Sequence record: OL960580
Source of the DNA: Escherichia phage vB_EcoM_SA21RB
Length of the DNA stretch: 64,000 bases
Strand: one strand, 5' to 3'
The notes under the pieces are model-generated. The model worked only from the letters and a program-made list of their open reading frames with translations, made no database searches and had not been told where the DNA came from. This document shows, piece by piece, positions 1 to 64,000 of the stretch. The position numbers and the translations under genes were made by a program. Within the stretch, counting starts at the first letter, position 1. The number at the start of each line of letters is the position of its first letter.

Positions 1-566
<566 letters not shown>

Positions 567-594
567 TATTAAAGCATATTAAAGAGGATTAAAA

Positions 595-2574
595 ATGACT
601 TTATTATCTCCGGGCATTGAGCTCAAAGAAACTACGGTTCAAAGCACCGTGGTTAATAACTCTACTGGTACAGCAGCTTTGGCCGGTAAATTCCAGTGGG
701 GTCCTGCTTTTCAGATTAAACAGGTTACAAATGAAGTAGATTTAGTTAATACTTTTGGTCAACCAACCGCTGAAACTGCTGACTATTTTATGTCTGCGAT
801 GAATTTCTTGCAGTACGGAAATGACTTACGAGTAGTTCGTGCTGTTGATAGAGATACCGCTAAAAACTCATCGCCAATTGCTGGTAATATTGAATACACA
901 ATTTCTACCCCAGGTAGTAACTACGCGGTTGGAGATAAAATCACGGTCAAATATGTTTCAGATGATATTGAAACTGAAGGTAAAATTACTGAAGTAGACG
1001 CAGATGGAAAAATTAAGAAAATTAATATTCCTACTGCAAAAATTATCGCTAAAGCGAAAGAAGTAGGCGAATATCCAACACTAGGTTCTAACTGGACTGC
1101 GGAAATTTCTTCATCTTCCTCTGGTTTAGCTGCAGTAATAACTCTTGGAAAAATTATTACTGATTCTGGTATTTTATTAGCTGAAATTGAAAATGCTGAA
1201 GCTGCTATAACAGCTGTTGATTTTCAGGAAAATCTTAAAAAATATGGAATTCCAGGAGTAGTAGCTCTTTATCCAGGCGAATTAGGCGATAAAATCGAAA
1301 TCGAAATCGTATCTAAAGCTGACTATGCAAAAGGAGCTTCTGCATTACTCCCAATTTATCCGGGCGGTGGTACTCGTGCATCTACTGCTAAAGCAGTGTT
1401 TGGATATGGACCACAAACTGATTCACAGTACGCTATTATAGTTCGTCGCAATGATGCTATTGTTCAAAGCGTTGTTCTTTCAACGAAGCGTGGTGAAAAA
1501 GATATTTACGATAGTAACATCTATATTGATGACTTTTTCGCAAAAGGTGGTTCAGAATATATTTTCGCAACTGCACAAAACTGGCCAGAAGGCTTCTCTG
1601 GAATTTTAACTCTGTCTGGTGGATTATCGTCAAATGCTGAAGTAACAGCAGGAGATTTGATGGAAGCTTGGGACTTCTTTGCTGACCGCGAATCTGTTGA
1701 TGTTCAGTTGTTTATTGCGGGTTCTTGCGCCGGCGAATCTTTAGAAACAGCATCTACTGTCCAAAAACACGTCGTTTCAATTGGTGATGCTCGCCAAGAC
1801 TGCTTAGTATTATGCTCACCACCGCGCGAAACTGTAGTTGGAATTCCTGTAACTCGTGCTGTTGATAACTTAGTCAATTGGAGAACTGCAACAGGTTCAT
1901 ACACTGATAATAACTTTAATATCAGTTCAACCTATGCGGCAATTGATGGTAACTATAAGTATCAGTATGACAAATATAATGATGTGAATCGTTGGGTTCC
2001 ATTAGCAGCTGATATTGCTGGTTTATGCGCAAGAACTGATAACGTTTCTCATACTTGGATGTCTCCAGCTGGTTATAATCGTGGCCAAATTTTGAACGTT
2101 ATTAAACTGGCTATTGAAACTCGCCAAGCTCAGCGCGACCGTTTATACCAAGAAGCTATTAACCCGGTAACTGGCACAGGTGGCGATGGTTACGTATTGT
2201 ATGGTGATAAAACAGCTACTTCTGTTCCTTCTCCGTTTGATCGTATTAACGTTCGTCGTCTGTTTAATATGTTGAAAACGAATATCGGACGTAGTTCAAA
2301 ATATCGTTTGTTCGAATTAAACAACGCGTTTACTCGTTCATCATTCCGCACAGAAACTGCCCAGTACTTACAGGGAATTAAAGCTCTCGGTGGAATTTAT
2401 GAATATCGTGTAGTTTGCGATACAACAAATAACACTCCGTCAGTAATTGATAGAAATGAGTTTGTTGCAACATTCTACATCCAACCGGCTAGAAGCATTA
2501 ACTACATTACCTTGAACTTCGTAGCAACTGCTACTGGTGCAGATTTCGATGAGTTAACTGGTCTTGCAGGTTAA
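595..2574 (+). CDS. 18: Tail sheath protein gp18
   Basis: 659-aa ORF, N-terminus MTLLSPGIELKETTVQ recognised as T4 gp18; SD AGAGGA upstream; length equals T4 gp18. Confidence 0.95.
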   Translation: MTLLSPGIELKETTVQSTVVNNSTGTAALAGKFQWGPAFQIKQVTNEVDLVNTFGQPTAETADYFMSAMNFLQYGNDLRVVRAVDRDTAKNSSPIAGNIEYTISTPGSNYAVGDKITVKYVSDDIETEGKITEVDADGKIKKINIPTAKIIAKAKEVGEYPTLGSNWTAEISSSSSGLAAVITLGKIITDSGILLAEIENAEAAITAVDFQENLKKYGIPGVVALYPGELGDKIEIEIVSKADYAKGASALLPIYPGGGTRASTAKAVFGYGPQTDSQYAIIVRRNDAIVQSVVLSTKRGEKDIYDSNIYIDDFFAKGGSEYIFATAQNWPEGFSGILTLSGGLSSNAEVTAGDLMEAWDFFADRESVDVQLFIAGSCAGESLETASTVQKHVVSIGDARQDCLVLCSPPRETVVGIPVTRAVDNLVNWRTATGSYTDNNFNISSTYAAIDGNYKYQYDKYNDVNRWVPLAADIAGLCARTDNVSHTWMSPAGYNRGQILNVIKLAIETRQAQRDRLYQEAINPVTGTGGDGYVLYGDKTATSVPSPFDRINVRRLFNMLKTNIGRSSKYRLFELNNAFTRSSFRTETAQYLQGIKALGGIYEYRVVCDTTNNTPSVIDRNEFVATFYIQPARSINYITLNFVATATGADFDELTGLAG

Positions 2575-2590
2575 TACGGTGCATTCTAAA

Positions 2591-2608
2591 GGCCTGTTTC
2601 GGCAGGCC
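2591..2608. terminator. Intergenic stem-loop GGCCUG-loop-CAGGCC after gene 18
   Basis: 6-bp GC stem seen directly; no strong U-run so may be a stability or processing hairpin rather than a terminator. Confidence 0.4.
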
Positions 2609-2609
2609 A

Positions 2610-2617
2610 TATAAATA
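2610..2617 (+). promoter_or_regulatory. Late promoter box TATAAATA (distal, gene 19)
   Basis: Exact TATAAATA in the 18-19 intergenic region. Confidence 0.45.
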
Positions 2618-2668
2618 CACTATATCCTTAATTCTTTAATTCTATATGCCCTAGGTTAAACATAGGGA

Positions 2669-2676
2669 TATAAATA
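2669..2676 (+). promoter_or_regulatory. Late promoter box TATAAATA (proximal, gene 19)
   Basis: Exact TATAAATA 15 nt upstream of the gene 19 ATG. Confidence 0.55.
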
Positions 2677-2690
2677 CTACAGAGGCTAAT

Positions 2691-3182
2691 ATGTTTGTAG
2701 ATGATGTAACACGAGCGTTTGAATCTGGTGATTTTGCTCGACCTAACTTGTTCCAAGTAGAAATTTCTTATCTTGGACAAAATTTTACGTTTCAATGTAA
2801 AGCCACTGCTTTACCAGCTGGTATTGTAGAAAAAATTCCAGTCGGATTTATGAACCGTAAAATTAACGTAGCAGGCGATCGTACATTCGATGACTGGACT
2901 ATTACAGTAATGAATGATGAGGCGCATGATGCACGCCAGAAGTTTGTTGACTGGCAAAGCATTGCTGCTGGGCAAGGAAACGAAATTACCGGTGGAAAAC
3001 CAGCAGAGTATAAAAAGAGCGCTATTGTACGCCAATATGCTCGTGACGCTAAAACTGTAACAAAAGAAGTCGAAATTAAAGGCCTGTGGCCTACTAACGT
3101 GGGTGAACTTCAATTAGATTGGGATTCAAACAATGAAATCCAAACCTTTGAAGTAACTCTCGCTCTCGATTATTGGGAATAA
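2691..3182 (+). CDS. 19: Tail tube protein gp19
   Basis: 163-aa ORF, same length as T4 gp19; follows gene 18. Confidence 0.93.
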   Translation: MFVDDVTRAFESGDFARPNLFQVEISYLGQNFTFQCKATALPAGIVEKIPVGFMNRKINVAGDRTFDDWTITVMNDEAHDARQKFVDWQSIAAGQGNEITGGKPAEYKKSAIVRQYARDAKTVTKEVEIKGLWPTNVGELQLDWDSNNEIQTFEVTLALDYWE

Positions 3183-3189
3183 AATGAAT

Positions 3190-3203
3190 GGGGAGAAATC
3201 CCC
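3190..3203 (+). terminator. Small stem-loop GGGGA-GAAA-UCCCC after gene 19
   Basis: 5-bp stem with GAAA tetraloop, seen directly. Confidence 0.35.
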
Positions 3204-3214
3204 ATCCTGCTTAA

Positions 3215-4839
<1,625 letters not shown>

Positions 4840-4840
<1 letters not shown>

Positions 4841-5088
4841 TGGAAGGTTTAATTGAAGCTATTAAATCAAACGACCTCGTAGCCGCTCGTAAATTATTTG
4901 CTGAAGCCATGGCTGCAAGAACGATTGATTTAATTAAAGAAGAAAAAATCGCTATCGCTCGTAATTTCTTAATCGAAGGTGAAGAACCTGAAGATGAGGA
5001 TGATGACGAAGACGAAGATGGTGATGATAAAGACGACAAAAAAGACAAAGACTCTGACGAAGATGACGAAGACGAGGATGATGAATAA
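4840..5088 (+). CDS. 67: Prohead core protein gp67 with acidic D/E-rich C-terminal tail
   Basis: 82-aa ORF overlapping the gene 20 stop (TAATG); acidic tail typical of T4 gp67. Confidence 0.88.
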
Positions 5089-5513
5089 TGCTTCTGATCC
5101 CTGAAACTCATGAATTAGTTCTCGAGAATGTCGAAGCACTTATTCCTGAAGCACAGGGTCGCTTTGACGAATTGTCTTCTGCTTTAAATAAAGACGATAT
5201 AAATACAATTGTCGAGAATATGCTTGATGATGAAACTGATTTAGCAGTTGCATTAGCTTCTATTAATGAAAACATGCCGTTAAATGAATTCATTGTTAAG
5301 CACGTTTCAGCTCGTGGTGAAATTACACGTACTAAAGATCGCAAAACACGCGAACGTAATGCATTTCAAACCACTGGGCTGTCTAAAGCAAAACGTAGAC
5401 AAATTGCTCGTAAAGCTACCAAAACGAAGATTGCCAATCCAGCAGGTCAATCTCGTGCTCAGCGTAAGCGTAAAAAAGCTCTTAAACGCCGTAAAGCATT
5501 AGGATTAAGCTAA
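5088..5513 (+). CDS. 68: Prohead core protein gp68
   Basis: 141-aa ORF, start overlaps gene 67 stop; position and length as T4 gp68. Confidence 0.88.
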
Positions 5514-6151
5514 TGAATGAACCCCAATTACTAATTGAAACTTGGGGTCAACCTGGCGAAATTATTGATGGTGTGCCAATGCTTGAATCCCACGATGGAA
5601 AAGACCTAGGTTTAAAACCGGGTTTATACATCGAAGGAATATTCATGCAAGCAGAAGTCGTCAATAGAAATAAACGTCTTTATCCAAAACGCATATTAGA
5701 AAAAGCGGTAAAAGACTATATCAATGAGCAAGTTTTAACTAAACAAGCTCTCGGAGAATTAAATCATCCTCCACGCGCTAATGTTGACCCGATGCAAGCC
5801 GCTATCATTATAGAAGATATGTGGTGGAAAGGAAATGACGTATACGGACGAGCTCGTGTTATTGAAGGTGACCACGGTCCTGGAGATAAATTAGCAGCTA
5901 ATATTCGTGCCGGATGGATTCCAGGAGTTTCTTCTCGTGGATTAGGTTCATTGACTGACACAAATAAAGGTTATCGTATCGTAAACGAAGGATTCAAATT
6001 AACTGTAGGTGTTGATGCAGTATGGGGTCCAAGTGCTCCAGATGCATGGGTAACTCCTAAGGAAATTACCGAATCACAGACGGCGGAAGCCGATACAAGT
6101 GCCGATGACGCCTATATGGCTCTCGCAGAGGCCATGAAAAAAGCGTTATAA
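5513..6151 (+). CDS. 21: Prohead core scaffold protease gp21
   Basis: 212-aa ORF, same length and position as T4 gp21. Confidence 0.92.
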   Translation: MNEPQLLIETWGQPGEIIDGVPMLESHDGKDLGLKPGLYIEGIFMQAEVVNRNKRLYPKRILEKAVKDYINEQVLTKQALGELNHPPRANVDPMQAAIIIEDMWWKGNDVYGRARVIEGDHGPGDKLAANIRAGWIPGVSSRGLGSLTDTNKGYRIVNEGFKLTVGVDAVWGPSAPDAWVTPKEITESQTAEADTSADDAYMALAEAMKKAL

Positions 6152-6153
6152 AT
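6146..6153 (+). promoter_or_regulatory. Late promoter box TATAAATA upstream of gene 22
   Basis: Exact motif 29 nt upstream of the gene 22 ATG. Confidence 0.55.
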
Positions 6154-6181
6154 ATTATTATCTAAACAACAGGACTACAAA

Positions 6182-6991
6182 ATGCTTAAAGAACAACTGA
6201 TTGCCGAAGCGCAGAAAATTGATGCTTCCGTTGCTCTTGATAGTATTTTCGAATCAGTTAATATTTCTCCGGAAGCAAAAGAAACTTTCGGCACTGTATT
6301 CGAAGCTACCGTCAAGCAGCACGCCGTTAAATTAGCTGAATCTCATATCGCTAAAATTGCTGAAAAAGCAGAAGAAGAAGTAGAAAAAAATAAAGAAGAA
6401 GCCGAAGAAAAAGCTGAGAAGAAAATCGCTGAGCAAGCTTCTAAATTCATCGACCATCTTGCGAAAGAATGGCTCGCTGAAAATAAATTAGCAGTTGATA
6501 AAGGCATCAAAGCCGAACTGTTTGAATCCATGCTTGGTGGATTAAAAGAGCTCTTTGTTGAACACAACGTTGTTGTTCCAGAAGAATCAGTTGATGTTGT
6601 AGCTGAAATGGAAGAAGAGCTGCAAGAACATAAAGAAGAATCAGCTCGTCTGTTCGAAGAACTCAATAAGCGTGACGCATATATCAATTATGTGCAGCGT
6701 GAAGTGGCATTGAGCGAAAGTACTAAAGATCTGACTGAGTCTCAAAAAGAAAAAGTCTCTGCTCTGGTCGAAGGTATGGATTATTCAGATGAATTCTCAA
6801 GTAAATTGAGTGCCATCGTAGAAATGGTGAAGAAGTCTAATAAAGATGAAAGCACTATTACTGAGGGTATAAATACTCCTGATACTGAAGCAGCCGGACT
6901 GAATTTCGTCACTGAAGCTGTAGAAGATAAAACTGCACCTGGTGCAGAAGATATTGTAAGTGTATATGCGAAAGTCGCATCTCGTTTCTAA
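6182..6991 (+). CDS. 22: Prohead core scaffold protein gp22
   Basis: 269-aa ORF, acidic coiled-coil-like composition, length as T4 gp22. Confidence 0.92.
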   Translation: MLKEQLIAEAQKIDASVALDSIFESVNISPEAKETFGTVFEATVKQHAVKLAESHIAKIAEKAEEEVEKNKEEAEEKAEKKIAEQASKFIDHLAKEWLAENKLAVDKGIKAELFESMLGGLKELFVEHNVVVPEESVDVVAEMEEELQEHKEESARLFEELNKRDAYINYVQREVALSESTKDLTESQKEKVSALVEGMDYSDEFSSKLSAIVEMVKKSNKDESTITEGINTPDTEAAGLNFVTEAVEDKTAPGAEDIVSVYAKVASRF

Positions 6992-7009
6992 TTTTAAAGG
7001 TTAACACAA

Positions 7010-8575
7010 ATGACTATCAAAACTAAAGCTGAACTTTTGAACAAATGGAAGCCATTACTGGAAGGTGAAGGTTTACCGGAAATTGCTAATAGCAAACAAG
7101 CGATTATCGCTAAAATCTTTGAAAACCAGGAAAAAGATTTCCAGACAGCTCCGGAATATAAAGACGAAAAAATTGCTCAGGCATTTGGTTCTTTCTTAAC
7201 AGAAGCTGAAATCGGTGGTGACCACGGTTACAATGCTACTAACATCGCTGCAGGTCAGACTTCTGGCGCAGTAACTCAGATTGGCCCGGCTGTTATGGGT
7301 ATGGTACGTCGTGCTATTCCTAACCTGATTGCTTTCGATATTTGCGGTGTTCAGCCGATGAGCAGCCCAACCGGTCAGGTATTCGCACTGCGCGCAGTAT
7401 ATGGTAAAGACCCAATCGCTGCCGATGCTAAAGAAGCATTCCACCCAATGTATGGTCCAGATGCAATGTTCTCTGGTCAGGGTGCTGCTAAGAAATTCCC
7501 AGCTCTGGCTGCTAGCACACAAACCGTTGTAGGTGATATCTATACTCACTTCTTCCAGGAAACTGGTACTGTGTATCTGCAAGCTTCCGCTGTAGTAACA
7601 ATCGATGCTAGTGCTACTGATGCAGCTAAATTAGATGCTGAAATTAAGAAACAAATGGAAGCTGGTGCACTGGTAGAAATCGCTGAAGGTATGGCTACTT
7701 CTATCGCTGAACTCCAGGAAGGTTTCAACGGTTCTACCGATAACCCATGGAATGAAATGGGCTTCCGTATCGATAAACAAGTTATCGAAGCTAAATCTCG
7801 TCAGCTGAAAGCTGCTTACTCTATCGAATTAGCACAAGACCTCCGCGCTGTTCACGGTATGGATGCTGATGCTGAACTGTCTGGTATTCTGGCTACCGAA
7901 ATCATGCTGGAAATCAACCGCGAAGTTGTTGATTGGATTAACTACTCAGCTCAGGTTGGTAAATCTGGTATGACCCTGACTCCGGGTTCTAAAGCTGGTG
8001 TATTTGACTTCCAGGATCCGATTGATATTCGTGGTGCTCGCTGGGCGGGTGAATCCTTTAAAGCTCTGTTGTTCCAGATTGACAAAGAAGCAGTTGAAAT
8101 TGCTCGTCAGACCGGTCGTGGTGAAGGTAACTTCATTATCGCTTCCCGTAACGTAGTTAACGTACTGGCTTCAGTTGATACTGGTATTTCTTATGCTGCA
8201 CAGGGTCTGGCTACCGGCTTTAACACTGATACTACCAAGTCAGTATTTGCTGGTGTTCTGGGTGGTAAATACCGTGTATATATCGATCAGTATGCTAAAC
8301 AGGATTATTTCACTGTAGGTTATAAAGGTCCGAACGAAATGGATGCTGGTATTTACTATGCTCCATATGTAGCTCTGACTCCGCTGCGTGGTTCCGATCC
8401 GAAGAACTTCCAACCAGTAATGGGATTCAAAACTCGTTACGGTATCGGTATCAACCCATTTGCAGAATCCGCTGCTCAGGCTCCGGCTTCTCGCATCCAG
8501 AGCGGTATGCCTTCTATTCTGAATAGCCTTGGTAAAAACGCTTACTTCCGCCGTGTATATGTTAAAGGTATCTAA
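7010..8575 (+). CDS. 23: Major capsid protein gp23
   Basis: 521-aa ORF, same length as T4 gp23; strong codon bias consistent with a highly expressed gene. Confidence 0.96.
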   Translation: MTIKTKAELLNKWKPLLEGEGLPEIANSKQAIIAKIFENQEKDFQTAPEYKDEKIAQAFGSFLTEAEIGGDHGYNATNIAAGQTSGAVTQIGPAVMGMVRRAIPNLIAFDICGVQPMSSPTGQVFALRAVYGKDPIAADAKEAFHPMYGPDAMFSGQGAAKKFPALAASTQTVVGDIYTHFFQETGTVYLQASAVVTIDASATDAAKLDAEIKKQMEAGALVEIAEGMATSIAELQEGFNGSTDNPWNEMGFRIDKQVIEAKSRQLKAAYSIELAQDLRAVHGMDADAELSGILATEIMLEINREVVDWINYSAQVGKSGMTLTPGSKAGVFDFQDPIDIRGARWAGESFKALLFQIDKEAVEIARQTGRGEGNFIIASRNVVNVLASVDTGISYAAQGLATGFNTDTTKSVFAGVLGGKYRVYIDQYAKQDYFTVGYKGPNEMDAGIYYAPYVALTPLRGSDPKNFQPVMGFKTRYGIGINPFAESAAQAPASRIQSGMPSILNSLGKNAYFRRVYVKGI

Positions 8576-8588
8576 TCTTTGACGATTT

Positions 8589-8620
8589 AAGGGACCTTCG
8601 GGTCCCTTAGTTGTTTTTAT
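8589..8620 (+). terminator. Rho-independent terminator after gene 23
   Basis: AAGGGACC-UUCG-GGUCCCUU hairpin followed by a U-rich tract. Confidence 0.75.
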
Positions 8621-8622
8621 GG

Positions 8623-8630
8623 TATAAATA
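8623..8630 (+). promoter_or_regulatory. Late promoter box TATAAATA upstream of gene 24
   Basis: Exact motif 28 nt upstream of the gene 24 ATG. Confidence 0.55.
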
Positions 8631-8657
8631 AATCATATAAACCAAAAGGAAAGCGCA

Positions 8658-9941
8658 ATGGCTAAAATCAACGAACTTCTGCGCGAATCAACCACAACGA
8701 ATAGCAACTCAATCGGTCGCCCAAATCTCGTTGCTTTGACTCGCGCTACCACTAAATTAATATATTCTGACATTGTAGCAACGCAAAGAACTAATCAACC
8801 TGTTGCTGCTTTTTATGGTATCAAATACCTTAACCCAGATAACGAATTTACGTTTAAAACTGGTGCTACTTACGCTGGCGAAGCTGGATATGTAGACCGA
8901 GAACAAATCACAGAATTAACAGAAGAGTCTAAATTAACTCTCAATAAAGGCGATTTATTCAAATATAATAATATCGTTTATAAAGTATTAGAAGATACAC
9001 CATTTGCTACCATTGAAGAAAGCGATTTAGAACTAGCTCTTCAGATTGCAATTGTTCTTTTAAAGGTTCGTCTATTTTCTGACGCAGCGTCAACGAGCAA
9101 ATTTGAAAGCTCTGATAGCGAAATTGCTGATGCTAGATTCCAGATTAATAAATGGCAAACCGCAGTTAAATCTCGTAAACTTAAAACTGGCATTACAGTT
9201 GAATTAGCACAAGATTTAGAAGCAAATGGATTCGATGCTCCTAATTTCTTGGAAGATTTGCTTGCAACTGAAATGGCAGATGAAATCAATAAAGATATTC
9301 TGCAATCTTTGATTACAGTATCAAAACGCTATAAAGTTACAGGAATTACTGATACTGGATTCATTGATTTGAGTTATGCATCTGCACCTGAAGCTGGTCG
9401 TTCATTATACCGAATGGTATGTGAAATGGTTTCGCATATCCAAAAAGAATCAACTTATACTGCAACGTTCTGTGTTGCTTCAGCTCGTGCCGCTGCGATT
9501 CTTGCTGCATCAGGTTGGTTAAAACATAAACCAGAAGATGACAAATATCTTTCACAAAATGCCTACGGGTTCTTAGCTAATGGTTTACCGCTTTATTGCG
9601 ATACTAACAGCCCATTAGATTATGTAATCGTTGGTGTAGTAGAAAATATCGGTGAAAAAGAAATTGTTGGGTCAATTTTCTATGCTCCGTATACAGAAGG
9701 TCTTGACTTAGATGACCCTGAACATGTAGGTGCATTTAAAGTTGTAGTCGATCCAGAAAGTTTGCAGCCATCTATCGGTTTATTAGTTAGATATGCTTTA
9801 TCTGCAAATCCTTACACTGTAGCAAAAGATGAAAAAGAAGCAAGAATAATTGATGGTGGAGACATGGATAAAATGGCGGGTCGTTCAGATTTGTCTGTTT
9901 TATTAGGTGTTAAACTGCCAAAAATTATCGTTGATGAATAA
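8658..9941 (+). CDS. 24: Capsid vertex protein gp24
   Basis: 427-aa ORF, length as T4 gp24, recognisable similarity to gp23. Confidence 0.93.
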   Translation: MAKINELLRESTTTNSNSIGRPNLVALTRATTKLIYSDIVATQRTNQPVAAFYGIKYLNPDNEFTFKTGATYAGEAGYVDREQITELTEESKLTLNKGDLFKYNNIVYKVLEDTPFATIEESDLELALQIAIVLLKVRLFSDAASTSKFESSDSEIADARFQINKWQTAVKSRKLKTGITVELAQDLEANGFDAPNFLEDLLATEMADEINKDILQSLITVSKRYKVTGITDTGFIDLSYASAPEAGRSLYRMVCEMVSHIQKESTYTATFCVASARAAAILAASGWLKHKPEDDKYLSQNAYGFLANGLPLYCDTNSPLDYVIVGVVENIGEKEIVGSIFYAPYTEGLDLDDPEHVGAFKVVVDPESLQPSIGLLVRYALSANPYTVAKDEKEARIIDGGDMDKMAGRSDLSVLLGVKLPKIIVDE

Positions 9942-9944
9942 AAC

Positions 9945-9970
9945 AAAGGGACCGAAAGGTCCCTTTTTAT
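9945..9970. terminator. Bidirectional terminator between gene 24 (+) and rnlB (-)
   Basis: 9-bp stem AAAGGGACC-GAAA-GGUCCCUUU with U-runs on both strands. Confidence 0.75.
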
Positions 9971-10975
9971 TTAACTTACCAATTCAATCCAAGCCGGACG
10001 AAGTACATCTTGTACCATTTTAACTAATTCCTTTTTAATCAAAGAAGGATTATCCGCTTGAGTTAGAGTAATACCTTCACGAGAAGTTTCTTCCAAAATA
10101 TCTTGAACAGTTAGTCCCATCACCTTTCCAAAATCCTTTGGACCAATTTCGCCAATTTTAGAAATAACGTTATTTACTCGGTTCAGTGTAACGTAGCAAG
10201 CTAAAATTCCCAGCAATTTATTATCAGCTTCTGACAACTCAACTTTAGCTTTAATAGGCTTATCAGACTTTTTCTTTTCGCTGAATTTAGAGTTCTTGCA
10301 TTTAATCGCTACGCGATTGCCATTAGGCATCCAAGAAGGATAACAAGGTTTTAATACATAACCTTCAGCGGTAAATACTTCGCCTTTTGCTTCGGCATTC
10401 CAAACGCATTTATTTGCATCAACTAATCCAGCGTGGTCTACCGTAAAATTATAATCCTGGACGACAGAATCTAAATCATTTGGCAATTTAATAAGTTCTT
10501 CAAATTTACCACGACCCAAAAGTGGAGCCATTTTAAATTTGAATGTATTACAGAATGATTCCATCATATAATCATCGACATAAGTCACATCACCACTTTC
10601 TGTAGTAACAATAATGTCAAATACATAAAAATCTTTATCGCCATAATCAACATTCTTCTGAATGCCAGGTCCAGCGAATTCGCCGAAAACTTGATAAGAT
10701 ACAACCGCTGAAGTTTCCATAATATCTTGTACTGCTTTAATGGAATCAGCGTAATTCTTTAGAATAATTTCATACCCAAAGAAATCTTCAGCAGGAAGAA
10801 TCGGTCCAGTACGTTTAGCACAAGTTGCTTTATCGCGTTCAATAATCAGTGAGAAATTTGTGCCATGAATCTTTTCACGAGCTACCCATTCGCCACCAGT
10901 CAATCCTAAACTGTAGAGTTTTTCAATGAATTTAGAATTGTAATGATTTTCAAGACTGCTATACTTTTTAAACAT
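9971..10975 (-). CDS. rnlB: RNA ligase 2 (Rnl2)
   Basis: 334-aa ORF with nucleotidyltransferase motif KIHGTN near the N-terminus; length and position of T4 rnlB. Confidence 0.9.
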
Positions 10976-10984
10976 AATTAATCC

Positions 10985-11263
10985 TCAAAATGTAATTTCT
11001 AACCAATCACCATCACGCTGATCACTATTGACTTTAAAGCTAAATCCTTCTTTTCTCAGCCAATCACCAATTTCTTCAGTAATCAATTTATCGCGAGCAG
11101 CACAATAATAACTAAAATATGTTTTACCTTGTTCAGCTGCTTTATTAGCAAGTTCCGAAAAATCTTTAATAAAACACTCTAGTTTAAACTGTTTACTTTT
11201 AAGTGCTTTTTCGCGTAATTGATTAGCAAAAGATTCATTTTCATAAAGATCATACTGTTCCAT
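10985..11263 (-). CDS. 24.2: Hypothetical protein (T4 24.2 position)
   Basis: 92-aa ATG-initiated ORF in a tightly packed array. Confidence 0.7.
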   Translation of the reverse strand: MEQYDLYENESFANQLREKALKSKQFKLECFIKDFSELANKAAEQGKTYFSYYCAARDKLITEEIGDWLRKEGFSFKVNSDQRDGDWLEITF

Positions 11264-11465
11264 TTTTCACCTTTTTATTAATATGTCTTTTTCTATAGAC
11301 AACTTTTTCTCGAGTCTCAAATTTATTCTTAGCAGTCATAGCTCGAGCCCACAATACAGCCACTTCTTTCGCCTGCAAGTTCAATTCACGAGCAATTTCA
11401 ATGAATGACTTTCCAGACTCATGAAGAGTAAACACCACAACCTCAGTTCTCATAATCAATCTCAT
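11250..11465 (-). CDS. 24.3: Hypothetical small basic protein (T4 24.3 position)
   Basis: 71-aa ATG-initiated ORF; basic C-terminus. Confidence 0.65.
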   Translation of the reverse strand: MRLIMRTEVVVFTLHESGKSFIEIARELNLQAKEVAVLWARAMTAKNKFETREKVVYRKRHINKKVKNGTV

Positions 11466-11520
11466 GTTATCGAGTTGATGCCATTATATACAACGTTTTC
11501 TGATTGTGTCTTGCGTGCTT

Positions 11521-11548
11521 TCAAAATGAAGAAAGGGGCCGAAGCCCC
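11521..11548 (-). terminator. Terminator-like hairpin after hoc
   Basis: GGGGCC-GAAG-GCCCC hairpin followed by a U-rich tract on the minus strand. Confidence 0.6.
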
Positions 11549-11553
11549 TGAGA

Positions 11554-12684
11554 TTATGGATAGGTATAGATGATACCAGTTTCTAAAGCAGTTTTATGAA
11601 TGATGTATCCATTGCGCGATTCTTGAACATCAACTTCTGGATAGTCTTTCATCATCTTCTGAAGAGTGTAACGATGCAAGTAGTACTTACTATCTGGGTC
11701 GTCAGTTTTCCAATCTTTACCTTCTTCAGTCATTTTTTGGATTTCATCCATAACCCACCAACCGCACCAGATGTAAGCTGAAGTACGATGTGGAAGAGGA
11801 TGAACATAAGGCAATTCACCTTCTGGTTCCGGAGCAACTTTATCAGTTACCTGAACTTGACCTTCTGCTGTGATAGTTTTGCTATCATAATCAGTAGCGG
11901 TAACAGTTGCAGTAACTTCAATAGTTTGACTTCCAATAGATGATGTATCAACGGTGTATACATTAGTTGACCCTTCTACTGGAGAAGAATCTTTCTTCCA
12001 TGAATATTCAATTTGCGCTTCTTCTGGAGCATCAGTGACATTAGCAGTAAATGTAGCCGAAGCATCCTGCTGAACGTTAATAGAAGGAGGAGTCAATATA
12101 ACCTGTGGATTCATTGTCTTCTTATTAACTGTCAATGATACTTCATTAGAAGTAACTTCCTTTGCATCATAATCTGCCGCTGTTACTTGAGCTACGCATT
12201 TAATTCTTTTTACTCCACTTGTAGTTGGAGTATAGCTAAATGTAGCGGAAGTTGCTTCACTAACAGGAGAATCATCTACATGCCACTGATACGTAGCAGA
12301 TGCGCCTGATGGTTGAGAAGCTAAAGCAGCAGTAAATTCAACAGGAGTTCCAATCACTCCAGCAGCAGGACTATCAGGAGTTACAGCTAAGGTAGTTGTC
12401 TGTGTCTTATTTTGAACTGTGATAGTTGTAGTAGCTTCTGCTGTTTCAGCATCAGTATCTGGAACTGTGTTTGTTGCAACTACTTTAATAGTCTTTTGAC
12501 CAGCAGGTCCTTTTAATACATAATCAAAAGTTGCTGCTGATCCTTCTTGAGGAGCATTATCTACGCTCCAAGCATAGGTAATAGTTCCACCTCCAGTTTC
12601 ACCACTGGGTGTAGCAGTAAACTGCTGAGTCTGATCTATAACTCCAGTAGGTGTTTTAGGAGTTATATCAACTGTAAAAGCCAT
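11554..12684 (-). CDS. hoc: Hoc, outer capsid decoration protein with Ig-like domains
   Basis: 376-aa ORF, Thr/Val-rich repeated beta-rich segments; length and position of T4 Hoc. Confidence 0.9.
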   Translation of the reverse strand: MAFTVDITPKTPTGVIDQTQQFTATPSGETGGGTITYAWSVDNAPQEGSAATFDYVLKGPAGQKTIKVVATNTVPDTDAETAEATTTITVQNKTQTTTLAVTPDSPAAGVIGTPVEFTAALASQPSGASATYQWHVDDSPVSEATSATFSYTPTTSGVKRIKCVAQVTAADYDAKEVTSNEVSLTVNKKTMNPQVILTPPSINVQQDASATFTANVTDAPEEAQIEYSWKKDSSPVEGSTNVYTVDTSSIGSQTIEVTATVTATDYDSKTITAEGQVQVTDKVAPEPEGELPYVHPLPHRTSAYIWCGWWVMDEIQKMTEEGKDWKTDDPDSKYYLHRYTLQKMMKDYPEVDVQESRNGYIIHKTALETGIIYTYP

Positions 12685-12693
12685 AAGTTATCC

Positions 12694-13374
12694 TTATTTT
12701 AATGTCACGAAAGAAGAGTTGCGTGTTTCACGAATTAAAACTGATCCGTCACGGTTAATGTAATAGATTAAGCTAAATAAAGTTTGGTGTGCTGACGCGT
12801 GTTCAAAACTAGTTGGGTGAGATTTCCAATCCGGAGTTTCAGCAATCCATTGATAAATCCACCAAGGAACAGTACAGAATCCTGGATTTTTTCCAATCAG
12901 CTGAAGATTCGGACTAAAGTTTTCCGGAAGAGTAAATACAGACGGCTTTTCAGATTCAATAATCTCAGCTACGGCCTGCTCGAATTTTTCTTCAACAAAA
13001 GGAGTATCTTCAATCAAAACATCGGTATTTTCAGGAATTTTATCCTTTTCTACTACTTCAATTTTAATGTCAGATTTAACCGGAGAATCAATCAGAAGTG
13101 CTGCTTCTGGATTGACTTCTTCATCGTCATATTTTAATCCTTCTGCAGCATCAGCAGCATTAATTAAGTCTTTAATAGATAACCCATCAGTCTCTGGCAT
13201 AGGTTCACTAGCGAGCTTCTGGAGGGCTTCTTCAATATCAACAACGATATTATCAAAAGATTTATTCTTTTTGACCTTTATACCAAACTGTTCAGCATAT
13301 TCAGCTAATTTAGCTTTAGCTTCTTTATTATCATCAAGAGCCTTCAGCTCTGCAATATAATCTTTATCTATCAT
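12694..13374 (-). CDS. inh: Inh, inhibitor of prohead protease
   Basis: 226-aa ORF between hoc and uvsW as in T4. Confidence 0.8.
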   Translation of the reverse strand: MIDKDYIAELKALDDNKEAKAKLAEYAEQFGIKVKKNKSFDNIVVDIEEALQKLASEPMPETDGLSIKDLINAADAAEGLKYDDEEVNPEAALLIDSPVKSDIKIEVVEKDKIPENTDVLIEDTPFVEEKFEQAVAEIIESEKPSVFTLPENFSPNLQLIGKNPGFCTVPWWIYQWIAETPDWKSHPTSFEHASAHQTLFSLIYYINRDGSVLIRETRNSSFVTLK

Positions 13375-13387
13375 AATATTTCCTCAG

Positions 13388-13395
13388 TATAAATA
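13388..13395 (+). promoter_or_regulatory. Late promoter box TATAAATA upstream of uvsW
   Basis: Exact motif 30 nt upstream of the uvsW ATG. Confidence 0.45.
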
Positions 13396-13424
13396 TAGAT
13401 ATATTTATTACATGGTATTTAGAC

Positions 13425-14936
13425 ATGACTGACATTAAAGTACATTTTTATGATTTTAGTCACGTGAGAATTGATTGTGAAGAAAGTACATTTCATGAAC
13501 TCCGTGATTTCTTTAGCTTTGAAGCTGATGGGTATCGTTTTAATCCGAAGTACAAATATGGCCACTGGGATGGACGAATCCGTCTTTTAGATTATAATCG
13601 CCTTCTTCCATTTGGTTTAGTCGGGCAAATTAAAAAGTTCTGTGATAACTTTGGCTATAAAGCCTGGATTGACCCGCAGATTAACGAAAAAGAAGAATTA
13701 TCAAGAAAAGATTTTGATGAATGGCTTTCTAAATTAGAAATCTATTCAGGAAATAAAAGAATTGAACCGCACTGGTATCAAAAAGATGCAGTGTTCGAAG
13801 GATTAGTTAATCGTCGTAGAATTCTTAATCTTCCAACATCCGCAGGTAAATCCTTAATTCAAGCTTTGCTTGCACGTTATTATTTGGAAAATTATGAAGG
13901 TAAAATTCTTATCATTGTTCCAACAACTGCTCTGACAACTCAGATGGCTGATGACTTTGTTGACTATCGTTTATTCAGTCATGCAATGATAAAGAAAATC
14001 GGTGGTGGAGCATCAAAAGATGATAAATATAAAAATGATGCACCGGTCGTTGTTGGTACATGGCAAACTGTAGTAAAACAACCGAAAGAATGGTTCTCAC
14101 AGTTTGGAATGATGATGAATGATGAATGCCATCTTGCTACAGGAAAAAGTATTTCATCTATCATATCAGGTTTAAATAACTGTATGTTTAAATTTGGTTT
14201 GTCCGGTTCATTGCGCGATGGCAAAGCTAATATCATGCAGTATGTTGGAATGTTTGGTGAAATATTTAAGCCAGTAACGACTTCTAAATTAATGGAAGAT
14301 GGACAAGTAACTGAGCTAAAAATTAATAGTATTTTTCTTCGCTATCCTGATGAGTTCACTACTAAATTAAAGGGAAAAACTTACCAAGAAGAAATAAAAA
14401 TTATTACTGGGCTCAGTAAAAGAAATAAATGGATCGCTAAATTAGCTATTAAACTTGCACAAAAAGATGAAAACGCTTTTGTCATGTTTAAACACGTATC
14501 GCACGGTAAAGCTATTTTCGATTTAATTAAAAATGAATACGATAAAGTTTATTACGTATCAGGGGAAGTTGATACCGAAACCCGCAATATAATGAAAACC
14601 TTAGCTGAAAATGGTAAAGGAATAATTATAGTAGCTAGTTATGGTGTATTTTCTACTGGTATTTCAGTTAAAAATCTGCATCACGTTGTTTTAGCGCACG
14701 GTGTTAAATCTAAAATTATTGTATTGCAAACAATCGGTCGTGTATTACGTAAGCATGGTTCTAAGACAATAGCAACCGTCTGGGACCTCATAGATGATTG
14801 TGGCGTTAAGCCAAAATCTGCTAATACGAAAAAGAAATATGTTCATTTGAACTATCTTTTAAAACACGGCATTGATCGTATTCAGCGCTACGCAGATGAA
14901 AAATTTAATTACGTAATGAAAACAGTTAATTTATAA
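13425..14936 (+). CDS. uvsW: UvsW DNA/RNA helicase (SF2)
   Basis: 503-aa ORF with Walker A (PTSAGKS) and DECH box. Confidence 0.92.
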   Translation: MTDIKVHFYDFSHVRIDCEESTFHELRDFFSFEADGYRFNPKYKYGHWDGRIRLLDYNRLLPFGLVGQIKKFCDNFGYKAWIDPQINEKEELSRKDFDEWLSKLEIYSGNKRIEPHWYQKDAVFEGLVNRRRILNLPTSAGKSLIQALLARYYLENYEGKILIIVPTTALTTQMADDFVDYRLFSHAMIKKIGGGASKDDKYKNDAPVVVGTWQTVVKQPKEWFSQFGMMMNDECHLATGKSISSIISGLNNCMFKFGLSGSLRDGKANIMQYVGMFGEIFKPVTTSKLMEDGQVTELKINSIFLRYPDEFTTKLKGKTYQEEIKIITGLSKRNKWIAKLAIKLAQKDENAFVMFKHVSHGKAIFDLIKNEYDKVYYVSGEVDTETRNIMKTLAENGKGIIIVASYGVFSTGISVKNLHHVVLAHGVKSKIIVLQTIGRVLRKHGSKTIATVWDLIDDCGVKPKSANTKKKYVHLNYLLKHGIDRIQRYADEKFNYVMKTVNL

Positions 14937-14950
14937 GGGCTTCGGCCCTT
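14935..14950 (+). terminator. Stem-loop AAGGGC-UUCG-GCCCUU overlapping the uvsW stop
   Basis: 6-bp stem with UUCG tetraloop; weak U-run. Confidence 0.4.
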
Positions 14951-14961
14951 TGGAGAAAAAG

Positions 14962-15192
14962 ATGTTACTAGAATTTAAACAATTTCTTTATGAAGCTTCT
15001 ATTGATGAATTTATGGGTAAAATTGCCTCTTGCCAAACATTAGAAGGTCTAGAAGAACTTGAAGCTTATTATAAGAAAAGAGTTAAAGAAACTGAATTAA
15101 AAGATACTGATGACATCTCTGTGAGAGATGCTTTGGCAGGAAAAAGAGCTGAATTAGAAGATTCAGACGATGAAGTAGAAGAAAGCTTTTAA
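14962..15192 (+). CDS. uvsW.1: UvsW.1 small acidic protein
   Basis: Start moved to ATG 14962 with GGAG 6 nt upstream (track start is TTG); 76 aa. Confidence 0.8.
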   Translation: MLLEFKQFLYEASIDEFMGKIASCQTLEGLEELEAYYKKRVKETELKDTDDISVRDALAGKRAELEDSDDEVEESF

Positions 15193-15248
15193 ATTAAAAA
15201 AGGCCCAACCAAAAAAGGAAGGGCCAAAACTATAGACTAAAGGTCACA

Positions 15249-15416
15249 CTATAGCAAAAGTTGTGTTTCATTTAATTGTTCTTCCGAACTTTCTGAAACT
15301 GGTAGTTCTTTAATGTAATTATAACAAGGCCCAGGATGTACAGGACCTTTGTCTGTTTCAACAACCAATGCAGAATCGATTGGAGTTTTACAGACAACAC
15401 AAATCTTATCTGACAT
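15249..15416 (-). CDS. uvsY.-2: Small Cys-containing protein (T4 uvsY.-2 position), 55 aa
   Basis: Below the 60-aa track cutoff; ATG with strong SD GAGGAG; contains CVVC and a distal Cys. Confidence 0.55.
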   Translation of the reverse strand: MSDKICVVCKTPIDSALVVETDKGPVHPGPCYNYIKELPVSESSEEQLNETQLLL

Positions 15417-15446
15417 GATTGTCTCCTCTAAATTATATATATCTAT

Positions 15447-15671
15447 TTATATAACTCTCATATGCATATCAATGCCCATATCTTTAGAATAAAAATATTC
15501 ATCAAGATATCCGGCAAATTTTCCTTTAACATAAAGTACATCTTCACCGCATGGATGGTCGGCCAGGATACGAATATCCTGACGCTTGAGATTATACTTT
15601 TTCATTAAGAATTGAATTTCCGTTTCGAATTCTTCTTCATAATTAAAAGCATCATCAATGCTATATCTCAT
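15447..15671 (-). CDS. uvsY.-1: Hypothetical protein (T4 uvsY.-1 position)
   Basis: 74-aa ORF, start overlaps the uvsY stop. Confidence 0.7.
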   Translation of the reverse strand: MRYSIDDAFNYEEEFETEIQFLMKKYNLKRQDIRILADHPCGEDVLYVKGKFAGYLDEYFYSKDMGIDMHMRVI

Positions 15672-16084
15672 TATTTTCCAGCCTCAAATGCTCGCATGTC
15701 TTGAATATGCTTAATAGCAAATCCACGTGATTTTATAGCATCAAGAGCTCCGCTACAGAAATCTAATAAAATTCCCCAATATTGTAATGAAGTATCAACT
15801 TTTAAAACATCCTTATCAGCTGATAAAACTGTCTTCATTTCTGATTTCTCATAACGGTCCATACTAAATTCATCACCATCTCCTCGTCCCGAGTAGTAGT
15901 CTAATTTAGCTTTAAGAGCAACTTTTTTCTGTGCGTCAATTCTAAGCATTTCCTTTTTAATACTTGAATGCTTATTGAGCCATTTACTATATAACATCAC
16001 ATTATTAGCTGCTTCATACTGTAATTTAGTCGAATCTATAAACACATCTTTCTTCAATTCTTCTTGAAGATCTTCTAATTTCAT
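15671..16084 (-). CDS. uvsY: UvsY recombination mediator
   Basis: 137-aa ORF, length and position of T4 UvsY. Confidence 0.9.
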   Translation of the reverse strand: MKLEDLQEELKKDVFIDSTKLQYEAANNVMLYSKWLNKHSSIKKEMLRIDAQKKVALKAKLDYYSGRGDGDEFSMDRYEKSEMKTVLSADKDVLKVDTSLQYWGILLDFCSGALDAIKSRGFAIKHIQDMRAFEAGK

Positions 16085-16150
16085 ATTGTTCTCTATTCAA
16101 TTGTTATTGGATGGACTTAGATTCATTATACCACGTTTATACGTGAAGCA

Positions 16151-16549
16151 TTATACTCTGTTACTGGAAGCCAGTTGCAATTTTATCTGCTCAATATCAT
16201 CAGGGTTATCGATGACCGAAAAGCGTATTTCTACTATCAGAGTGTAATCATCATAAACTGGTATTACATTAACTGCTAATTTATCAATACGTGGCTCGTA
16301 GTTTCTTACTGCGCTTTCAATGTTACGCTCAACAGTATCAGCAGTAAGAGGAGTCATATTCTCAAAAAGCTGATCAGATAAATCACATCCAAATTCTGGG
16401 TCAAATGGTCTCGACCCTTTTCTGGTTGTAATAATTCCCAAAAGGCTATTTTTAATTGACCTTAATCCAAGGGATCTAGAAACATCTTTGTCCCAATCCA
16501 TTTTCATTTCTGGGTCAATGTCAGAATAAAGTTTATTGATATTTGCCAT
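16151..16549 (-). CDS. 25: Baseplate wedge protein gp25
   Basis: 132-aa ORF, length of T4 gp25; start overlaps gene 26 stop. Confidence 0.9.
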   Translation of the reverse strand: MANINKLYSDIDPEMKMDWDKDVSRSLGLRSIKNSLLGIITTRKGSRPFDPEFGCDLSDQLFENMTPLTADTVERNIESAVRNYEPRIDKLAVNVIPVYDDYTLIVEIRFSVIDNPDDIEQIKLQLASSNRV

Positions 16550-17175
16550 TACAATAGCTCAAAGAATTCTTTGAGTCCTCTTATTACATGAGCGTGAGAT
16601 TTTCCACACTCTGGACATTTAATTGGAACAGCCAAATAAACAGTAGGCTTTAAAAGCATATCTTTTATAGCTACAATATCTGACTCTGTGATGATAGAAT
16701 ATAAATCTTCCAACTCTTTTTCATTCAAGTCTTCAATTGGAATGCTTTCACCGTTAGCATGAATAGTTTCTATACATGATACTATCATGTGGGCTATATT
16801 TTTATCATCAAAAATTTTAGGGTAATGGAACTTAATTTTAATGTCACCCAGTGTATACCAGAGGTCTTCTGGCGCATCTATTTGCGTATGTAATAGATTT
16901 ATATGGGTTGGTATTTCAGTTCCACAGGTGCACTTCCAGGAGTTTTCGTGATTAACTTCTCCAAGAGAATGCGCCCATAAATGAATCAGCAGTAGTTCTG
17001 ATTCTTGGCGGTTTAAATCTTTTGCATTTGTGCATTCTTTGATTAGCTTTTTAACGATCTCTTCTACTGAACCGTTCTTTTTAGCAGTAATAAGTTCTAG
17101 ATATTCTTTAAGAGTAAATGCGCGACAATTGATTATTTTAGAACCAACTCTCACGTCAAATTTGTATTCATACAT
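16549..17175 (-). CDS. 26: Baseplate hub subunit gp26
   Basis: 208-aa ORF with SD AAGGAG; divergent from gene 51. Confidence 0.88.
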
Positions 17176-17196
17176 ATTTAGCTCCTTTATTTATCA

Positions 17197-17204
17197 TATT
17201 TATA
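17197..17204 (-). promoter_or_regulatory. Late promoter box TATAAATA (minus strand) for genes 26-25
   Basis: Reverse complement of plus TATTTATA, 22 nt upstream of the gene 26 ATG; overlaps the plus-strand box. Confidence 0.55.
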
Positions 17205-17208
17205 AATA
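17201..17208 (+). promoter_or_regulatory. Late promoter box TATAAATA for gene 51
   Basis: Exact motif 18 nt upstream of the gene 51 ATG; overlaps the divergent minus-strand box. Confidence 0.55.
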
Positions 17209-17225
17209 GAATAAAAGGAGCATCT

Positions 17226-17975
17226 ATGGCAAACATTATTCGTTGTAAATTACCAGATGGTGTTCATCGTTTTAAACCATTTACGGTAGAAGATTATCGA
17301 GATTTTTTGTTAGTTCGAAACGATATAGAACATCGGTCACCACAAGAACAAAAAGAAATAATTGCTGATTTAATTGCTGATTATTTTGGAGACTATCCGA
17401 AGACTTGGCAACCATTTATATTTTTGCAGGTATTTGTAGGGTCAATAGGTAAAACTAAAGTACCAGTCACATTCGTATGTCCAAAATGTAAAAAAGAAAA
17501 GACAGTTCCATTTGAAATATATCAAAAAGAATTAAAGGAACCTGTTTTTGATGTAGCTAATGTTAAAATTAAATTAAAGTTTCCTTCTGAGTTTTATGAA
17601 AATAAAGCAAAGATGATTACTGAAAATATTCATTCTGTTCAAGTAGATGAAATTTGGTATGATTGGAAGGAAATTAGCGAGTCCAGTCAAATAGAACTAG
17701 TTGACGCCATCGAGATAGAAACACTAGAAAAAATTCTCGATGCAATGAATCCTATTAATTTAACTCTACATATGTCATGCTGTAATAAGTACATTAAAAA
17801 ATACACTGATATAGTAAATGTGTTTAAGCTATTAGTTAACCCAGATGAAATATTTACTTTTTATCAAATCAATCACACGCTCGTAAAAAGTAATTATAGC
17901 TTAAATTCAATAATGAAAATGATTCCTGCCGAGCGCGGATTCGTATTAAAACTGATTGAGAAGGATAAACAATAA
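17226..17975 (+). CDS. 51: Baseplate hub assembly protein gp51
   Basis: 249-aa ORF with SD AAAGGAG; length of T4 gp51. Confidence 0.88.
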
Positions 17976-19150
17976 TGAGTATGTTGCAACGCCCAGGATA
18001 TCCAAATCTCAGCGTTAAATTATTTGATAGCTACGACGCTTGGAGTAATAATAGATTTGTTGAATTAGCTGCTACTATTACCACATTAACTATGCGGGAT
18101 TCTCTTTATGGCCGAAATGAAGGAATGCTGCAGTTTTATGATTCTAAAAATATCCATACAAAAATGGATGGAAATGAAATAATTCAGATTTCTGTAGCTA
18201 ATGCAAACGATATTAATAATGTTAAAACACGAATTTATGGATGTAAGCATTTTTCCGTGTCAGTAGATTCAAAAGGTGATAACATCATTGCTATTGAATT
18301 GGGAACTATTCATTCAATAGAAAACCTTAAATTCGGTAGACCATTTTTCCCTGATGCAGGTGAATCTATAAAAGAAATGCTTGGCGTCATTTATCAAGAC
18401 CGCACATTATTAACTCCAGCAATAAATGCTATAAATGCTTATGTTCCTGATATTCCATGGACTAGTACATTTGAAAATTATTTGTCCTATGTAAGAGAAG
18501 TTGGTCTAGCTGTAGGAAGCGACAAATTTGTATTTGTGTGGCAAGACATCATGGGAGTTAACATGATGGACTATGATATGATGATAAATCAAGAACCGTA
18601 TCCAATGATTGTTGGTGAGCCATCTTTAATAGGTCAATTCATCCAAGAATTAAAATATCCATTAGCATATGATTTCGTTTGGTTGACTAAATCAAATCCT
18701 CACAAACGTGACCCAATGAAAAACGCTACTATCTATGCGCATTCATTTTTAGATTCTTCATTGCCAATGATTACTACAGGAAAGGGCGAAAACTCTATTG
18801 TAGTGTCAAGGTCAGGTGCTTATTCTGAAATGACTTATAGGAATGGCTATGAAGAAGCTATTCGTCTTCAGACTATGGCGCAATATGATGGCTATGCTAA
18901 ATGTTCTACTGTCGGTAATTTTAACTTGACTCCTGGCGTTAAAATTATTTTTAATGATAGTAAAAACCAATTTAAAACAGAATTTTACGTTGATGAAGTT
19001 ATCCATGAATTATCCAATAATAATTCAGTAACTCATCTATATATGTTCACTAATGCAACGAAACTGGAAACAATAGACCCAGTTAAGGTTAAAAATGAAT
19101 TTAAATCTGATACTACCACTGAAGAAAGTAGTTCTTCCAATAAGCAATAA
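17975..19150 (+). CDS. 27: Baseplate hub protein gp27
   Basis: 391-aa ORF, length of T4 gp27. Confidence 0.92.
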
Positions 19151-19628
19151 AGAAGTTTCTATTCCTAAAATGGGTCTTAAACATTATAACATTTTAAAAG
19201 ATGTTAAAGGTCCTGATGAAAATTTAAAACTTCTTATTGATTCTATTTGTCCGAATTTATCACCGGCAGAAGTTGATTTCGTTTCTATTCATTTATTGGA
19301 ATTTAATGGAAAGATTAAATCTCGTAAAGAAATAGATGGTTATACTTATGACATTAATGATGTTTATGTATGCCAAAGATTAGAATTTCAATACCAAGGA
19401 AATACATTTTATTTTAGACCTCCTGGAAAATTTGAACAATTTTTAACGGTGAGCGATATGTTATCTAAATGCTTGCTTAAGGTCAACGATGAAGTTAAAG
19501 AAATTAATTTTCTTGAGATGCCAGCATTCGTTTTAAAATGGGCAAATGATATTTTTACAACTTTAGCAATTCCTGGCCCTAATGGTCCAATAACTGGAAT
19601 TGGCAATATTATTGGATTATTTGAATGA
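19095..19628 (+). CDS. 28: Baseplate hub distal subunit gp28
   Basis: 177-aa ORF overlapping the 3' end of gene 27 in another frame, as in T4. Confidence 0.85.
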
Positions 19629-21397
19629 AAAAGCCACAAGAAATGCAAACGATGCGTAGAAAAGTTATTTCAGATAATAAACCGACACAGGAAGCGGCTA
19701 AATCCGCTTCCAACACTTTATCTGGACTTAATGATATATCTACGAAATTGGATGATGCTCAAGCTGCTTCTGAATTAATTGCTCAAACTGTCGAAGAAAA
19801 ATCGAATGAAATAATTGGAGCAATTGACAATGTAGAAAGCGCAGTGAGTGATACTACTGCTGGTTCTGAGTTAATTGCTGAAACTGTCGAAATTGGCAAC
19901 AATATTAATAAAGAAATCGGTGAATCGCTCGGAAGCAAATTAGATAAATTAACAAGTTTACTAGAGCAAAAAATTCAGACAGCTGGAATTCAACAGACAG
20001 GAACCAGTTTAGCCACAGTTGAAAGCGCTATTCCTGTTAAAGTCGTTGAGGATGATACTGCTGAATCTGTGGGTCCTTTATTACCGGCTCCTGAAGCAGT
20101 TAATAACGATCCTGACGCTGATTTTTTCCCTACCCCTCAGCCAGTTGAACCTAAACAAGAATCGCCAGAAGAAAAACAGAAAAAAGACGCATTTAACTTA
20201 AAATTATCTCAAGCTTTAGATAAATTAACAAAGACTGTTGATTTCGGATTTAAGAAATCTATTTCAATTAGTGATAAAATATCAAGCATGTTATTTAAGT
20301 ACACCGTCAGTGCTGCTATTGAAGCTGCTAAAATGACTGCAATGATATTGGCTGTTGTTGTTGGAATAGACCTGTTGATGGTTCATTTTAAATACTGGTC
20401 AGATAAATTTTCAAAAGCCTGGGATTTATTTAATACTGACTTTACTAAATTCTCTAGCGAAACCGGAACTTGGGGTCCTTTATTACAGAGCATCTTTGAT
20501 TCTATTGATAAAATTAAACAACTTTGGGAAGCGGGAGATTGGGGTGGATTGACAGTAGCTATTGTTGAAGGGCTTGGAAAGGTTCTTTATAATTTAGGAG
20601 AACTTATTCAGCTTGGAATGGCTAAATTATCTGCAGCAATTCTTCGAGTCATTCCTGGTATGAAAGACACTGCAGATGAAGTAGAAGGAAGAGCACTAGA
20701 AAATTTCCAAAATTCTACTGGAGCATCTCTCAATAAAGAAGACCAAGAAAAAGTAGCAAATTATCAAGATAAACGAATGAATGGAGACCTTGGCCCAATA
20801 GCAGAAGGACTAGACAAAATCTCTAACTGGAAAACTCGTGCATCTAACTGGATTCGTGGTGTAGATAATAAAGAAGCACTGACTACTGACGAAGAACGTG
20901 CAGCAGAAGAAGAAAAATTAAAGCAGCTTTCACCTGAAGAAAGAAAAAATGCTTTAATGAAGGCCAATGAAGCTCGTGCCGCGATGATTCGTTTTGAAAA
21001 ATATGCTGATTCAGCTGATATGAGTAAAGACTCAACGGTTAAATCAGTTGAAGCTGCCTATGAAGACCTTAAAAAACGGATGGATGATCCGGATTTAAAT
21101 AATTCACCGGCAGTTAAAAAAGAACTTGCTGCTAGATTTTCTAAAATTGATGCTACTTATCAAGAGCTCAAGAAAAATCAGCCTAATGCCAAACCTGAAA
21201 CTTCGGCTAAATCACCGGAAGCGAAACAGGTTCAGGTGATTGAAAAGAACAAAGCACAGCAAGCTCCTGTTCAACAAGCATCTCCTTCAATCAATAATAC
21301 TAATAATGTTATTAAGAAAAATACTGTCGTTCATAATATGACACCCGTAACGAGTACGACTGCTCCTGGTGTATTTGATGCGACTGGAGTTAATTAA
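19625..21397 (+). CDS. 29: Baseplate hub / tail length determining protein gp29
   Basis: 590-aa ORF, length of T4 gp29. Confidence 0.9.
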   Translation: MKKPQEMQTMRRKVISDNKPTQEAAKSASNTLSGLNDISTKLDDAQAASELIAQTVEEKSNEIIGAIDNVESAVSDTTAGSELIAETVEIGNNINKEIGESLGSKLDKLTSLLEQKIQTAGIQQTGTSLATVESAIPVKVVEDDTAESVGPLLPAPEAVNNDPDADFFPTPQPVEPKQESPEEKQKKDAFNLKLSQALDKLTKTVDFGFKKSISISDKISSMLFKYTVSAAIEAAKMTAMILAVVVGIDLLMVHFKYWSDKFSKAWDLFNTDFTKFSSETGTWGPLLQSIFDSIDKIKQLWEAGDWGGLTVAIVEGLGKVLYNLGELIQLGMAKLSAAILRVIPGMKDTADEVEGRALENFQNSTGASLNKEDQEKVANYQDKRMNGDLGPIAEGLDKISNWKTRASNWIRGVDNKEALTTDEERAAEEEKLKQLSPEERKNALMKANEARAAMIRFEKYADSADMSKDSTVKSVEAAYEDLKKRMDDPDLNNSPAVKKELAARFSKIDATYQELKKNQPNAKPETSAKSPEAKQVQVIEKNKAQQAPVQQASPSINNTNNVIKKNTVVHNMTPVTSTTAPGVFDATGVN

Positions 21398-21405
21398 GGA
21401 ATAAT

Positions 21406-22500
21406 ATGGCAATTGTTAAAGAAATAACTGCTGATTTAATTAAAAAATCCGGTGAGACAATTTCAGCCGGACAAAGCACTAAATCAGAAGTAGGAATTAA
21501 AACATACACAGCCCAGTTTCCAACTGGGCGTGCTAGTGGTAATGACACTACAGGGGACTTCCAGGTAACAGATCTATATAAGAATGGATTATTATTTACT
21601 GCATACAATATGTCATCTAGGGATTCTGGAAGTCTTAGATCAATGAGATCTAACTACTCTTCTTCATCTTCGAGTATTTTACGTACAGCCAGAAACACTA
21701 TCAGTAATACAGTATCAAAACTGTCAAATGGATTAATATCAGATAATAATTCAGGAACAATAAGTAAAGCCCCTGTTGCAAATATTCTTTTACCGAGATC
21801 TAAATCTGATGTTGATACATCATCACACAGATTTAATGATGTTCAAGAAAGTCTTATCAGCAGAGGCGGAGGTACTGCTACTGGTGTGTTAAGTAATATT
21901 GCTTCAACTGCAGTATTTGGGGCACTGGAAAGTATAACACAGGGTATAATGGCTGATAATAATGAACAGATTTATACTACAGCCAGAAGTATGTATGGTG
22001 GAGCTGAGAATAGAACTAAAGTGTTTACATGGGATTTGACTCCACGTTCAACAGAAGATTTAATGGCTATTATCAATATCTATCAATATTTTAACTATTT
22101 TTCTTATGGTGAAACAGGTAAATCTCAATATGCTGCTGAAATAAAGGGGTATTTAGATGATTGGTATCGTTCTACATTAATTGAACCTTTATCTCCGGAA
22201 GACGCAGCTAAAAATAAAACACTATTTGAGAAAATGACATCGAGTTTAACTAACGTTCTAGTAGTTTCAAACCCGACAATTTGGATGGTGAAAAACTTTG
22301 GTGCAACATCTAAGTTTGATGGAAAAACGGAAATATTCGGTCCATGCCAAATACAGAGCATCAGATTTGATAAAACGCCTAATGGTAACTTTAACGGATT
22401 AGCTATTGCTCCAAACCTCCCTAGTACATTTACTCTTGAGATTACTATGAGAGAAATTATCACGTTAAACCGTGCTTCTTTATATGCGGGGACTTTTTAA
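21406..22500 (+). CDS. 48: Baseplate tail tube cap gp48
   Basis: 364-aa ORF with SD AAGGA. Confidence 0.9.
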   Translation: MAIVKEITADLIKKSGETISAGQSTKSEVGIKTYTAQFPTGRASGNDTTGDFQVTDLYKNGLLFTAYNMSSRDSGSLRSMRSNYSSSSSSILRTARNTISNTVSKLSNGLISDNNSGTISKAPVANILLPRSKSDVDTSSHRFNDVQESLISRGGGTATGVLSNIASTAVFGALESITQGIMADNNEQIYTTARSMYGGAENRTKVFTWDLTPRSTEDLMAIINIYQYFNYFSYGETGKSQYAAEIKGYLDDWYRSTLIEPLSPEDAAKNKTLFEKMTSSLTNVLVVSNPTIWMVKNFGATSKFDGKTEIFGPCQIQSIRFDKTPNGNFNGLAIAPNLPSTFTLEITMREIITLNRASLYAGTF

Positions 22501-23465
22501 TGTATTCTTTAGAGGAATTTAATAATCAAGCAATAAACGCAGATTTCCAGCGTAATAATATGTTTAGCTGCGTTTTTGCGACAACTCCATCAACTAAAAG
22601 CTCTTCGTTGATAAGTTCAATTAGCAACTTTTCTTATAATAACTTGGGCCTAAATTCAGATTGGTTAGGATTGACTCAAGGCGATATTAATCAGGGAATT
22701 ACCACGCTAATTACTGCTGGCACACAAAAACTGATAAGAAAATCAGGGGTTAGTAAATATCTTATTGGTGCCATGAGTCAACGTACAGTTCAAAGTTTAT
22801 TGGGCTCATTTACAGTTGGTACATATTTAATTGACTTCTTTAATATGGCATATAACTCATCTGGGTTGATGATATACTCTGTAAAAATGCCAGAGAATAG
22901 ATTATCCTATGAAACTGACTGGAACTATAACTCTCCTAATATTCGTATAACTGGGAGAGAATTAGACCCTTTGGTTATTTCATTTAGAATGGATTCAGAA
23001 GCTTGTAACTATCGTGCAATGCAAGACTGGGTTAACGCTGTTCAAGACCCAGTAACTGGACTGCGTGCTTTGCCACAAGATGTCGAGGCAGATATTCAGG
23101 TTAATCTTCATTCTCGTAATGGATTGCCTCATACTGCGGTGATGTTCACCGGATGCATTCCAATATCAGTGAGCGCTCCTGAGTTATCATATGATGGAGA
23201 TAACCAAATAACTACATTTGATGTTACTTTTGCGTACAGAGTGATGCAGGCTGGAGCGGTTGATAGGCAAGCTGCGCTTGAATGGCTTGAATCTGCTGCT
23301 ATAAATGGTATTCAAAGCGTTCTCGGAAATAGTGGAGGTGTTACTGGACTATCTAATTCGCTTTCACGACTTAGTAGATTAGGAGGGACTGCTGGAAGCA
23401 TTTCAAACATTAATACTATGACAGGAATTGTTAATTCGCAGAGTAAAATATTAGGAGCAATATAA
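22500..23465 (+). CDS. 54: Baseplate tail tube initiator gp54
   Basis: 321-aa ORF following gene 48. Confidence 0.9.
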   Translation: MYSLEEFNNQAINADFQRNNMFSCVFATTPSTKSSSLISSISNFSYNNLGLNSDWLGLTQGDINQGITTLITAGTQKLIRKSGVSKYLIGAMSQRTVQSLLGSFTVGTYLIDFFNMAYNSSGLMIYSVKMPENRLSYETDWNYNSPNIRITGRELDPLVISFRMDSEACNYRAMQDWVNAVQDPVTGLRALPQDVEADIQVNLHSRNGLPHTAVMFTGCIPISVSAPELSYDGDNQITTFDVTFAYRVMQAGAVDRQAALEWLESAAINGIQSVLGNSGGVTGLSNSLSRLSRLGGTAGSISNINTMTGIVNSQSKILGAI

Positions 23466-23469
23466 CAAT

Positions 23470-23495
23470 GGGGACCTTTCGGTCCCCATATTTTT
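23470..23495. terminator. Bidirectional terminator between gene 54 (+) and the minus-strand alt region
   Basis: GGGGACC-UUUC-GGUCCCC hairpin followed by a U-rich tract. Confidence 0.75.
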
Positions 23496-23784
23496 ATTTA
23501 CGGAATGAAATGAAAGCAGAAACTGAAGCAACTAAACTGTCTTCAATATAAACTTCAATTTTTACCGGAGCTTCTGACTCGAATTTACCTGTTACTACAC
23601 CTTGGAAAATACTTTCAGTTTGTTCTGGCTTTGAAAAATTTTCAGAAGGAAAAATTCCGAACTTTTTATCTGTTCCAAAAATTTTGATAAATTCATCATA
23701 AACTGCTTCATTAAAAGCATTATCAGCAGGAATAACGCCTTCAACTACAAGTTCTTGACCTAAAAAGCGCAAAGAAGATTTCAT
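23494..23784 (-). CDS. Hypothetical protein (T4 alt.-x position)
   Basis: 96-aa ATG ORF with SD AAGGA, downstream of an early promoter. Confidence 0.7.
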   Translation of the reverse strand: MKSSLRFLGQELVVEGVIPADNAFNEAVYDEFIKIFGTDKKFGIFPSENFSKPEQTESIFQGVVTGKFESEAPVKIEVYIEDSLVASVSAFISFRK

Positions 23785-23796
23785 TTTGTGTTCCTT

Positions 23797-23845
23797 ATGT
23801 TATATCAGTAAGATTACTATAACACAACACGAGGGACTTGTAAAC
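23797..23845. repeat. 49-bp promoter-leader repeat, copy A (48/49 identical to 39071-39119)
   Basis: Direct comparison of the two sequences. Confidence 0.9.
23816..23845 (-). promoter_or_regulatory. T4-type early promoter (GTTTAC -35, 18-nt spacer, TATAGT -10)
   Basis: Reverse complement of the plus-strand sequence; sits upstream of the 96-aa ORF. Confidence 0.65.
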
Positions 23846-25902
23846 TACATTTTGAACTTTTTAGACATTCCGTTAATGTTAACCAAAGAAGCTAAGATTT
23901 GAGAAACTTCGTTTTCCTCTTCTTTTGATTCTTCTACAAGGAATTGATTAAATCCAGCCATTGGACGAACTTCACCAGTTTCCATTAAATGGTCGCCATC
24001 ATATACTGATTCTTCTAATTGTTCAGAAGGAGGAACGATTGTACCTTCGATTAGATACTTATTATAAGCAGTTTCTTTCATAAAGTACGTACTTACTTTA
24101 TTAATCTTCAGTAAAATTCCACGCGGTAGAATAACTTCAGCTTCTGATGGAAATCCTGATAAATGACCTGGAACGATAACTTTGATTCGCTCAGCTCCTT
24201 TAATTACCATACCCACGCTAGTTTCAGCATCTTCATTAGCATATGTAGAATGACTACCCATATGCATCAAATCTTCTGCATCAACGGAACCTTCTCCTTC
24301 ACCAGAAAATACTGCGCCGGAATCATCTAGAGCCATATAGTTTTTACCATGCTCACCGAAGATATTTGGTTTAAGCGATGTGGATACGAAGTTCTTGAAA
24401 TAGAACATTTTATTTTCAATGTTATGACGCAAAGTTTTAAAGGTAACTTCTTGCCCACGATAAAGAGTAGTTCCTGGAGGAAGAACTGAACCTTTAGCAA
24501 ATGCAGAATCCAACGTCTCGATGTGTTTAATAGCTCGTTCCATATATTCTTCACGAGTAGAATCTGGTTTACCCAAGAGGAACGAGTTCATTTCAACATA
24601 TGAATCTGCACAATAATCTTCAATTACATCAGACTCAGCCTGAGTCAGTCCTTTTGGAGTTACTTCGGTGCTTGCGTATTCATATGCCTGAGCAGCAGAT
24701 TCATTAATCAATTTATAAATGCCATTCATGACAAATTGAATAATAGCTGTCTTTTCATCTGACGTAGCTTTAGAACCTTTAACTAAATCATTGATAATTT
24801 TCTTAATAACATCAAAGCTATTAGAAATATTAATATCAGCAAGATCGCTTAAAATTTTATCAGTTTTATAATCAAAGAATTCTTTATTCTTTAAATATTC
24901 TTGAGAACCTTGATATGTTATATCGCTCTGCAACTTGATGGATGGATCACGTAAACGTGCATGGGCTAATGCAATATGATTTCGGAAGTTTTCTAGTTCA
25001 TAATCGCTAGATTTAAAACGAGAAGCACTTCTCATACCACCGATAGCTCCTTTGCTGAAGTTTGAACCAATCTGAATAACGCCAGAGTTCATTGGTCCTT
25101 CTGCTTTATATACCGGAACTTTAGATTCAAACTCTTGATATTTCTTGGCAGCGAAGCTATCACCCTGAAGCGAAGCATCTACAGTAGAATATTGAGCTTG
25201 CGCTGCTAATCGACGACTAATTTTAGTTTTCTGAATAACAGCTTGATCCGTGCGCTTATCATTTTCTAAAGCAATAGAAGCAGCAACAGCAACAGCTTTA
25301 GGAACAGCATTACCTGTTTTAACATCTACATAAACATCACCAACCTTTGATTCAACTTTTGTGAATAACTCAGTTGAAATAGGAGGTACACCTGGAATGT
25401 CTTCTAAATTGGCATTTTTACGGTAAACCATAATATATGCATACTTTTTATCATAATCCCAGATTTCCTTTAAAAGAACATATCGACCTGCTCCTTTAGT
25501 ACGTACTAAACGGTCAGCAATAACTTGCATTTGACGAGCTGCGCCATTTGTTTTACTTTTTAGTACGCGGAATAGGCATGCGTCAATTTTATACTGTTTC
25601 ATTGTTTGAAGAGCAGTATCAAAAACCGCATTAATAACACCAATTGGATTTCCACCCAAGTTTTTAAGTTTAACTAATGATAGTTTCTCATTAACACCTA
25701 TCATTACGATATGCATCATTTTATCGCCTGGCTTAACGTTTTTATTTGTATCACCGCCAGAGGTGTATGTACAAAATCTAAATCCAGGAAGCACGCTTTC
25801 TTCGCCGGCTTGAATAGCAAAAATTTGAGGTATTTTATGCTTAGGATTTAAGTTAACAACCGGCGCCGAAGCGCCGTCAAATAATTCTGTAATAAGTTCC
25901 AT
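23845..25902 (-). CDS. Alt-like ADP-ribosyltransferase paralog (685 aa)
   Basis: N-terminus MELITELFD shared with the neighbouring paralog; ART motifs YRGQ, STS and EAEVILPRG. Confidence 0.85.
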   Translation of the reverse strand: MELITELFDGASAPVVNLNPKHKIPQIFAIQAGEESVLPGFRFCTYTSGGDTNKNVKPGDKMMHIVMIGVNEKLSLVKLKNLGGNPIGVINAVFDTALQTMKQYKIDACLFRVLKSKTNGAARQMQVIADRLVRTKGAGRYVLLKEIWDYDKKYAYIMVYRKNANLEDIPGVPPISTELFTKVESKVGDVYVDVKTGNAVPKAVAVAASIALENDKRTDQAVIQKTKISRRLAAQAQYSTVDASLQGDSFAAKKYQEFESKVPVYKAEGPMNSGVIQIGSNFSKGAIGGMRSASRFKSSDYELENFRNHIALAHARLRDPSIKLQSDITYQGSQEYLKNKEFFDYKTDKILSDLADINISNSFDVIKKIINDLVKGSKATSDEKTAIIQFVMNGIYKLINESAAQAYEYASTEVTPKGLTQAESDVIEDYCADSYVEMNSFLLGKPDSTREEYMERAIKHIETLDSAFAKGSVLPPGTTLYRGQEVTFKTLRHNIENKMFYFKNFVSTSLKPNIFGEHGKNYMALDDSGAVFSGEGEGSVDAEDLMHMGSHSTYANEDAETSVGMVIKGAERIKVIVPGHLSGFPSEAEVILPRGILLKINKVSTYFMKETAYNKYLIEGTIVPPSEQLEESVYDGDHLMETGEVRPMAGFNQFLVEESKEEENEVSQILASLVNINGMSKKFKM

Positions 25903-25905
25903 GAT

Positions 25906-28002
25906 TTATCCTTGAACGAACTTGTAAGGCATGTTTGTAATATCTATGCAAGACGCAATAATTCCAAGAGATGATTCTACTTTTTGTTTAACATTTGATG
26001 AAACAAATGATGCAAAGTCAACTCTGTCTTCTATTTCAATATCACCTGTCATTGCAACTACTTCACCAGTTTCCATTAGACGGTCACCGTCATAAATTAC
26101 TGATTCGGTGAGTTCTTCCGTAGTCATAACTTCAGCTTGAATGAGTTTTGTATTATTAGATGTTGTTCCGTCATTATTAGAAGCATCAGTTATTTTATTA
26201 ACTTTGACCATCAATCCGCGTGGTAGAATAACTTCAGCTTCTGTTGCTATTCCGAGACTTCCTGGATATACAACATTAACTTTATGTGCGCCGTCAATTG
26301 CCCATCCTATTTGAACTTTAACGTATTCAGGATTTTCTTTATACGCTCTTATTTCGTTTGGATTAATAGTTATTCCTTCTTCATTTTTATCAACTGTCAA
26401 TTCATTACGAGCTTCTGGTTCTAAAAGACCAATACCAGCATGTGTAATTCCAAAACGTCCAAAAATGATAGGAGTTAAAGAAGTAGATACAAAATTTCTG
26501 AAATAGAACACTTTATTTTTAACTAGTGCTTCGTATATAGGAGCAGTCATACTTTGTGCACGATAAACTGTAATGCCTTCCGGTATACGGTCACCATTTT
26601 CAAAAGCTGAATCTAAGTTATTTATAGCAGATTCAATTTCTTTTTCACTCATTACATCATATCGTTCTGGATTGTAGCGTCCTAAAAGAAGATTATTGAT
26701 GTCAGTATATCCTGAACCACAATACTCTCTAATGCCGCGCTTTTGTGATGGAGTATATTTAGAACCATCACGGGCAATAGTAATATCAATCATTGGACCT
26801 GCACCAATTCCAGAAAAGCTATAAATCATTCGTTTGAGGAATTTAGTTTTTGCTGCGTTCCAGGAATTTTTAGTTATTTCTTCCCAGACTTCATCTGGCT
26901 GTCCTTTACGGGTTTTATTATGTTTATCAAGCCAAGTATCTTTATATTCTTCAAAGAATTTATTAATAGCTGCTGCATACTTCTCTAAACATTTTATTGA
27001 AGTAGTTGGTTCATTTTTGATCGCGTTAAAAATTACATCTTTAATTTTTTCAGAAACTTCATTAACCTCACTTTTTGAAAAGAATTTATAATCATAGTGA
27101 AGTTCATCTGCAGTTCCTTCAGCAATAATTTTTGCTGCCTTAGTTTTAGAAGCCAATGAATTAATTCCAAGTTTCATTTCTTCTGCTTCAGGAATTAAAG
27201 GAGCGGTAGCAGGTTTATTGAAATTAGCTGCGGTAGATTCATACTTCTGGAATAATTCACTTTCAAATCTAGAAGATTCCAATGACTGACTTTGTGCAAT
27301 TGCTCTACGGGAAATTTTAACTTTAACGATTACAGCTTGGTCAGAACGTTTATCATTTTCTTGCGCAATAGATGCAGCAATTGCCTCATTTTTAGTTACT
27401 TGAGCTCCAGTATCTTTATTGATATAAACATCACCGACCTTCGATTCAACTTTAGTAAAGAGCTCGGTGCTAATTTCCGGAATTCCTGGAATGTCTTCTA
27501 GTGATACATTTTTGCGATGTATAAGAATATATGCATACTTTTTATCGTAATCCCAGAGTTCCTTAAGAAGGACGTATCTGCCACCCGAACGACTACGGAT
27601 AAGTCTATCAGCAATAACTTGAATTTGTCGAGCTTGACCAGCAGTTTTAGACTTAAGAATACGGAGCATACAGGCATCAATTTTATACTGACGCATCGTC
27701 TGCATTGCAACAGTAAAAACTGAATTGATGTAATTAATTGGGCTTGGACCGAGACCTTTCAATTTAGCAATTGAACCTTTAGCAGTTAATGTAAAAGGAA
27801 CAATATGCATCATTTTATCGCCCATTTTTAAATCGCGATTAGTATCACCTCCAGATGTATAGGTACATAAACGAAAGCCTGGTTGTTCAATTGCGTCATC
27901 AACATGAACTGAAAAAATTTGCGGTATTTTCTTCTTTGGATTTAAGTTTGTAATCGGAAGAGTAGTATCTTCGTCAAATAATTCTGTAATAAGTTCCATC
28001 AT
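25906..28002 (-). CDS. alt: Alt ADP-ribosyltransferase (698 aa), packaged capsid effector
   Basis: R-S-E ART motifs (VYRAQ, FVSTSL, EAEVILPRG); adjacent to the gene 30 side as T4 alt. Confidence 0.85.
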   Translation of the reverse strand: MMELITELFDEDTTLPITNLNPKKKIPQIFSVHVDDAIEQPGFRLCTYTSGGDTNRDLKMGDKMMHIVPFTLTAKGSIAKLKGLGPSPINYINSVFTVAMQTMRQYKIDACMLRILKSKTAGQARQIQVIADRLIRSRSGGRYVLLKELWDYDKKYAYILIHRKNVSLEDIPGIPEISTELFTKVESKVGDVYINKDTGAQVTKNEAIAASIAQENDKRSDQAVIVKVKISRRAIAQSQSLESSRFESELFQKYESTAANFNKPATAPLIPEAEEMKLGINSLASKTKAAKIIAEGTADELHYDYKFFSKSEVNEVSEKIKDVIFNAIKNEPTTSIKCLEKYAAAINKFFEEYKDTWLDKHNKTRKGQPDEVWEEITKNSWNAAKTKFLKRMIYSFSGIGAGPMIDITIARDGSKYTPSQKRGIREYCGSGYTDINNLLLGRYNPERYDVMSEKEIESAINNLDSAFENGDRIPEGITVYRAQSMTAPIYEALVKNKVFYFRNFVSTSLTPIIFGRFGITHAGIGLLEPEARNELTVDKNEEGITINPNEIRAYKENPEYVKVQIGWAIDGAHKVNVVYPGSLGIATEAEVILPRGLMVKVNKITDASNNDGTTSNNTKLIQAEVMTTEELTESVIYDGDRLMETGEVVAMTGDIEIEDRVDFASFVSSNVKQKVESSLGIIASCIDITNMPYKFVQG

Positions 28003-28022
28003 AGCCTCTCTAGTGTTTATTC

Positions 28023-28030
28023 TATTTATA
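28023..28030 (-). promoter_or_regulatory. Late promoter box TATAAATA (minus strand) upstream of alt
   Basis: Reverse complement of plus TATTTATA about 20 nt upstream of the alt ATG; SD GAGAGG follows. Confidence 0.55.
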
Positions 28031-28036
28031 AAATTA

Positions 28037-28054
28037 AAGGCCCGAAGGCCTTTA
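28037..28054 (-). terminator. Stem-loop AAAGGCC-CGAA-GGCCUUU between the 62-aa ORF and alt
   Basis: 7-bp stem with 4-nt loop, AT-rich flank. Confidence 0.55.
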
Positions 28055-28240
28055 GTAATCTAGTGGTAAGAGAGTACGATATATTTCAAACTTTGGTCCT
28101 TTTTCATAGGCATCAAATGTTTCTGTAAATTTATTATAAGCATATGCATCTACAAATTCGAGAATGACTTGTGATACAGAAGTAGAAACATCTCCACCTT
28201 CTTTTTGAGCAATGACAATTGTTTCTAAGTAAGCTTTCAT
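28052..28240 (-). CDS. Hypothetical protein, 62 aa, between gene 30 and alt
   Basis: ATG ORF with ATGA overlap onto the gene 30 stop. Confidence 0.6.
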   Translation of the reverse strand: MKAYLETIVIAQKEGGDVSTSVSQVILEFVDAYAYNKFTETFDAYEKGPKFEIYRTLLPLDY

Positions 28241-29700
28241 AGACCAGTTACCTCATGAAAATCACCAAATACATCCTCGAATGTATTAGCTTTAGTTTTA
28301 TCTTCGCGTAAACGAATCGCAATCGGAAGAAATAATTTAACGTAATCAGTGCGGCCATCAGATTTTAACCAACCATTGCATTCGCACTCTAGAATTTTTC
28401 CAATATAATAATTTTGGTTTTCCATAATGCGAGTACGGTCAAGTTCATGTGATTTTACACCGGCTTTATCTTTTAAGCCTGAACCAGCATTTACTTTAAT
28501 TTTTCCACATTCTGATTCAAGAATAAATCCACCGGCTTTAGTAGGGTCTTTACGGTGAGGATAAATTCCTACAATTTTTAAATCAACATCAATTACTTCT
28601 TTAAATTTATAGAGATTTTTTGAACGAGCATTTTCCCACAATCCATCGGTATTTTTGAGAATAATACCTTCAAGACCTTGGTCAATATATTTTTTATAAA
28701 TTACCTTAGCTTCATCTAGGTTATTTACTACCTGGTTTTCAATTAAAATTACTTTATCATATCCTGATGTCATTTGTTCTAGTTTAGAAAAACGTACATC
28801 ATATTTTAAACGAAACGCCGGAAGACCGTATATTTCTACCAACGGGACATAATCCCAGACCTGAAACTTCATACATTGAGCTTCTTTTTCAGAAATGGTT
28901 CCTTTTAAGGATTTATTGGCGATTCCATTAGAAGTAGTACGAGATTCCGCTACTTCGGCGAATTCTTTAGCTTTACTAATTTCAGGATAAGCATCAAAAA
29001 GAAAATCTAGGCCTTCTGGTTCCTTTTTAACTTGCTCATGGTATACCAATTCGCCATCAATTAACACACCTTCTGGATGAATCTGGCGGGCTTCAGCAGT
29101 CATTTTGATTAACTCTTCCTTAAGAAGATCTAATCCTAGATATTCATTACCAGCTCGTGATAAAAGACGAACATCATCTAATTCATCGCCTCGGACTTCA
29201 GCAAAACACCGAGCTCCATCTGCTTTTAACTGCGCAAAGGCTGGAAACTTGATATTCTTACTAATGCCTTTTTCATCATAAGAACTTGCCAGCATTTGAG
29301 GTTGTTCAGGAATTAAACCTGGCCAAACTTTATTTGCAATAGATACTGAAGCACCGCATTCAAGGTCTCGCATCATAACTCGACGCAAAACTTCAACATC
29401 ATCCTTTTTACCATCGGTGATATATCCAATTAATTCCTCAATTGCCGCATTTCCAGTCAATTTCCGAGTAGCTAACGTGAATTCAATGAAGTCAAGCATA
29501 TCGGTAATAGTCAGCATTCCAAAACTCTGGGTAGCAATACCAGGTTTAGGCCATTTCTTGATATAATACTGTAACCCACGAGAATAAGTTAGACGATATA
29601 CTCGTTTAAGCAATTCATTATCTTTATTCTTTTCAAGAATTGCTTGCTTCTGCTTAGTTGATCCAATAGATGCTATTTCATTCAGAATTTTAAGAATCAT
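28237..29700 (-). CDS. 30: ATP-dependent DNA ligase gp30
   Basis: 487-aa ORF with ligase adenylation motif KADGAR; length of T4 gp30. Confidence 0.93.
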   Translation of the reverse strand: MILKILNEIASIGSTKQKQAILEKNKDNELLKRVYRLTYSRGLQYYIKKWPKPGIATQSFGMLTITDMLDFIEFTLATRKLTGNAAIEELIGYITDGKKDDVEVLRRVMMRDLECGASVSIANKVWPGLIPEQPQMLASSYDEKGISKNIKFPAFAQLKADGARCFAEVRGDELDDVRLLSRAGNEYLGLDLLKEELIKMTAEARQIHPEGVLIDGELVYHEQVKKEPEGLDFLFDAYPEISKAKEFAEVAESRTTSNGIANKSLKGTISEKEAQCMKFQVWDYVPLVEIYGLPAFRLKYDVRFSKLEQMTSGYDKVILIENQVVNNLDEAKVIYKKYIDQGLEGIILKNTDGLWENARSKNLYKFKEVIDVDLKIVGIYPHRKDPTKAGGFILESECGKIKVNAGSGLKDKAGVKSHELDRTRIMENQNYYIGKILECECNGWLKSDGRTDYVKLFLPIAIRLREDKTKANTFEDVFGDFHEVTGL

Positions 29701-29966
29701 TGTTCATCCTTCAGAGTTTGATTTACAGCTCTATTATAAATCAATTCATCATTAAGCTCAGTCAAAGACTTATGATATGTAGTTCTAACTTTATTTCCTT
29801 GCATCCAGTGCTTGATATAAATGAAACCTTGCTCTACGCATTTTTTAAAAATTCGTTCGTCTTTTTGAGCTCGGAATTCTGGATTGCATCTAAAAAATTG
29901 ATTTACGTGACCGTAATCACGCGTAGTATTACCTTCATTTTCATAAATAGTGTGAACGACAAACAT
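29697..29966 (-). CDS. 30.1: Hypothetical protein (30.1 position)
   Basis: 89-aa ORF overlapping neighbours by 4 nt. Confidence 0.65.
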   Translation of the reverse strand: MFVVHTIYENEGNTTRDYGHVNQFFRCNPEFRAQKDERIFKKCVEQGFIYIKHWMQGNKVRTTYHKSLTELNDELIYNRAVNQTLKDEQ

Positions 29967-30805
29967 TAGAATGCTCCTTGGAAAATATTATCACCACAAG
30001 TAGGTCTATTATACAAATACTCTATTCCACCAGGTTTAATATAGTTCCATGTCTGAAACGGATGTGTCTGATATGGATGATATAGATGATTATAAGGATT
30101 AACTCCAGGTGTTCTCCAGGTAGTGTTCCAACGAAAAGAATCATTTTTAATCATCTTTTCAATTATATTTTTTATAGCTTTTTCGCTATCAAAACTTTCT
30201 TTATTTTCCTTTGGTGAAAAAAGCTTATTTTCTACATCATTCCATGTATAAACTCGCTGCGCAGTTTTTGGAATATTGTCACGCTCTCCTCGAGCCATCC
30301 AATAAACTGGAACATTTAATATTTCACTCGCGTGGTCGCAGTGGTGAGCGAGATCGTCAATATAACAAATTACGTTATATTTCTCTTTTGCCTTTTTGAA
30401 TAACTCTTCTTTTGAAGAATCATGACCACACATCATTACTTCTGAGAAGGCACCAGGAAAAAGAGCATTCAAATTAAATTGACGATTCAGCAGAGCGTCA
30501 ATAGAATCACCCAATGCTGTAACAGCTACAAAATTATAATCTTCTTTTAATTTGTTAATTACACACAGGGCATCTTTATATGGAGACAAGTAACGAATAA
30601 AATCTGAACGATTGTATTTTTCAATTAACTTGACGCCAAGTTCTTCATCACAATTAAAGAGTTTACCTGGAGAAATAAATTTCTCATCTTGGATCATTTT
30701 TAAAATATGTTCTAATGGAAGATTATATTTCTGGGCAAAATAAGGAAGGCCTGATTGCCAGCTTAAACATACACCATCAATATCAGTCAAAATAGTTGGC
30801 TTCAT
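29966..30805 (-). CDS. 30.2: HAD-like phosphatase-fold hypothetical protein (30.2 position)
   Basis: 279-aa ORF with N-terminal DIDGV (DxDG[TV], HAD motif I). Confidence 0.7.
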   Translation of the reverse strand: MKPTILTDIDGVCLSWQSGLPYFAQKYNLPLEHILKMIQDEKFISPGKLFNCDEELGVKLIEKYNRSDFIRYLSPYKDALCVINKLKEDYNFVAVTALGDSIDALLNRQFNLNALFPGAFSEVMMCGHDSSKEELFKKAKEKYNVICYIDDLAHHCDHASEILNVPVYWMARGERDNIPKTAQRVYTWNDVENKLFSPKENKESFDSEKAIKNIIEKMIKNDSFRWNTTWRTPGVNPYNHLYHPYQTHPFQTWNYIKPGGIEYLYNRPTCGDNIFQGAF

Positions 30806-31260
30806 AGAGAGTCTCTTAATAGGTTTAACACATCAATAAATTCAGCTTCGGTTAGTATTGTATCATCTTTTGTTAGACCACTAGCCATGCTGTGCTTCAA
30901 AACTTTTCCTTTCGAGGCTTGTAATGCATCGCGAAAGCCCTTATTTTGGATCGCTGCTTCAAAATATGCATTTGTGTATAATTCTTTCCACGCCGGGGAG
31001 TATCTTGAAAACGGAACTCCAAGCCAAAAGAGGGTCCCACGGTCCTGAGCTCTAGCATAAGACCTTCCAGCTTGTTGGGCGGCAAGCCCGGATAACCCAA
31101 ATATACGTCTTTGCTGTTCAACATTTTTCACCTTACACCCTTGGAGAAATCCTTCGAGACCTCCAAATTGGATACCATCCATAACAAAAGGCCATTGGGC
31201 GAAATTACTTAATGCACATGATGGCCATCTAAAATTGCTTCTAATCTCTAATTCAGACAT
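30802..31260 (-). CDS. 30.3: Hypothetical protein (30.3 position)
   Basis: 152-aa ORF. Confidence 0.65.
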   Translation of the reverse strand: MSELEIRSNFRWPSCALSNFAQWPFVMDGIQFGGLEGFLQGCKVKNVEQQRRIFGLSGLAAQQAGRSYARAQDRGTLFWLGVPFSRYSPAWKELYTNAYFEAAIQNKGFRDALQASKGKVLKHSMASGLTKDDTILTEAEFIDVLNLLRDSL

Positions 31261-31468
31261 CTTTAATACTTATAATTTCAATATCAGCCCAATGACCATA
31301 ACTTGGTAAACGGTCTTCAATAGATAATCCGCCATCATATTTAAGCATTTTAATTGTCATAATATATGGCTCTAAATGGTCTTCAGTGAGCGGAGAGACA
31401 TCAGTCACACGATAAGTAACTTCAACCATTTCCGTGCCCAGTAATTTCTGGATTAATTTCTTAAACAT
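31253..31468 (-). CDS. Hypothetical protein (30.x)
   Basis: 71-aa ORF. Confidence 0.55.
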   Translation of the reverse strand: MFKKLIQKLLGTEMVEVTYRVTDVSPLTEDHLEPYIMTIKMLKYDGGLSIEDRLPSYGHWADIEIISIKDV

Positions 31469-31472
31469 TTTA

Positions 31473-31760
31473 TTAAAATCTCATCTGAAAACCGTGTGAT
31501 TTAACATTACCGCCGCCGATATCAGAAATGTTAATTTCGCGCGCGATTGAAGGGTCAATGTCAATTTCACGATTGAGTTTAGTGATAGCTAAAGTATCGC
31601 GGCCATTTACAGTACGGAACTCTAAAGGGCAGACTACATTAACATAGTTTTTAATCGATTCACTGGTAGGCTGCAAATGAGCAGGAAGGTCTTTAGGTGC
31701 CTTTGAGAAAACCACTTCACAGAAATTTTTGCGGGTATCAAAATAAGTAGTCATAAACAT
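31473..31760 (-). CDS. Hypothetical protein (30.x)
   Basis: 95-aa ORF with SD GAGGA. Confidence 0.6.
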   Translation of the reverse strand: MFMTTYFDTRKNFCEVVFSKAPKDLPAHLQPTSESIKNYVNVVCPLEFRTVNGRDTLAITKLNREIDIDPSIAREINISDIGGGNVKSHGFQMRF

Positions 31761-31777
31761 AGTATTTTCCTCAGTAA

Positions 31778-31791
31778 GGGGCCAAAGCCCC
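31778..31791. terminator. Intergenic stem-loop GGGGC-CAAA-GCCCC
   Basis: 5-bp GC stem; plus-strand U-run follows. Confidence 0.4.
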
Positions 31792-31801
31792 TCATTTTAT
31801 T

Positions 31802-32167
31802 TTAAATATCAAATTCGTTAAGAACTACATCAAAGATCGCTTCAAGATGCTCAGGTTTAGCTCGGTTGCTCAGGATGTGACGAATCCAAGTTTTAACCAG
31901 AAGCTTACGATTAACGCCATTCCAGCAAGGATGAGTCCCCAAATCGCGTTGACGAAAATCATCATCTAATGCGATTTTAAAAGAAGAACCTTCTTTCGTG
32001 ATTGAAACCGTGATGCCATTTTCAAATCGCATATAAACGTAGTTAGGAGTCATATACTGTTCAATTTCGCATACTGATCCATTTTGATGTTTCCAAAGGC
32101 AGATAGTATCAATAGAACCTGCAATACCGTTAGAAACATATTTACGTTCAAAGTTGATGTAGTTCAT
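31802..32167 (-). CDS. Hypothetical protein (30.x)
   Basis: 121-aa ORF downstream of an early promoter. Confidence 0.65.
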   Translation of the reverse strand: MNYINFERKYVSNGIAGSIDTICLWKHQNGSVCEIEQYMTPNYVYMRFENGITVSITKEGSSFKIALDDDFRQRDLGTHPCWNGVNRKLLVKTWIRHILSNRAKPEHLEAIFDVVLNEFDI

Positions 32168-32204
32168 TTTTATTCTCCGAGATGTTTAATTGCGGTACAG
32201 GTAT

Positions 32205-32233
32205 ATAATATCATATCCTGTACCAAAGTAAAC
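32205..32233 (-). promoter_or_regulatory. T4-type early promoter (GTTTAC, 17-nt spacer, TATTAT) flanked by an 8-bp inverted repeat
   Basis: Reverse complement read directly; inverted repeat GGTACAGG / CCTGTACC at 32194-32201 and 32217-32224. Confidence 0.65.
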
Positions 32234-32235
32234 AA

Positions 32236-32568
32236 TTATTTTACTACTTTCCAGTGCTGCATGTCAAGTTTACCAACTTTTTTCATCTTCTCAATTAAGC
32301 GTTCGGCACGTTGGCGAGCTGTAACATAATACCATTCACCCAATTCATTTTGTTCAATTTTTCCAACGATTACTGTATTCAATTCATAAATCCAACCAGT
32401 AAAGAAATTATGAACTTGAATTGTAAAGGTGAAATCTGTTCCCATACCTTCTGTTGTTTCTACTTCAATAATATCACCTTCAACTGCCATTAAGAACCAC
32501 ATAGTTTCATCATATTTACCATTGAAGCATTTAGTTTTAACTGTGGCGTTCAGATTAATCGTTTTCAT
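32236..32568 (-). CDS. Hypothetical protein (30.x)
   Basis: 110-aa ORF. Confidence 0.65.
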   Translation of the reverse strand: MKTINLNATVKTKCFNGKYDETMWFLMAVEGDIIEVETTEGMGTDFTFTIQVHNFFTGWIYELNTVIVGKIEQNELGEWYYVTARQRAERLIEKMKKVGKLDMQHWKVVK

Positions 32569-32595
32569 TTTATTCTCCTTTGTTTGTGTAAGATA

Positions 32596-32625
32596 ATACT
32601 ATCACAAAGGAACCATACTGTAAAC
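32596..32625 (-). promoter_or_regulatory. T4-type early promoter (GTTTAC, 18-nt spacer, TAGTAT)
   Basis: Reverse complement read directly. Confidence 0.6.
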
Positions 32626-32642
32626 AACTTTGTGCAATCTTT

Positions 32643-32674
32643 GGAAAATAAAAAAGGACTCCCGAAGGAGTCCT
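32643..32674 (-). terminator. Rho-independent terminator after 30.9
   Basis: AGGACUCC-UUCG-GGAGUCCU hairpin followed by a U-run on the minus strand. Confidence 0.75.
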
Positions 32675-32678
32675 CAAC

Positions 32679-32855
32679 TTATGCTTTCTGCTTACCAAAA
32701 CGAGAAGCATCATCTCGAAGAACCGCACGTGCTCGACGCATGATCTTCTCAACAGTTTGATTGATACGAGAGTTCGACCCACGCTTGTAGCCAGCGCGTT
32801 TAGAATCACCAACTTTCTTTTCAACTGCTTTCTTTGCTTTAACTTGTTTTGCCAT
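32679..32855 (-). CDS. 30.9: Small basic protein (30.9 position)
   Basis: 58 aa from ATG 32855 (MAKQVKAKK); an upstream ATG at 32897 would give 72 aa. Confidence 0.6.
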   Translation of the reverse strand: MAKQVKAKKAVEKKVGDSKRAGYKRGSNSRINQTVEKIMRRARAVLRDDASRFGKQKA

Positions 32856-33251
32856 TATAAATTCTCTTTTAAATGAAAATGCAGGACTTATTGGCATTGC
32901 CTGCGCAAGCCCTCAAGGGGAACATAGGTTTTGGATATTTAACGACAGGATAACCATAAACCCGTCATCATACCTTATAGCTCTTATCTGTTGCACACCG
33001 TTAGCTTAAAGGTTCCGGGTCCGATTTCTCGAGGATAAGATATATACTGATGGATATATAGGCCTTGAGGCGTACTCCCGATTGGCCATCACCTCGGGGT
33101 AGCATGCACTTGCCGCTATAAGAATAACATTCAAGAGGTACACCGTAAAACTGCCGGGGTCTTAAAACTATAATGATTCGCAAATCATTAATCAGACAGT
33201 TCGACGGCTCCTCGTTTTAACTTCACACTAAGGCAGTGACTCTCCAATAAA

Positions 33252-33500
33252 TTATTTCAGTGTTACCACAAAGTGACGAACTGCTTTTCGTGCAGCAGAA
33301 GCCAGAGGCTTAGCATACTTAAGTTCATCTTTTTCCTGAAGCTCAGCAGCTAATGCAGTTTGAGCAGGATTCAGATGTTTGAAATAACGCAGGATTTCAA
33401 GAGCTTCGGCTTCAACATCAATAGATGCGCCATAGTTTTCGTGACCATTATTCCATGCGTTTCGTTGCAGTTCAAGAGCGTGTTGTAATTGTTTAATCAT
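33252..33500 (-). CDS. rIII: RIII, lysis-inhibition accessory protein (cytoplasmic antiholin)
   Basis: 82-aa ORF immediately downstream of gene 31, matching T4 rIII length and position. Confidence 0.7.
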   Translation of the reverse strand: MIKQLQHALELQRNAWNNGHENYGASIDVEAEALEILRYFKHLNPAQTALAAELQEKDELKYAKPLASAARKAVRHFVVTLK

Positions 33501-33639
33501 TTAAAAATTCTCGTTAGAGATTAAAACTCGGTAGTCACGTTCTTCTGAATTTCATCTTCTTTCGACAGATCTCTCAGTTGTAGACTACCACGTAGAATTG
33601 TTCGGTTAACTTATTATTCCGACACCCAATTCATATTAT

Positions 33640-33647
33640 TATTTATA
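33640..33647 (-). promoter_or_regulatory. Late promoter box TATAAATA (minus strand) between gene 31 and rIII
   Basis: Reverse complement of plus TATTTATA; about 140 nt upstream of rIII. Confidence 0.4.
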
Positions 33648-33983
33648 TCACTTATAAAGACACGGAATAGCTTTATAGTGACAGGTAACGAATTTTTGTT
33701 TAATTTCTTTTGGCTGCTTAAGACCCAGAGCTACAAAAGGATGCGGAACGTTTCGAATTTGACCAACTGGAAGAGAAGTCAAATCACCAACTTCGCAGAA
33801 ACCTTCAGGAACATCAGGACCAACAGAGTGAATTACACACAGTTCAGGAACTTCACCTTGGACACGTTTACCGATAATAAGTCCTGATTCTGTAACTTCT
33901 TCATCACCGGCTTGTGCAGGTTCAGAAACTAAAATAACATATTCACCGACAGCACGAATTGGTAGCTGTTGTACTTCAGACAT
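33648..33983 (-). CDS. 31: Gp31 co-chaperonin (GroES-like)
   Basis: 111-aa ORF, N-terminus [16 protein letters not shown]; length of T4 gp31. Confidence 0.92.
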
Positions 33984-34039
33984 CGTTTTTCCTTTTTGTT
34001 AACAGATGAGTTAATAATAACAAATAATTCTTAAAGCAT

Positions 34040-34348
34040 TTATTTACCAATAAATTGAAGCAAATGCTCAACTTTCATACCATTAACGGAAATCAATTTG
34101 TCAATAGAAAAACCTCGCCATGCACCAAGCTCAACATCAAATACTGGAATCATATCAATAGATTCTTTCCGAGTAGATTCAGTCAATTTACCGGTTTGCA
34201 TAGTTGGCATAAAGTCAGCATCACGAGTGCCTTTCATAGTACGAATAGTACCATCAGACTTTTCAAAAACCACGTTTGAAATACCCATGGACAATTTAGT
34301 TTTCAAAATTTCACGAATTGCTTGCTTCTGCTTAGTTGTCAGTTTCAT
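34040..34348 (-). CDS. 31.1: Hypothetical protein (31.1 position)
   Basis: 102-aa ORF. Confidence 0.65.
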   Translation of the reverse strand: MKLTTKQKQAIREILKTKLSMGISNVVFEKSDGTIRTMKGTRDADFMPTMQTGKLTESTRKESIDMIPVFDVELGAWRGFSIDKLISVNGMKVEHLLQFIGK

Positions 34349-34585
34349 TTATTTACCTATTACAGTTTTAATATGGGTTGTTCCACGTTCTTTAAGAGTG
34401 GAAAGCAATTTTTGGCATTTTTCTAAATCAGATTTCCAACTATATGGTCTATCAATACAAACCCATTCTGACTTATAATACTGCTTCCATTTAGAGAAAA
34501 AATATTTCTTATACTCTACAGCAAATGAAATGTTCTCATTAGAATAAGAACTAATTGCTGTGAGTTGTACCAAACGAAATTTCAT
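34349..34585 (-). CDS. 31.2: Hypothetical protein (31.2 position)
   Basis: 78-aa ORF. Confidence 0.6.
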   Translation of the reverse strand: MKFRLVQLTAISSYSNENISFAVEYKKYFFSKWKQYYKSEWVCIDRPYSWKSDLEKCQKLLSTLKERGTTHIKTVIGK

Positions 34586-35166
34586 TATTCACCACAGAAT
34601 TCGTTGATATTTTCCCAATTTAACTTATTCAAGTTTTTCTTAGGAACATTAAACACTTCAATACCTGCATTTCGCAGAATATCATCCCAGCCAGGTTTAT
34701 TCTTATCGTATGTTTCGCAATAAACCAGCTTTTTAATTCCAGATTGAGCTATCGCTTTTGCACAATCTGGGCAAGGAGAAAGTGTTACATACATAGTAGC
34801 ACCTTCAATTGAAGAACCGTTTCGCGCAGCAAACAAAATTGCATTTAGCTCAGCATGAATTTCATTTTTAGACGACCATTCAGAGTGAGCACTACGGTGT
34901 TCTTTCGCTAAGACAAAACGATCAGTTGAACCAAACGATACACATTCGGGCTTATGACCTTGAATGATAGTATGTTTAGGTTTATTCAGCAACCAACCTT
35001 GCTCAGCAGCATAATCACAACAGTTCACACCACCTGCCGGAGAACCATTATATCCGGTAGAAATAATACGTCCATTCTTTTCAATTACTGCTCCTACCTT
35101 CCAGGAGCAACATTTGGATTCTTGTGATACTAAATATGCAATTTGAAGTACTGTACTCGCTTTCAT
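34585..35166 (-). CDS. cd: dCMP deaminase
   Basis: 193-aa ORF with zinc-binding deaminase motifs HAE and PCxxC. Confidence 0.9.
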   Translation of the reverse strand: MKASTVLQIAYLVSQESKCCSWKVGAVIEKNGRIISTGYNGSPAGGVNCCDYAAEQGWLLNKPKHTIIQGHKPECVSFGSTDRFVLAKEHRSAHSEWSSKNEIHAELNAILFAARNGSSIEGATMYVTLSPCPDCAKAIAQSGIKKLVYCETYDKNKPGWDDILRNAGIEVFNVPKKNLNKLNWENINEFCGE

Positions 35167-35501
35167 TTCATAATCACCAGATAAGCAGATTTAGCAGTTT
35201 CAACACGATAAATTTCATGACGAAGTTTAGTTATACTTTTAATAACAGAACTAATTATATTCTGCCCATCTTTAAAGCGGTTTTTCTTATCAATGAAAAT
35301 TGCACCAGCCATCTTTTTGTGAAGCTCAACTGGATACTTCGTCACAATAATAGCATCATACACAGAAGGATGAATACTATTCACTAGAGTATCGTTCATT
35401 AAAGTTATTCTAATGAACTGTGCTGTTTCAGAATCAAGCGCTCTATGATCGCCAGTATCATTTTCAAGACAATTATCAATTATATCAGTTAAATTCATCA
35501 T
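35163..35501 (-). CDS. cd.1: Hypothetical protein (cd.1)
   Basis: 112-aa ORF. Confidence 0.6.
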   Translation of the reverse strand: MMNLTDIIDNCLENDTGDHRALDSETAQFIRITLMNDTLVNSIHPSVYDAIIVTKYPVELHKKMAGAIFIDKKNRFKDGQNIISSVIKSITKLRHEIYRVETAKSAYLVIMK

Positions 35502-35734
35502 AGTACGCCATACACCCTTTGTGCTTCAACTAATCCATCAAAATCCAATTTGAGATGTGTTATTTGGTCACCATCGCCTGGATTCACAATTACTAATACT
35601 GAACGAGGAGTTTCGGTAATAACACGAACCGATGTTTCAGGAAATCGTTCAGAAACCTTATTTACCAATTCCTGAGCAAATAGTTTAACTTTTTCTTGAA
35701 ATTCTTTAACAGTAATTGGTTTTTCACTTAGCAT
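35498..35734 (-). CDS. cd.2: Hypothetical protein (cd.2)
   Basis: 78-aa ORF downstream of an early promoter. Confidence 0.6.
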   Translation of the reverse strand: MLSEKPITVKEFQEKVKLFAQELVNKVSERFPETSVRVITETPRSVLVIVNPGDGDQITHLKLDFDGLVEAQRVYGVL

Positions 35735-35764
35735 TTCAATTTCCTCATTTATTTTGGTAGAGCT

Positions 35765-35794
35765 ATAATATCACAACTCTACCGTAAAGTAAAC
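35765..35794 (-). promoter_or_regulatory. T4-type early promoter (GTTTAC, 18-nt spacer, TATTAT)
   Basis: Reverse complement read directly. Confidence 0.65.
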
Positions 35795-35796
35795 TA

Positions 35797-36072
35797 TTAA
35801 ATTGCTTTGAATTCTGATGTCTGCGATTCAAAACGAATATCGCCTTTGATGACTAGCTCAGCATCAAGACCGAATACGACAATGATATGCGCAGAACCTG
35901 GATACAGCGTAATGGCGATAGAATCAACCTGGTCTGGAAGCAAAGTGTTCAATACATGAGTCACTTGAGCATGAATTCGAAGCTCAGCTGCGTTATCAAG
36001 CTTTTCAAACATATTATTAGCTATAATTTGGCTAAACACTACTTCTACGATTTTAGAATAAGTCGGAAACAT
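35797..36072 (-). CDS. cd.3: Hypothetical protein (cd.3)
   Basis: 91-aa ORF. Confidence 0.6.
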   Translation of the reverse strand: MFPTYSKIVEVVFSQIIANNMFEKLDNAAELRIHAQVTHVLNTLLPDQVDSIAITLYPGSAHIIVVFGLDAELVIKGDIRFESQTSEFKAI

Positions 36073-36074
36073 AT

Positions 36075-36267
36075 TTACCTCACATAATTTTCTTCAAGCC
36101 AATCAATAACATCTAAAGCATTATCAAAAATTGAGCCATCTACTTTGTCTTCTGTTTCATAATCAAGAACATCTAAGCCTACTCTTCCATCAACAATAGG
36201 CCATAAACAAAATAAATATTTCTTTTCTTTTTCAATCTTATCGCAAAGACGATAAATCTTTTCTAAG

Positions 36268-36275
<8 letters not shown>
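36075..36275 (-). CDS. cd.4: Hypothetical protein (cd.4)
   Basis: 66-aa ORF. Confidence 0.55.
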
Positions 36276-37690
<1,415 letters not shown>

Positions 37691-37693
37691 TTA

Positions 37694-37924
37694 TTATTTC
37701 TCAACCAATGATTGAATATAATCATGCAAGTCTTTAGATGCTTTACCCCACTTATTTTGGTATTCATTTTTAAGATTAGCACGTGATTGAGCTAATAAAA
37801 CATCATTAGTTGGAGGTAAAGATTCTAATCGTTGAATCTGGCGTCCATAAATCATTGCAGCCATCTCGGATTCATAAATCAATCCTTTGAGATGTTCAAA
37901 TTGATGCCATGAAATCATTTGCAT
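37694..37924 (-). CDS. Hypothetical protein
   Basis: 76-aa ORF. Confidence 0.55.
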   Translation of the reverse strand: MQMISWHQFEHLKGLIYESEMAAMIYGRQIQRLESLPPTNDVLLAQSRANLKNEYQNKWGKASKDLHDYIQSLVEK

Positions 37925-38214
37925 TTATCCTCTTTTAACTCTTGGCGATAATAACATATCATAGTTTTCTGATCATGTACATATCGTTTTACATCATTAA
38001 GCCAAATACGAAATTCCTGGGAATCTTCAAATGGCATACCGACCCAAGCTTTACCATCGATAACTTTAACTTGCCAAGATAGTTTAGCTTCATCATATAA
38101 CTTTATCTGCACAGGCCAATTAGGATGAACTGTTTCTTTCTTTACTTCTAGAGGCTTTGTCGAACAACCAACTAGAAGACCAATAGATAATATTACTGCT
38201 GATAGTTTAATCAT
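37915..38214 (-). CDS. pseT.2: Outer-membrane spanin (lipoprotein)
   Basis: 99-aa ORF with signal peptide and lipobox LVGC followed by S; overlaps the i-spanin gene. Confidence 0.75.
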   Translation of the reverse strand: MIKLSAVILSIGLLVGCSTKPLEVKKETVHPNWPVQIKLYDEAKLSWQVKVIDGKAWVGMPFEDSQEFRIWLNDVKRYVHDQKTMICYYRQELKEDKCK

Positions 38215-38564
38215 TTAGAAAGGTCCTGGATGTCTTCTGCGAACTTATTAAAGGAGTTGTTGATTTGTTTTTCAACCAATCCTGGCTTATGAGCCACCAC
38301 ATCCGCCTTCTTTGCGTCTTTGCGCAGTTTTTCATTTTCACGCTCAATAGCAGCAATTGCCTCACGATTTTTATTATTCATCGCATCAATATAATTATAT
38401 TGAATTTTTAAATCATTTAATGCTAAAGCGTTTTCATTGGCCGTTTTTGTAATTTCTACAACAGACGTTTCTAATCTTTCAATTTTACTTTTTAAAATTA
38501 AAGAAGTTCCGCCCAATGCAATTACAATTAATAACAAACCTGCTGTCGTATTACTTAATTGCAT
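38211..38564 (-). CDS. pseT.3: Inner-membrane spanin
   Basis: 117-aa ORF with N-terminal transmembrane segment followed by coiled-coil-like sequence. Confidence 0.75.
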   Translation of the reverse strand: MQLSNTTAGLLLIVIALGGTSLILKSKIERLETSVVEITKTANENALALNDLKIQYNYIDAMNNKNREAIAAIERENEKLRKDAKKADVVAHKPGLVEKQINNSFNKFAEDIQDLSK

Positions 38565-39061
38565 AAAGTTTTAATAACCTCTACAATATCGTCTTGAGAA
38601 AGACCGTTAATTAAAATATGATGTTCAGCCGGAGATTTAGAAATTTTAAAGCATGCCTCAACATCTTCTGCCATATCTGATGCGCTACGATTTGGATTAC
38701 TAATTCCAAGACGATGTTTTCCCGTTAAAGGATTAACGATGATATAACATTTACAGTTGTTAATATGAACATTAGGTTGAGTCTGATTAATGAATACTTC
38801 GCAGTCGTATTTCGCAAGCTGATTTTCTAAAAAGACTTTCATCTCCTCAACCGCATCAGGAAGCATATCACGGGCTTGCTCAAGACGACGATTTCGATAT
38901 TCTTTAATGGTCGTTTTCCGCTTTGCTTGCTTAGCTAAATCTTTCTTAAGATCGGTGATATATCCAACTCGACGATTTCCTTTAAATACAGAAATCCCAT
39001 CCGTGGTATCACCGTATGCTTCAACGACCATTTCAGTAGTAATAAGCTGTAAATCCATCAT
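38555..39061 (-). CDS. alc: Alc, host transcription shutoff protein
   Basis: 168-aa ORF upstream of the spanins and downstream of rnlA, as T4 alc; SD GAGGA. Confidence 0.7.
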   Translation of the reverse strand: MMDLQLITTEMVVEAYGDTTDGISVFKGNRRVGYITDLKKDLAKQAKRKTTIKEYRNRRLEQARDMLPDAVEEMKVFLENQLAKYDCEVFINQTQPNVHINNCKCYIIVNPLTGKHRLGISNPNRSASDMAEDVEACFKISKSPAEHHILINGLSQDDIVEVIKTLCN

Positions 39062-39070
39062 AAAGTCCTC

Positions 39071-39119
39071 ATGTTATGTCAGTAAGATTACTATAACACA
39101 ACACGAGGGACTTGTAAAC
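39071..39119. repeat. 49-bp promoter-leader repeat, copy B (48/49 identical to 23797-23845)
   Basis: Direct comparison. Confidence 0.9.
39090..39119 (-). promoter_or_regulatory. T4-type early promoter (GTTTAC, 18-nt spacer, TATAGT) upstream of alc
   Basis: Reverse complement read directly. Confidence 0.65.
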
Positions 39120-39122
39120 AGC

Positions 39123-40710
<1,588 letters not shown>

Positions 40711-40717
40711 AATAAAA

Positions 40718-40733
40718 TGGGCCTTGCGGCCCA
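40718..40733 (-). terminator. Stem-loop GGGCC-UUGC-GGCCC between nrdB and denA
   Basis: 5-6 bp GC stem followed by AUUUUAUU on the minus strand. Confidence 0.5.
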
Positions 40734-40737
40734 CTCC

Positions 40738-41907
40738 TTAAAAATATTTTTTAAAACCCATCATAACTTTATCATCAACATCATTATCAATCTGTGCTAC
40801 AAGGTAAGATGACAGTTCTACTTCTTGTGGCGCGGATTGAACATTATCAGAATTAAGATATTCACGAATCCAAGGATACGGGTGTTTAACCGGAGCATCG
40901 GTAATTGGGCATGGAAGACCACACTGTTTCATACGAGATACAGTTAAGTAATCAATAAAGCTCCACATGCTATTTGTATTTAATCCAGGAACATCGCCAT
41001 CTTTAAATAAATGAACTGCCCAGTCTTTTTCTTGACGGTTAACTTCCATGAAAATATCAACTGCTTCTTGTTCACACTCTTGAGCAATTTTAACCCATTC
41101 ATCGCCATCAGTGCCAAGTTGAAGTTGACGAATAATATATTGAGTGCCTTTAAGGTGAAGCTGTTCATCACGAGCAATGAACTTCATAATCTTGGCATTA
41201 CCTTCCATGATTTCCATGTTCTTATGGAAGTTAAAGGTACATGCGAAAGATACATAAAAACGAATAGCTTCCAATGCGTTGATTACATGAAGGCAAAGAT
41301 AAAGAGATTTCATTAATGCTCGTTTAGTACATTCAACAACTTTGCCTAACTCTTCTTTACGAAATCCTTCTGATAAAATTCCTTCATAATCTTCAACCGC
41401 ATTCTGATATTCACGAGTCTTAACTAGAACGTCATCATAATAACGACCAATAGATTCAGCACGTTTCATGATAGCTTTATCTAATACAATCTCATCAAAT
41501 ACCTTTGATGGATCAGTATAAAGATTTCGCATGATATGGGTATATGAACGACTGTGAATAGTTTCGCTAAAAGTCCATGTAGCAACCCATGTATCAAGGC
41601 TTGGATCTGAAATTAATGACATAAGTACAGCAGATGGTGCACGACCCTGAATGCTATCTAGAAGTGATTGATACTTCAGGTTATTAGTAAAAATATCTTG
41701 CTGATACTGAGGAAGCTTGTTAAATTGTGCAGCATCCATCATCAAGTTTACTTCTTCAGGACGCCAGAAAAATGATAATTGCTTTTCGGTTAAATCTTCA
41801 AAAACTTTATGGCGTTGAATATCATAACGCGCAATACCAAGACCTGAACCGAAGAACATGGGTTCTTTTAAAACATCAACTGGATTTGTATTAAAAACTG
41901 TGCTCAT
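40738..41907 (-). CDS. nrdB: Ribonucleotide reductase small subunit NrdB (uninterrupted)
   Basis: 389-aa continuous ORF; no intron. Confidence 0.93.
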   Translation of the reverse strand: MSTVFNTNPVDVLKEPMFFGSGLGIARYDIQRHKVFEDLTEKQLSFFWRPEEVNLMMDAAQFNKLPQYQQDIFTNNLKYQSLLDSIQGRAPSAVLMSLISDPSLDTWVATWTFSETIHSRSYTHIMRNLYTDPSKVFDEIVLDKAIMKRAESIGRYYDDVLVKTREYQNAVEDYEGILSEGFRKEELGKVVECTKRALMKSLYLCLHVINALEAIRFYVSFACTFNFHKNMEIMEGNAKIMKFIARDEQLHLKGTQYIIRQLQLGTDGDEWVKIAQECEQEAVDIFMEVNRQEKDWAVHLFKDGDVPGLNTNSMWSFIDYLTVSRMKQCGLPCPITDAPVKHPYPWIREYLNSDNVQSAPQEVELSSYLVAQIDNDVDDKVMMGFKKYF

Positions 41908-41943
41908 AAATTTTCCGCTTAGTTAATAGATAGTGACTCGTCC

Positions 41944-41961
41944 GTGAGTCAAATTATATCA
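41944..41961. terminator. Stem-loop UGACUC-loop-GAGUCA overlapping the nrdA stop
   Basis: 6-bp stem with 6-nt loop. Confidence 0.35.
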
Positions 41962-44223
41962 TAATTTACAGGATGAACAATCTTCAGCTTTTGGAGTTTC
42001 TATTTCATAATCATCAGTACCAGAACCATCGCGGGTATTATGATAATAAAGGTTTTTTCCACCAAAATACCAGAAGTACATCAAGTCGTCAAGCATAACT
42101 GACATCGGAACCTTTCCTTTTGGAAAAATCTGCGGGTCATAATATGTATTCGCTGAAGCTGATTGACATACCCATTTCAACATAATAGCTACTTGCGTAA
42201 GATAAGGTTTATTACCTTTCTTAGCTAATTTCCACGTATAATCATAGAGGTCTATGTTATGCTCAATATTGGGCACGACTTGATTAAAGGAACCCTCTTT
42301 TGATTCTTTAACAGAGACTGGTCCACGTGGAGGCTCGATACCGTTTGTACTGTTAGAAACTTGGGAAGATGACTCACATGGCATAAGTGCTGATAATGTG
42401 CTATTACGGATGCCAAAGAGCTTAAGGTCTTCCCGCAGCGACGACCAGTCACAAACGTATTTTGGAGCTGCGATTTGGTCAATCTTTTTATTGTACCAGT
42501 CGATAGGTAATTCGCCTCGAGCCCAACGAGTGTCTGAATAATATTCGCAAGGTCCTTTTTCTTTGGCGAGCTTAATGGATGCTTTAATGAGTCCATACTG
42601 TAATCTCTCAAATAGTTCATGTGTTAAATCGTTAGCATCTTCATAAGAAGCAAAGTTACTTGCCAGCCAAGCTGCATAGTTAGTAACACCTACGCCAAGG
42701 TTTCGACGCTTTTTAGCTTTTTCTGCTTCAGGAACTGGATATCCTTGGTAATCCAAAAGATTATCAAGAGCACGAACTTGGACTTCTGCTAATTCATTAA
42801 TTTTATCTTGGTCTTGCCAATCGAAGTTATCTAACACAAATGCAGATAACGTGCACAATCCAATTTCGGCATCAGGACTATTCACATCATTTGTTGGAAT
42901 AGCAATTTCACAGCACAAGTTACTCTGACGAATAGGTGCCTTTTCACGAATAAATGGAGTATAGTTATTCGTATTATCAATGAACTGTACATAAATCCTT
43001 GCTGTTCCTGATCGTTCAGTCATGAGCAATTCAAACAGTTCACGGGCTTTAATACGCTTTTTGCGAATATTAGGGTCTTTTTCTGCGGCTTCATACAATT
43101 CACGGAAACGGTCTTGGTCTTTAAAATAAGAATAATAAAGCTCGCCACCCATTTCGTGTGGACTGAACAAAGTAATGTAGTCGTTCTTTCCAAAACGTTC
43201 CATCATCAAATCATTCAGTTGAACGCCATAATCCATATGACGGATACGGTTTTCTTCTACGCCTTTGTTATTTTTCAAAACGAGAAGATTTTCAACTTCC
43301 AAATGCCAAATAGGATAATAAGCAGTAGCAGCGCCGCCACGAATTCCGCCTTGTGAACATGATTTAACAGCAGTCTGAAAATGTTTCCAAAAAGGAATAA
43401 CGCCAGTATGACGCACTTCACCTGTGCCAATCTTAGAACCTTCAGCACGAATCATACCAACGTTAATGCCAATTCCAGCTCGTTTAGAAATATACTCAAC
43501 AATTGAAGCAGAAGCCTTATTGATAGACTTCAGCGAATCACCTGCTTCAATAACAACGCATGAACTAAACTGTCGAGTTGGAGTACGGCAACCAGCCATA
43601 ATAGGAGTTGGCAGTGAAATCTGTCGAGTAGATACTGCTTCATAAAAACGAATAACGTGTTTTAGTCTATCAACAGGTTCATCTTGATGCAGTGCCATTC
43701 CAATAGTCATAAATGCAAACTGTGGAGTTTCATAAATTTGACCAGTGGTTTTATCTTTAACAAGATATTTTTCTTTTAATTGCATCGCCCCGGAATAAGT
43801 AAATTCCATATCCCGCTCGTGCTTAATTTTTGATTCTAAAAATGTAATTTCTTCTGCTGAATATTTTGACAACAATTCAGGGTCGTATTTACCTTCATTT
43901 ACGCAGTAAGAAATATGGTCAATAAATGAACGTGGTTCATATTGACCGTAAACATGCTTACGAAGAGCAAACATTAAACAGCGTGCAGCTACGTATTGAT
44001 AATCAGGCTCTTCAACTGAAATAGAATTCGCAGCAGCCTTAATGACAATGGTTTGAATGTCATCAGTTGTCATTCCATCACGGAGATATGATTTAATATT
44101 TTCATATAATTCATAAGGATCTACAGATGTTCCTTCAGCTGCCCAAGATAAAACTTTAATAATTTTTTGCGGGTCAAAGCTCTGAGAAACACCACTACTT
44201 TTGATAACATTAATTAATTGCAT
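41959..44223 (-). CDS. nrdA: Ribonucleotide reductase large subunit NrdA
   Basis: 754-aa ORF, N-terminal ATP-cone; length of T4 NrdA. Confidence 0.95.
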   Translation of the reverse strand: MQLINVIKSSGVSQSFDPQKIIKVLSWAAEGTSVDPYELYENIKSYLRDGMTTDDIQTIVIKAAANSISVEEPDYQYVAARCLMFALRKHVYGQYEPRSFIDHISYCVNEGKYDPELLSKYSAEEITFLESKIKHERDMEFTYSGAMQLKEKYLVKDKTTGQIYETPQFAFMTIGMALHQDEPVDRLKHVIRFYEAVSTRQISLPTPIMAGCRTPTRQFSSCVVIEAGDSLKSINKASASIVEYISKRAGIGINVGMIRAEGSKIGTGEVRHTGVIPFWKHFQTAVKSCSQGGIRGGAATAYYPIWHLEVENLLVLKNNKGVEENRIRHMDYGVQLNDLMMERFGKNDYITLFSPHEMGGELYYSYFKDQDRFRELYEAAEKDPNIRKKRIKARELFELLMTERSGTARIYVQFIDNTNNYTPFIREKAPIRQSNLCCEIAIPTNDVNSPDAEIGLCTLSAFVLDNFDWQDQDKINELAEVQVRALDNLLDYQGYPVPEAEKAKKRRNLGVGVTNYAAWLASNFASYEDANDLTHELFERLQYGLIKASIKLAKEKGPCEYYSDTRWARGELPIDWYNKKIDQIAAPKYVCDWSSLREDLKLFGIRNSTLSALMPCESSSQVSNSTNGIEPPRGPVSVKESKEGSFNQVVPNIEHNIDLYDYTWKLAKKGNKPYLTQVAIMLKWVCQSASANTYYDPQIFPKGKVPMSVMLDDLMYFWYFGGKNLYYHNTRDGSGTDDYEIETPKAEDCSSCKL

Positions 44224-44540
44224 AAGTCCTCAACTTGAAAATCGTCTTTAAACAATCGGTTAACTATATGAGCTATTATATCACCATGACACGGCTTTGG
44301 TTTACATGTGCATCCTAGCCTCATTCCACGTAAAGGCTCTAAATGTGCTTTAGTTATTTCTCCGGATTTAATTCGACGTATAAAATCTTTTTTGAATAAT
44401 TCAATGGCAGCCTCCCGGCTGCCAGCATCTTTACCGACGTAATTTCCCCAAAATGTACCACGGTGAATATTAACATCAAAGTCGGATTTATATTTATTCA
44501 CTACCCGGCATAGACGGTCCGCGCGGTAATAATTCTTCAT
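44214..44540 (-). CDS. nrdA.1: Hypothetical protein (nrdA.1)
   Basis: 108-aa ORF. Confidence 0.6.
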
Positions 44541-44769
44541 ATTGTTGTTCCGTTAAAACAGTAATATCATAGTAGCAATCAGAAGAAGTTTTAACTGTAG
44601 AAATTTTATTATCAAAATACTCACGGGTCATTTTATGAGTATAATATTTTTTGCCATAAATGATAATAGGCTGTTCTGGTCCTGGAACTTCTAACTCGCT
44701 TGGATTAGGAAGTGTAAAAAGAACGACACCAGAAGTATCCTTAAATCGTAAAATCATATATCCTCTCAA
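44494..44769 (-). CDS. nrdA.2: Hypothetical protein (nrdA.2)
   Basis: 91-aa ORF. Confidence 0.6.
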
Positions 44770-44780
44770 TTAAATTAAAA

Positions 44781-45640
44781 TTATACCGCCATTTTACCTT
44801 TAATTGGCGGATGAGATACATAGTTGTTAAGAACAAAATTATGCGGCTTTGCGAATTGACTCAACCAAAATACCTGCGATTCTGTGTCCCATTCATCAAA
44901 TTCATCTGGAAATTTTAATTGTAATTCGCATAAATCCATAGGTTCACGACGTAAAATTTCTTTACATTGTTCTACGTGATTCATATAGATATGAGTATTA
45001 CCACCAGAAAATATCAAATCTCCTGGAATAAGATTACACATCTTAGCTACAATATGAACTAACGTAGCATATGATGCAATATTAAATGGAAGACCGAGGA
45101 AAACATCTACCGAACGTTGATACCACTGCAAATCCAAATAGCCATTACGCACATTAAACTGATAGAACATATGACAAGGTGGCAATGCCATCTGCTTGAG
45201 TTCTGCCGGATTCCATGCTGAAACAATTTGACGTCTATCATTTGGCAGTTTTTTAATACGATCAACAACTTCTATAATTTGGTCTACACCACCAAAATCG
45301 CGCCATTGTTTTCCATAAATTGGACCAAGTTCACCACTATGATATCCTAAATCTTTTGCTTGATTTTCATAATTTTCATCCCAGACTGTTTTGCCTTGAA
45401 TTAATGAATCATGTTGAATTAATCGCAAATCATTGACATTTGTGCTTCCCGATAAAAACCATATTAGCTCAGCAATGCAAGCTTTCCAGGCGAGCTTCTT
45501 AGTCGTTACTGCAGGAAAACCTTTAGTTAAATCCCATCGTAATTTAGTGCCGAACAAAGCAATTGTTCCTGTGCCTGTTCGGTCATCGGTTTCATAACCG
45601 TTTTCCAGGATATCTTTAATTAAAAATTGGTATTGTTTCA

Positions 45641-45641
<1 letters not shown>
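44781..45641 (-). CDS. td: Thymidylate synthase (uninterrupted, no intron)
   Basis: 286 aa from ATG 45641 (MKQYQ); track start is TTG; continuous reading frame. Confidence 0.93.
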
Positions 45642-46673
<1,032 letters not shown>

Positions 46674-46684
46674 ATTATCTCCTA

Positions 46685-47017
46685 TTAAAAAGGATCAGGA
46701 ACATATCCACTAGCTTTAATCATTTTAACTAATGTTACCATTCCTTTGTTAACTGCTTGTGAGATTTCATCAAAAACTTCATCATTAAAAAGTTCTAGCA
46801 CACCCTTCTGAACTTTTAATTTACAGCCAACAATTTCGTCATCGCCTATAGTAAATTCATTACCGCCAATTCCACCGAAAAACTTAATTACCCCAGTTAA
46901 CTGTCTTCCACGAGAATATGGGTCATGTGATAAAGTAATATGAGTCACCCCAGGTACAGTTTTAAATTGGCAGCGAATGTTTACTTGGGAAATTCCAGTT
47001 ACATGAACGTCAGACAT
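46685..47017 (-). CDS. frd.2: Hypothetical protein (frd.2)
   Basis: 110-aa ORF. Confidence 0.65.
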   Translation of the reverse strand: MSDVHVTGISQVNIRCQFKTVPGVTHITLSHDPYSRGRQLTGVIKFFGGIGGNEFTIGDDEIVGCKLKVQKGVLELFNDEVFDEISQAVNKGMVTLVKMIKASGYVPDPF

Positions 47018-47027
47018 AATGTTTTCC

Positions 47028-47270
47028 TCAGACAGACTTTTTCACAATTTTCCAATCAGCTTTAAACTGATCAACGTCAGAATGATAAATCCAGAATCCT
47101 GCGCTTTCTCCATCCTCATAAAGAGGGCATCCATCGCATTCATCTTCCCATCCCATATCACGCAAAAGACGTTCAGCTTTTTCAACAAGTTCAGAATCTT
47201 TACCGATGATATTAAAATACCATTTACCCCTAACTTCTGAATCTTTAATGCTCTGACGTTGTAATCTCAT
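47028..47270 (-). CDS. frd.3: Hypothetical protein (frd.3)
   Basis: 80-aa ORF with SD AAGGAG. Confidence 0.65.
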   Translation of the reverse strand: MRLQRQSIKDSEVRGKWYFNIIGKDSELVEKAERLLRDMGWEDECDGCPLYEDGESAGFWIYHSDVDQFKADWKIVKKSV

Positions 47271-47280
47271 TTTATTCTCC

Positions 47281-47349
47281 TTAGCAAGCTTTAATCAAAA
47301 GGTATAAGCAAACTAACATAACTGCTGCCATAATATAAGGTGCGAACAT
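47281..47349 (-). CDS. Candidate 22-aa hydrophobic micro-protein
   Basis: ATG with GGAG 9 nt upstream; MFAPYIMAAVMLVCLYLLIKAC; stop 10 nt before the frd.3 start; downstream of an early promoter. Confidence 0.35.
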   Translation of the reverse strand: MFAPYIMAAVMLVCLYLLIKAC

Positions 47350-47379
47350 TTTCTTTTCTCCATTAGTTTTGATAGGGTA

Positions 47380-47409
47380 ATAGTATCACACTACTACCCT
47401 TCTGTAAAC
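47380..47409 (-). promoter_or_regulatory. T4-type early promoter (GTTTAC, 18-nt spacer, TACTAT)
   Basis: Reverse complement read directly. Confidence 0.6.
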
Positions 47410-47789
47410 TACTTTTTGAAAGTTTTTCGCAAAAGTTCAATGATTTCGTCTACATTGTTTTCGTCAACAATGCAGTGAATTTTTGTTACGCCAGAAACCT
47501 TGTCTTCGACTTCATCTTCTTCAAAAGTCGGTTCTTTATACTCACGAAAACAATGAAATTCGTCTTCGCAAATTTCTGAAAGTCTATCACAAAGGTAAAA
47601 ATGCTTTCCATTAGCGCATTCAATGTGTTTTACAGCTTTAAATCCATTAGCAAAGAAAACTTCTTTAACTTCAAACCATCCGCCATTTTCTCGAATAATT
47701 TTAACTATTGACGCATTAGATCGTGGGCTATAATTAATAAATGTATCAATAAGTCTTGGAACAAGTTCATACTTTTTGCCAATATACAT
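47409..47789 (-). CDS. Hypothetical protein, 126 aa
   Basis: ATG ORF in the gene 32 to frd.3 interval. Confidence 0.65.
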   Translation of the reverse strand: MYIGKKYELVPRLIDTFINYSPRSNASIVKIIRENGGWFEVKEVFFANGFKAVKHIECANGKHFYLCDRLSEICEDEFHCFREYKEPTFEEDEVEDKVSGVTKIHCIVDENNVDEIIELLRKTFKK

Positions 47790-47810
47790 TGTGTTTTCCT
47801 CATTTTAATA

Positions 47811-47826
47811 GGGGCTTGATAGCCCC
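47811..47826. terminator. Intergenic stem-loop GGGGCU-UGAU-AGCCCC
   Basis: 6-bp stem seen directly. Confidence 0.4.
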
Positions 47827-47833
47827 TTGATAA

Positions 47834-48064
47834 TTATTGTTCAATCAGTCCCATGTAAAATTCTGCGTCTTCAGAATCCATGCCGTCACAATACTCATTA
47901 GCCATAAAGCGGGTGAGGTCTTCAAGAGGACCTTCAATGACAATAGAAAAATTGCAATAATTGGGATCATCGTGAATACTTGTGATACTAAGCTCAGGAT
48001 AACGATTACGAATAATTTCTTCAATATATTCAAAATCAACGATGTCAATATCAACTTTAGCCAT
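47834..48064 (-). CDS. Hypothetical acidic protein, 76 aa
   Basis: Start moved to ATG 48064 (MAKVDIDIV) with SD AAGAGGA; track start 48085 lacks an SD. Confidence 0.6.
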
Positions 48065-48107
48065 ATTATTTTCCTCTTTAATCATCAGCAGTATTGCCGA
48101 TAGTTGT

Positions 48108-48137
48108 ATAGTACCATAAAGCTTTATGCTTGTAAAC
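48108..48137 (-). promoter_or_regulatory. T4-type early promoter (GTTTAC, 18-nt spacer, TACTAT)
   Basis: Reverse complement read directly. Confidence 0.6.
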
Positions 48138-48157
48138 TGTTTTGTGAAAAAATTTTT

Positions 48158-48187
48158 GAAATAAAAAAGGGGACCTCTAGGGTCCCC
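48158..48187 (-). terminator. Rho-independent terminator after gene 32
   Basis: GGGGACC-loop-GGUCCCC hairpin followed by a U-run on the minus strand. Confidence 0.75.
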
Positions 48188-48209
48188 AATTAATTAGTAA
48201 TATAATCTA

Positions 48210-49118
48210 TTAAAGGTCATTCAAAAGGTCATCCAGGTCCGTGTCATCAGCACTAGATGAACTGCCAGAGCTTGAGCTCATAAAATCATCTTCAGTTTTT
48301 GTTTTGAAGTCATCAACATTAAATGCATCCAAATCATCAGCAACTTTATCAGCTTTCTTAGCGGCAGTCGCTGCGGCACCACCCATAGCAGCAGTTCCCA
48401 TAACTTGACTGAACTTAGTGCTCAGTTCTTCAAACGATTTGAATTTATCTTTAGAAGTCATTTCAGAAAGGTCAACCATTTGCTCGAACAGTTCTTTCTG
48501 GAAAGATTCATCATCAATGTTTGGAATCGCAGATTGATTCAGGAATTTAGATTCGTCGTAGTTACTAAAACCAGAAACTTGTTTAACTTTTAGTACAAAG
48601 TTAGCACCTTCCCACGGACAAGTTACATCAACCGGAGTTTCACCCATTTCAACATCAACTGCAATCATTGCATTGATTTTATCCCAGATTTTCTTACCGA
48701 AACGGTATTTAAATACTTTACCTTCATTTTCTGGAGCAGCTGGGTCTTTTACTACAAGAATGTTAGCCCAGTAAGAAGTTTTACGTTTAACAAGACCGTA
48801 CTCTTTATTGTCAGTGTTATACAAATCATTTTTACTGATGTACTGACATACTGGGCAAGAATCGTAATCACCGTGGGTAGATGAACAGTTTTCAATATAC
48901 CATTTACCGTTTTTCTTGAAACCGTGATTTACAAGAATTGCGAATGGTGCTTGTTCATCATTTTTAGACGGAAGAAAACGAATTACTGCTTGACCGTTAC
49001 CCGCATTGTCGAGTTTCAGTTTCCACTCGCCTTTATCTTCAGAAGAAAAACCACCTTTATTTCCAGCCAGTTTAGCCATTTGCGCAGCGAGTTCAGCAGT
49101 AGATTTACGTTTAAACAT
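48210..49118 (-). CDS. 32: Single-stranded DNA-binding protein gp32
   Basis: 302-aa ORF, N-terminus [17 protein letters not shown]; acidic Ser/Asp-rich C-terminus. Confidence 0.95.
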
Positions 49119-49190
49119 TTTTATTTCCTTTTTAATTTAATTAACAGTTGGTGCTATGACGATGTATGACCTCATAGCTGGTCAGTGAGA
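49119..49190 (-). promoter_or_regulatory. Gene 32 translational operator (AU-rich leader with UUAAA repeats)
   Basis: Minus-strand leader reads UUAAUUAAAUUAAAAAGGAAAUAAAAAUG, the T4 gp32 autoregulation site as I recall it. Confidence 0.65.
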
Positions 49191-49201
49191 TAATTATAAT
49201 C

Positions 49202-49209
49202 TATTTATA
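49202..49209 (-). promoter_or_regulatory. Late promoter box TATAAATA (minus strand) upstream of gene 32
   Basis: Reverse complement of plus TATTTATA, 84 nt upstream of the ATG. Confidence 0.4.
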
Positions 49210-49217
49210 ATAAGCAA

Positions 49218-49871
49218 TTAGTACTTGCAAGATTTCACAGTTTCAATAAAAACACTTTTAGCTTTCTGTGAATCAATATTTAAAATTTTTCTATAAGCCT
49301 TTAACTTTATAGAATAATTATTCCAGACTAAATTATCAGTCTGTTCATCATGTTTATCGATTATATTTAAAAACGAATCAAGCAAGATAAACGTCTCAAA
49401 CGAAATTATATTCGATTGAAGTAGTTTAAAAATATAACTTGATTGAACTTTTGGATTATATTCAAAAATTTCTTTAAAAGCAGAAACTTCAACTTTTTTA
49501 CTAAAATAATAAATGTTGCGAATATCTTCTTCAAACTTAAATTTAATTTGCTTTAAGCGTCCGATATATTCACGATAAAACACAAGTGCATCAGCGTCAG
49601 AGATGTCACCAATCCAAGCATCTTGGTTAGCAACAAGATTGCTTATAAAGATTAAAGCAAGTTCCTTTAATTTATATTTTTCTGATAACTTCTGGAAAAA
49701 ATACTTATCCCTTCGCTTTTGATAAGCGGCATCAGACACCCGCATGCACCAATTATACTTAATTACATCATACTTTCCATTCATATGTTGTTTTATCATT
49801 AAGTATAATTTATAAACTGATTTACCATCAATGTATCTTTCACCACCAGCAGGCATGCGGAGTTTAATCAT
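49218..49871 (-). CDS. 59: Helicase loader gp59
   Basis: 217-aa ORF, length of T4 gp59. Confidence 0.9.
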   Translation of the reverse strand: MIKLRMPAGGERYIDGKSVYKLYLMIKQHMNGKYDVIKYNWCMRVSDAAYQKRRDKYFFQKLSEKYKLKELALIFISNLVANQDAWIGDISDADALVFYREYIGRLKQIKFKFEEDIRNIYYFSKKVEVSAFKEIFEYNPKVQSSYIFKLLQSNIISFETFILLDSFLNIIDKHDEQTDNLVWNNYSIKLKAYRKILNIDSQKAKSVFIETVKSCKY

Positions 49872-50206
49872 AATAGAAAATCTAATGTATTAGTTTTTTC
49901 ACAACGAACAACAGAAGGACGTAAAAGATTTTCGTCAATAGCTTCTGACTGAATTTTTTCAATTATACCCGAAGGAATAAATTTAGCAAATTGAGTTTCA
50001 GGAATAGAATTTTCTTCTAAGAATGCTGTTGTAGCTTCAAGATAACTCATTCCAAACTCTTCTACCATTTTTTCAATAATAAATCCATTTTCTTGGCGGT
50101 CAAGAAGCTTTGCAATTTCATCCTTTTCTTTCTTAATTGAAAGTTCTTTTTCTGAAAGACCGGTCTCATCGACCGGACGAATATCATTTAGAGAAAACTG
50201 TGTCAT
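49868..50206 (-). CDS. 33: Late transcription co-activator gp33
   Basis: 112 aa from ATG 50206 (MTQFSLNDIRPV). Confidence 0.88.
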   Translation of the reverse strand: MTQFSLNDIRPVDETGLSEKELSIKKEKDEIAKLLDRQENGFIIEKMVEEFGMSYLEATTAFLEENSIPETQFAKFIPSGIIEKIQSEAIDENLLRPSVVRCEKTNTLDFLL

Positions 50207-50453
50207 AAAGTTCAACTACCTCTTCAGTTTCAGCTTCAAACACATCACGGTTATCTTTATGATACAAAGCTAAAAGACGATTAAACATCTTACCATCAAC
50301 GCCAAGTTCATCTTTGGCACGAATTCGAATGTCTTTAATCAATTCATTATAACCGGAAATTTTCAGTTTATGATCAGATGCTTCTTTGATAAATTTAGCT
50401 AAGTCTTCGCCATGGATAGCTTCATCAAATTCAACCATTTCTTTTTTAGCCAT
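50184..50453 (-). CDS. dsbA: DsbA, dsDNA-binding late transcription accessory protein
   Basis: 89-aa ORF, length and position of T4 DsbA. Confidence 0.85.
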   Translation of the reverse strand: MAKKEMVEFDEAIHGEDLAKFIKEASDHKLKISGYNELIKDIRIRAKDELGVDGKMFNRLLALYHKDNRDVFEAETEEVVELYDTVFSK

Positions 50454-50461
50454 TATTCACC

Positions 50462-51379
50462 TCAAAATTCATTAATGCTATTAGTTAATTTAGAAAGACC
50501 CGCTTTTACAAAATATGAATAAATTTTGCCACGCGGTGGTAATTTATATGAATTATAGTAATTCACAATGTTTGAAGCAATATTATCAGGAATATAATCA
50601 AAATCAATTAGAACTAAATTTTCTTTATAACGATTATATTCAGATTCAGTGAGAAGCACCTTAGCTTGCTCACGATCATTAGCAATAGCTTCAACAATAG
50701 AGGTTTTCATTGAAGGAGTTCGTTCACCTTCAACTCTAGTAAACCAAAAGTCAGATCGTACTTTAACTGAAGCAACGTTATCCTTTTTGTCACCTTTAAG
50801 GATTTTAGTCATACAGTCAATTTCAGCAGAACCGCTTTTAATTTTAACCCATTTCTTGTGCATCGGTGACCATTGCTTAACATTTGGGTATTTGTGAAGT
50901 TGAGTAAAGTCACCATCCGATGAAATGATTAAAATCTTATGTCCTTCTAAAGAGAACTTTTTAACAAGAACAGCAATATGGTCATCTGCTTCATACTTAT
51001 CAATATCCATAACAATGTATGGCATATAAGCTTTCAATTCATCTATAACTTTATGACTGGATTCAAAATAACCTTCCCAGTCCCAAGTAGATTCTTCTCG
51101 TGCTTTTCCACGGTTTTTCTTATAATAATAAGCGAAATCACGACGCCAGTATCCAGATTTCGCGTTATCAATACACAATACAATTTTAGTGTATCCAAGA
51201 GTTTTTGCTTTTTTGACATTAAACTTAATTGAGTTCAATATCAAATGACGAACCATTGATAAATTAATTTTTTCTTTATCTGGAAAGTTTACTAAAGCAG
51301 TTGAAAGTGCAATTTGACTAAAGTCAATTAAGCAGATTCCTTCTTTGTAATCTTCATCCAGCATCATTTCTAAATCCAT
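50462..51379 (-). CDS. rnh: RNase H (5'-3' exonuclease / flap endonuclease)
   Basis: 305 aa from ATG 51379 (MDLEMMLDED); track start is TTG. Confidence 0.92.
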   Translation of the reverse strand: MDLEMMLDEDYKEGICLIDFSQIALSTALVNFPDKEKINLSMVRHLILNSIKFNVKKAKTLGYTKIVLCIDNAKSGYWRRDFAYYYKKNRGKAREESTWDWEGYFESSHKVIDELKAYMPYIVMDIDKYEADDHIAVLVKKFSLEGHKILIISSDGDFTQLHKYPNVKQWSPMHKKWVKIKSGSAEIDCMTKILKGDKKDNVASVKVRSDFWFTRVEGERTPSMKTSIVEAIANDREQAKVLLTESEYNRYKENLVLIDFDYIPDNIASNIVNYYNSYKLPPRGKIYSYFVKAGLSKLTNSINEF

Positions 51380-51441
51380 ATGAACCTCGTTCAATTAGTG
51401 AGATTTCTATTATATACCATCCGAATCTTAAAGTAAACAAG

Positions 51442-51449
51442 TATAAATA
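51442..51449 (+). promoter_or_regulatory. Late promoter box TATAAATA upstream of gene 34
   Basis: Exact motif 35 nt upstream of the ATG; SD AGGAGC follows. Confidence 0.55.
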
Positions 51450-51483
51450 CTTATTATTGAAAACACAATAGGAGCCCGGGAGA

Positions 51484-54400
51484 ATGGCCGAGATTAAAAG
51501 AAAGTTCAGAGCAGAAGATGGTCTGGACGCAGGTGGCGATAAAATAATCAACGTAGCTTTAGCTGATCGTGCCGTAGGAACTGACGGTGTTAACGTTGAT
51601 TACCTAATTCAAGAAAACACAGTTCAACAATACGATCCAACTCGTGGATATTTAAAAGATTTTGTAATCATTTATGATAACCGCTTTTGGGCTGCTATAA
51701 ATGATATTCCAAAACCGGCAGGAGCTTTTAATAGCGGACGCTGGAGAGCATTACGTACTGATGCTAACTGGATTACTGTCTCATCTGGTTCATATCAATT
51801 AAAATCTGGTGAAGCTATTTCGGTTAACACTGCAGCTGGTAATGATATTACATTTACTTTACCATCTACTCCAATTGATGGTGATACTATCATTCTCCAA
51901 GATATTGGAGGAAAACCTGGAGTTAACCAAGTTTTAATTGTAGCTCCAGTGCAAAGTATTGTAAACTTCAGAGGCGAGCAAGTACGTTCAGTACTAATGA
52001 CTCATCCAAAGTCACAGTTAGTTTTAATTTTTAGTAATCGTCTGTGGCAAATGTATGTAGCTGATTATAGTAGAGAAGCTGTAGTTGTAACACCAGCGAA
52101 TACTTATCAAGCGCAATCTAATGATTTTATCGTACGTAGATTTACTTCTGCTGCACCGATAAATATTAAACTTCCGAGATTTGCTAATCACGGCGATATT
52201 ATTAATTTCGTCGATTTGGATAAATTAAATCCACTTTATCATACAATTGTTACTACATACGATGAAACGACATCAGTACAAGAAGATGGAACTCATTCCA
52301 TTGAAGGCCGTACATCTATTGATGGCTTCTTGATGTATGATGATAATGAAAAATTATGGAGACTGTTTGACGGGGACAGTAAAGCACGTTTACGTATCAT
52401 AACAACTAATTCAAACATTCGTCCAAATGAAGAAGTTATGGTATTTGGTGCGAATAATGGAACAACTCAAACGATTGAGCTTCAGCTTCCAACTAATATT
52501 TCTGTTGGTGATACTGTTAAAATTTCCATGAATTACATGAGAAAAGGACAAACAGTTAAAATCAAAGCTGCCGGTGAAGATAAAATTGCTTCTTCAGTTC
52601 AATTGCTGCAATTCCCAAAACGTTCAGAATATCCACCTGAAGCTGAATGGGTGACTGTTCAAGAATTAGTTTTTAACGGTGAAACTAATTATGTTCCAGT
52701 TTTACAACTTGCTTATATAGAAGATTCTGACGGAAAATACTGGGTTGTACAACAAAACGTTCCAACTGTAGAAAGAGTTGATTCTTTAAATGATTCTACT
52801 AGAGCAAGATTAGGCGTGATTGCTTTAGCTACACAAGCGCAAGCTAATGTCGATTTAGAAAATTCTCCACAAAAAGAATTAGCAATTACTCCAGAAACAT
52901 TAGCTAACCGTACTGCTACAGAAACTCGTAGAGGTATCGCAAGAATAGCAACTACTGCTCAAGTAAATCAGAACACCACATTCTCTTTTGCTGATGATAT
53001 TATCATTACTCCTAAAAAGCTGAATGAAAGAACTGCTACAGAAACTCGTAGAGGTGTCGCTGAAATTGCTACACAACAGGAAACTAATGCAGGTACTGAT
53101 GATACTACAATCATTACTCCTAAAAAGCTTCAAGCTCGTCAGGGTTCTGAATCATTATCTGGTATTGTAACCTTTGTATCTACCGCAGGAGCTACTCCAG
53201 CTTCTAGTCGTGAATTAAATGGTACAAACGTTTATAATAAAAACACTAATAATTTAGTTGTTTCGCCTAAAGCTCTGGATCAGTATAAAGCTACTCCAAC
53301 ACAACAAGGTGCAGTAATTTTAGCAGTTGAAAGCGAAGTAATTGCTGGACAGAGTCAAGAAGGATGGGCAAATGCTGTTGTAACGCCAGAAACGTTACAT
53401 AAAAAGACATCAACTGATGCAAGAATTGGTTTAATTGAAATTGCTACACAAAGTGAAGTTAATACAGGAACTGATTATACTCGTGCAGTCACTCCTAAAA
53501 CTTTAAATGACCGTATAGCAACTGAAAGTTTAAGTGGTATAGCTGAAATTGCTACGCAAGTTGAATTCGACGCAGGCGTCGACGATACTCGTATCTCTAC
53601 ACCATTAAAAATTAAAACTAGATTTAATAGTACTGATCGTACTTCTGTTGTTGCTCTATCTGGATTAGTTGAATCAGGAACTCTCTGGGACCATTATACC
53701 CTTAATATTCTTGAAGCAAATGAGACACAGCGTGGTACACTTCGTGTGGCTACACAAGTTGAAGCTGCTGCAGGAACATTAGATAATGTTTTAATAACTC
53801 CTAAAAAGCTTTTAGGTACTAAATCTACCGAATCGCAGGAAGGTGTTATTAAAGTTGCAACTCAGTCTGAAACTGTAACTGGAACGTCAGCAAATACTGC
53901 TGTATCTCCAAAAAATTTAAAATGGATTGTACAGAGTGAACCTACTTGGGCAGCTACTACTGCGATAAGAGGCTTTGTTAAAACTTCATCTGGATCAATT
54001 ACATTCGTTGGTAATGATACAGCTGGTTCTACGCAGGACTTAGAGCTATACGAGAAAAATAGCTATGCAGTATCACCATATGAATTAAACCGTGTATTAG
54101 CAAATTATTTGCCATTAAAAGCAAAAGCTGCTGATACAAATTTATTGGATGGTCTAGATTCATCTCAATTCATTCGTAGGGATATTGCACAGACGGTTAA
54201 TGGTTCACTAACCTTAACCCAACAAACGAATCTGAGTGCCCCTCTTGTATCATCTAGTACTGCTACGTTTGGCGGATCAGTTTCGGCAAACAGCACATTA
54301 ACTATTTCTAATACTGGAACGGCAACTCGTCTGATTTTTGAGAAAGGACCTCAAACTGGAACTAACCCAGTACAGACGATGACTATCAGAGTTTGGGGAA

Positions 54401-55353
54401 ATCAGTTTGGTGGCGGTTCAGATACAACACGTTCTACTGTATTTGAAGTTGGTGATGAAACGTCTAATCACTTTTATTCTCAACGCAATAAAGCTGGGAA
54501 TATAACGTTTAGTATCAATGGTACTGTAATGCCAATAAATGTTAATGCTTCGGGTTCTTTGAATGCGAACGGCGTTGCAACATTTGGTAGTTCAGTTACA
54601 GCCAATGGCGAATTCATCAGCAAGTCTGCAAATGCTTTCAGAGCAATAAATGGCGACTATGGATTCTTTATTCGCAATGATGCTGCTAACACCTATTTTA
54701 TGCTTACTGCATCGGGTGATCAGACTGGCGGATTTAATGGATTACGTCCTTTAGCTATTAATAATGCATCTGGTCAAGTAACGATTGGTGAAAGCTTAAT
54801 CATTGCCAAAGGTGCTACTATAAATTCAGGTGGTTTAACTGTTAACTCGAGAATTCGTTCTCAGGGCACTAAAACTGCTGACCTATACACCCGTGCACCG
54901 ACATCTGATACTGTAGGATTCTGGTCAATCGATATTAATGATTCAGCTACTTATAACCAGTTCCCGGGTTATTTTAAAATGGTTGAAAAAACTAATGAAG
55001 TGACTGGACTTCCATACTTAGAACGTGGAGAAGAGGTTAAATCTCCTGGTACATTGACTCAATTTGGTAACACACTTGATTCGCTTTACCAAGATTGGAT
55101 TACTTATCCAACGACTCCAGAAGCACGTACCACTCGCTGGACCCGTACATGGCAGAAAACCAAAAACTCTTGGTCAAGTTTTGTTCAGGTATTTGATGGA
55201 GGTAACCCTCCTCAGCCGTCTGATATCGGTGCTTTACCATCTGATAATGCTACAATGGGGAATCTTACTATTCGTGATTTCTTACGAATAGGTAATGTTC
55301 GTATTATTCCTGACCCAGTGAATAAAACGGTTAAATTTGAATGGGTTGAATAA
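51484..55353 (+). CDS. 34: Long tail fiber proximal subunit gp34
   Basis: 1289-aa ORF, length of T4 gp34; internal repeated motifs. Confidence 0.95.
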   Translation: MAEIKRKFRAEDGLDAGGDKIINVALADRAVGTDGVNVDYLIQENTVQQYDPTRGYLKDFVIIYDNRFWAAINDIPKPAGAFNSGRWRALRTDANWITVSSGSYQLKSGEAISVNTAAGNDITFTLPSTPIDGDTIILQDIGGKPGVNQVLIVAPVQSIVNFRGEQVRSVLMTHPKSQLVLIFSNRLWQMYVADYSREAVVVTPANTYQAQSNDFIVRRFTSAAPINIKLPRFANHGDIINFVDLDKLNPLYHTIVTTYDETTSVQEDGTHSIEGRTSIDGFLMYDDNEKLWRLFDGDSKARLRIITTNSNIRPNEEVMVFGANNGTTQTIELQLPTNISVGDTVKISMNYMRKGQTVKIKAAGEDKIASSVQLLQFPKRSEYPPEAEWVTVQELVFNGETNYVPVLQLAYIEDSDGKYWVVQQNVPTVERVDSLNDSTRARLGVIALATQAQANVDLENSPQKELAITPETLANRTATETRRGIARIATTAQVNQNTTFSFADDIIITPKKLNERTATETRRGVAEIATQQETNAGTDDTTIITPKKLQARQGSESLSGIVTFVSTAGATPASSRELNGTNVYNKNTNNLVVSPKALDQYKATPTQQGAVILAVESEVIAGQSQEGWANAVVTPETLHKKTSTDARIGLIEIATQSEVNTGTDYTRAVTPKTLNDRIATESLSGIAEIATQVEFDAGVDDTRISTPLKIKTRFNSTDRTSVVALSGLVESGTLWDHYTLNILEANETQRGTLRVATQVEAAAGTLDNVLITPKKLLGTKSTESQEGVIKVATQSETVTGTSANTAVSPKNLKWIVQSEPTWAATTAIRGFVKTSSGSITFVGNDTAGSTQDLELYEKNSYAVSPYELNRVLANYLPLKAKAADTNLLDGLDSSQFIRRDIAQTVNGSLTLTQQTNLSAPLVSSSTATFGGSVSANSTLTISNTGTATRLIFEKGPQTGTNPVQTMTIRVWGNQFGGGSDTTRSTVFEVGDETSNHFYSQRNKAGNITFSINGTVMPINVNASGSLNANGVATFGSSVTANGEFISKSANAFRAINGDYGFFIRNDAANTYFMLTASGDQTGGFNGLRPLAINNASGQVTIGESLIIAKGATINSGGLTVNSRIRSQGTKTADLYTRAPTSDTVGFWSIDINDSATYNQFPGYFKMVEKTNEVTGLPYLERGEEVKSPGTLTQFGNTLDSLYQDWITYPTTPEARTTRWTRTWQKTKNSWSSFVQVFDGGNPPQPSDIGALPSDNATMGNLTIRDFLRIGNVRIIPDPVNKTVKFEWVE
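52860..53950 (+). repeat. Tandem coding repeats (about 120-bp / 40-aa units) within gene 34
   Basis: Exact 24-bp ACTGCTACAGAAACTCGTAGAGGT at 52911 and 53031; recurring ATTACTCCTAAAAAGCT (ITPKKL) units. Confidence 0.8.
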
Positions 55354-55361
55354 GAGGTATT

Positions 55362-56477
55362 ATGGAAAAATTTATGGCAGAGTTTGGACAAGGATATGTC
55401 CAAACGCCATTTTTATCGGAAAGTAATTCAGTAAGATACAAAATAAGTATAGCGGGTTCTTGCCCGCTTTCTACTGCAGGACCACACGTTAAATTTCAGG
55501 ATAATCCTGTCGGAAATCAAACATTTAATGCAGGTCTTCATCTAAGAGTTTTTGACCCTTCCACAGGAGCATTAGTTGATAGTAAGTCATATGCTTTTTC
55601 TACTTCAAACGATACTACATCGGCTGCTTTTGTTAGTTTCATGAATTCTTTGACGAATAACAGACTTGTTGCTATATTAACTAGCGGAAAGGTTAATTTT
55701 CCTCCTGAAGTAGTATCTTGGTTAAGAACCGCAGGAACGTCTGCTTTTCCATCTGATTCTATATTGTCAAGATTTGACGTATCATATGCTGCCTTTTATA
55801 CTTCTTCTAAAAGAGCTATTGCATTAGAGCATGTTAAACTGAGTAACAGAAAAAGCACAGATGACTATCAAACTATTTTAGATGTTGTATTTGACAGTTT
55901 AGAAGACGTTGGAGCTACGGGATTTCCTAAAAGAACATACGAAAGCGTTGAGCAATTTATGTCAGCAGTCGGTGGAACTAATAACGAAATTGCACGTCTA
56001 CCAACTTCAGCTGCCATAAGTAAATTATCTGACTATAATTTAATTCCTGGCGATGTTCTTTATCTCAAAGCACAGTTATATGCTGATGCCGATTTACTTG
56101 CGCTTGGAACTACAAATATATCTATCCGTTTTTATAACGCATCGAATGGATATATTTCCTCGACACAAGCTGAGTTTACCGGACAAGCTGGGTCTTGGGA
56201 ATTAAAGGAAGATTATGTAGTTGTTCCAGAAAACGCTGTCGGATTTACGATATACGCACAGAGAACTGCGCAAGCTGGTCAAGGTGGCATGAGAAATTTA
56301 AGCTTTTCTGAGGTGTCAAGAAATGGAGGTATTTCGAAACCTGCTGAATTTGGCGTCAATGGCATTCGTGTTAATTATATCTGTGAATCTGCTTCACCTC
56401 CGGATATAATGGTACTTCCTACGCAAGCATCGTCTAAAACTGGTAAAGTGTTTGGGCAAGAATTTAGAGAAGTTTAA
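55362..56477 (+). CDS. 35: Long tail fiber hinge connector gp35
   Basis: 371-aa ORF with SD AAGAGG. Confidence 0.92.
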   Translation: MEKFMAEFGQGYVQTPFLSESNSVRYKISIAGSCPLSTAGPHVKFQDNPVGNQTFNAGLHLRVFDPSTGALVDSKSYAFSTSNDTTSAAFVSFMNSLTNNRLVAILTSGKVNFPPEVVSWLRTAGTSAFPSDSILSRFDVSYAAFYTSSKRAIALEHVKLSNRKSTDDYQTILDVVFDSLEDVGATGFPKRTYESVEQFMSAVGGTNNEIARLPTSAAISKLSDYNLIPGDVLYLKAQLYADADLLALGTTNISIRFYNASNGYISSTQAEFTGQAGSWELKEDYVVVPENAVGFTIYAQRTAQAGQGGMRNLSFSEVSRNGGISKPAEFGVNGIRVNYICESASPPDIMVLPTQASSKTGKVFGQEFREV

Positions 56478-56482
56478 ATTGA

Positions 56483-56506
56483 GGGAGCCTTCGGGTTCCC
56501 TTTTTC
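56483..56506 (+). terminator. Rho-independent terminator after gene 35
   Basis: GGGAGCC-UUCG-GGUUCCC hairpin followed by UUUUUC. Confidence 0.7.
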
Positions 56507-56508
56507 TT

Positions 56509-56516
56509 TATAAATA
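56509..56516 (+). promoter_or_regulatory. Late promoter box TATAAATA upstream of gene 36
   Basis: Exact motif 24 nt upstream of the ATG. Confidence 0.55.
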
Positions 56517-56539
56517 CTATTAAAATAAAGGGGCATACA

Positions 56540-57205
56540 ATGGCTGATTTAAAAGTAGGTTCAACAACCGGAGGCTCTGTCATTTGGCATCAAGGAAATT
56601 TTCCATTGAATCCAGCCGGTGACGATGTACTCTATAAATCATTTAAAATATATTCAGAATACAATAAACCACAAGCTGTTGATAACGATTTCGTTTCTAA
56701 AGCTAATGGTGGTACTTATGCATCAAAGGTAACATTTAATGCTGGTGTTCAAGTACCATATGCTGTAAACAATACAAACCCGTGCGGTATTTATCCAGGT
56801 AACGGTGATAATGCTACTTTTGCTGTAGCAAATATCGATATTGTTTCGTGGAATGGTATTGGTTTTAAATCATCACAGGGTTCAGCAGCCCGAACTGTTG
56901 TAATTAATGCACGTAATGGTGATATTAGCACAAAAGGTGTTGTATCAGCTGCGGGTCAAGTAAGAAGTGATGCAGCTGCTCCTATAGCAGCGAATGACCT
57001 TACTAGAAAGGACTATGTTGACGGAGCAATAAATACTGTTACGGCAAATGCGAACTCTAGAGTGTTACGATCTGGTGATACTATGATTGGAAACTTAACC
57101 GCACCAAACTTTTTCTCACAGAATCCTGCATCTCAACCTTCACATGTTCCACGATTTGACCAAATCGTAATTAAGGATTCTGTTCAAGATTTCGGCTATT
57201 ATTAA
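56540..57205 (+). CDS. 36: Long tail fiber distal connector gp36
   Basis: 221-aa ORF, length of T4 gp36. Confidence 0.92.
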   Translation: MADLKVGSTTGGSVIWHQGNFPLNPAGDDVLYKSFKIYSEYNKPQAVDNDFVSKANGGTYASKVTFNAGVQVPYAVNNTNPCGIYPGNGDNATFAVANIDIVSWNGIGFKSSQGSAARTVVINARNGDISTKGVVSAAGQVRSDAAAPIAANDLTRKDYVDGAINTVTANANSRVLRSGDTMIGNLTAPNFFSQNPASQPSHVPRFDQIVIKDSVQDFGYY

Positions 57206-57213
57206 GAGGACTT

Positions 57214-60200
57214 ATGGCTACTTTAAAACAAATACAATTTAAAAGAAGCAAAACCGCAGGTGCACGTCCTGCTGCTTCAGTATTAGCCGAAGGTGAATTG
57301 GCTATAAACTTAAAAGATAGAACAATTTTTACTAAAGATGATTCAGGAAATATCATTGACTTAAGCATTTCCGCTGGCGGTAATATCAGTGGAAATATCA
57401 CTCAAACTGGTGATTATACACAGACTGGAAAATTTAATTTAATTGGCCCGCAGATTATAGCAAGTGGTGGATATATTGAGTTTAATTATCGTACTACTGG
57501 AAGTGGGGCTTGGTCCGGTCAACACACTGCAAAAGCTCCAATTTTTGTAGATTTAAGCTCAGCTACTTCCACATCTGAATATAATCCTATAATTAAACAG
57601 CGCTTTAAAGATGGAACTTTTTCATTAGGTACTTTAGTTTCTGAAGGTTCGTTAAAGATTCATTATATTGATGAAACTGGTCAATCTAAATATTGGACAT
57701 TTGCGCGCTCAGGTAATTTTCAAGTTGATTCTGGTAATTTATTAGTATCTGGTGGATATTTAGTCGCTCAGAGTAATATTGAAACAAGAACAGGTTCTTT
57801 GATTGGTCCATCTGTTGTAACTAAAAATATTTCATTTGATACGAAAGCGTTTGGACAATACGATTCGCAGTCATTAGTTCAATATGTTTATCCTGGAACT
57901 GGTGAAACAAACGGAATTAATTACCTTCGTAAATTCCGTGCAAAATCTGGTGGTACGATTTATCATGAATTAGCTTCTGCACAAACCGGAAAAAGTGATG
58001 AACTGTCTTGGTGGACCGGTAATACAGCCGTTAATAAACAAATGGGCCTTCGCAATGATGGGTCTTTAGTATTGCGACGCTCACTCGCAATTGGTACAAT
58101 TACAACAGATGAAAACATTAATAATTACGGCTCCACTGGAGCAATGGGTGAATGCTATATAGTCATTGGAGATGCCGCAACTGGTATATCATATAAAAGA
58201 TCTGGTGTATATGATTTAGTTGCTAATGGTCTTTCTATCGCGTCTATTACTCCTGACAGTTTCCGTAGTACTCGTAAAGCATTATTTGGACGTTCAGAAG
58301 ACCAAGGTGCAACTTGGATTATGCCAGGTACGAATGCTGCATTTTTATCAGTTCAAACACAGGCTGATGAAAACTCTGCTGGAGATGGTCAAACCCACAT
58401 TGGATATAACTCTGGCGGTAAAATGAACCACTATTTCCGTGGTAAAGGAAAAACTAATATTAATACTCAAGAAGGCATGGAAGTTAACCCGGGTATTCTT
58501 AAACTAGTAACCGGTGCAAATAATGTAATGTTTTATGCTGATGGCGGTATTACATCTGTTAAGCAGCTTTCAATATATAACGGCATATATTTAGCAGCTA
58601 ATAATTCTACTGCTGGGCTGACATTCGCTCCAACTACTACAATTGATGGTACTAAGCAAATCATGTGGGAAGGCGGTAAGCGTGCTGGTCAAAATAAAAG
58701 CTATGTAACCGTTAAAGCGTGGGGTAATTCATTTAACGCATCTGGCGATCGTAATCGTGAAACAGTTTTTGAAGTAGCTGACGGACAAGGTTATTATTTT
58801 TATTCCCAGCGTGTAGCCCCAAGCGGCTCAGAAACTACTGGTCCTGTTGTAACCCAGTTTGCTGGAGCTGTTAATGCTAGAGGAAGTATTATTACTGACG
58901 GAAGTTTTAAAGTTAATGGATTAAGCACTTTAGTCGGTAATGTTACCATGTCTAATGGTTTGTTTGTCCAAGGTGGTTCTTCTATTACTGGACAAGTTAA
59001 AATCGGCGGAACTGCTGATGCATTAAGAATTTGGAATGCCGAATATGGTGCTATTTTCCGTCGCTCAGAAAGTAATCTTTATATTATCCCGACTCTTAAA
59101 GATGCTGGAGAATCTGGCGGTATAAGTAATCTTAGACCATTGATAATAGAACTGAACACCGGCACAGTTAAAATGTCGCATGATGTTCATTTAGGAGATT
59201 CTGGATCTGGTACAGGATTATTACAAGTAAGTAATAGTCTTAAAACTATTAAAATGATATGTCCAGTAACTATTAATGAACGTAATGCAGCGCTTACTCT
59301 AGATTCTCCTTCATCTTCTTCTGCTAATTATTTGCAGGGTTCTAAAGCTGGAACTAGATCGTGGTATGTTGGTCTTGGTGGTGCTGGAAATGATTTATCA
59401 CTTTATAGCCAATCTTATGGACATGGTCTTGTTATAAGTGATAATTTCGTGTCAATCACTAAACCCTTTAAAGTCGGAAATGCCCAACTAGGAACTGACG
59501 GTAATATTACTAGCGGTTCAGGAAACTTTGCTAACTTAAACACCACGCTAAATCGTAAAGTTAATTCTGGATTTATTACTTATGGAGCAACTGCTGGATG
59601 GTATAAGTTTGCAACAGTAACAATGCCACAATCCACTTCTACGGTCTTCTTTAAAATAGCCGGTGGTTCTGGATTTAATAGTGGATTATTCACACAATGC
59701 AATATTGCTGAAATTGTTTTACGTACTAGTAATGAAAGACCTGCTGACTTAAATGCTGTATTATACACAAGAACAATTGCAGCTGCATTTAAAAATATTG
59801 CAGTTAATAACGTCTCTGGAGATACATATGACATTTATGTTTATGCCGGAACATATTGCAATCAATTAACTTGTGAATGGTCATGTACCGAAAATGCTAC
59901 TGTTAGCGTTATTGGTATTAACTCATCTACCCAATCACCTGTGGATGCTCTTCCAGATACAGCAGTTGATGGGCAAGTTGCTAATGTTCTTAATAACTTG
60001 GTTGATCGCGGCAAAGTTAAGCGTTATGAAGCCGATTCTGAAATAGCTATTAATAACCAAACTGGTATTCGTATTAGAAGCAACAGCGATAAAACTGGTT
60101 CTGTTGCTACAATGCTACGAAATGATGGCAGTAGTTTTTATATTCTGTTTACAGATAAAAATGCCACCGATGGCGAAGCAACTGTTAACGGTGATTGGAA

Positions 60201-60996
60201 TAGTAAGCGTCCTTTCGCAATTAACTTAACAACAGGCGAAGTATTAATGAATAACGGCATAGCTGTTCGCAGTGCTGCTTTATTCTATAATAGCATAAAT
60301 GTCAAAGATAATGGTTCTATTAACTTTGATAAGTCTGGTGCTAACCCAAGAAATATGAGAATATTTCATGCTGGCGATGCTTCTCGTGGTAACCGTATTG
60401 AAATTGCCGATGAAACTAACTATATTGCTTACTTTGAAAAAGCTCCAGGTGGAGCTAACCGTTTTGTAGTAAATAATGCTACTGTAGCTGGTGTTAACCA
60501 AATGAATTCATTTGGTATTAATATCAATAACGCACTTGGTGGAAATAGTATAGCATTTGGCGATAGCGATACTGGTATTAAGCAAAATGGCGATGGATTA
60601 TTAGACATATATGCGAACAGTGTACAAGTATTCCGTTTCCAAAACGGTGATTTGTACTCATATAAAAATATAAATGCTCCAAACGTTTATATTCGTTCTG
60701 ATATTCGTTTAAAATCCAACTTTAAACCTATCGAAAATGCACTTGATAAAGTTGAAAAACTTAACGGTGTCATTTACGATAAAGCTGAATACATCGGTGG
60801 AGAGGCAATTGAAACTGAAGCAGGTATTGTGGCTCAAACGTTGAAAGACGTTTTACCAGAAGCCGTCCGTGAAACAGAAGATAGCAAGGGTAATAAAATA
60901 CTCACTGTTTCTTCTCAAGCCCAGATTGCTCTTCTGGTTGAAGCTGTGAAAACACTTTCTTCTCGTGTAAAAGAACTTGAATCTAAACTTATGTAA
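57214..60996 (+). CDS. 37: Long tail fiber distal subunit gp37 (T2-type, with C-terminal intramolecular chaperone domain)
   Basis: 1260-aa ORF with SD AAGAGGA; longer than T4 gp37 (1026 aa); C-terminus carries an SDIRLK chaperone-like signature. Confidence 0.92.
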   Translation: MATLKQIQFKRSKTAGARPAASVLAEGELAINLKDRTIFTKDDSGNIIDLSISAGGNISGNITQTGDYTQTGKFNLIGPQIIASGGYIEFNYRTTGSGAWSGQHTAKAPIFVDLSSATSTSEYNPIIKQRFKDGTFSLGTLVSEGSLKIHYIDETGQSKYWTFARSGNFQVDSGNLLVSGGYLVAQSNIETRTGSLIGPSVVTKNISFDTKAFGQYDSQSLVQYVYPGTGETNGINYLRKFRAKSGGTIYHELASAQTGKSDELSWWTGNTAVNKQMGLRNDGSLVLRRSLAIGTITTDENINNYGSTGAMGECYIVIGDAATGISYKRSGVYDLVANGLSIASITPDSFRSTRKALFGRSEDQGATWIMPGTNAAFLSVQTQADENSAGDGQTHIGYNSGGKMNHYFRGKGKTNINTQEGMEVNPGILKLVTGANNVMFYADGGITSVKQLSIYNGIYLAANNSTAGLTFAPTTTIDGTKQIMWEGGKRAGQNKSYVTVKAWGNSFNASGDRNRETVFEVADGQGYYFYSQRVAPSGSETTGPVVTQFAGAVNARGSIITDGSFKVNGLSTLVGNVTMSNGLFVQGGSSITGQVKIGGTADALRIWNAEYGAIFRRSESNLYIIPTLKDAGESGGISNLRPLIIELNTGTVKMSHDVHLGDSGSGTGLLQVSNSLKTIKMICPVTINERNAALTLDSPSSSSANYLQGSKAGTRSWYVGLGGAGNDLSLYSQSYGHGLVISDNFVSITKPFKVGNAQLGTDGNITSGSGNFANLNTTLNRKVNSGFITYGATAGWYKFATVTMPQSTSTVFFKIAGGSGFNSGLFTQCNIAEIVLRTSNERPADLNAVLYTRTIAAAFKNIAVNNVSGDTYDIYVYAGTYCNQLTCEWSCTENATVSVIGINSSTQSPVDALPDTAVDGQVANVLNNLVDRGKVKRYEADSEIAINNQTGIRIRSNSDKTGSVATMLRNDGSSFYILFTDKNATDGEATVNGDWNSKRPFAINLTTGEVLMNNGIAVRSAALFYNSINVKDNGSINFDKSGANPRNMRIFHAGDASRGNRIEIADETNYIAYFEKAPGGANRFVVNNATVAGVNQMNSFGININNALGGNSIAFGDSDTGIKQNGDGLLDIYANSVQVFRFQNGDLYSYKNINAPNVYIRSDIRLKSNFKPIENALDKVEKLNGVIYDKAEYIGGEAIETEAGIVAQTLKDVLPEAVRETEDSKGNKILTVSSQAQIALLVEAVKTLSSRVKELESKLM
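60697..60996 (+). other. Predicted self-cleaving intramolecular chaperone domain at the gp37 C-terminus (about 99 aa from Ser1162)
   Basis: Motif IRSDIRLKSNFKPIENALDKV resembles tail-spike and fiber chaperone domains that auto-cleave before the Ser. Confidence 0.55.
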
Positions 60997-60997
60997 A

Positions 60998-61015
60998 AGA
61001 GGGCTTCGGCCCTCT
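60998..61015 (+). terminator. Stem-loop AGAGGGC-UUCG-GCCCUCU after gene 37
   Basis: 7-bp stem with UUCG tetraloop; weak U-run. Confidence 0.45.
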
Positions 61016-61026
61016 AAGGATTTTTA

Positions 61027-61821
61027 ATGGCAATTGTAGGTGTTCCTGGCTGGATTGGCGAATCTGCCGTGAATGAAACTGGACAACGCTGGATGGATGC
61101 TGCAATGAAAGCAGTTCGTGTTTCAGTTCCTGGTTGGATGAGCTCAATGGCTGGGCAATCTAAAGAAGTATATTACAGTATTGGCGCTAGTAATTCATAT
61201 AATAAAGACACGCTAATAAATTATCTCAAATCTCAAGGTAGTACTCCTGTTGTTGTTACTATTACAGGAAATATTGTTTCTTCATCAGCTGGGCAACCTT
61301 GCTTAGATTTTCCTAGTTCATTAACTAATGCTTATGTAACGCTTATTATAAATGGTGGCGTAACAGTATATGGTCGTGGTGGTCGTGGCGCGCAAGCGGG
61401 AAACCAGGCAGGCCAAGCTGGCGGTACTGCAATTAACAATGGTATAGGTACTCGTCTACGAATCACTAACAATGGAGCGATTGCTGGCGGTGGTGGCGGT
61501 GGTGGCGCCCAATCAACTGATAATGGATGGGGAGGTAAATATGTTTCTGGCGGTGGCGGTGGACGTCCTTTCGGAGCTGGTGGCAATAATGGCGCAGCAG
61601 CCCCGGGCGCATCGGCATCTTTAACATCTCCAGGTGCAGGCGGAAAAATGTATTCCGGCGTTGGATACTACGGCGGCGATGGCGGTAACGTTGGTGAACG
61701 AGGTAAGGATGCGGTTAGATTGAGCGGCTATTCGAACTCCCCCGGCGCGGCTGGTAAAGCTGTTACTGGTAACGCTCCAACTTGGACTAAAGTTGGTACA
61801 ATATATGGTGCAAGAGTATAA
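61027..61821 (+). CDS. 38: Tail fiber adhesin gp38 (T2-type receptor-recognising protein with glycine-rich motifs)
   Basis: 264-aa ORF; N-terminus MAIVGVPGWIGESAVNETGQRW; several poly-Gly motifs separated by variable segments. Confidence 0.9.
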   Translation: MAIVGVPGWIGESAVNETGQRWMDAAMKAVRVSVPGWMSSMAGQSKEVYYSIGASNSYNKDTLINYLKSQGSTPVVVTITGNIVSSSAGQPCLDFPSSLTNAYVTLIINGGVTVYGRGGRGAQAGNQAGQAGGTAINNGIGTRLRITNNGAIAGGGGGGGAQSTDNGWGGKYVSGGGGGRPFGAGGNNGAAAPGASASLTSPGAGGKMYSGVGYYGGDGGNVGERGKDAVRLSGYSNSPGAAGKAVTGNAPTWTKVGTIYGARV

Positions 61822-61851
61822 TTTGAATAAATATCCTTAAAAGGAGGGTCT

Positions 61852-62508
61852 ATGGCAGCACCTAGAATATCATTTTCGCCCTCTGATATTCTGTTGGGTG
61901 TTCTAGATCGCTTGTTCAAAGATAACGCTACCGGGAAAGTTCTTGCTTCCCGGGTAGCTGTCGTAATTCTTTTGTTTATAATGGCGATTGTTTGGTATAG
62001 GGGAGATAGTTTCTTTGAGTACTATAAGCAATCAAAGTATGAAACATACAGTGAAATTATTGAAAAGGAAAGAACTGCACGCTTTGAATCTGTCGCCCTG
62101 GAACAACTCCAGATAGTTCATATATCATCTGAGGCAGACTTTAGTGCGGTGTATTCTTTCCGCCCTAAAAACTTAAACTATTTTGTTGATATTATAGCAT
62201 ACGAAGGAAGATTACCTTCAACAATAACCGAAAAATCACTTGGAGGATATCCTGTTGATAAAACTATGGATGAATATATAGTTCATTTAAATGGACGTCA
62301 TTATTATTCCGACTCAAAATTTGCTTTTTTACCAACTAAAAAGCCTACTCCCGAAATAAACTACATGTACAGTTGTCCATATTTCAATTTGGATAATATC
62401 TATGCTGGAACAATAACCATGTACTGGTATAGAAATGATCATATAAGTAATGACCGCCTTGAATCAATATGTTCTCAGGCGGCCAGAATATTAGGAAGGG
62501 CTAAATAA
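61852..62508 (+). CDS. t: Holin T
   Basis: 218-aa ORF with SD AAGGAGGG; single N-terminal transmembrane segment and large C-terminal domain. Confidence 0.92.
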   Translation: MAAPRISFSPSDILLGVLDRLFKDNATGKVLASRVAVVILLFIMAIVWYRGDSFFEYYKQSKYETYSEIIEKERTARFESVALEQLQIVHISSEADFSAVYSFRPKNLNYFVDIIAYEGRLPSTITEKSLGGYPVDKTMDEYIVHLNGRHYYSDSKFAFLPTKKPTPEINYMYSCPYFNLDNIYAGTITMYWYRNDHISNDRLESICSQAARILGRAK

Positions 62509-62781
62509 TTATTTGTTTGTATACATCTCTAGATATCGATATACACCCTCAAAACCCTCGTTGAATTCGTCGATGAGGGTTTTCTTATCTTCTTGAGTTA
62601 ATTCAGAAACAATTTTACGGAATGAATTCTGATTCAACTTTCTACCTTCATGCGTTACTCCAATCTCATTCAGAAATGCAATAAAATTAGCGCGATTCTC
62701 AACAATATCTTCTCTGGAAAATTTAATCAAAATAGACGCAACAGTAATAATTTCACGAACTGTATCAATATTTTTATTCAT
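62509..62781 (-). CDS. asiA: AsiA anti-sigma70 factor
   Basis: 90-aa ORF, N-terminus MNKNIDTVREIITVASILIKF. Confidence 0.92.
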   Translation of the reverse strand: MNKNIDTVREIITVASILIKFSREDIVENRANFIAFLNEIGVTHEGRKLNQNSFRKIVSELTQEDKKTLIDEFNEGFEGVYRYLEMYTNK

Positions 62782-62793
62782 TAACTATACCAC

Positions 62794-62946
62794 TCAATTA
62801 GTTGACTTTGTTATAATATCATCAGACGCTTGATTTGTAAACTGGTCTGTGTTATTTTCTTCAAAAATTTTTTCTACGAATTCCTTGAACGACACGCGTT
62901 CCTGAGCTACATTATGCTCGATTACCTTTTCAAGATTATGACTCAT
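62794..62946 (-). CDS. Candidate 50-aa ORF between arn and asiA
   Basis: ATG overlapping the arn stop (ATGA); below the track cutoff; contains the asiA early promoter. Confidence 0.35.
   Translation of the reverse strand: MSHNLEKVIEHNVAQERVSFKEFVEKIFEENNTDQFTNQASDDIITKSTN
62813..62842 (-). promoter_or_regulatory. T4-type early promoter (GTTTAC, 18-nt spacer, TATTAT) upstream of asiA
   Basis: Reverse complement read directly. Confidence 0.65.
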
Positions 62947-63221
62947 TCGAAATAATCTTCAATTTCATAATCAAGAACATAAATCATTATAGTTTTTAAT
63001 ACATCATCAATACTTTTTCCTGGAGCTGGAATTACGTAAAAATATCCTGCTTTTGAGAGGTCTTTATAAGTTCCAACCAAGAAATCATTATTCTCAAGAT
63101 GCAGTTCTTCAACTAATTCATTAACAATTGAGTGGTATAAATTTGGTAGAAACTTATATAGCTTTTCTAGAATATCAATTTTGATTGTGTATTGAACCAC
63201 AGACTGAGAATCAATAATCAT
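62943..63221 (-). CDS. arn: Arn-like anti-restriction protein (acidic, 92 aa)
   Basis: Position after asiA and length match T4 Arn; acidic composition. Confidence 0.6.
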   Translation of the reverse strand: MIIDSQSVVQYTIKIDILEKLYKFLPNLYHSIVNELVEELHLENNDFLVGTYKDLSKAGYFYVIPAPGKSIDDVLKTIMIYVLDYEIEDYFE

Positions 63222-63304
63222 AGACCTTCCCCTTATGTTTCTGTTTGCGATTAGATTCTTTAAACGCTTTCTTCTTATCCTTATGGACAGAAGCTTTATT
63301 AAAA

Positions 63305-63523
63305 TTATGTTTTGCGACTAAATTGTTCATAGTGCTGAATTACCTCTCTCAAACATTTGCATGTGAATGAAAACTTTTTAGCTACACCACATTCAAATAT
63401 ATGTTCTCTTAAATCACGTGTGTCAGTATATCCCATCTCAACAATAAAATGCCGTATTAGATTTTTATCTTTATCATTGAGAGAATTAAAATAATCGGAT
63501 TTTGAATTAATTTCCCTGGCCAA
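63305..63523 (-). CDS. Hypothetical protein (arn.x); start uncertain
   Basis: Track start is TTG; first ATG gives 43 aa from 63436. Confidence 0.45.
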   Translation of the reverse strand: MAREINSKSDYFNSLNDKDKNLIRHFIVEMGYTDTRDLREHIFECGVAKKFSFTCKCLREVIQHYEQFSRKT

Positions 63524-63803
63524 ATTGAATCACCTTCAGTTGACGTTTTAGTTCTTTTATCATTTCTTCGTTCATCGCAATATAAAGATCACGTAAAGCA
63601 GGTTTTAACATTCCATTTACTGGAGAACTAAATGGGCATACATAATCTTTTCCTACGAGCTTTTTGGCGAATTCCATATTACAGAATTGAAATGCCGGTT
63701 CATTAGCATAAATTCCCCAATTAGTTGACATCATTTTATTGGCATATTCCAGTGCCTGGATTTGATTCATAATTCCATCAATTTGAAACTTTTTAATATT
63801 CAT
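63507..63803 (-). CDS. Hypothetical protein (arn.x)
   Basis: 98-aa ATG ORF. Confidence 0.6.
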   Translation of the reverse strand: MNIKKFQIDGIMNQIQALEYANKMMSTNWGIYANEPAFQFCNMEFAKKLVGKDYVCPFSSPVNGMLKPALRDLYIAMNEEMIKELKRQLKVIQFGQGN

Positions 63804-63997
63804 TAGTAAAGGTCCTCAGAGTAAAGTTCTTTTTCACTACCACCGCGTTCAATACGTACTTGTCCAGCATAAGTTGCAATAATCATTGCTTCTTCGCGGG
63901 TCCAATAATTACTATATTGGTCAATAAACCCTTGGTCATCATCACAAACTTGTTGAGTAACTAATTGAGGTTTAACTACATCTAAAACTTCTGCCAT
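63803..63997 (-). CDS. Hypothetical protein (arn.x), at window edge
   Basis: 64-aa ORF from ATG 63997; upstream context is outside the window. Confidence 0.5.
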
Positions 63998-64000
63998 ATC

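Follow-up and report, generated by a model that had tools for sequence, protein, structure and literature searches.

In E. coli, the intergenic REP/BIME palindromes make the mRNA upstream of them more stable towards 3' exonucleases, and RNase III substrates have about 20 bp of stem. For bacteriophage T4, Tuerk et al. in 1988 (PNAS 85:1364) reportedly described C(UUCG)G extra-stable tetraloop hairpins of its mRNA. Two later sources likewise place the first discovery of the UUCG tetraloop in T4 mRNA (PMC4371310; Tuerk et al. 1988 as cited in PMC2811024), and T4 terminators are described as combining a stem rich in GC and a loop of 4 nt with poly(U), many of them having been identified by computation (PMC2988022, section 11, citing the T4 genome review). 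In T4-like phages, GGGG...CCCC stem-loops terminate transcription in reporter assays (PMC2839356). Experiments on T4 genes 38 and 25 have shown a hairpin that brings a Shine-Dalgarno (SD) sequence and an AUG within working reach of each other, and these two are the only split sites named in the review section that treats them (PMC3014915, section 29).

Here we evaluated such hairpins in a stretch of 64,000 nucleotides from Escherichia phage vB_EcoM_SA21RB (record OL960580; this whole stretch is hereafter the window). We consider it very probable that they are cistron-end RNA hairpins with extra-stable tetraloops that punctuate the polycistronic phage transcripts, some as terminators, some as end-caps and one as the bridge of a split ribosome-binding site. 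Each would fold in the transcript by pairing a short 5' arm rich in G with a 3' arm rich in C around a C(UUCG)G loop at most sites and a GNRA loop at others.

Window, gene map and comparative set

The window is ~97% identical to Tequatrovirus and T4/RB32-like, with bases 8000-12000 and 1-25000 showing 97-98.5% identity to Tequatrovirus phages (HY01, ECO07P2, RB32, T4-type). It spans gene 17 to arn.3 and contains late head, baseplate and tail-fibre genes, the early alt-to-rnh block and the genes up to arn.3. On the RB32 gene map, which was transferred to the window by tblastn, 95.5% of the window is coding and the intergenic DNA amounts to 2,886 nt with 34% G+C.

Hairpins were enumerated on both strands, with stems of at least 5 bp (G-U pairs allowed) and loops of 3-8 nt, and scored with ViennaRNA. 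The comparative set comprised T4, RB32 and 134 loci of T4-like viral contigs, anchored on gp24, gp19, gp54 and gp32; for each site, the C-terminus of the upstream protein was located in each locus and read to its stop codon, and the best sense-strand hairpin was taken from the next ~70 nt. The T4 (NC_000866) and RB32 records have no annotated terminator or stem-loop features, and their sequences were mapped directly instead.

GC-rich hairpins mark the ends of genes

The intergenic GC-rich hairpins are real and strongly non-random. An initial annotation of this DNA, entered under the hairpin at 8589-8608, had described at least a dozen related intergenic hairpins, and all 13 of its coordinates were confirmed as perfect or near-perfect GC-rich inverted repeats with loops of 4-5 nt; its list was incomplete, however, as four further hairpins of the same kind (2591-2608, 3188-3205, 15202-15225 and 25861-25876) bring the total to 17 (Table 1). 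Stems of 5-10 bp, as expected of intrinsic terminators, were found at 17/17 sites, with loops of 4-5 nt at 16 and of 14 nt at 15202. The hairpins start 0-22 nt from the upstream stop codon (25861 lies 29 nt after the alt stop), and as RNA they fold at -9.5 to -17.7 kcal/mol; set against shuffles of its own short sequence, each site has a z-score between -1.9 and -5.2.

Table 1. GC-rich hairpins of the window, read on the transcribed strand as 5' arm, loop and 3' arm.
Position	Strand	Hairpin	Setting	Energy (kcal/mol)	T4 and distinct relatives
2591..2608	+	GGCCUGU-UUCG-GCAGGCC	16 nt after gene 18 stop; no U-tract; late-promoter motif TATAAATA begins 2 nt past stem	-12.8 (z -4.3)	Identical in T4 at 100532-100549; hairpin at this position in 10/12, with 7 different stems
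3188..3205	+	AUGGGGA-GAAA-UCCCCAU (GNRA loop)	5 nt after gene 19 stop; no sense-strand U-tract	-11.3	Identical in T4; 10/12
8589..8608	+	RNA AAGGGACC-UUCG-GGUCCCUU; DNA AAGGGACC-TTCG-GGTCCCTT	13 nt after gene 23 stop; U-rich tail (7 U in 10), then gene 24 late promoter TATAAATA	-15.8 (z -4.1)	19/19
9946..9965	both	AAGGGACC-GAAA-GGUCCCUU (minus strand UUUC)	Convergent junction of genes 24 and rnlB; both strands have U-runs	-15.2 / -14.8	Close relatives: GAAA, UUUC or AAAA loop on identical stem
11534..11549	-	AGGGGC-UUCG-GCCCCU	4 nt after hoc stop; then UUCUUCAUUUU; predicted terminator	-11.8	Identical in T4; 7/7
14935..14950	+	AAGGGC-UUCG-GCCCUU	Overlaps uvsW stop codon; no U-tract; uvsW.1 SD GGAG begins 2 nt past stem	-9.5 (z -1.9; weakest site)	Kept in close relatives only
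15202..15225	both	GGCCC...GGGCC stem, 14-nt loop	Between convergent uvsW.1 and uvsY.-2; local fold; AAAAAA before stem on plus strand, UUUUUU after stem on minus strand; predicted terminator, probably two-way		Present in T4 at 114450-114472
23469..23488	both	UGGGGACC-UUUC-GGUCCCCA (minus strand GAAA)	Convergent junction of genes 54 and alt.-3; both strands have U-runs	-17.3 / -17.7	11/12 and 9/10; loop flipped among relatives 96-99% identical
25861..25876	-	CGGCGC-UUCG-GCGCCG	Within codons 9-14 of alt.-2	-12.8	Identical in T4
28036..28053	-	AAAGGCC-UUCG-GGCCUUU	Overlaps alt.1 stop; then AAUUUUAUAAAUA (weak U-tract and late-promoter motif for alt)	-12.0	Identical in T4; 7/7, all with UUCG loop
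31777..31792	-	AGGGGC-UUUG-GCCCCU	9 nt after 30.7 stop; no U-tract; 30.6 SD GAGG begins 5 nt past stem	-14.1	10/11, mostly UUCG loop, (u)gaggaaaa always next
32655..32674	-	AGGACUCC-UUCG-GGAGUCCU	4 nt after 30.9 stop; then UUUUUUAUUUU; canonical predicted terminator; early-promoter-like TTTACA-17-TAGTAT downstream (32624-32596)	-15.4	Identical in T4; 13/13
40718..40733	-	UGGGCC-GCAA-GGCCCA	Between nrdB stop with overlapping SD (UAAGGAG) and UUUUAUU-AUG of denA	-16.4	Identical in T4
47810..47827	-	AGGGGCU-AUCA-AGCCCCU	6 nt after frd.3 stop; no U-tract; frd.2 SD GAGG 9 nt past hairpin	-12.9	Identical in T4; 4/6
48169..48187	-	GGGGACC-CUAGA-GGUCCCC	22 nt after gene 32 stop; then UUUUUUAUUU; predicted gene 32 terminator; early-promoter-like site downstream (48136-48108)	-14.3	Identical in T4; 14/14, 8 with UUCG loop
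56482..56501	+	AGGGAGCC-UUCG-GGUUCCCU	4 nt after gene 35 stop; then UUUUCUUUAUAAAUA, then gene 36 late promoter; one G-U pair	About -13.3 to -15.1 on plus strand vs -8.1 on minus strand	Hairpin, U-tract and TATAAA kept
60998..61015	+	AGAGGGC-UUCG-GCCCUCU	1 nt after gene 37 stop; no adjacent U-tract; SD AAGGA of T2-type gene 38 directly after hairpin	-13.4	

Short GC stems need few bases, and the window holds 21 coding hairpins of similar predicted stability, so some such structures do arise without a punctuating role and one could suppose that all of them are palindromes formed by chance or result from the base composition around them. Their distribution argues otherwise. At dG <= -10 kcal/mol there are 37 hairpin loci in the window, 16 of them intergenic and 21 coding, which corresponds to 5.5 per kb of intergenic against 0.34 per kb of coding sequence (a 16-fold excess), and dinucleotide shuffles of the whole window gave 12.5 +/- 3.8 loci against the 37 real ones. 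The motif scan with folding energies that the initial annotation had proposed thus revealed strong intergenic enrichment, and the composition-matched control that it had named as a possible refutation turned out in its favour, with shuffles of the intergenic DNA, segment by segment, yielding 0.57 +/- 0.77 loci (maximum 4, n=300) against 15 real, a 26-fold excess, and 0.15 against 13 at dG <= -12 kcal/mol. An independent terminator scan also ranked the same sites at the top in every 20-kb segment. Together with the conserved orthologous positions, the covarying stems and the loop strand bias presented below, these values leave the chance reading with practically no probability; the shuffle and conservation controls refute it.

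What unites the hairpins is their form rather than their ancestry. A repeat search found no sequence similarity between sites outside the stems and no repeat family that includes the GC hairpins, and an Rfam search of the whole window returned no family at gathering score. Because no similarity extends past the stems, the likeness among the hairpins is convergent and not due to descent, so that the term "family", under which they had been introduced, does not apply in that sense; the idea of a mobile or repeated element was rejected on the same observation. Nor are they the only strongly GC-rich sequences of this genome, as had been claimed, since 13 of the 15 clusters of 14-nt windows with at least 12 G+C are coding (the Gly-rich part of gp38 is an example) and 4 of the 12 intergenic GC-rich patches are not hairpins of this kind.

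Positions are conserved and stems covary

Among 237 distinct orthologous downstream sequences (flanking protein identity of at least 40%), 190 hold a hairpin of <= -9 kcal/mol, against 35 of 2,370 shuffles (1.5%), and it is this positional conservation relative to shuffles that is independent of how the hairpins were selected. The stems themselves vary, and those following gene 23 read GGGACC, GGAGCC, GGGAGCC, GGGAGAC, GGGAACC, GGCAACC or GGGACTC across lineages. In fixed-register alignments with 98.8% of cells paired, changes on both sides of the stem were found at 7/8 stem pairs at 23>24 (one sequence, misaligned by MAFFT, was left out) and at 4/6 at nrdB>denA, counts that are partly circular because the sequences had been chosen as the best hairpin per region.

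Comparison with T4 positions, another check suggested at the outset, revealed the same hairpin in the same place at 14/17 sites in NC_000866, most of them base-for-base identical. A C(UUCG)G hairpin of T4's own occupies 23>24, with the segD insertion after it, and the 37>38 junction of T4 holds the split ribosome-binding site published for gene 38. At uvsW>uvsW.1, the T4 reference lacks 2 G inside the hairpin and uvsW is therefore fused with uvsW.1. No hairpin is present at the codons of the paralogous alt gene that match the alt.-2 site at 25861.

Loop orientation points to the transcript

When each site is read on its sense strand, C(UUCG)G is found at 8 sites (8589, 11534, 14935, 25861, 28036, 32655, 56482 and 60998) and U(UUCG)G, with a U-G closing pair, at 2591 only, giving a C-G closing pair in 8/9 UUCG sites. 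GNRA loops occupy four sites (GAAA at 3188, on the plus strand of 9946 and on the minus strand of 23469; GCAA at 40718), and the other sense-strand loops are UUUG at 31777, AUCA at 47810 and CUAGA at 48169. UUCG loops in the window are thus 9 sense and 0 antisense, with CGAA at no site on the sense strand, and all seven intergenic CUUCGG hexamers lie in the sense of local transcription and within hairpins. A separate class of CGAA loops had initially been distinguished (11535, 28037 and 32655), which is an artefact of reading the non-transcribed strand: these three belong to minus-strand transcription units and therefore have UUCG in the RNA. Relatives have the same bias, with sense-strand loops of UUCG in 80 cases, GAAA in 19, GCAA in 12, UUUC in 11 and CGAA in 1. 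Because a palindrome in DNA has no orientation, the 80 to 1 ratio of UUCG to CGAA points to the RNA, rather than the palindrome in the DNA, as the target of selection, and we see in it a clean and reusable argument for RNA-level selection.

This bias bears directly on whether the palindromes could instead work as DNA, either as recombination or breakpoint sites or as sites for DNA-binding proteins, and so shuffle gene modules. Such a role has been proposed for the RB49/phi1 PeSL (promoter-early stem-loop) cassettes and for T4 GGGC...GCCC deletion endpoints; recombination between GGGG...CCCC stem-loop cassettes is on record, and T4 deletions that end at GGGC/GCCC are cited along with it (PMC2839356). 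In our data, the segD insertion that separates T4 from this phage starts at the 8589 hairpin (alignment break at 8586), early-promoter-like sites follow 32655 and 48169, and relatives of 96-99% identity carry the loops of 9946 and 23469 in opposite orientations, so DNA-level events do occur at these palindromes. A palindrome without orientation would nevertheless not account for the excess of sense-strand UUCG in relatives and window alike, only 1 of about 16 T4 breakpoints falls at a hairpin while the others are homing-endonuclease or intron insertions, no repeat extends past the stems as it does in the roughly 100-bp conserved PeSLs, and many hairpins belong to the conserved core of late genes rather than to variable regions. 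We therefore hold a DNA-level role to be highly improbable, and the recombination-breakpoint idea is largely rejected, with the segD junction alone coinciding with a hairpin.

Sites with a U-tract are predicted terminators

Evaluating the hairpins further as RNA elements, we scored a U-tract as at least 6 U in the next 10 nt after the stem on the transcribed strand. On the sense strand, 7 or more U in 10 were counted at six sites (8589, 11534, 32655, 40718, 48169 and 56482), the tract at 28036 is marginal with 5 U in 10, and each strand has 6-8 U at 9946 and 23469, two sites that are 3-5 nt away from the stops of convergent genes. The first reading of this DNA took the sites with U-runs as terminators, some of them bidirectional, and this agrees with the tracts found here, as 8 of the listed sites fit intrinsic terminators and U-runs on both strands between convergent genes make 9946 and 23469 candidates for two-way action.

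From these features we infer that the U-tract sites are intrinsic terminators or attenuators. Host RNA polymerase would terminate or attenuate at 8589, 11534, 32655, 40718, 48169 and 56482 as it does at intrinsic terminators, with 8589 a predicted terminator or attenuator after the major capsid gene (gene 23), and transcription would end in both directions at the convergent junctions 9946, 23469 and probably 15202. The hairpin at 56482 is stable only on the coding (plus) strand because of the G-U pair in its stem. Promoter-like sequences were also found beside several sites: the late-promoter motif TATAAATA follows 2591, 8589, 28036 and 56482, and promoter-like sites with an extended -10, which are consensus matches alone, follow 32655 and 48169, the other sites having late promoters or none. 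A hairpin followed by a late (TATAAATA) or early promoter would constitute a module at which transcription stops and then restarts. A literature search did not find a genome-wide T4 3'-end or Term-seq map.

Sites without a U-tract are candidate end-caps

No sense-strand U-tract is present at 2591, 3188, 14935, 25861, 31777, 47810 and 60998 (7/17), and for that reason termination cannot explain these seven sites. A sub-class that lacks U-runs and abuts an SD had been proposed before, with a role in transcript stability or processing; it is real at 14935, 31777, 47810 and 60998, where the SD of the next gene lies 0-9 nt past the stem, and the role ascribed to it is plausible. By analogy with the stable 3' stem-loops of polycistronic messages in bacteria, the hairpins that lack a U-tract probably protect RNA from exonuclease decay. 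Those at 2591, 3188, 14935, 31777, 47810 and 60998 would be stable end-caps, most likely a block to 3'-to-5' exonucleases, which would give upstream and downstream message segments different stabilities and may in addition prevent the neighbouring ribosome-binding site from pairing with upstream sequence. RNase III processing sites were considered and rejected, as stems of 6-10 bp are far below its substrates.

The proximity to SD sequences raises an alternative, namely that hairpins lacking a U-tract serve mainly in translation initiation and have little effect on RNA decay, whether by keeping the SD unpaired, by forming a ribosome standby or insulator structure, or by bridging a split SD-AUG pair. 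The SD positions at the four sites just named fit this, as does the order of hairpin then GAGGAAAA at 30.7>30.6, which is kept down to 33-55% flanking-protein identity. At nrdB-denA, moreover, the layout of SD, hairpin, 3-9 nt and AUG is found in 20/21 distinct sequences and copies the T4 gene 38 site, for which the review section describing it gives experimental support (PMC3014915, section 29). The hairpins at 2591 and 3188, however, also lack a U-tract and are 60-80 nt from the next start codon, so a translation role cannot cover the whole sub-class. As a general account we regard it as a serious but less probable alternative; roles in translation and in stability are not mutually exclusive.

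A putative split ribosome-binding site for denA

At 40718, the minus strand reads UUUUAAGGAG-UGGGCC-GCAA-GGCCCA-UUUUAUU-AUG, such that the nrdB stop codon overlaps an SD and the denA AUG (MKEIATE...) lies 7 nt past the hairpin. The stretch from hairpin to AUG contains no SD sequence. This arrangement, with the SD 5' and the start codon 3' of the hairpin, occurs only at 40718 among the window sites, and at 60998 the SD is 3' of the hairpin. Relatives keep the nrdB-denA layout in 20/21 distinct sequences, mostly with UUCG loops and with varied stems, down to 49% identity of the nrdB C-terminus. The site had been listed as intergenic, which holds in that the nrdB stop precedes it and the conserved denA AUG follows it, but it is inside the denA coding sequence as annotated in RB32 and T4.

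Given this layout, the site is more plausibly a component of a split ribosome-binding site, while also being terminator-like. The hairpin would bridge the SD and the AUG and so reduce their spacing of 23 nt to about 7 nt. In the lowest-energy fold, the stem is extended by G-U pairs into the GGAG, and an extension of this kind could hide rather than present the denA SD. More broadly, we tentatively suggest, as a possibility short of an even chance, that a subset of the hairpins are obligatory parts of ribosome-binding sites, of which nrdB-denA would be the clearest case, combining attenuation after nrdB with an SD-AUG bridge in a layout kept across T4-like genera.

If this is true, denA would join genes 25 and 38 as a third case of a split ribosome-binding site, and its annotated GTG start in T4 and RB32 would be 8 codons too long; that it probably is too long by this amount is also argued by the GTG overlapping the SD and being unconserved. 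Our literature search found no prior report of a denA split ribosome-binding site, an absence that does not prove newness, and this site may be the only element described here that is absent from the literature.

Comparison with known systems

The interpretation from which we started is partly supported, being broadly right with the corrections given above. Its value as a discovery is small, as it was from these hairpins that the UUCG tetraloop first became known, and they belong to standard T4 biology. They do have value for annotation, in that they mark the ends of transcription units, explain old errors of the T4 reference (bases missing inside hairpins) and probably indicate a wrong annotated start codon for denA.

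Among the systems introduced at the beginning, REP/BIME elements resemble the hairpins without a U-tract in closing the 3' end of a cistron with a stable stem-loop, which is the role proposed for them here, and differ in being a repeated family with conserved sequence, whereas the hairpins of the window share composition only. PeSLs are likewise intergenic GGGG...CCCC terminating stem-loops beside sigma-70-type early promoters, and 32655 and 48169 have a promoter-like site downstream; our sites differ from them in having no ~100-bp repeat in common and no general tie to gene-content breakpoints, and many are in late-gene regions beside late promoters. Relative to the intrinsic terminators of T4 and E. 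coli, two-way versions occur here between convergent genes, and 7/17 sites fall outside the definition for lack of a sense-strand U-tract.

For the split ribosome-binding sites, the likeness extends to the sequence: T4 gene 38 reads UAAGGAG-AGGGGC-UUCG-GCCCUU-CUAAAU-AUG, and denA reads UAAGGAG-hairpin-UUUUAUU-AUG. The spacing between SD and AUG would be cut from 23 to about 7 nt at denA, compared with 22 to 5 at gene 38 and 27 to 11 at gene 25. Gene 38 of the window is of T2 type and has an ordinary SD after its hairpin, unlike that of T4.

The closest match is with the C(UUCG)G hairpins of T4 itself, which belong to the same phage group and, as far as the sources cited describe them, share the intercistronic setting, the loop and the closing pair with 8 of our sites. 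Because the hairpins of the window are these long-known T4 CUUCGG tetraloop hairpins, the finding is an ordinary one; the phenomenon has been in print since 1988 (Tuerk et al.; T4 reviews), and its recovery here is a correct rediscovery. Nothing essential differs in what those sources describe, the departures being the U-G closing pair at 2591 and the GNRA or other loops at some of the sites.

Loop orientation and differences from the T4 reference

Comparison of the 4-nt loops at the two-way terminators of the convergent 24/rnlB and 54/alt.-3 junctions across T4-like loci (L001, L003 [T4], L005-L007, L010 and L035-L038) revealed loops that were flipped (GAAA or TTTC) or altered (AAAA) among genomes that are 96-100% identical, with the stems unchanged where the loops differed. 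At one-way sites, such flips were almost absent (UUCG 80, CGAA 1). Read from sequence comparison, these patterns suggest that loop inversion at palindromes is frequent and that selection removes inversions where orientation matters.

The T4 reference (NC_000866) also differed within hairpins. Two G residues are missing from it inside the C(UUCG)G hairpin at uvsW>uvsW.1, and because of this loss uvsW (503 aa) and uvsW.1 (76 aa) are joined into the annotated T4 'uvsW' of 587 aa. The missing bases are probably an old gel-compression error; UvsW.1 has reportedly been handled as a distinct protein in later structural work. The T4 differences at 54/alt.-3, where CC is lacking, and at 35>36 leave a weaker stem in both cases and, judging from the sequences, may be sequencing artefacts of the old record. 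Downstream of gene 23, the alignment between the window and T4 is broken exactly at the hairpin, with the segD homing-endonuclease gene inserted at that position in T4, and the C(UUCG)G stem that follows gene 23 in T4 differs from that of the window.

Hairpin-associated features, with coordinates in the window unless marked T4
Feature	Position	Strand	Details
Region of the gene 23 hairpin and the break in the T4 alignment	8586-8643		
24/rnlB two-way terminator	9946-9965		
uvsW/uvsW.1 hairpin	14935-14950; T4 114185-114198		AAGGGCTTCGGCCCTT in the window phage and RB32 vs AAGCTTCGGCCCTT in T4
Gene 25 split ribosome-binding site	16557-16576	minus	GAGG, then hairpin ACUCAAAG-AAUU-CUUUGAGC, then UAUUGUA-AUG
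54/alt.-3 two-way terminator	23469-23488; T4 122719-122736		TGGGGACCGAAAGGTCCA in T4
54-nt repeat upstream of alt.-3	23792-23845	minus	
54-nt repeat upstream of rnlA	39066-39119	minus	
alt.-2 coding hairpin	25861-25876	minus	C(UUCG)G; codons 9-14, residues DGASAP
Long AU/GU-rich hairpins	32178-32210, 35756-35783, 47374-47400	minus	-14 to -16 kcal/mol
denA start region	40710-40740	minus	
35>36 hairpin	56482-56501; T4 155810-155829		AGGGACCC in T4 vs AGGGAGCC
T2-type gene 38, GC-rich stretches	61387-61755	plus	GGCGGTGGTGGC-type runs
Hairpin 3' of gene t	62551-62583	plus	-18.0 kcal/mol, 14 bp

A putative split ribosome-binding site at denA and the published site at gene 25

The denA start annotated in RB32 and T4 is a GTG that overlaps the AAGGAG Shine-Dalgarno sequence. 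The conserved start is an AUG 8 codons downstream of that GTG and 3' of the hairpin, and of 21 distinct relatives 20 keep the resulting layout of Shine-Dalgarno sequence, hairpin and AUG. For gene 25, the split ribosome-binding site known from the literature is present in the window, where it is located within the 3' end of gene 26.

Hairpins and GC-rich stretches within coding sequence

Within the window, GC-richness is most pronounced in stretches of coding sequence that belong to the T2-type gene 38, whose protein shares only 49% identity with RB32 gp38, in the N-terminal part. The window's most stable hairpin lies 43 nt 3' of the gene t stop, is followed by CUUAUCUUCU and sits antisense inside the asiA coding sequence, with the same sequence in T4 and RB32. 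On the minus strand it reaches only -10.4 kcal/mol because it contains two G-U pairs. This hairpin possibly serves as terminator for the late 38-t transcript. For mobE and segF, T4 reviews mention terminators located at the 5' end of the coding sequence (PMC2988022), and the hairpin within alt.-2 may be analogous to these. The paralogue alt has DEDTTLP at the matching position, without the hairpin.

Hairpins at early-promoter-like sites

Upstream of 30.7, cd.2 and frd.1, early-promoter-like sites carry long AU/GU-rich hairpins that begin directly 3' of the GTTTAC -35-like hexamer and cover the spacer and -10 region. Their formation is predicted only in read-through RNA arriving from upstream. 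These promoter-spanning structures and the GC tetraloop hairpins belong to different classes.

Upstream of alt.-3 and of rnlA lie the two copies of a direct repeat of 54 nt, which share 96% identity. The repeat combines GTTTAC...TATAGT, similar to an early promoter, with a long hairpin in the leader (-14 to -22 kcal/mol), and this arrangement is similar to the promoter-early stem-loop (PeSL) type of cassette of phages RB49 and phi1.

Follow-up and report, generated by a model that had tools for sequence, protein, structure and literature searches.

The alt region of the RB32-like Tequatrovirus vB_EcoM_SA21RB, an Escherichia phage whose record OL960580 we analysed over a window of 64,000 nucleotides, carries two tandem genes (copy 1 and copy 2) that probably encode two functional, co-transcribed, late Alt-type mono-ADP-ribosyltransferases (ARTs), arginine-directed by their E-x-E motif, which would follow a route like that of T4 Alt and likely act on different targets. 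Each protein would have four parts, namely a 6-residue propeptide with an N-terminal domain of about 230 residues, a helical linker, a C3/VIP2-like catalytic domain and an acidic C-terminal propeptide. Precursors of 78 kDa (copy 1) and 76 kDa (copy 2) would be made late, built into the prohead core and trimmed by gp21 after ITE-6 and L-x-E-631/632 to mature forms of about 70 kDa and 69 kDa, respectively; these would stay in the DNA-filled head, be ejected with the DNA and ADP-ribosylate host proteins ahead of all phage gene expression. We infer the timing of copy-2 expression, together with packaging, processing, injection, enzymatic activity and divergence of target, from the features set out below.

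Gene structure and transcription of the tandem pair

A first, sequence-only reading had placed two adjacent minus-strand ORFs of 698 and 685 aa here, and both are present where it put them, with the longer one more likely to be 697 than 698 aa. This ORF (25906-28002 from its first ATG) contains two in-frame ATG codons, at 28002 and 27999, of which the second is the start used by T4 and RB32 and lies 5 nt from a GAGG Shine-Dalgarno (SD) sequence at 28008-28005 on the minus strand; this spacing and the shared start favour the shorter protein. Copy 2 begins 3 nt past the copy 1 stop codon and has an AAGGA SD (25913-25909) 6 nt before its ATG and, as read from the sequence, is translationally close-coupled to copy 1. 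Coordinates of the main features are given in Table 1.

The function of the late box upstream of copy 1 can be read from the well-established T4 late-promoter consensus, and the box probably drives both ART genes as a single late transcript. The exact TATAAATA match and the GAGG bear out the earlier description of a late-promoter box and SD before the first copy. Immediately 5′ of copy 2 there is no TATAAATA, and co-transcription with copy 1 is assumed; a second TATAAATA inside copy 1 (26626-26619) may or may not be used. The terminator-like hairpin would set the alt late unit apart from the early ligase/alt.1 unit that precedes it. Conservation of a terminator 5′ of alt has been described previously (Nolan 2006).

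Table 1. Positions of genes, domains and regulatory elements at the tandem alt locus (window coordinates).
Feature	Position	Strand	Remarks
Terminator-like hairpin after alt.1	28035..28054	minus	scan match: 8 pairs, then T-run
T4-type late promoter box TATAAATA	28023..28030	minus	exact match; between terminator hairpin and copy 1 SD/ATG
Copy 1 (alt)	25906..27999	minus	697 aa from second ATG
Copy 1 ART (catalytic) module, Dhakavirus type	26125..26760	minus	
Copy 2 (full-length alt.-2)	23845..25902	minus	685 aa
Copy 2 N-terminal domain	25192..25902	minus	aa 1-237, including 6-aa propeptide MELITE
Upstream CTAAAAAGT 9-bp repeat	25555..25563	minus	left breakpoint of T4 deletion
Copy 2 central helical region	24658..25191	minus	aa 238-415
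Copy 2 ART domain	24028..24657	minus	aa 416-625; Pfam PF03496, E 5.4e-20
Copy 2 catalytic codons	R482 24459-24457; S507 24384-24382; E587 24144-24142; E589 24138-24136	minus	
Copy 2 predicted acidic C-terminal propeptide	23848..24009	minus	aa 632-685; homology with T4 Alt LTE-619 processing
Downstream CTAAAAAGT 9-bp repeat	23856..23864	minus	right breakpoint of T4 deletion

Catalytic motifs and divergence between the copies

Both proteins exceeded the curated gathering cut-off of 23.4 bits for Pfam family PF03496 (ADPrib_exo_Tox), with scores of 129.1 bits (E 1.7e-37) for copy 1 and 72.0 bits for copy 2, and both matched PHROG 802 end to end (residues 1-697 and 1-685, respectively). The catalytic residues are VYRAQ (R480), STS 505-507 and EAE 587-589 in copy 1, and LYRGQ (R482), STS 507-509 and EAE 587-589 in copy 2, so that the Arg, Ser-Thr-Ser and Glu-x-Glu motifs noted earlier occur as quoted and in register, and a check for a missing catalytic Glu found E587 and E589 kept in both copies. 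Across a family alignment of 71 representatives clustered at 50% identity, R482, S507, E587 and E589 (copy-2 numbering) were invariant and S509 was present in 70; R482, S507 and E587/E589 were also invariant in alignments of 11 and 9 sequences, both copies included. The AlphaFold2 model of copy 2 (pLDDT 84.2) has a predicted C3/Vis/VIP2-like fold, its ART domain matching Vis, C3bot, VIP2 and CDTa in Foldseek searches (E 8e-7 to 1e-4; best match E 8e-7, TM 0.65, target-normalised). Family membership, the invariant triad and the modelled fold of copy 2 uphold the proposal that both are Alt-type R-S-E ARTs. In the Alt/VIP2 clade, E-x-E rather than Q-x-E predicts arginine specificity; both copies are thus predicted to be arginine-specific, and overlap of their targets is possible. 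T4 Alt requires the Glu of this motif (PMC11404850).

The two copies share 41% identity overall (BLASTP, E 3e-158), distributed unevenly along the proteins: 68% in the N-terminal region (copy-2 residues 1-237), 15-21% in the central region (238-415), 35-38% in the ART domain (416-625) and 42-46% in the C-terminal tail (626-685). These values agree with the common N-terminus described before and with its account of the central regions as “largely unrelated” for residues 238-415, but not for the catalytic domains, which are clearly homologous; between their STS and E-x-E motifs, the copies differ entirely, both in length and in sequence. Pairwise alignment, which had been suggested as a check, thus returns two Alt-type R-S-E ART paralogs whose N-terminal module is common to both and whose catalytic parts have diversified.

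Packaging signals, selection and the loss of copy 2 from T4

The T4 prohead core contains about 40 copies of Alt (PMC5694885, PMC9026906), which is cut at ITE-6 and LTE-619, sites mapped by mass spectrometry (PMC5694885), and the mature T4 Alt mass we computed, 68.2 kDa, equals the published value. As judged by motif presence, gp21 sites occur at ITE-6 and LTE-632 in copy 1 and at ITE-6 and LEE-631 in copy 2, the C-terminal L-x-E standing just before S-(V/I)-YDGD in both. Among the 71 family representatives, the N-terminal motif has E6 in 69 sequences and L or I at position 4 in 64, and the C-terminal motif has E631 in 61 and L, I or V at position 629 in 66. The earlier idea of co-injection is strengthened, because both copies keep the two motifs mapped in T4 Alt. 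The C-terminal tail is conserved as claimed, in that YDGDxLMETGEV is found in both copies, but it lies downstream of the cleavage site and would therefore be a removed propeptide outside the mature enzyme; in copy 2 the predicted propeptide starts right after LEE-631, contains YDGDHLMETGEV and has a pI of 4.6. Collinearity with T4 Alt from the N-terminus extends over the full length of both copies (PHROG 802, BLASTP). We propose that the N-terminal domain of copy 2, modelled at pLDDT 84 and without a confident PDB match in our fold search, is a prohead-core targeting and retention module.

Copy 2 is full-length alt.-2 of the RB32 annotation (YP_803136), and sequence comparison indicates that T4 alt.-1 and alt.-2 (NP_049810, NP_049809) are its deletion/frameshift remnant. 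The T4 sequence differs by a 1,699-bp deletion between the 9-bp direct repeats CTAAAAAGT and by a 1-nt frameshift, and the flanks of the deletion are identical to copy 2 at 343 of 356 positions on the left and 76 of 80 on the right. T4 alt.-1 and alt.-2 translate to the copy-2 N-terminus, and for PHROGs 23015 and 15247 copy 2 is the better match of the two copies. Whether the second copy had a named T4 counterpart was a question left by the sequence-only reading, and alt.-1 plus alt.-2 answers it. The deletion junction is present in 91 of 497 phage records (T4 and 90 others), indicating that copy 2 is dispensable on at least some hosts. Its catalytic region is found at ≥95% identity in about 400 phage records, where the ORF is intact. 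Against RB32, copy 2 has a dN/dS of 0.022 (46 synonymous and 4 non-synonymous differences), with 0.014 in the N-terminal domain and 0.017 in the ART domain; these substitution counts indicate strong purifying selection on copy 2.

These data bear on two alternatives to a packaged, active enzyme. Copy 2 could be an unpackaged ART that is expressed late, or driven by an internal promoter, and acts in the infected cell in the manner of ModA and ModB; the TATAAATA inside copy 1 could yield a separate transcript, and our literature search found no report of virion proteomics or biochemistry for copy 2. We regard this as improbable, given that copy 2 keeps the full Alt N-terminal domain at a dN/dS of 0.014 together with both gp21 motifs, shows no similarity to ModA or ModB that we could detect, and would have scant time to act if made late and left out of the head. 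Less probable still is that copy 2 is a gene in decay, or serves as a structural or scaffolding protein of the core without catalytic activity: its loss in T4-type phages shows that copy 2 is dispensable, but its catalytic residues are all invariant, its ART fold is predicted confidently, the ART dN/dS is 0.017 and about 400 records hold an intact ORF.

In T4-like phages such a gene pair is ordinary, and it is not new, since it stands in RefSeq annotation, where several hundred Tequatrovirus genomes carry an Alt-like pair (“Alt-like ... x2”), and is mentioned in papers of 2006 and 2026. The 4.9-kb region has 97-98% DNA identity to Tequatrovirus pairs and is at least 80% covered in 343 records. 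Its value is one of perspective, as an intact second Alt-type enzyme is present in about four in five of the sequenced T4 relatives with the locus, and T4 has only a remnant. Knowledge of T-even injection derives almost wholly from T4 and is thus probably incomplete. Should copy 2 be injected and act on targets of its own, it would offer an easily tested candidate for a new host-takeover or anti-defence function.

Module exchange and comparison with known systems

Copy 1 is the positional ortholog of T4 Alt (gpAlt, NP_049811), the NAD+–arginine ADP-ribosyltransferase that is packaged in the head and injected; the two are collinear and 70% identical overall (BLASTP), share the synteny ligase, alt.1, alt, ..., alt.-3, gp54, and have the same R/STS/ExE residues and ITE-6 and LTE cleavage motifs. 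Identity reaches about 99% over the N-terminal 245 aa and about 94% over the C-terminal propeptide, but is only 31-33% in the central region and only 65% in the ART domain. By comparison, the copy 1 ART module is 96% identical in amino acids (85-95% in nucleotides) to the position-1 Alt of Dhakavirus phage IME341, indicating that the catalytic module has been exchanged. The central region of copy 2 shares 45% identity with the position-2 paralog of Dhakavirus, and the catalytic modules of both copies are nearer to their positional counterparts in another genus (58% for copy 2, 96% for copy 1) than to their neighbour. N-terminal domains, in contrast, are 56-68% alike between paralogs of one genome versus 32-47% between counterparts in different genera. 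IME341 has the same tandem arrangement and synteny, and Dhakavirus 04086 and Aeromonas phage 31 have arrays of three genes. The N-terminal likeness within genomes and the exchange of catalytic modules appear to go beyond existing annotation.

This pattern also weighs on the possibility that copy 2 is a redundant dosage copy, acting on the targets of Alt, among them Arg265 of RNA polymerase alpha, and adding a higher injected dose or robustness. The arginine-type E-x-E and overall architecture are common to both copies, T4 lost copy 2 with no obvious defect on laboratory hosts, and Alt itself is non-essential. We nevertheless consider redundancy unlikely: identity between the ART domains is only 35-38%, with an entirely different STS-to-E-x-E stretch, and the closer relationship of each catalytic module to its positional counterpart argues for two distinct specificities maintained long-term. 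Different host targets are most likely, because the catalytic modules have diverged to this degree and the pair is kept in more than one genus. Copy 1 probably has the RNA polymerase alpha/MazF-type Alt function, RNA polymerase alpha (Arg265) and MazF being targets known for T4 Alt only.

More tentatively, and beyond two differently targeted enzymes, the alt locus could be a polymorphic injected-effector array of one to three tandem genes, in which a genome-specific N-terminal packaging module is joined to old ART cassettes that move between genera. The N-terminal modules of tandem paralogs would be kept alike by concerted evolution or by co-evolution with their own prohead core, and copy 2 would add another first-strike effector with targets different from those of copy 1, perhaps one that counters defence as T4 Alt does through MazF. 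The same N-terminal fold may carry non-ART payloads (zeta-toxin-like, deaminase-like) in other myoviruses. If the array reading is true, five decades of T4 work would have missed copy 2, which was lost from T4. The pattern of an N-terminal domain that tracks the genome, combined with exchange of catalytic cassettes between genera, would also offer a natural system for studying the diversification of injected effectors.

A similar logic is seen in the MuF-fused polymorphic phage effectors, in which MuF, a conserved head-associated N-terminal module, is combined with variable, exchangeable C-terminal toxin domains (PMC9503650). We rejected a MuF fusion here, as neither Pfam nor the fold search with the copy-2 N-terminal domain found a MuF domain (SPP1 gp7/Mu F), and the N-terminal domain of Alt is another kind of module. 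T4 ModA and ModB are also R-S-E ARTs, and Iyer et al. (PMC5512222) assign them to the Alt/VIP2 clade, but they are unpackaged early proteins of about 200 aa from another locus, whereas copy 2 is a multi-domain protein of 685 aa. BLASTP of copy 2 against ModA and ModB gave no meaningful alignment (E 0.52 and 2.2), and this lack of similarity, with the multi-domain size, sets copy 2 apart from the ModA/ModB-type early ARTs. The C3-like/VIP2/iota-family R-S-E toxins (Vis, C3bot, CDTa, Certhrax) share the catalytic fold and R/STS/ExE site, but at only 14-20% sequence identity, without the Alt N-terminal domain, helical linker or propeptides, and with delivery by the unrelated route of secretion or a binary toxin pore.

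Closer to home, T4 alt.-1/alt.-2 corresponds by homology to the first ~118 codons of copy 2, with 96% nucleotide identity, the gene being broken in T4 and intact in vB_EcoM_SA21RB. RB32 alt.-2 and the pairs annotated as “Alt-like RNA polymerase ADP-ribosyltransferase (x2)” are the same gene pair, with nothing materially different. Finally, copy 2 shares the whole architecture of T4 Alt, with 41-42% identity to T4-type Alts at 100% coverage and 35-39% identity in the ART domain.

Two Alt-type paralogs at the alt locus

The window derives from a T4-like Tequatrovirus genome of the RB32 type. At its alt locus we confirmed the observation, first made from the sequence alone, of two adjacent minus-strand genes for Alt-type ADP-ribosyltransferases (ARTs): both proteins scored above the curated cut-off for the Pfam family ADPrib_exo_Tox (PF03496), both matched PHROG 802 (Alt-like) over their full length, and their end-to-end alignment showed 41% identity (E 3e-158). 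Identity was very uneven along this alignment, and the two-paralog interpretation is supported with corrections. The shared N-terminus and the largely unrelated central regions described in the sequence-only reading held, the N-terminal regions being 68% identical. The catalytic motifs lay in register (R482, S507-T-S509 and E587-A-E589 in copy-2 numbering), and both copies retain the Arg, Ser-Thr-Ser and Glu-x-Glu elements previously assigned to them, neither lacking the catalytic Glu. Among 71 family representatives clustered at 50% identity and aligned, R482, S507, E587 and E589 were invariant and S509 was present in 70. Precomputed Pfam annotations of all full-length Alt homologs also include PF26846.1, reported for neither window protein, which is probably a newer Alt-specific family, perhaps N-terminal.

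Features of the alt locus and of its T4 counterpart
Feature	Coordinates	Strand	Description
gp29, gp48, gp54		+	gene order at alt locus
Bidirectional terminator	23468-23489		by alt.-3
alt.-3	23494-23784	-	96 aa; Pfam DUF5498, E 5e-64; downstream of copy 2
Promoter-like site of alt.-3	23844-23816	-	sigma-70/early-like; TTTACA-17-TATAGT, extended TG
Copy 2 (full-length alt.-2)	23845-25902	-	685 aa
Copy 1 (alt)	25906-27999/28002	-	697/698 aa
Adjacent in-frame ATGs of copy 1	27997-28002	-
TATAAATA, late-promoter box	28030-28023	-	directly after terminator hairpin, upstream of copy 1
TATAAATA, second exact match	26619-26626	-	inside copy 1 coding region, ~720 nt upstream of copy-2 start
CTAAAAAGT, two 9-bp copies	25563-25555 and 23864-23856		1,699 bp apart
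alt.1	28052-28240	-	62 aa; Pfam PF24647 'Phage_blade', E 1.9e-29
DNA ligase gp30	28237-29700	-
T4 Alt	6455-8503 (T4 locus L002)	-

The late-promoter box and Shine-Dalgarno (SD) sequence reported before the first copy were both present, the box being followed by GAGG and then by the two ATGs of copy 1. A mechanical ORF call takes the first ATG (698 aa, MMELITE...); SD spacing and the annotated start in T4 and RB32 favor the second (27999; 697 aa, MELITE...). Copy 2 starts 3 nt past the copy 1 stop, with AAGGA 6 nt upstream. The second exact TATAAATA might serve copy 2 as an internal late promoter or might be a chance occurrence; across the window we counted 18 matches versus 8.8 expected. The alt.1 stop codon overlaps the terminator hairpin preceding the alt late promoter. 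At the other end of the pair, alt.-3 has its own promoter-like site and a neighboring terminator; in T4, mutations extending the C-terminus of Alt.-3 lead to escape from the CmdTAC defence system (PMC11618068). Scans of the whole 64-kb window (1-64000) found no tRNA genes and no Rfam families at the gathering threshold.

Predicted processing and activity of the second copy

T4 Alt is a component of the prohead core, at about 40 copies. The prohead protease gp21 processes it, and it remains in the DNA-filled head until its ejection into the host (PMC9026906). By mass spectrometry it loses 6 residues at ITE-6 and 63 at LTE-619, giving a mature protein of 68.2 kDa (PMC5694885), a mass that we reproduced from the sequence. 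Both gp21 motifs are conserved in copy 1 (ITE-6 and LTE-632) and copy 2 (ITE-6 and LEE-631). Across the 71 representatives the cleavage Glu was conserved at E6 in 69 and at E631 in 61, and the residue two before each was aliphatic in 64 (L/I, position 4) and 66 (L/I/V, position 629). The conserved C-terminal tail YDGDxLMETGEV noted earlier is present, but because it starts 2-3 residues past the C-terminal site it would belong to the removed propeptide, which is predicted to be acidic (pI 4.2-4.6). The predicted mature proteins are neutral to basic, with masses of 70.2 kDa for copy 1 and 69.1 kDa for copy 2. These conserved motifs, the late promoter and the close coupling of the two genes support a model in which both proteins would be made late, join the prohead core, be trimmed by gp21 and then be packaged and injected; for copy 2, packaging, processing and injection are inferred by analogy with T4 Alt. 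For the second copy, our search of the literature on virion proteomics and biochemistry found genome-annotation remarks only.

Comparison of copy 2 in the window with its RB32 counterpart gave 46 synonymous and 4 non-synonymous differences (dN/dS 0.022, and 0.017 for the ART domain alone). An AlphaFold2 model of copy 2 built with 71 homologs was confident (mean pLDDT 84.2, pTM 0.79), with low confidence in loop 518-529 and around the predicted C-terminal cleavage site. Structure prediction of the catalytic domain, proposed as a check, agreed with the R-S-E assignment: Foldseek against the PDB returned the R-S-E toxins Vis, C3bot, Certhrax, CDTa and VIP2 (best match E 8e-7, TM 0.65 normalised to target). 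A PDB sequence search with copy 2 gave no match at E <= 1, indicating that no Alt structure is available. The earlier reading had also suggested comparison with the other T4 ARTs, ModA and ModB; BLASTP of copy 2 against both detected no similarity, and we rejected copy 2 as a Mod-like gene.

The E-x-E form of the active-site loop goes with an arginine acceptor in the Alt clade, and this loop predicts arginine as the acceptor for copy 2, as in T4 Alt. T4 Alt activity is abolished by an E-to-A change in E-x-E, published as E577A (PMC11404850). Counted in RefSeq T4 Alt, the E-x-E glutamates are E574 and E576, and the mismatch probably reflects how the construct was numbered.

Loss of copy 2 in T4 and modular evolution across genera

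By position, copy 1 is the ortholog of T4 alt, but its sequence is mosaic: nearly identical to T4 Alt at both ends and diverged between them. Whether the second copy had a T4 counterpart was left open by the sequence-only reading; one exists, but only as the broken remnant alt.-1/alt.-2, which the T4 record annotates as the product of an old duplication involving the first part of alt. T4 alt.-1 translates to the copy-2 N-terminus (MELITELFDGASAPVV...GGDTNK) and then frameshifts. DNA alignment showed that the first 356 nt of copy 2 survive in T4 (343/356 identical, one nucleotide of an A-run being deleted), as do its last 80 nt (76/80 identical); the two pieces meet at a single copy of the 9-bp CTAAAAAGT. 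The window has this sequence twice, and T4 therefore lost copy 2 when the stretch between these short direct repeats was deleted. A 120-nt probe spanning the T4 junction was contiguous in 91 of 497 matching records. For the remaining ~400, most of the matches listed span only one half of the probe, in agreement with a count of 400 records encoding the central and catalytic region of copy 2 at 95% identity or more. Most records thus have the pair intact, and those with the T4 deletion are the minority. In Shigella phage SP21535 (PQ615101.1) an alt catalytic allele of the RB32 type (98.7% to copy 1) occurs alongside the T4-type junction, indicating that the copy-2 deletion allele and alt alleles reassort by recombination.

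Amino acid identity by protein region (nucleotide identity where marked)
Comparison	N-terminal	Central	ART domain	Tail
Copy 1 vs copy 2 (copy-2 residues 1-237, 238-415, 416-625, 626-685)	68%	15-21%	35-38%	42-46%
Copy 1 vs T4 Alt	~99% (residues 1-245)	31-33%	65%	~94%
Paralogs within one genome	68% (window), 66% (IME341), 56% (Aeromonas phage 31)		36-37%
All pairs between genera	32-47%
Copy 2 vs Dhakavirus position-2 gene	43-45%	45%	57-59%	68%
Copy 1 vs Dhakavirus position-1 gene	46-47% (41-60% nt, coding region)		95-96% (85-95% nt)

A 4.9-kb query over both genes matched 544 phage records, 343 of them with at least 80% coverage and mostly at 95-99% identity, and the tandem arrangement also occurs outside Tequatrovirus. 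Dhakavirus IME341 carries a pair of full-length Alt genes with the same synteny as the window, the Dhakavirus Escherichia phage 04086 has three Alt-like genes in tandem (L006, its alt locus, 1-6407), and in Aeromonas phage 31 two full-length genes are accompanied by a 319-aa form without the N-terminal domain (L005, its alt locus, 2616-7484). With one to three Alt-like genes per locus, alt copy number varies across Straboviridae; such Alt paralogs were previously noted by Nolan et al. (2006).

Compared region by region, N-terminal and ART similarities were clearly incongruent. From these sequence comparisons we conclude that the two catalytic lineages are old and maintained side by side, and that Tequatrovirus and Dhakavirus have recently exchanged the copy 1 ART cassette, which explains why this domain is only 65% identical to that of T4 Alt. 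The N-terminal module, in turn, tracks the genome and not the cassette. Recent gene conversion between the N-terminal regions of the two copies is unlikely because their coding sequences share only 60-71% nucleotide identity and contain no near-identical tract. The genome-tracking pattern could instead come from concerted evolution long ago, from co-evolution of the module with the core proteins of the phage that carries it, or from duplications that occurred repeatedly and captured cassettes.

Among predicted viral structures (BFVD), the copy-2 model matched Alt homologs first and then N-terminal parts of large uncharacterised proteins from other myoviruses (E 1e-8 to 1e-5, TM ~0.5), including a zeta-toxin-domain protein; a deaminase-domain protein matched at E 3e-3. 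The matches include A0A2L0UZ96 and A0A6J5KPZ7_1, and a zeta-toxin or cytidine-deaminase domain is annotated in two of the proteins. Three metagenomic proteins (P0201, P0217 and P0226) match the Alt N-terminal region and have no ART Pfam domain. These leads, which are not evidence, hint that the Alt N-terminal module may be a general carrier of other payloads.

Relation to known Alt systems

The tandem Alt pair itself is already known, with near-identical pairs annotated in hundreds of genomes. Many matching records call it 'Alt-like RNA polymerase ADP-ribosyltransferase (x2)', and RB32 names the genes alt and alt.-2, the latter in GenBank since 2006 with the note 'apparent insertion in alt.-2; similar to alt'. 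A 2026 paper described 'two paralogous Alt-like proteins' of 43% identity in a Tequatrovirus and proposed functional divergence with a wider target range (PMC13600099). As far as our literature search showed, the exact origin of the T4 remnant, the conservation of both gp21 sites in the second copy, the deletion frequency and the modular evolution are unpublished; they are refinements of a known system.

The reference phage T4 lacks a conserved enzyme that is probably injected. T4 Alt modifies RNA polymerase and inactivates the MazF toxin (Alawneh, 2016, as cited in PMC10286901), and by analogy a second enzyme of different specificity is a reasonable candidate for a role in host takeover or anti-defence. 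Among R-S-E ARTs, the pair belongs to the Alt/VIP2 clade (PMC5512222, PMC9503650), and specifically to the T4 Alt architecture.

Follow-up and report, generated by a model that had tools for sequence, protein, structure and literature searches.

A duplicated early-promoter cassette of T4-like phages with a predicted hairpin over the Shine-Dalgarno sequence

Why should two unrelated genes of a T4-like phage, 15 kb apart, be preceded by almost the same promoter and leader? The question arose from an initial annotation of a 64,000-nucleotide stretch of Escherichia phage vB_EcoM_SA21RB (OL960580), referred to below as the window, which is Tequatrovirus (T4-like) DNA and about 98% identical to many deposited genomes. 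That annotation described two 49-bp copies of a sequence, in the same orientation and matching at 48 of 49 positions, and offered either recent promoter transfer or a conserved RNA element as the reason. We examined the extent of the repeat, its predicted structure, its distribution and variation among related phages, and the functions that it might have.

Extent and genomic context of the cassette

A scan of the whole window with the degenerate 49-mer reproduced the match. The sequence was found at 23797-23845 and 39071-39119 only (plus strand, 48/49 identical), and 100 shuffles contained no chance matches to it (0 expected). When the window was compared with itself, the gap-free match grew to 54 nt (23792-23845 versus 39066-39119, 52/54 identical); no other non-coding repeat of the window is as long. 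Longer repeat families belong to the alt paralogues or to a region of coding repeats at 52.9 to 53.8 kb. On the minus strand, the elements follow each other in the order GTTTAC, spacer, TATAGT, leader, and Shine-Dalgarno sequence (SD), so that the repeat runs from the initial G of the -35 hexamer to the SD. Cassette positions are numbered from the G of GTTTAC, so that position p lies at window coordinate 23846 - p in copy 1 and 39120 - p in copy 2. The cassettes, their promoter elements, and the surrounding features are listed here.

23792-23845, minus strand: cassette copy 1, 54 nt at the alt.-3 junction, starting with the G of GTTTAC and ending with the SD
23840-23845, minus strand: -35 hexamer GTTTAC of copy 1, whose initial G doubles as the G of the TAG that ends the upstream alt paralogue
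23816-23821, minus strand: -10 hexamer TATAGT of copy 1; the TGT before it is extended -10-like, and the hexamer occupies the top of the hairpin 5' arm and part of the loop
39066-39119, minus strand: cassette copy 2, at the alc junction (54 nt)
39114-39119, minus strand: -35 hexamer GTTTAC of copy 2, 3 nt past the TAA stop codon of rnlA
39090-39095, minus strand: -10 hexamer TATAGT of copy 2
23494-23784, minus strand: alt.-3 (96 aa), the gene downstream of copy 1
23845-25902, minus strand: second alt paralogue (equivalent of T4 alt.-2), full length here, upstream of copy 1
38555-39061, minus strand: alc, inhibitor of host transcription, the gene downstream of copy 2
39123-40283, minus strand: rnlA (gene 63), upstream of copy 2; the listed start is GTG, and the start is likely an ATG near 40246
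28023-28030, minus strand: perfect late promoter TATAAATA, preceding the first alt paralogue
23468-23489, both strands: terminator-like bidirectional hairpin between alt.-3 and gene 54

Each copy is an early promoter with a leader, serving one of two unrelated genes, as had been described. Read on the minus strand, both consist of GTTTAC, an 18-nt spacer, TATAGT, a leader of ~20 nt, GAGGA or AAGGA, and ATG; the promoter can also be read as TTTACA-17-TATAGT with an upstream TG. In a consensus scan, both copies ranked among the best sigma-70-like sites in 23000-41500 (10/12). The SD of alc is GAGGA (39066-39070, minus strand), and that of the alt.-3 copy in this window is AAGGA. The gap between the upstream stop codon and the -35 hexamer is -1 nt in copy 1 and +3 nt in copy 2, and the flanks upstream are A-rich. 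No late promoter TATAAATA was found inside either cassette. The similarity goes beyond promoter consensus: none of the window's seven other canonical GTTTAC early promoters shares spacer or leader sequence with the pair, and the 49-mer was not found to be shared by all early promoters. Transcription is predicted to start near cassette position 37, in the loop of the hairpin described below and downstream of its 5' arm. The earlier suggestion of identical transcript 5' ends agrees with this model, which predicts identical 5' untranslated regions (UTRs) for both copies.

The gene downstream of copy 1 is the 96-aa open reading frame named in the initial annotation and corresponds to T4 alt.-3; the gene in front of it, given there as alt, had to be corrected to the second of two tandem alt paralogues (alt.-2). 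This second paralogue is full length in T2 and RB32 also, and T4 keeps remnants, alt.-1 and alt.-2. In T4, alt.-3 is non-essential and of unknown function, and the CmdTAC defense was escaped by T4 carrying C-terminal extensions of alt.-3 (PMC11618068).

The late promoter at 28030-28023, which is annotated at the same position in phage ASO78A, is the predicted source of late read-through RNA into copy 1. A scan found no terminator-like site between this promoter and copy 1, the first such site being the one at 23489-23468, past alt.-3. Just upstream of rnlA lies a middle-promoter-like sequence, GCTT-N15-TACTAT. In a T4 time course, alt was classed as late, rnlA as early-RNA/late-protein, and both alc and alt.-3 as early-RNA/early-protein (PMC9697503). 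Taken together, the late alt promoter, the lack of a terminator before copy 1, and the T4 expression classes make read-through into the cassettes plausible.

A predicted hairpin and its conservation at the alc junction

Cassette positions 12 to 26 (CCUCGUGUUGUGUUA), which cover the spacer and the start of the -10 hexamer, pair with positions 39 to 53 (UGACAUAACAUGAGG), which cover the leader and the SD. The arms lie in the window as follows.

23820-23834, minus strand: 5' arm of copy 1, CCTCGTGTTGTGTTA, positions 12 to 26, in the promoter spacer
23793-23807, minus strand: 3' arm of copy 1, TGATATAACATAAGG, positions 39 to 53, containing the SD
39094-39108, minus strand: 5' arm of copy 2
39067-39081, minus strand: 3' arm of copy 2, TGACATAACATGAGG, containing the SD GAGGA of alc

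The core helix has 15 contiguous pairs, 3 of them G·U, and the whole hairpin is predicted to span 15 to 22 bp. At alc, six outer pairs between AAGUCC (39108-39113) and GGACUU (39063-39068) lengthen the stem, and a small inner stem closes the loop. In every version of the cassette, the -10 hexamer occupies the stem top and part of the loop.

In read-through RNA, the alc copy of the window was predicted to fold with -27.3 kcal/mol (z of -4.03, with 0/200 shuffles as stable) and the alt.-3 copy with -15.7 kcal/mol (z of -1.94). The hairpin of the latter is weaker because G50 is replaced by A (AAGGA), which leaves a C·A mismatch; the common Tequatrovirus alt.-3 copy reached -23.0 kcal/mol (z of -4.6) and the T2-type alt.-3 variant -24.1 kcal/mol (z of -5.6). 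RNAs beginning in the loop were essentially unstructured (-1.8 and 0 kcal/mol). Since the predicted +1 falls downstream of the 5' arm, which is part of the spacer, the hairpin should form only in read-through transcripts. The idea of a conserved RNA element was thus borne out as far as the hairpin itself is concerned but not for the promoter's own transcript, outside of which the element falls because its 5' arm precedes the predicted start. Folds of the antisense strand gave -15.4 kcal/mol for alc (versus -27.3 kcal/mol for the sense strand) and -12.6 kcal/mol for alt.-3, the helix being specific to the sense strand because of its G·U pairs. A search of 23000-40500 against Rfam 15 returned no covariance-model match at either cassette at an E value of ≤1.

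Homologues of alc are present throughout the T4-like phages, and we compared the alc junctions of STP4-a (Gelderlandvirus), UFV01 (Karamvirus), pKp20 (Jiaodavirus), KIT01 (Dhakavirus), CIP9 (Kanagawavirus), and Clarke_MM3. In each of these six lineages outside Tequatrovirus, the rnlA stop codon is followed by GTTTAC and by a spacer complementary to the SD region of alc, with the -10 hexamer in or beside the loop. The stem sequences vary from lineage to lineage (for example, UCUCCAUUUGGUU/AACCAAAUGGAGA and AUCCUCAUCAG/CUGAUGAGGAU). Hairpin z scores in the six lineages ranged from -2.8 to -6.9, and the 3' arm is anchored on the SD in 7/7 lineages with the long hairpin.

An unanchored alignment of all lineages' junctions (MAFFT and RNAalifold) gave no consensus helix, the stems of different genera not being in the same register. 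We therefore rely on an alignment of the arms only, anchored on the SD and anti-SD, with 15 ungapped nucleotides per arm and a fixed linker in place of the loop. With a single anchor per sequence and ungapped arms, the remaining pairs serve as independent tests. In this alignment, the register of which was our own choice and leans toward the structure, 87.1% of cells were paired, compared to 71.9% in shuffles (0/500 shuffles reached the observed value), and 11/15 pairs showed changes on both sides, compared to 6.0 in shuffles (0/500). When the partner arm was slid by 1 to 3 columns, pairing fell to 34 to 52% and the number of pairs with both-sided changes to 2 to 4. The reverse complement of the alignment was 81.4% paired, and across the 12 core pairs there were 25/168 unpaired cells in the antisense versus 8/168 in the sense orientation. 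This asymmetry between strands favors a structure in the sense of the mRNA over a symmetric DNA cruciform.

The long hairpin at alc is absent from Mosigvirus (RB69 and ESCO47), where only a short spacer hairpin with a z score of about 0 was seen, as well as from Gaprivervirus TH40, an Acinetobacter phage, and an Aeromonas phage. Given its absence from several genera, the long alc hairpin is widespread but dispensable.

Distribution and variation of the two copies

A blastn search with the 54-mer found 997 places in 499 phage records, two per genome and all in the T4 group. T4 itself has both copies (53/54 alike), and T2, RB32, and the other genomes examined also have two; scans of IMG/VR and metagenomes gave few contigs. 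The pair occurs in essentially all Tequatrovirus genomes, which places the duplication in the ancestor of the genus or earlier. The notion of a recent promoter transfer is not supported, given the occurrence of the pair in 499 records, T4, T2, and RB32 included.

Homologues of alt.-3 exist in other genera, and in VR20, HY126, PhiKpNIH-6, CkP1, and RB69 an early promoter likewise stands right after the alt stop codon at the alt/alt.-3 junction. These five junctions have another type of cassette, with a short hairpin inside the spacer (loop AAGGAA or AUGGAU, for example) and a free SD; the long, SD-masking cassette was found at the alt.-3 junction in Tequatrovirus only. The difference in cassette type between Tequatrovirus and the other genera is consistent with a single cassette replacement and suggests displacement of the resident alt.-3 cassette by the alc cassette within the Tequatrovirus lineage. 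It is the junction architecture in other genera alone that gives the copying this direction, from alc to alt.-3; by sequence similarity, the alc junctions of other genera, their alt.-3 junctions, and unrelated early promoters score in overlapping ranges. The alt.-3 copies of T2, teqhal, and GBLB0003 carry TTCCTTATG in the 5' arm, which makes 15/15 pairs with the alt.-3-specific flank GGAAC. To judge by its sequence, this variant looks like local tuning that followed the copy. A parallel sharing of one cassette by alc and alt.-3 in Mosigvirus (RB69) was considered and rejected, the two sequences being ~70% alike and most of the likeness belonging to the consensus of the start region.

Variation was compared among copies from 17 genomes (20 alc and 21 alt.-3 copies). 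The two copies within a genome were identical at 49/54 to 54/54 positions, and among the 20 alc and 21 alt.-3 copies there were no fixed differences between the loci. Six polymorphic positions (15, 16, 27, 32, 40, and 42) were common to both loci, with a P value of 0.003 under a null of uniform sites that ignores unequal site tolerance. Divergence between paralogues was 0.042 over all pairs and 0.033 within genomes, and allelic diversity was 0.030 and 0.050 at the two loci. The same pi values set against 0.027 to 0.049 for flanking coding DNA indicate that conservation of the cassette is no higher. Loop position 32 was concordant between the copies in 13/17 genomes (Fisher P value of 0.03, uncorrected for kinship); a perfect concordance within genomes (9/9) was overturned by three metagenome-derived genomes and LF73P3. 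A genus-wide count of concordance at position 32 with allele-specific 30-mers in megablast was uninformative, because variable sites break the 28-nt seed. With common polymorphisms and no fixed differences, the two loci behave as one sequence pool, and the comparison of copies suggests that their likeness reflects occasional gene conversion between 54-bp repeats, in a phage that recombines readily, duplication shortly before the radiation of the genus, or both.

The commonest polymorphisms in Tequatrovirus, at positions 27 and 32, fall on unpaired bases. In one alt.-3 copy, the pair C15-G50 is replaced by U15-A50, and the alt.-3 copy of LF73P3 has two stem-breaking changes. Overall, the stem substitutions in Tequatrovirus comprised ~6 to 7 that preserve pairing versus 4 that disrupt it, an excess not clearly beyond chance for transitions. 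The case for the hairpin is made mainly by the comparison between genera.

Proposed function, alternatives, and relation to known systems

On balance, we lean toward reading the cassette as a translational insulator, in which an early promoter is embedded in an SD-masking hairpin. On this model, RNA reading through from upstream would hold both arms, fold, and hide the SD of alc or alt.-3, and it would be poorly translated at these genes. At copy 1, such RNA would consist of late transcripts from the alt promoter, and at copy 2 of middle or upstream early transcripts through rnlA. RNA from the cassette's own promoter would begin in the loop (about position 37) and lack the 5' arm, leaving the SD free. 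Translation of alc and alt.-3 would in this way be tied to the early promoter and insulated from upstream transcription. In or before the Tequatrovirus ancestor, the cassette of one junction would have taken the place of the promoter cassette at the other. What we infer in this scheme is where transcription starts, how translation is affected, and which way the cassette was copied. A more extended account, which we put forward tentatively, would have a conserved insulator at rnlA-alc in at least seven lineages, working by the inverse of the logic known from T4 gene e; the module would have been copied behind the late alt genes and its 5' arm tuned to the flank there, with conversion between the copies ongoing.

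Ribosomes that finish translation at the adjacent stop codon might melt the lowest part of the stem, and the result would then be coupling and not a block. In translational coupling, as between the coat and replicase genes of RNA coliphages, a downstream SD is masked by pairing near the preceding stop codon. The upstream ribosome opens the structure in classical coupling, and no internal promoter bypasses it. Unlike in coupling hairpins, the 5' arm of the cassette begins 7 to 14 nt past the stop codon, where a ribosome would reach only the stem base.

A hairpin that begins within ~10 nt of the upstream stop codon, as at both loci, would suit an action on the upstream RNA, either as a terminator or attenuator or as a 3'-end stabilizer of the alt and rnlA mRNAs, as has been proposed for the stem-loops of promoter early stem-loop (PeSL) cassettes, with the SD included incidentally. 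We regard this as unlikely, although several observations speak for it. Six of the nine canonical early promoters of the window (47409, 39119, 35794, 32625, 32233, and 23845) have a significant stem-loop across the -10 hexamer, with z scores of -2.8 to -4.2 for the four besides the cassette pair, and 5/6 of them start -1 to +3 nt from an upstream stop codon on the same strand. The three early promoters that lack a stem-loop either have no upstream open reading frame closer than 72 nt or lie in a divergent region. Because the stem-loop promoters abut upstream stop codons, the hairpins sit where read-through RNA is expected, which also speaks for the insulator model. The SD is buried in three of the six (alc, alt.-3, and 32625) and lies outside the hairpin in the other three, so that the hairpins may have a more general role. 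In addition, software predicted a "terminator" over the cassette in phage ASO78A, where the same stretch is annotated as an "early promoter," and the stem-loop of a PeSL element cut reporter expression like a strong terminator (PMC2839356). Against an action on the upstream RNA, the 3' arm falls on the SD in 7/7 lineages, which is hard to explain were the SD irrelevant. Moreover, although a stable hairpin just past a stop codon resembles a Rho-independent terminator, no U-run follows the stem (alt.-3, AACACAAAAUG; alc, CUUUAUGAUG), the stems are AU/GU rich and not GC rich, and the consensus scan flagged neither cassette while detecting true terminators nearby. An intrinsic terminator was rejected on these grounds. 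A role in the upstream RNA and masking of the SD can coexist.

Still less probable, in our judgment, is a strong promoter that was merely duplicated, with a hairpin that is not under selection and a repeat that serves as a substrate for homologous recombination in the manner of PeSL shuffling. Such an origin would fit the conservation of the cassette, which is no higher than that of flanking coding DNA, and it would fit paralogue divergence that equals allelic diversity, with six common polymorphic positions and no fixed differences. T4 recombination needs <50 bp of homology (cited in PMC2839356). Under this reading, however, the covariation across genera at the alc junction and the strongly negative z scores in seven lineages are unexpected. 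A crossover between the direct repeats would also delete ~15 kb with gene 30 (DNA ligase) and gene 31 in it; a rearrangement of this kind was seen in none of the genomes examined.

We consider it very improbable that the inverted repeat acts as DNA, whether as a cruciform or single-strand hairpin that aids promoter opening or as a site for an early shut-off factor: the -10 hexamer does lie at the stem top and loop in all versions, inverted repeats do cross it in 6/9 early promoters here, and shut-off of T4 early promoters is incompletely understood (PMC3014915), but the G·T(U) pairs allow only the sense strand to fold well while a cruciform needs both, the repeat sequences differ wholly from promoter to promoter outside the cassette pair, which argues against a sequence-specific operator, and the link with abutting upstream open reading frames points to read-through RNA.

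The insulator that we favor has relatives among known systems. The textbook examples are the T4 genes e, soc, 49, and I-TevI, whose translation initiation region is sequestered in long transcripts; an internal late promoter yields translatable RNA, and the early and middle transcripts are silent (reviewed by Uzan & Miller 2010, PMC3014915). As in those genes, the SD (there sometimes the AUG) would lie in a helix of long transcripts, here a predicted one, and RNA from the gene's own promoter, here from the predicted +1, would lack the 5' arm and be translatable. Unlike their late promoter TATAAATA, the promoter embedded in the cassette is of the early sigma-70 type, and the RNAs silenced would, on the model, be late (alt) or middle and upstream early (rnlA) ones. 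With an early promoter in this place, the cassette lacks the late promoter that defines the class, and its temporal logic is inverted. The text of the T4 review (PMC3014915) does not mention alc or alt.-3 in any connection.

PeSL elements of RB49 and phi1 provide a second comparison (Arbiol et al. 2010, PMC2839356). Their anatomy is an upstream stop codon, an early promoter, a stem-loop, an SD, and a start codon, with the stem-loop between the -35 and -10 elements or overlapping the -10; the cassettes are repeated within a genome and are potential recombination linkers. T-even analogues with AT-rich stems on T4 early promoters are credited there to Repoila et al. 1994. The cassette shares with PeSLs an early promoter right after the upstream stop codon, an A/T-rich upstream flank, and an end in SD and start codon, and its stem-loop is likewise tied to the promoter, extending here from spacer to leader with the -10 hexamer at the top and in the loop. 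It differs from the PeSLs of RB49 in its AU/GU-rich stems that lack a U-tract, the RB49 elements being GC-rich terminators of the form GGGG...CCCC. Sequestration of the SD goes unmentioned in the available part of the PeSL account. Unlike PeSLs, the two junctions are syntenic across genera and lie outside hyperplastic ORFan regions, and only these two share sequence.

In light of these comparisons, the cassette is real but belongs, as a fairly ordinary member, to a class of phage regulatory cassettes that is already known, and it reveals no new kind of system. Modest interest attaches to the embedded early promoter and to the copying of a whole module to a second locus. A full-text search of the literature with the cassette sequence found nothing, and the near-identity of the copies may have been noted before. 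If the insulator model is true, alc and alt.-3 join the short list of T4 genes under promoter-dependent RNA structure, and the device works in the opposite temporal direction, an early gene being kept silent on later or upstream transcripts. It would likewise give a functional reason for the stem-loops found at many T-even early promoters, so far treated mainly as recombination linkers or terminators, and it would mean that a complete regulatory module was copied between loci. Short mutations would then be defined for the control of Alc or Alt.-3 expression. For annotation, "terminator" calls that overlap T4 early promoters would then probably be these hairpins.

A third early promoter with a Shine-Dalgarno sequence predicted to be buried

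To the alc and alt.-3 cassettes, in which the early-promoter spacer is predicted to pair with the leader and Shine-Dalgarno (SD) sequence, the window adds a third of the same design, whose sequence is unrelated to theirs.

32560-32628, minus strand: early-promoter cassette, with the -35 element at 32625-32620
32675-32654: intrinsic terminator between the upstream open reading frame (ORF) and this cassette

In the predicted fold (-15.2 kcal/mol, z of -2.8), spacer sequence UUCCUUUGUG pairs with CACAAACAAAGGAG, and the stem would bury the SD of a 110-amino-acid ORF resembling T4 30.8 (32236..32568). A distance of 53 nt from the preceding ORF sets this cassette apart from those of alc and alt.-3. 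Rfam gives one match here that stays below threshold, to the Rhizobiales sRNA Atu_C8 (32640-32723, minus strand; 31.4 bits versus a gathering score of 50; E value of 0.006). It overlaps the hairpin of the terminator that precedes the promoter; chance similarity to a terminator-like stem is the most likely explanation.

Stem-loops at other early promoters

Three further minus-strand early promoters, with -35 positions at 47409, 35794, and 32233, have significant stem-loops (z of -3.2, -3.8, and -4.2, respectively) that are centered on the -10 element and leave the SD outside; each of these promoters starts within -1 to +2 nt of an upstream stop codon. Among the window's canonical early promoters, those at 62842, 51438, and 48137 showed neither a stem-loop across the -10 element nor an abutting upstream ORF.

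In other genera, a short hairpin lies within the promoter spacer at alt/alt.-3 junctions (loci L022-L025 and L027) and at Mosigvirus alc junctions (L018 and L028). Its loop is SD-like in every case (AAGGAA, AUGGAU, AAGGAC, AUGGAA, or AAGGAU); the motif is kept across five lineages, although the folding energy itself is not significant (z of about 0). In read-through RNA the loop could offer ribosomes a standby or decoy site; alternatively, it could be bound by a protein.

Sequence variation and a candidate late promoter at the duplicated cassettes

The alt.-3 SD of copy 1 (23792-23796) reads AAGGA in vB_EcoM_SA21RB rather than the usual GAGGA, and both the SD and the hairpin are weaker as a result. 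In the related phage GBLB0003, alt.-3 carries the same AAGGA change together with C15 to U, which restores pairing.

The alc cassette is preceded, about 20 nt upstream, by a late-promoter-like site.

39135-39160, minus strand, in the 3′-terminal part of rnlA: TATAAAAA, which differs at one position from the late promoter TATAAATA

In phage ASO78A, the equivalent site was annotated as a possible late promoter. If this candidate is active, its transcripts would carry both arms of the alc hairpin.

Other repeats and the alt paralogues

Further repeated sequences were found in the window.

29631-29660 and 34309-34338: direct repeat of 30 nt with 97% identity
23845-25902 and about 25906-28000: alt paralogues in tandem, both of full length

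The 30-nt copies lie near the N-terminal coding ends of the gene 30 DNA ligase (ORF 28237..29700) and of a 102-amino-acid 31.1-like ORF (34040..34348); their similarity exceeds chance. A family of imperfect direct repeats of 33 to 68 nt (D2 and D6; 66 to 85% identical, spaced 108 to 680 nt apart) at 52885-53810 is unconnected with the duplicated promoter-hairpin cassette. Patches of ~70 to 80% identity link the two alt paralogues (repeat families D1, D7, D8, D13, D14, and D18); the second survives only as fragments in T4 (alt.-1/alt.-2), and both are kept in T2, RB32, and most relatives.

What the first reader, a model, noticed from the sequence alone, without database searches (positions are those of the whole stretch)
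29966..30805. 30.2-position ORF carries a HAD-phosphatase signature
The 279-aa protein begins MKPTILTDIDGVCL, matching HAD superfamily motif I (DxDG[TV]) in its usual N-terminal position, analogous to the phosphatase half of polynucleotide kinase (DVDGTL) in the same window. That would give a functional hypothesis (nucleotidase or phosphatase) for an otherwise hypothetical early gene.
Basis: inference. Interest (0 to 1): 0.35.

Follow-up and report, generated by a model that had tools for sequence, protein, structure and literature searches.

The report
T4 gp30.2: capped HAD phosphatase, nucleotidase-like
The "hypothetical" phage T4 gene 30.2 encodes a genuine HAD-family phosphatase whose closest named relatives are 5'(3')-deoxyribonucleotidases; this is a sound but unsurprising function prediction for a gene that lab screens find dispensable and whose real substrate is unknown.

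Summary
Window 29966-30805 (minus strand) encodes a 279-aa protein starting MKPTILTDIDGVCL, 97% identical to T4 gp30.2. The bare D.DG[TV] motif is not significant alone (2 seen, 0.61 expected). D8, D10 and K132 are invariant and D151 is at least 90% conserved across 132 relatives; T96 is at least 90% conserved among 32 closer ones. These residues sit where HAD motifs I-IV belong in a high-confidence AlphaFold model. All 50 listed PDB fold matches are HAD enzymes, and the family profile hits a solved NT5C-type deoxyribonucleotidase (3bwv, E 9e-7). NT5C is also the Pfam family relatives hit most often (37/132).

The protein is not Pnk-like beyond the superfamily: a five-helix C1 cap (residues 16-72) implies a small-molecule substrate, most plausibly a nucleoside monophosphate. 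An 82-residue, largely disordered C-terminal tail ends in a conserved GIEYLxxxPT peptide. The gene lies on the same strand within 700 bp of DNA ligase in 72/77 related phage loci.

Published T4 screens show it is dispensable and not needed for the anti-DarTG1 role of neighbour 30.3/adfN. Substrate and biological role remain untested. Verdict: a new member of a known kind, modest interest.

The parts
29966..30805 (-). CDS of the gp30.2 ortholog (279 aa plus stop), a HAD-superfamily phosphatase with a C1 cap and a C-terminal tail
   Evidence: ORF and translation; 97% identical to T4 gp30.2; PHROG 420 at E 6e-92
30770..30784 (-). HAD motif I, D8-I-D10-G-V12 (nucleophile Asp8, general acid/base Asp10), at the end of strand beta1 (residues 4-7)
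   Evidence: D8 and D10 invariant in 132 relatives; all 100 homolog clusters keep DxD; strand positions
30590..30760 (-). C1-type cap: five helices (residues 16-72) inserted directly after motif I; includes W16 (at least 90% conserved), which aligns with a Phe of mouse cdN
   Evidence: DSSP helices H16-26, H32-40, H46-49, H54-65, H68-72; W16 conservation; alignment to 2jao
30518..30529 (-). HAD motif II, V93-A-V-T96 (three hydrophobic residues then Ser/Thr) at the end of strand beta2 (residues 91-96)
   Evidence: T96 at least 90% conserved in A1, with Ser visible in P0097/P0098; strand
30410..30412 (-). HAD motif III lysine, K132, just before helix 133-142
   Evidence: Invariant in 132 relatives; secondary structure
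30353..30358 (-). HAD motif IV, D150-D151 (Mg2+ ligands) at the end of strand beta4 (residues 145-150)
   Evidence: D151 at least 90% conserved in 132 relatives; both at least 90% conserved in A1
29969..30214 (-). C-terminal tail (residues 198-279): one predicted helix (207-220), then an Asn/Pro/aromatic-rich segment with low model confidence (block pLDDT 40-53 from residue 221); absent from about 42% of homolog clusters
   Evidence: pLDDT and secondary structure; composition and length split 42/58; alignment
29999..30028 (-). Conserved terminal peptide G260-IEYLYNRP-T269 (consensus GIEYLxxxPT), 6-10 residues from the C-terminus; a possible docking motif
   Evidence: Found in 15/100 homolog clusters across several clades; unique to this ORF in the window
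30802..31260 (-). Context: upstream neighbour 30.3/adfN (NADAR anti-DarTG1 factor); its stop overlaps the 30.2 start
   Evidence: Pfam Phage_30_3 at E 2e-70; function from preprint 10.1101/2025.11.20.689424
29697..29966 (-). Context: downstream neighbour 30.1 (DUF3045); its start overlaps the 30.2 stop
   Evidence: Pfam DUF3045 at E 4e-64
28237..29700 (-). Context: DNA ligase (gene 30), the neighbour that stays linked to the HAD gene in related phages
   Evidence: Annotation; ligase on the same strand within 700 bp in 72/77 related loci

Best explanation
gp30.2 is a Mg2+-dependent phosphomonoesterase of the haloacid-dehalogenase (HAD) superfamily that acts on a small phosphorylated metabolite, most probably a (deoxy)nucleoside monophosphate. 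The mechanism is inferred from the family. Asp8 attacks the substrate phosphate to form an aspartyl-phosphate intermediate. Asp10 acts as general acid/base. Thr96 and Lys132 hold the phosphate. Asp150 and Asp151 bind Mg2+. A five-helix C1 cap (residues 16-72) closes over the active site and selects the substrate, with conserved Trp16 as the likely base-stacking residue. The family is a diverged sister of the NT5C 5'(3')-deoxyribonucleotidases. The 82-residue C-terminal tail is an accessory found in some clades; its conserved end peptide may tether the enzyme to a partner. Shown here: the fold, the motif set, their conservation and the nearest relatives. Inferred: catalysis, the substrate class and the role of the tail.
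For: Sequence and conservation: D8, D10 and K132 are invariant and D151 and W16 at least 90% conserved in 132 relatives down to about 22% identity. T96, D150 and D151 are at least 90% conserved in 32 closer relatives. All 100 homolog clusters keep DxD. These fit the published nucleotidase motifs DXDX[T/V], PhiPhiPhi[S/T] and K(X)xD(X)0-4D (PMC3946280). Fold: the model has pLDDT 83.7 overall and block values of 84-98 over residues 1-200, and the motifs sit at the ends of beta1, beta2 and beta4. All 50 listed Foldseek PDB matches are HAD enzymes. The deoxyribonucleotidases give the lowest rmsd (4.3-4.8 A) and target-normalised TM-scores of 0.62-0.71 (2jao, 2i7d, 4yih, 1q92, 3bwv). Viral matches include proteins named 5' nucleotidase or deoxyribonucleotidase. 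Profiles: the A1 profile's best PDB hit is mouse cdN 2jao (E 0.022), with DGVLADFESGL aligned to DGVlvkWqSGl. The broader A2 profile hits 3bwv, a putative 5'(3')-deoxyribonucleotidase, end to end at E 9e-7, followed by the SSM1/SDT1 nucleotidases, MDP-1, and mdN/cdN; XMP phosphatase appears further down. NT5C is the Pfam family relatives match most often (37/132). P0220 matches the 30.2 profile at 5.8e-21 and passes the NT5C curated cutoff (37.3 against 24.8 bits). Some source records already name relatives 5'(3')-deoxyribonucleotidase or HAD-superfamily hydrolase.
Against: No activity has been measured for any member of this phage family; no paper assigning a function was found. The window protein itself matches no Pfam or NCBIfam model, NT5C included, and single-sequence PDB search finds nothing, so the NT5C link is transitive. 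The lowest-E Foldseek matches are epoxysuccinate hydrolases and haloacid dehalogenases, not nucleotidases. In 3bwv the residue aligned to W16 is Thr, so the stacking argument is not general. A general dNMP nucleotidase seems counter-productive for T4, which salvages host dNMPs (own knowledge). The gene is dispensable: 72/72 TA sites tolerate insertions and CRISPRi knock-down has no fitness effect, so there is no phenotype to anchor a role.
Confidence: 0.8

Rival explanations
1. It is a polynucleotide 3'-phosphatase (end-healing enzyme) like the phosphatase domain of Pnk/PNKP, preparing nicks for the neighbouring DNA ligase.
For: Weak PHROG hit to the polynucleotide kinase family (phrog_415, E 0.0018, residues 74-177). 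Phage Pnk proteins appear among the viral fold matches. DNA ligase lies on the same strand within 700 bp in 72/77 related loci, in either gene order.
Against: The five-helix C1 cap over the active site is the architecture of small-molecule HAD enzymes; PNKP-type phosphatases have an open site (established HAD classification, own knowledge). Motif I to motif II is 88 residues here against about 45 in the window's Pnk. hhalign against that Pnk gives only 12.9% probability. Pnk matches rank well below nucleotidases in Foldseek, with query-normalised TM 0.40-0.49. The phage already encodes Pnk in the same window. Ligase linkage may be inherited synteny, and it is absent in the 5 most divergent loci.
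Confidence: 0.07
2. It is a HAD phosphatase or phosphomutase for a non-nucleotide metabolite, such as a sugar phosphate, phosphoglycolate or a riboflavin/FMN intermediate.
For: Relatives also hit the generic HAD models Hydrolase (15/132) and HAD_2 (11/132). One close fold match in BFVD is named phosphoglycolate phosphatase, and one JGI record calls a homolog FMN phosphatase YigB. Substrate cannot be read from a HAD fold.
Against: NT5C is the most frequent specific family among relatives (37/132). Most of the best sequence-profile matches to solved structures are nucleotide monophosphatases (3bwv, SSM1/SDT1, mdN/cdN). The conserved aromatic W16 aligns with a Phe of cdN.
Confidence: 0.15
3. It is a non-phosphatase HAD enzyme (2-haloacid dehalogenase or epoxide hydrolase), as the lowest-E Foldseek matches are.
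For: Foldseek ranks 1-5 are cis-epoxysuccinate hydrolase, L-2-haloacid dehalogenase and YfnB, at E 4e-8 to 8e-8.
Against: The second Asp of motif I (D10) and D151 of motif IV are conserved throughout. These residues serve acid/base catalysis and Mg2+ binding in phosphoryl transfer (PMC3946280), and dehalogenases lack them (own knowledge). Those matches have poor rmsd (7-9 A) compared with the nucleotidases (4.3-4.8 A). No plausible substrate exists in an infected E. coli cell.
Confidence: 0.02
4. It works together with its translationally coupled upstream neighbour 30.3/AdfN (a NADAR ADP-ribosyl hydrolase) against DarTG1, for example by disposing of the released ADP-ribose.
For: The 30.3 stop and 30.2 start overlap (ATGA). 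30.3 lies upstream of the HAD gene in 29/77 related loci. 30.3 is the anti-DarTG1 factor adfN.
Against: In the T4 transposon screen under DarTG1, 30.2 insertions are not depleted (71 TA sites, log2FC -0.12, q 1.0), whereas 30.3 is lost (log2FC -7.25, q 0). 48/77 loci have the HAD gene without a detectable 30.3.
Confidence: 0.03

Closest known systems
NT5C family (Pfam PF06941): cytosolic and mitochondrial 5'(3')-deoxyribonucleotidases cdN/mdN, and bacterial homologs such as S. epidermidis 3bwv
   Same: HAD core with an all-helical C1 cap of similar size, about 190-200 aa in total. Same motif set, DxDGV...T...K...DD. Local similarity extends past motif I (DGVLADFESGL against DGVCLSWQSGL). Best profile-to-PDB match (3bwv, E 9e-7, full length), lowest-rmsd fold matches, and 37/132 relatives match the Pfam model.
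   Different: The window protein does not reach the Pfam NT5C model at all. It has Trp where cdN has Phe after motif I, and it has family-specific invariant residues R108 and N111. It carries an 82-residue tail that NT5C enzymes lack. Its activity and substrate are unknown.
Phosphatase domain of T4 polynucleotide kinase (Pnk/PseT; HAD_PNKP), encoded in the same window at 36465-37373 (-)
   Same: Same superfamily and the same catalytic motif I (DxDGT/V), with K and DD motifs in the same order.
   Different: Pnk has no large cap (about 45 residues between motifs I and II, against 88 here), is fused to a kinase domain, and acts on polynucleotide 3' ends. Profile comparison gives only 12.9% probability over 25 columns.
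Generic subfamily-I HAD phosphatases (Pfam HAD_2/Hydrolase; e.g. YfnB, SDT1/SSM1 pyrimidine nucleotidase, NANP/HDHD4)
   Same: C1-capped HAD architecture. Foldseek E 1e-7 to 1e-6. SSM1 matches the A2 profile at E 6e-5 over the motif III-IV region.
   Different: These matches are only partial or have high rmsd. The sequence signals to these models are weaker and rarer among relatives than those to NT5C.

Membership tests
HAD superfamily | Rossmann-like alpha/beta core recognisable by fold comparison | tested here: met
   Model pLDDT 84-98 (10-residue blocks) over residues 1-200. All 50 listed PDB Foldseek matches are HAD enzymes at probability 1.00, with 103 matches at E<=1e-3.
HAD superfamily | Motif I DxD at the end of strand 1 | tested here: met
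   D8-I-D10 follows strand 4-7. Invariant in 132 relatives and kept in all 100 homolog clusters.
HAD superfamily | Motif II Ser/Thr preceded by hydrophobic residues at the end of strand 2 | tested here: met
   V93-A-V-T96 at the end of strand 91-96. T96 at least 90% conserved in A1, with Ser in P0097/P0098.
HAD superfamily | Motif III Lys and motif IV acidic pair (DD) at the end of strand 4 | tested here: met
   K132 invariant and D151 at least 90% conserved in 132 relatives. D150-D151 at the end of strand 145-150.
HAD superfamily | Mg2+-dependent phosphoryl transfer through an aspartyl-phosphate intermediate | not testable with these tools
   Needs an enzyme assay with D8N/D10N controls.
NT5C (PF06941) 5'(3')-deoxyribonucleotidases | Sequence reaches the curated Pfam gathering score | tested here: not met
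   No Pfam hit for the window protein even at E<=10. Only distant relatives match: 37/132 at E<=1e-3, and P0220 at 37.3 bits passes the 24.8-bit cutoff.
NT5C (PF06941) 5'(3')-deoxyribonucleotidases | All-helical C1 cap inserted directly after motif I | tested here: met
   Helices 16-26, 32-40, 46-49, 54-65 and 68-72 lie between motif I and the core helix 77-86. Best rmsd and TM-scores are with cdN/mdN/3bwv.
NT5C (PF06941) 5'(3')-deoxyribonucleotidases | Aromatic base-stacking residue eight positions after the nucleophile Asp | tested here: inconclusive
   W16 (at least 90% conserved) aligns with Phe of mouse cdN, but with Thr in 3bwv.
NT5C (PF06941) 5'(3')-deoxyribonucleotidases | Hydrolysis of 5'- or 3'-(deoxy)nucleoside monophosphates | not testable with these tools
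   Needs a substrate screen.
PNKP-type polynucleotide 3'-phosphatase (HAD_PNKP, phrog_415) | Significant sequence or profile similarity to the Pnk phosphatase domain | tested here: not met
   phrog_415 only at E 0.0018 and partial. BLASTP against the window's Pnk is not significant. hhalign probability 12.9%.
PNKP-type polynucleotide 3'-phosphatase (HAD_PNKP, phrog_415) | Open, essentially capless active site that admits polynucleotide ends; often fused to a kinase | tested here: not met
   A 57-residue helical cap is present. There is no kinase domain. The motif I-II spacing is 88 residues against about 45 in Pnk.

The most novel reading that the evidence does not exclude
gp30.2 is not a housekeeping nucleotidase. 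It would instead be a specialised phosphatase tied to DNA ligase or to host-defence evasion. For example, it could remove a nucleotide by-product or inhibitor of ligation (such as AMP), or it could destroy a phosphorylated nucleotide signal or toxic nucleotide made by a bacterial immune system absent from lab E. coli. In some clades its conserved C-terminal GIEYLxxxPT peptide would dock it onto a partner protein. The evidence does not exclude this reading. The gene stays on the same strand within 700 bp of ligase in 72/77 loci, in both gene orders. It is flanked by counter-defence genes (adfN, alt). It is dispensable in K-12.
Probability: 0.12. Interest if true: 0.6.

Novelty: new member of a known kind. 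Interest (0 to 1): 0.3.

Why it matters
T4 is the reference phage, yet many of its genes still lack a function. This work gives gene 30.2 a well-supported biochemical class (a capped HAD phosphatase in the NT5C neighbourhood) and concrete catalytic residues to mutate. It defines a large, mostly unannotated family: 1,471 cluster representatives at 50% identity, centred on T4-like phages. It also turns "hypothetical protein" into a directly assayable hypothesis. A nucleotide phosphatase would be an unplaced piece in T4's intensively studied nucleotide metabolism, and its persistent pairing with DNA ligase gives a specific lead. The fold assignment itself is routine, and a few database records already carry similar names.

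Tried and rejected
- Single-sequence scans found nothing: Pfam and NCBIfam and PDB phmmer (only a chance RanGAP hit). Profiles and structure were needed.
- Literature searches by gene name found no functional study of 30.2 (gp30.2, 30.2/30.3/rIII, NP_049815, phage + deoxyribonucleotidase + HAD). The T4 genome review I tried by ID is not held.
- Functional coupling to 30.3/AdfN is rejected on published transposon data.
- The small ORFs upstream of the HAD gene in L003 and L004 are not detectable 30.3 homologs.
- 30.3 could not be linked to NADAR by sequence here. That identification rests on the cited preprint.
- Fusion partners of distant relatives (P0150, P0211, P0102, P0140) gave no Pfam hits, so they give no substrate clue.
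- The search for related loci with the broad alignment A2 failed because it was too diverse. A1 worked.
- The promoter scan is uninformative (21 sites against 20.5 expected), so expression timing was not assessed.
- The C-terminal peptide was not found in any other ORF of the window.

Full report
**1. What is in the sequence**

Window 29966-30805 holds an ATG-to-stop ORF on the minus strand. It encodes 279 aa beginning MKPTILTDIDGVCLSWQSG.

The window is a Tequatrovirus. The ORF's DNA is 97.9% identical to Escherichia phage ECO07P1 and matches 654 phage records. The protein is 97% identical (270/279) to T4 gp30.2.

Gene order matches T4: 30.3, 30.2, 30.1, 30 (DNA ligase), alt.1, alt, all on the minus strand. 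The 30.3 stop overlaps the 30.2 start (ATGA), and the 30.2 stop overlaps the 30.1 start (TAATG). Terminator-like hairpins at 32675-32654 and 28054-28035 bracket the block.

A 302-aa Pnk-like ORF at 36465-37373 (-) contains FDVDGTL.

**2. Is the motif more than chance?**

On its own, no. D.DG[TV] occurs twice in the window's 129 stop-to-stop ORFs of at least 80 aa, against 0.61 expected from residue shuffles, and 11% of shuffles reach two. The case has to rest on other evidence, which follows.

**3. Conservation**

A word-indexed search found 100 homolog clusters, essentially all from T4-like phages and metagenomes. All of them keep the DxD pair.

- In a 32-sequence alignment (A1), D8, D10, G11, W16, S18, K132 and R172 are invariant. 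T96, D150 and D151 are at least 90% conserved.
- An exhaustive HMMER profile search of 1.84 billion representatives found 1,471 proteins at E<=1e-3 and 664 at E<=1e-10. Most are 190-210 aa.
- In 132 diverse members (A2, down to about 22% identity), D8, D10, R108 and K132 remain invariant. V12, W16, N111 and D151 are at least 90% conserved.

These residues match the published motif definitions for HAD nucleotidases (PMC3946280):

| Motif | Definition | In gp30.2 |
|---|---|---|
| I | DXDX[T/V] | D8-I-D10-G-V12 |
| II | PhiPhiPhi[S/T] | V93-A-V-T96 |
| III | K(X)xD(X)0-4D | K132...D150-D151 |

**4. Fold**

AlphaFold2 with A1 gave mean pLDDT 83.7 and pTM 0.70. Ten-residue block pLDDT is 84-98 over residues 1-200.

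The strands are 4-7, 91-96, 120-125, 145-150 and 167-169. Motif I follows strand 1, T96 ends strand 2, K132 precedes helix 133-142, and D150 ends strand 4. These are the canonical HAD positions. Five helices (16-26, 32-40, 46-49, 54-65, 68-72) are inserted right after motif I, which makes a C1-type cap.

Foldseek against the PDB gave 103 matches at E<=1e-3. All 50 listed are C1-capped HAD enzymes at probability 1.00.

- The lowest E-values go to epoxysuccinate hydrolases and haloacid dehalogenases, but with rmsd of 7-9 A.
- The best superpositions are the 5'(3')-deoxyribonucleotidases (2jao, 2i7d, 4yih, 1q92, 4mum, 3bwv), with rmsd 4.3-5.9 A and target-normalised TM-scores of 0.62-0.71.

In the viral library, the family's own members are followed by phage HAD proteins, several named 5' nucleotidase, deoxyribonucleotidase or phosphoglycolate phosphatase.

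**5. Nearest named family**

The single sequence hits no Pfam or NCBIfam model. In PHROGs it hits only family 420, of unknown function, plus a weak partial hit to the Pnk family. Profiles see further:

- The A1 profile's best PDB match is mouse cytosolic 5'(3')-deoxyribonucleotidase 2jao (E 0.022). The alignment runs through motif I, the cap and motif II, and pairs W16 with a Phe (DGVLADFESGL against DGVlvkWqSGl).
- The A2 profile matches 3bwv, a putative 5'(3')-deoxyribonucleotidase, end to end at E 9.1e-7. SSM1/SDT1 nucleotidases, MDP-1 and mdN/cdN follow, with XMP phosphatase further down the list.
- Among the 132 relatives, 37 match Pfam NT5C at E<=1e-3, 15 match Hydrolase and 11 match HAD_2.
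- P0220 bridges the two families. It matches the 30.2 profile at 5.8e-21 and scores 37.3 bits on NT5C, above the 24.8-bit cutoff.

I therefore place gp30.2 in a diverged sister group of NT5C. It is not inside the curated family.

**6. Relation to Pnk**

The analogy holds at superfamily level only. BLASTP finds just short pieces around motif I and the K...DD region. hhalign gives 12.9% probability over 25 columns.

Pnk has about 45 residues between motifs I and II, against 88 here. The difference is the cap. By the established HAD classification (my own knowledge), a cap closed over the active site indicates a small-molecule substrate rather than a polynucleotide end.

**7. The tail**

Residues 198-279 form one predicted helix (207-220) followed by an Asn/Pro/aromatic-rich segment with low confidence (block pLDDT 40-53 from residue 221).

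Of the 100 homolog clusters, 42 are 235 aa or shorter and lack the tail. The tails that exist are variable. However, 15 clusters from several clades end in GIEYLxxxPT, 6-10 residues from the C-terminus. Here that peptide is residues 260-269. It occurs in no other ORF of the window. A docking motif is a reasonable guess, but it is untested.

**8. Genomic context**

In 77 related viral loci, a DNA ligase lies on the same strand within 700 bp of the HAD gene in 72 loci.

- Ligase is downstream in 65 loci (median gap 249 bp) and upstream in 7.
- It is directly adjacent (gap of 70 bp or less) in 24.
- The linkage survives in rearranged genomes (L003, L008).
- It is missing in the 5 most divergent loci.
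- 30.3 is upstream in only 29/77 loci, and 30.1 is downstream in 24/77.

The linkage could reflect function or simply inherited synteny among Straboviridae.

**9. Experimental literature**

I found no paper that assigns 30.2 a function.

- CRISPRi-ART (PMC11879866) lists it as unknown function (phrog_420) and "Not Fit".
- The HIDEN-SEQ preprint (10.1101/2025.11.20.689424) found insertions at 72/72 TA sites and classed it "Non-essential".
- The same preprint identifies the upstream neighbour 30.3 as adfN, a NADAR enzyme that reverses DarT1 ADP-ribosylation of DNA.
- In its DarTG1 table, 30.3 is lost (log2FC -7.25, q 0), but 30.2 is unaffected (log2FC -0.12, q 1.0). A joint anti-DarTG1 role is therefore not supported.

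**10. Verdict**

gp30.2 is a bona fide HAD phosphatase with all four catalytic motifs and a C1 cap, and it is closest to the 5'(3')-deoxyribonucleotidases.

My confidence that it is a HAD phosphomonoesterase acting on a small molecule is about 0.8. That the substrate is a nucleotide I put at roughly 0.5. Substrate, biological role, the tail's function and the meaning of the ligase linkage all remain open.

This is a new member of a known kind. It is useful annotation for a model phage but not surprising, so I score interest at 0.3.

Noticed in passing
window 30802-31260 (-): The upstream neighbour 30.3 is annotated 'hypothetical protein' in the phage records seen here, but a 2025 preprint identifies it as adfN, a NADAR anti-DarTG1 ADP-ribosyl hydrolase. 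Sequence tools here gave only Pfam Phage_30_3 and no NADAR link.
   Followed up: partly
window 31253-31468 (-), the T4 30.4 position: In the published DarTG1 transposon table, 30.4, just upstream of adfN, is also depleted (log2FC -1.79, q 0.014). This could be a polar effect on adfN or a helper function.
   Followed up: no
window 29999-30028 (-), residues 260-269: A conserved C-terminal peptide, GIEYLxxxPT, ends a variable, largely disordered tail. It is present in 15/100 homolog clusters from several clades and absent from other ORFs in the window. It may be a short linear docking motif.
   Followed up: partly
window 30482-30484 and 30473-30475 (-), residues R108 and N111: R108 is invariant and N111 at least 90% conserved across 132 relatives, yet neither belongs to a canonical HAD motif. 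They are candidate family-specific substrate-binding residues.
   Followed up: no
P0014 (metagenomic homolog, 302 aa): This is a fusion of the 30.2 HAD core with 30.1/DUF3045 (PF11243) in one ORF. It hints that 30.2 and 30.1 may act together, or it may be an assembly or read-through artefact. Its motif I reads DIDDV.
   Followed up: no
P0150, P0140, P0211, P0102 (distant relatives): The HAD core is fused to unannotated domains. P0150 has an N-terminal region of about 380 aa containing 'GDLDIIIED' (it looks like a Pol-beta-type nucleotidyltransferase motif). P0140 has a C-terminal region containing 'NGRHR' (ParB/Srx-like?). None gave a Pfam hit.
   Followed up: partly
P0076 (Acinetobacter phage AB1I1M-1, 216 aa): This HAD-family homolog is named 'DNA ligase' in its NCBI record. 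It is probably a mis-annotation transferred from the adjacent ligase gene.
   Followed up: no
L085 6198-6647 (+) and 7965-8573 (+): This divergent locus, which has no nearby ligase, carries a second small HAD-like ORF (149 aa, 'IIFDVDGTL') about 1.3 kb upstream of the 30.2 relative.
   Followed up: no
L001 1-4034 compared with window 25906-28002 (-): Phage G4498 has two tandem Alt-like ADP-ribosyltransferase genes downstream of ligase/alt.1. Only one 698-aa Alt ORF was listed in the part of the window examined.
   Followed up: no
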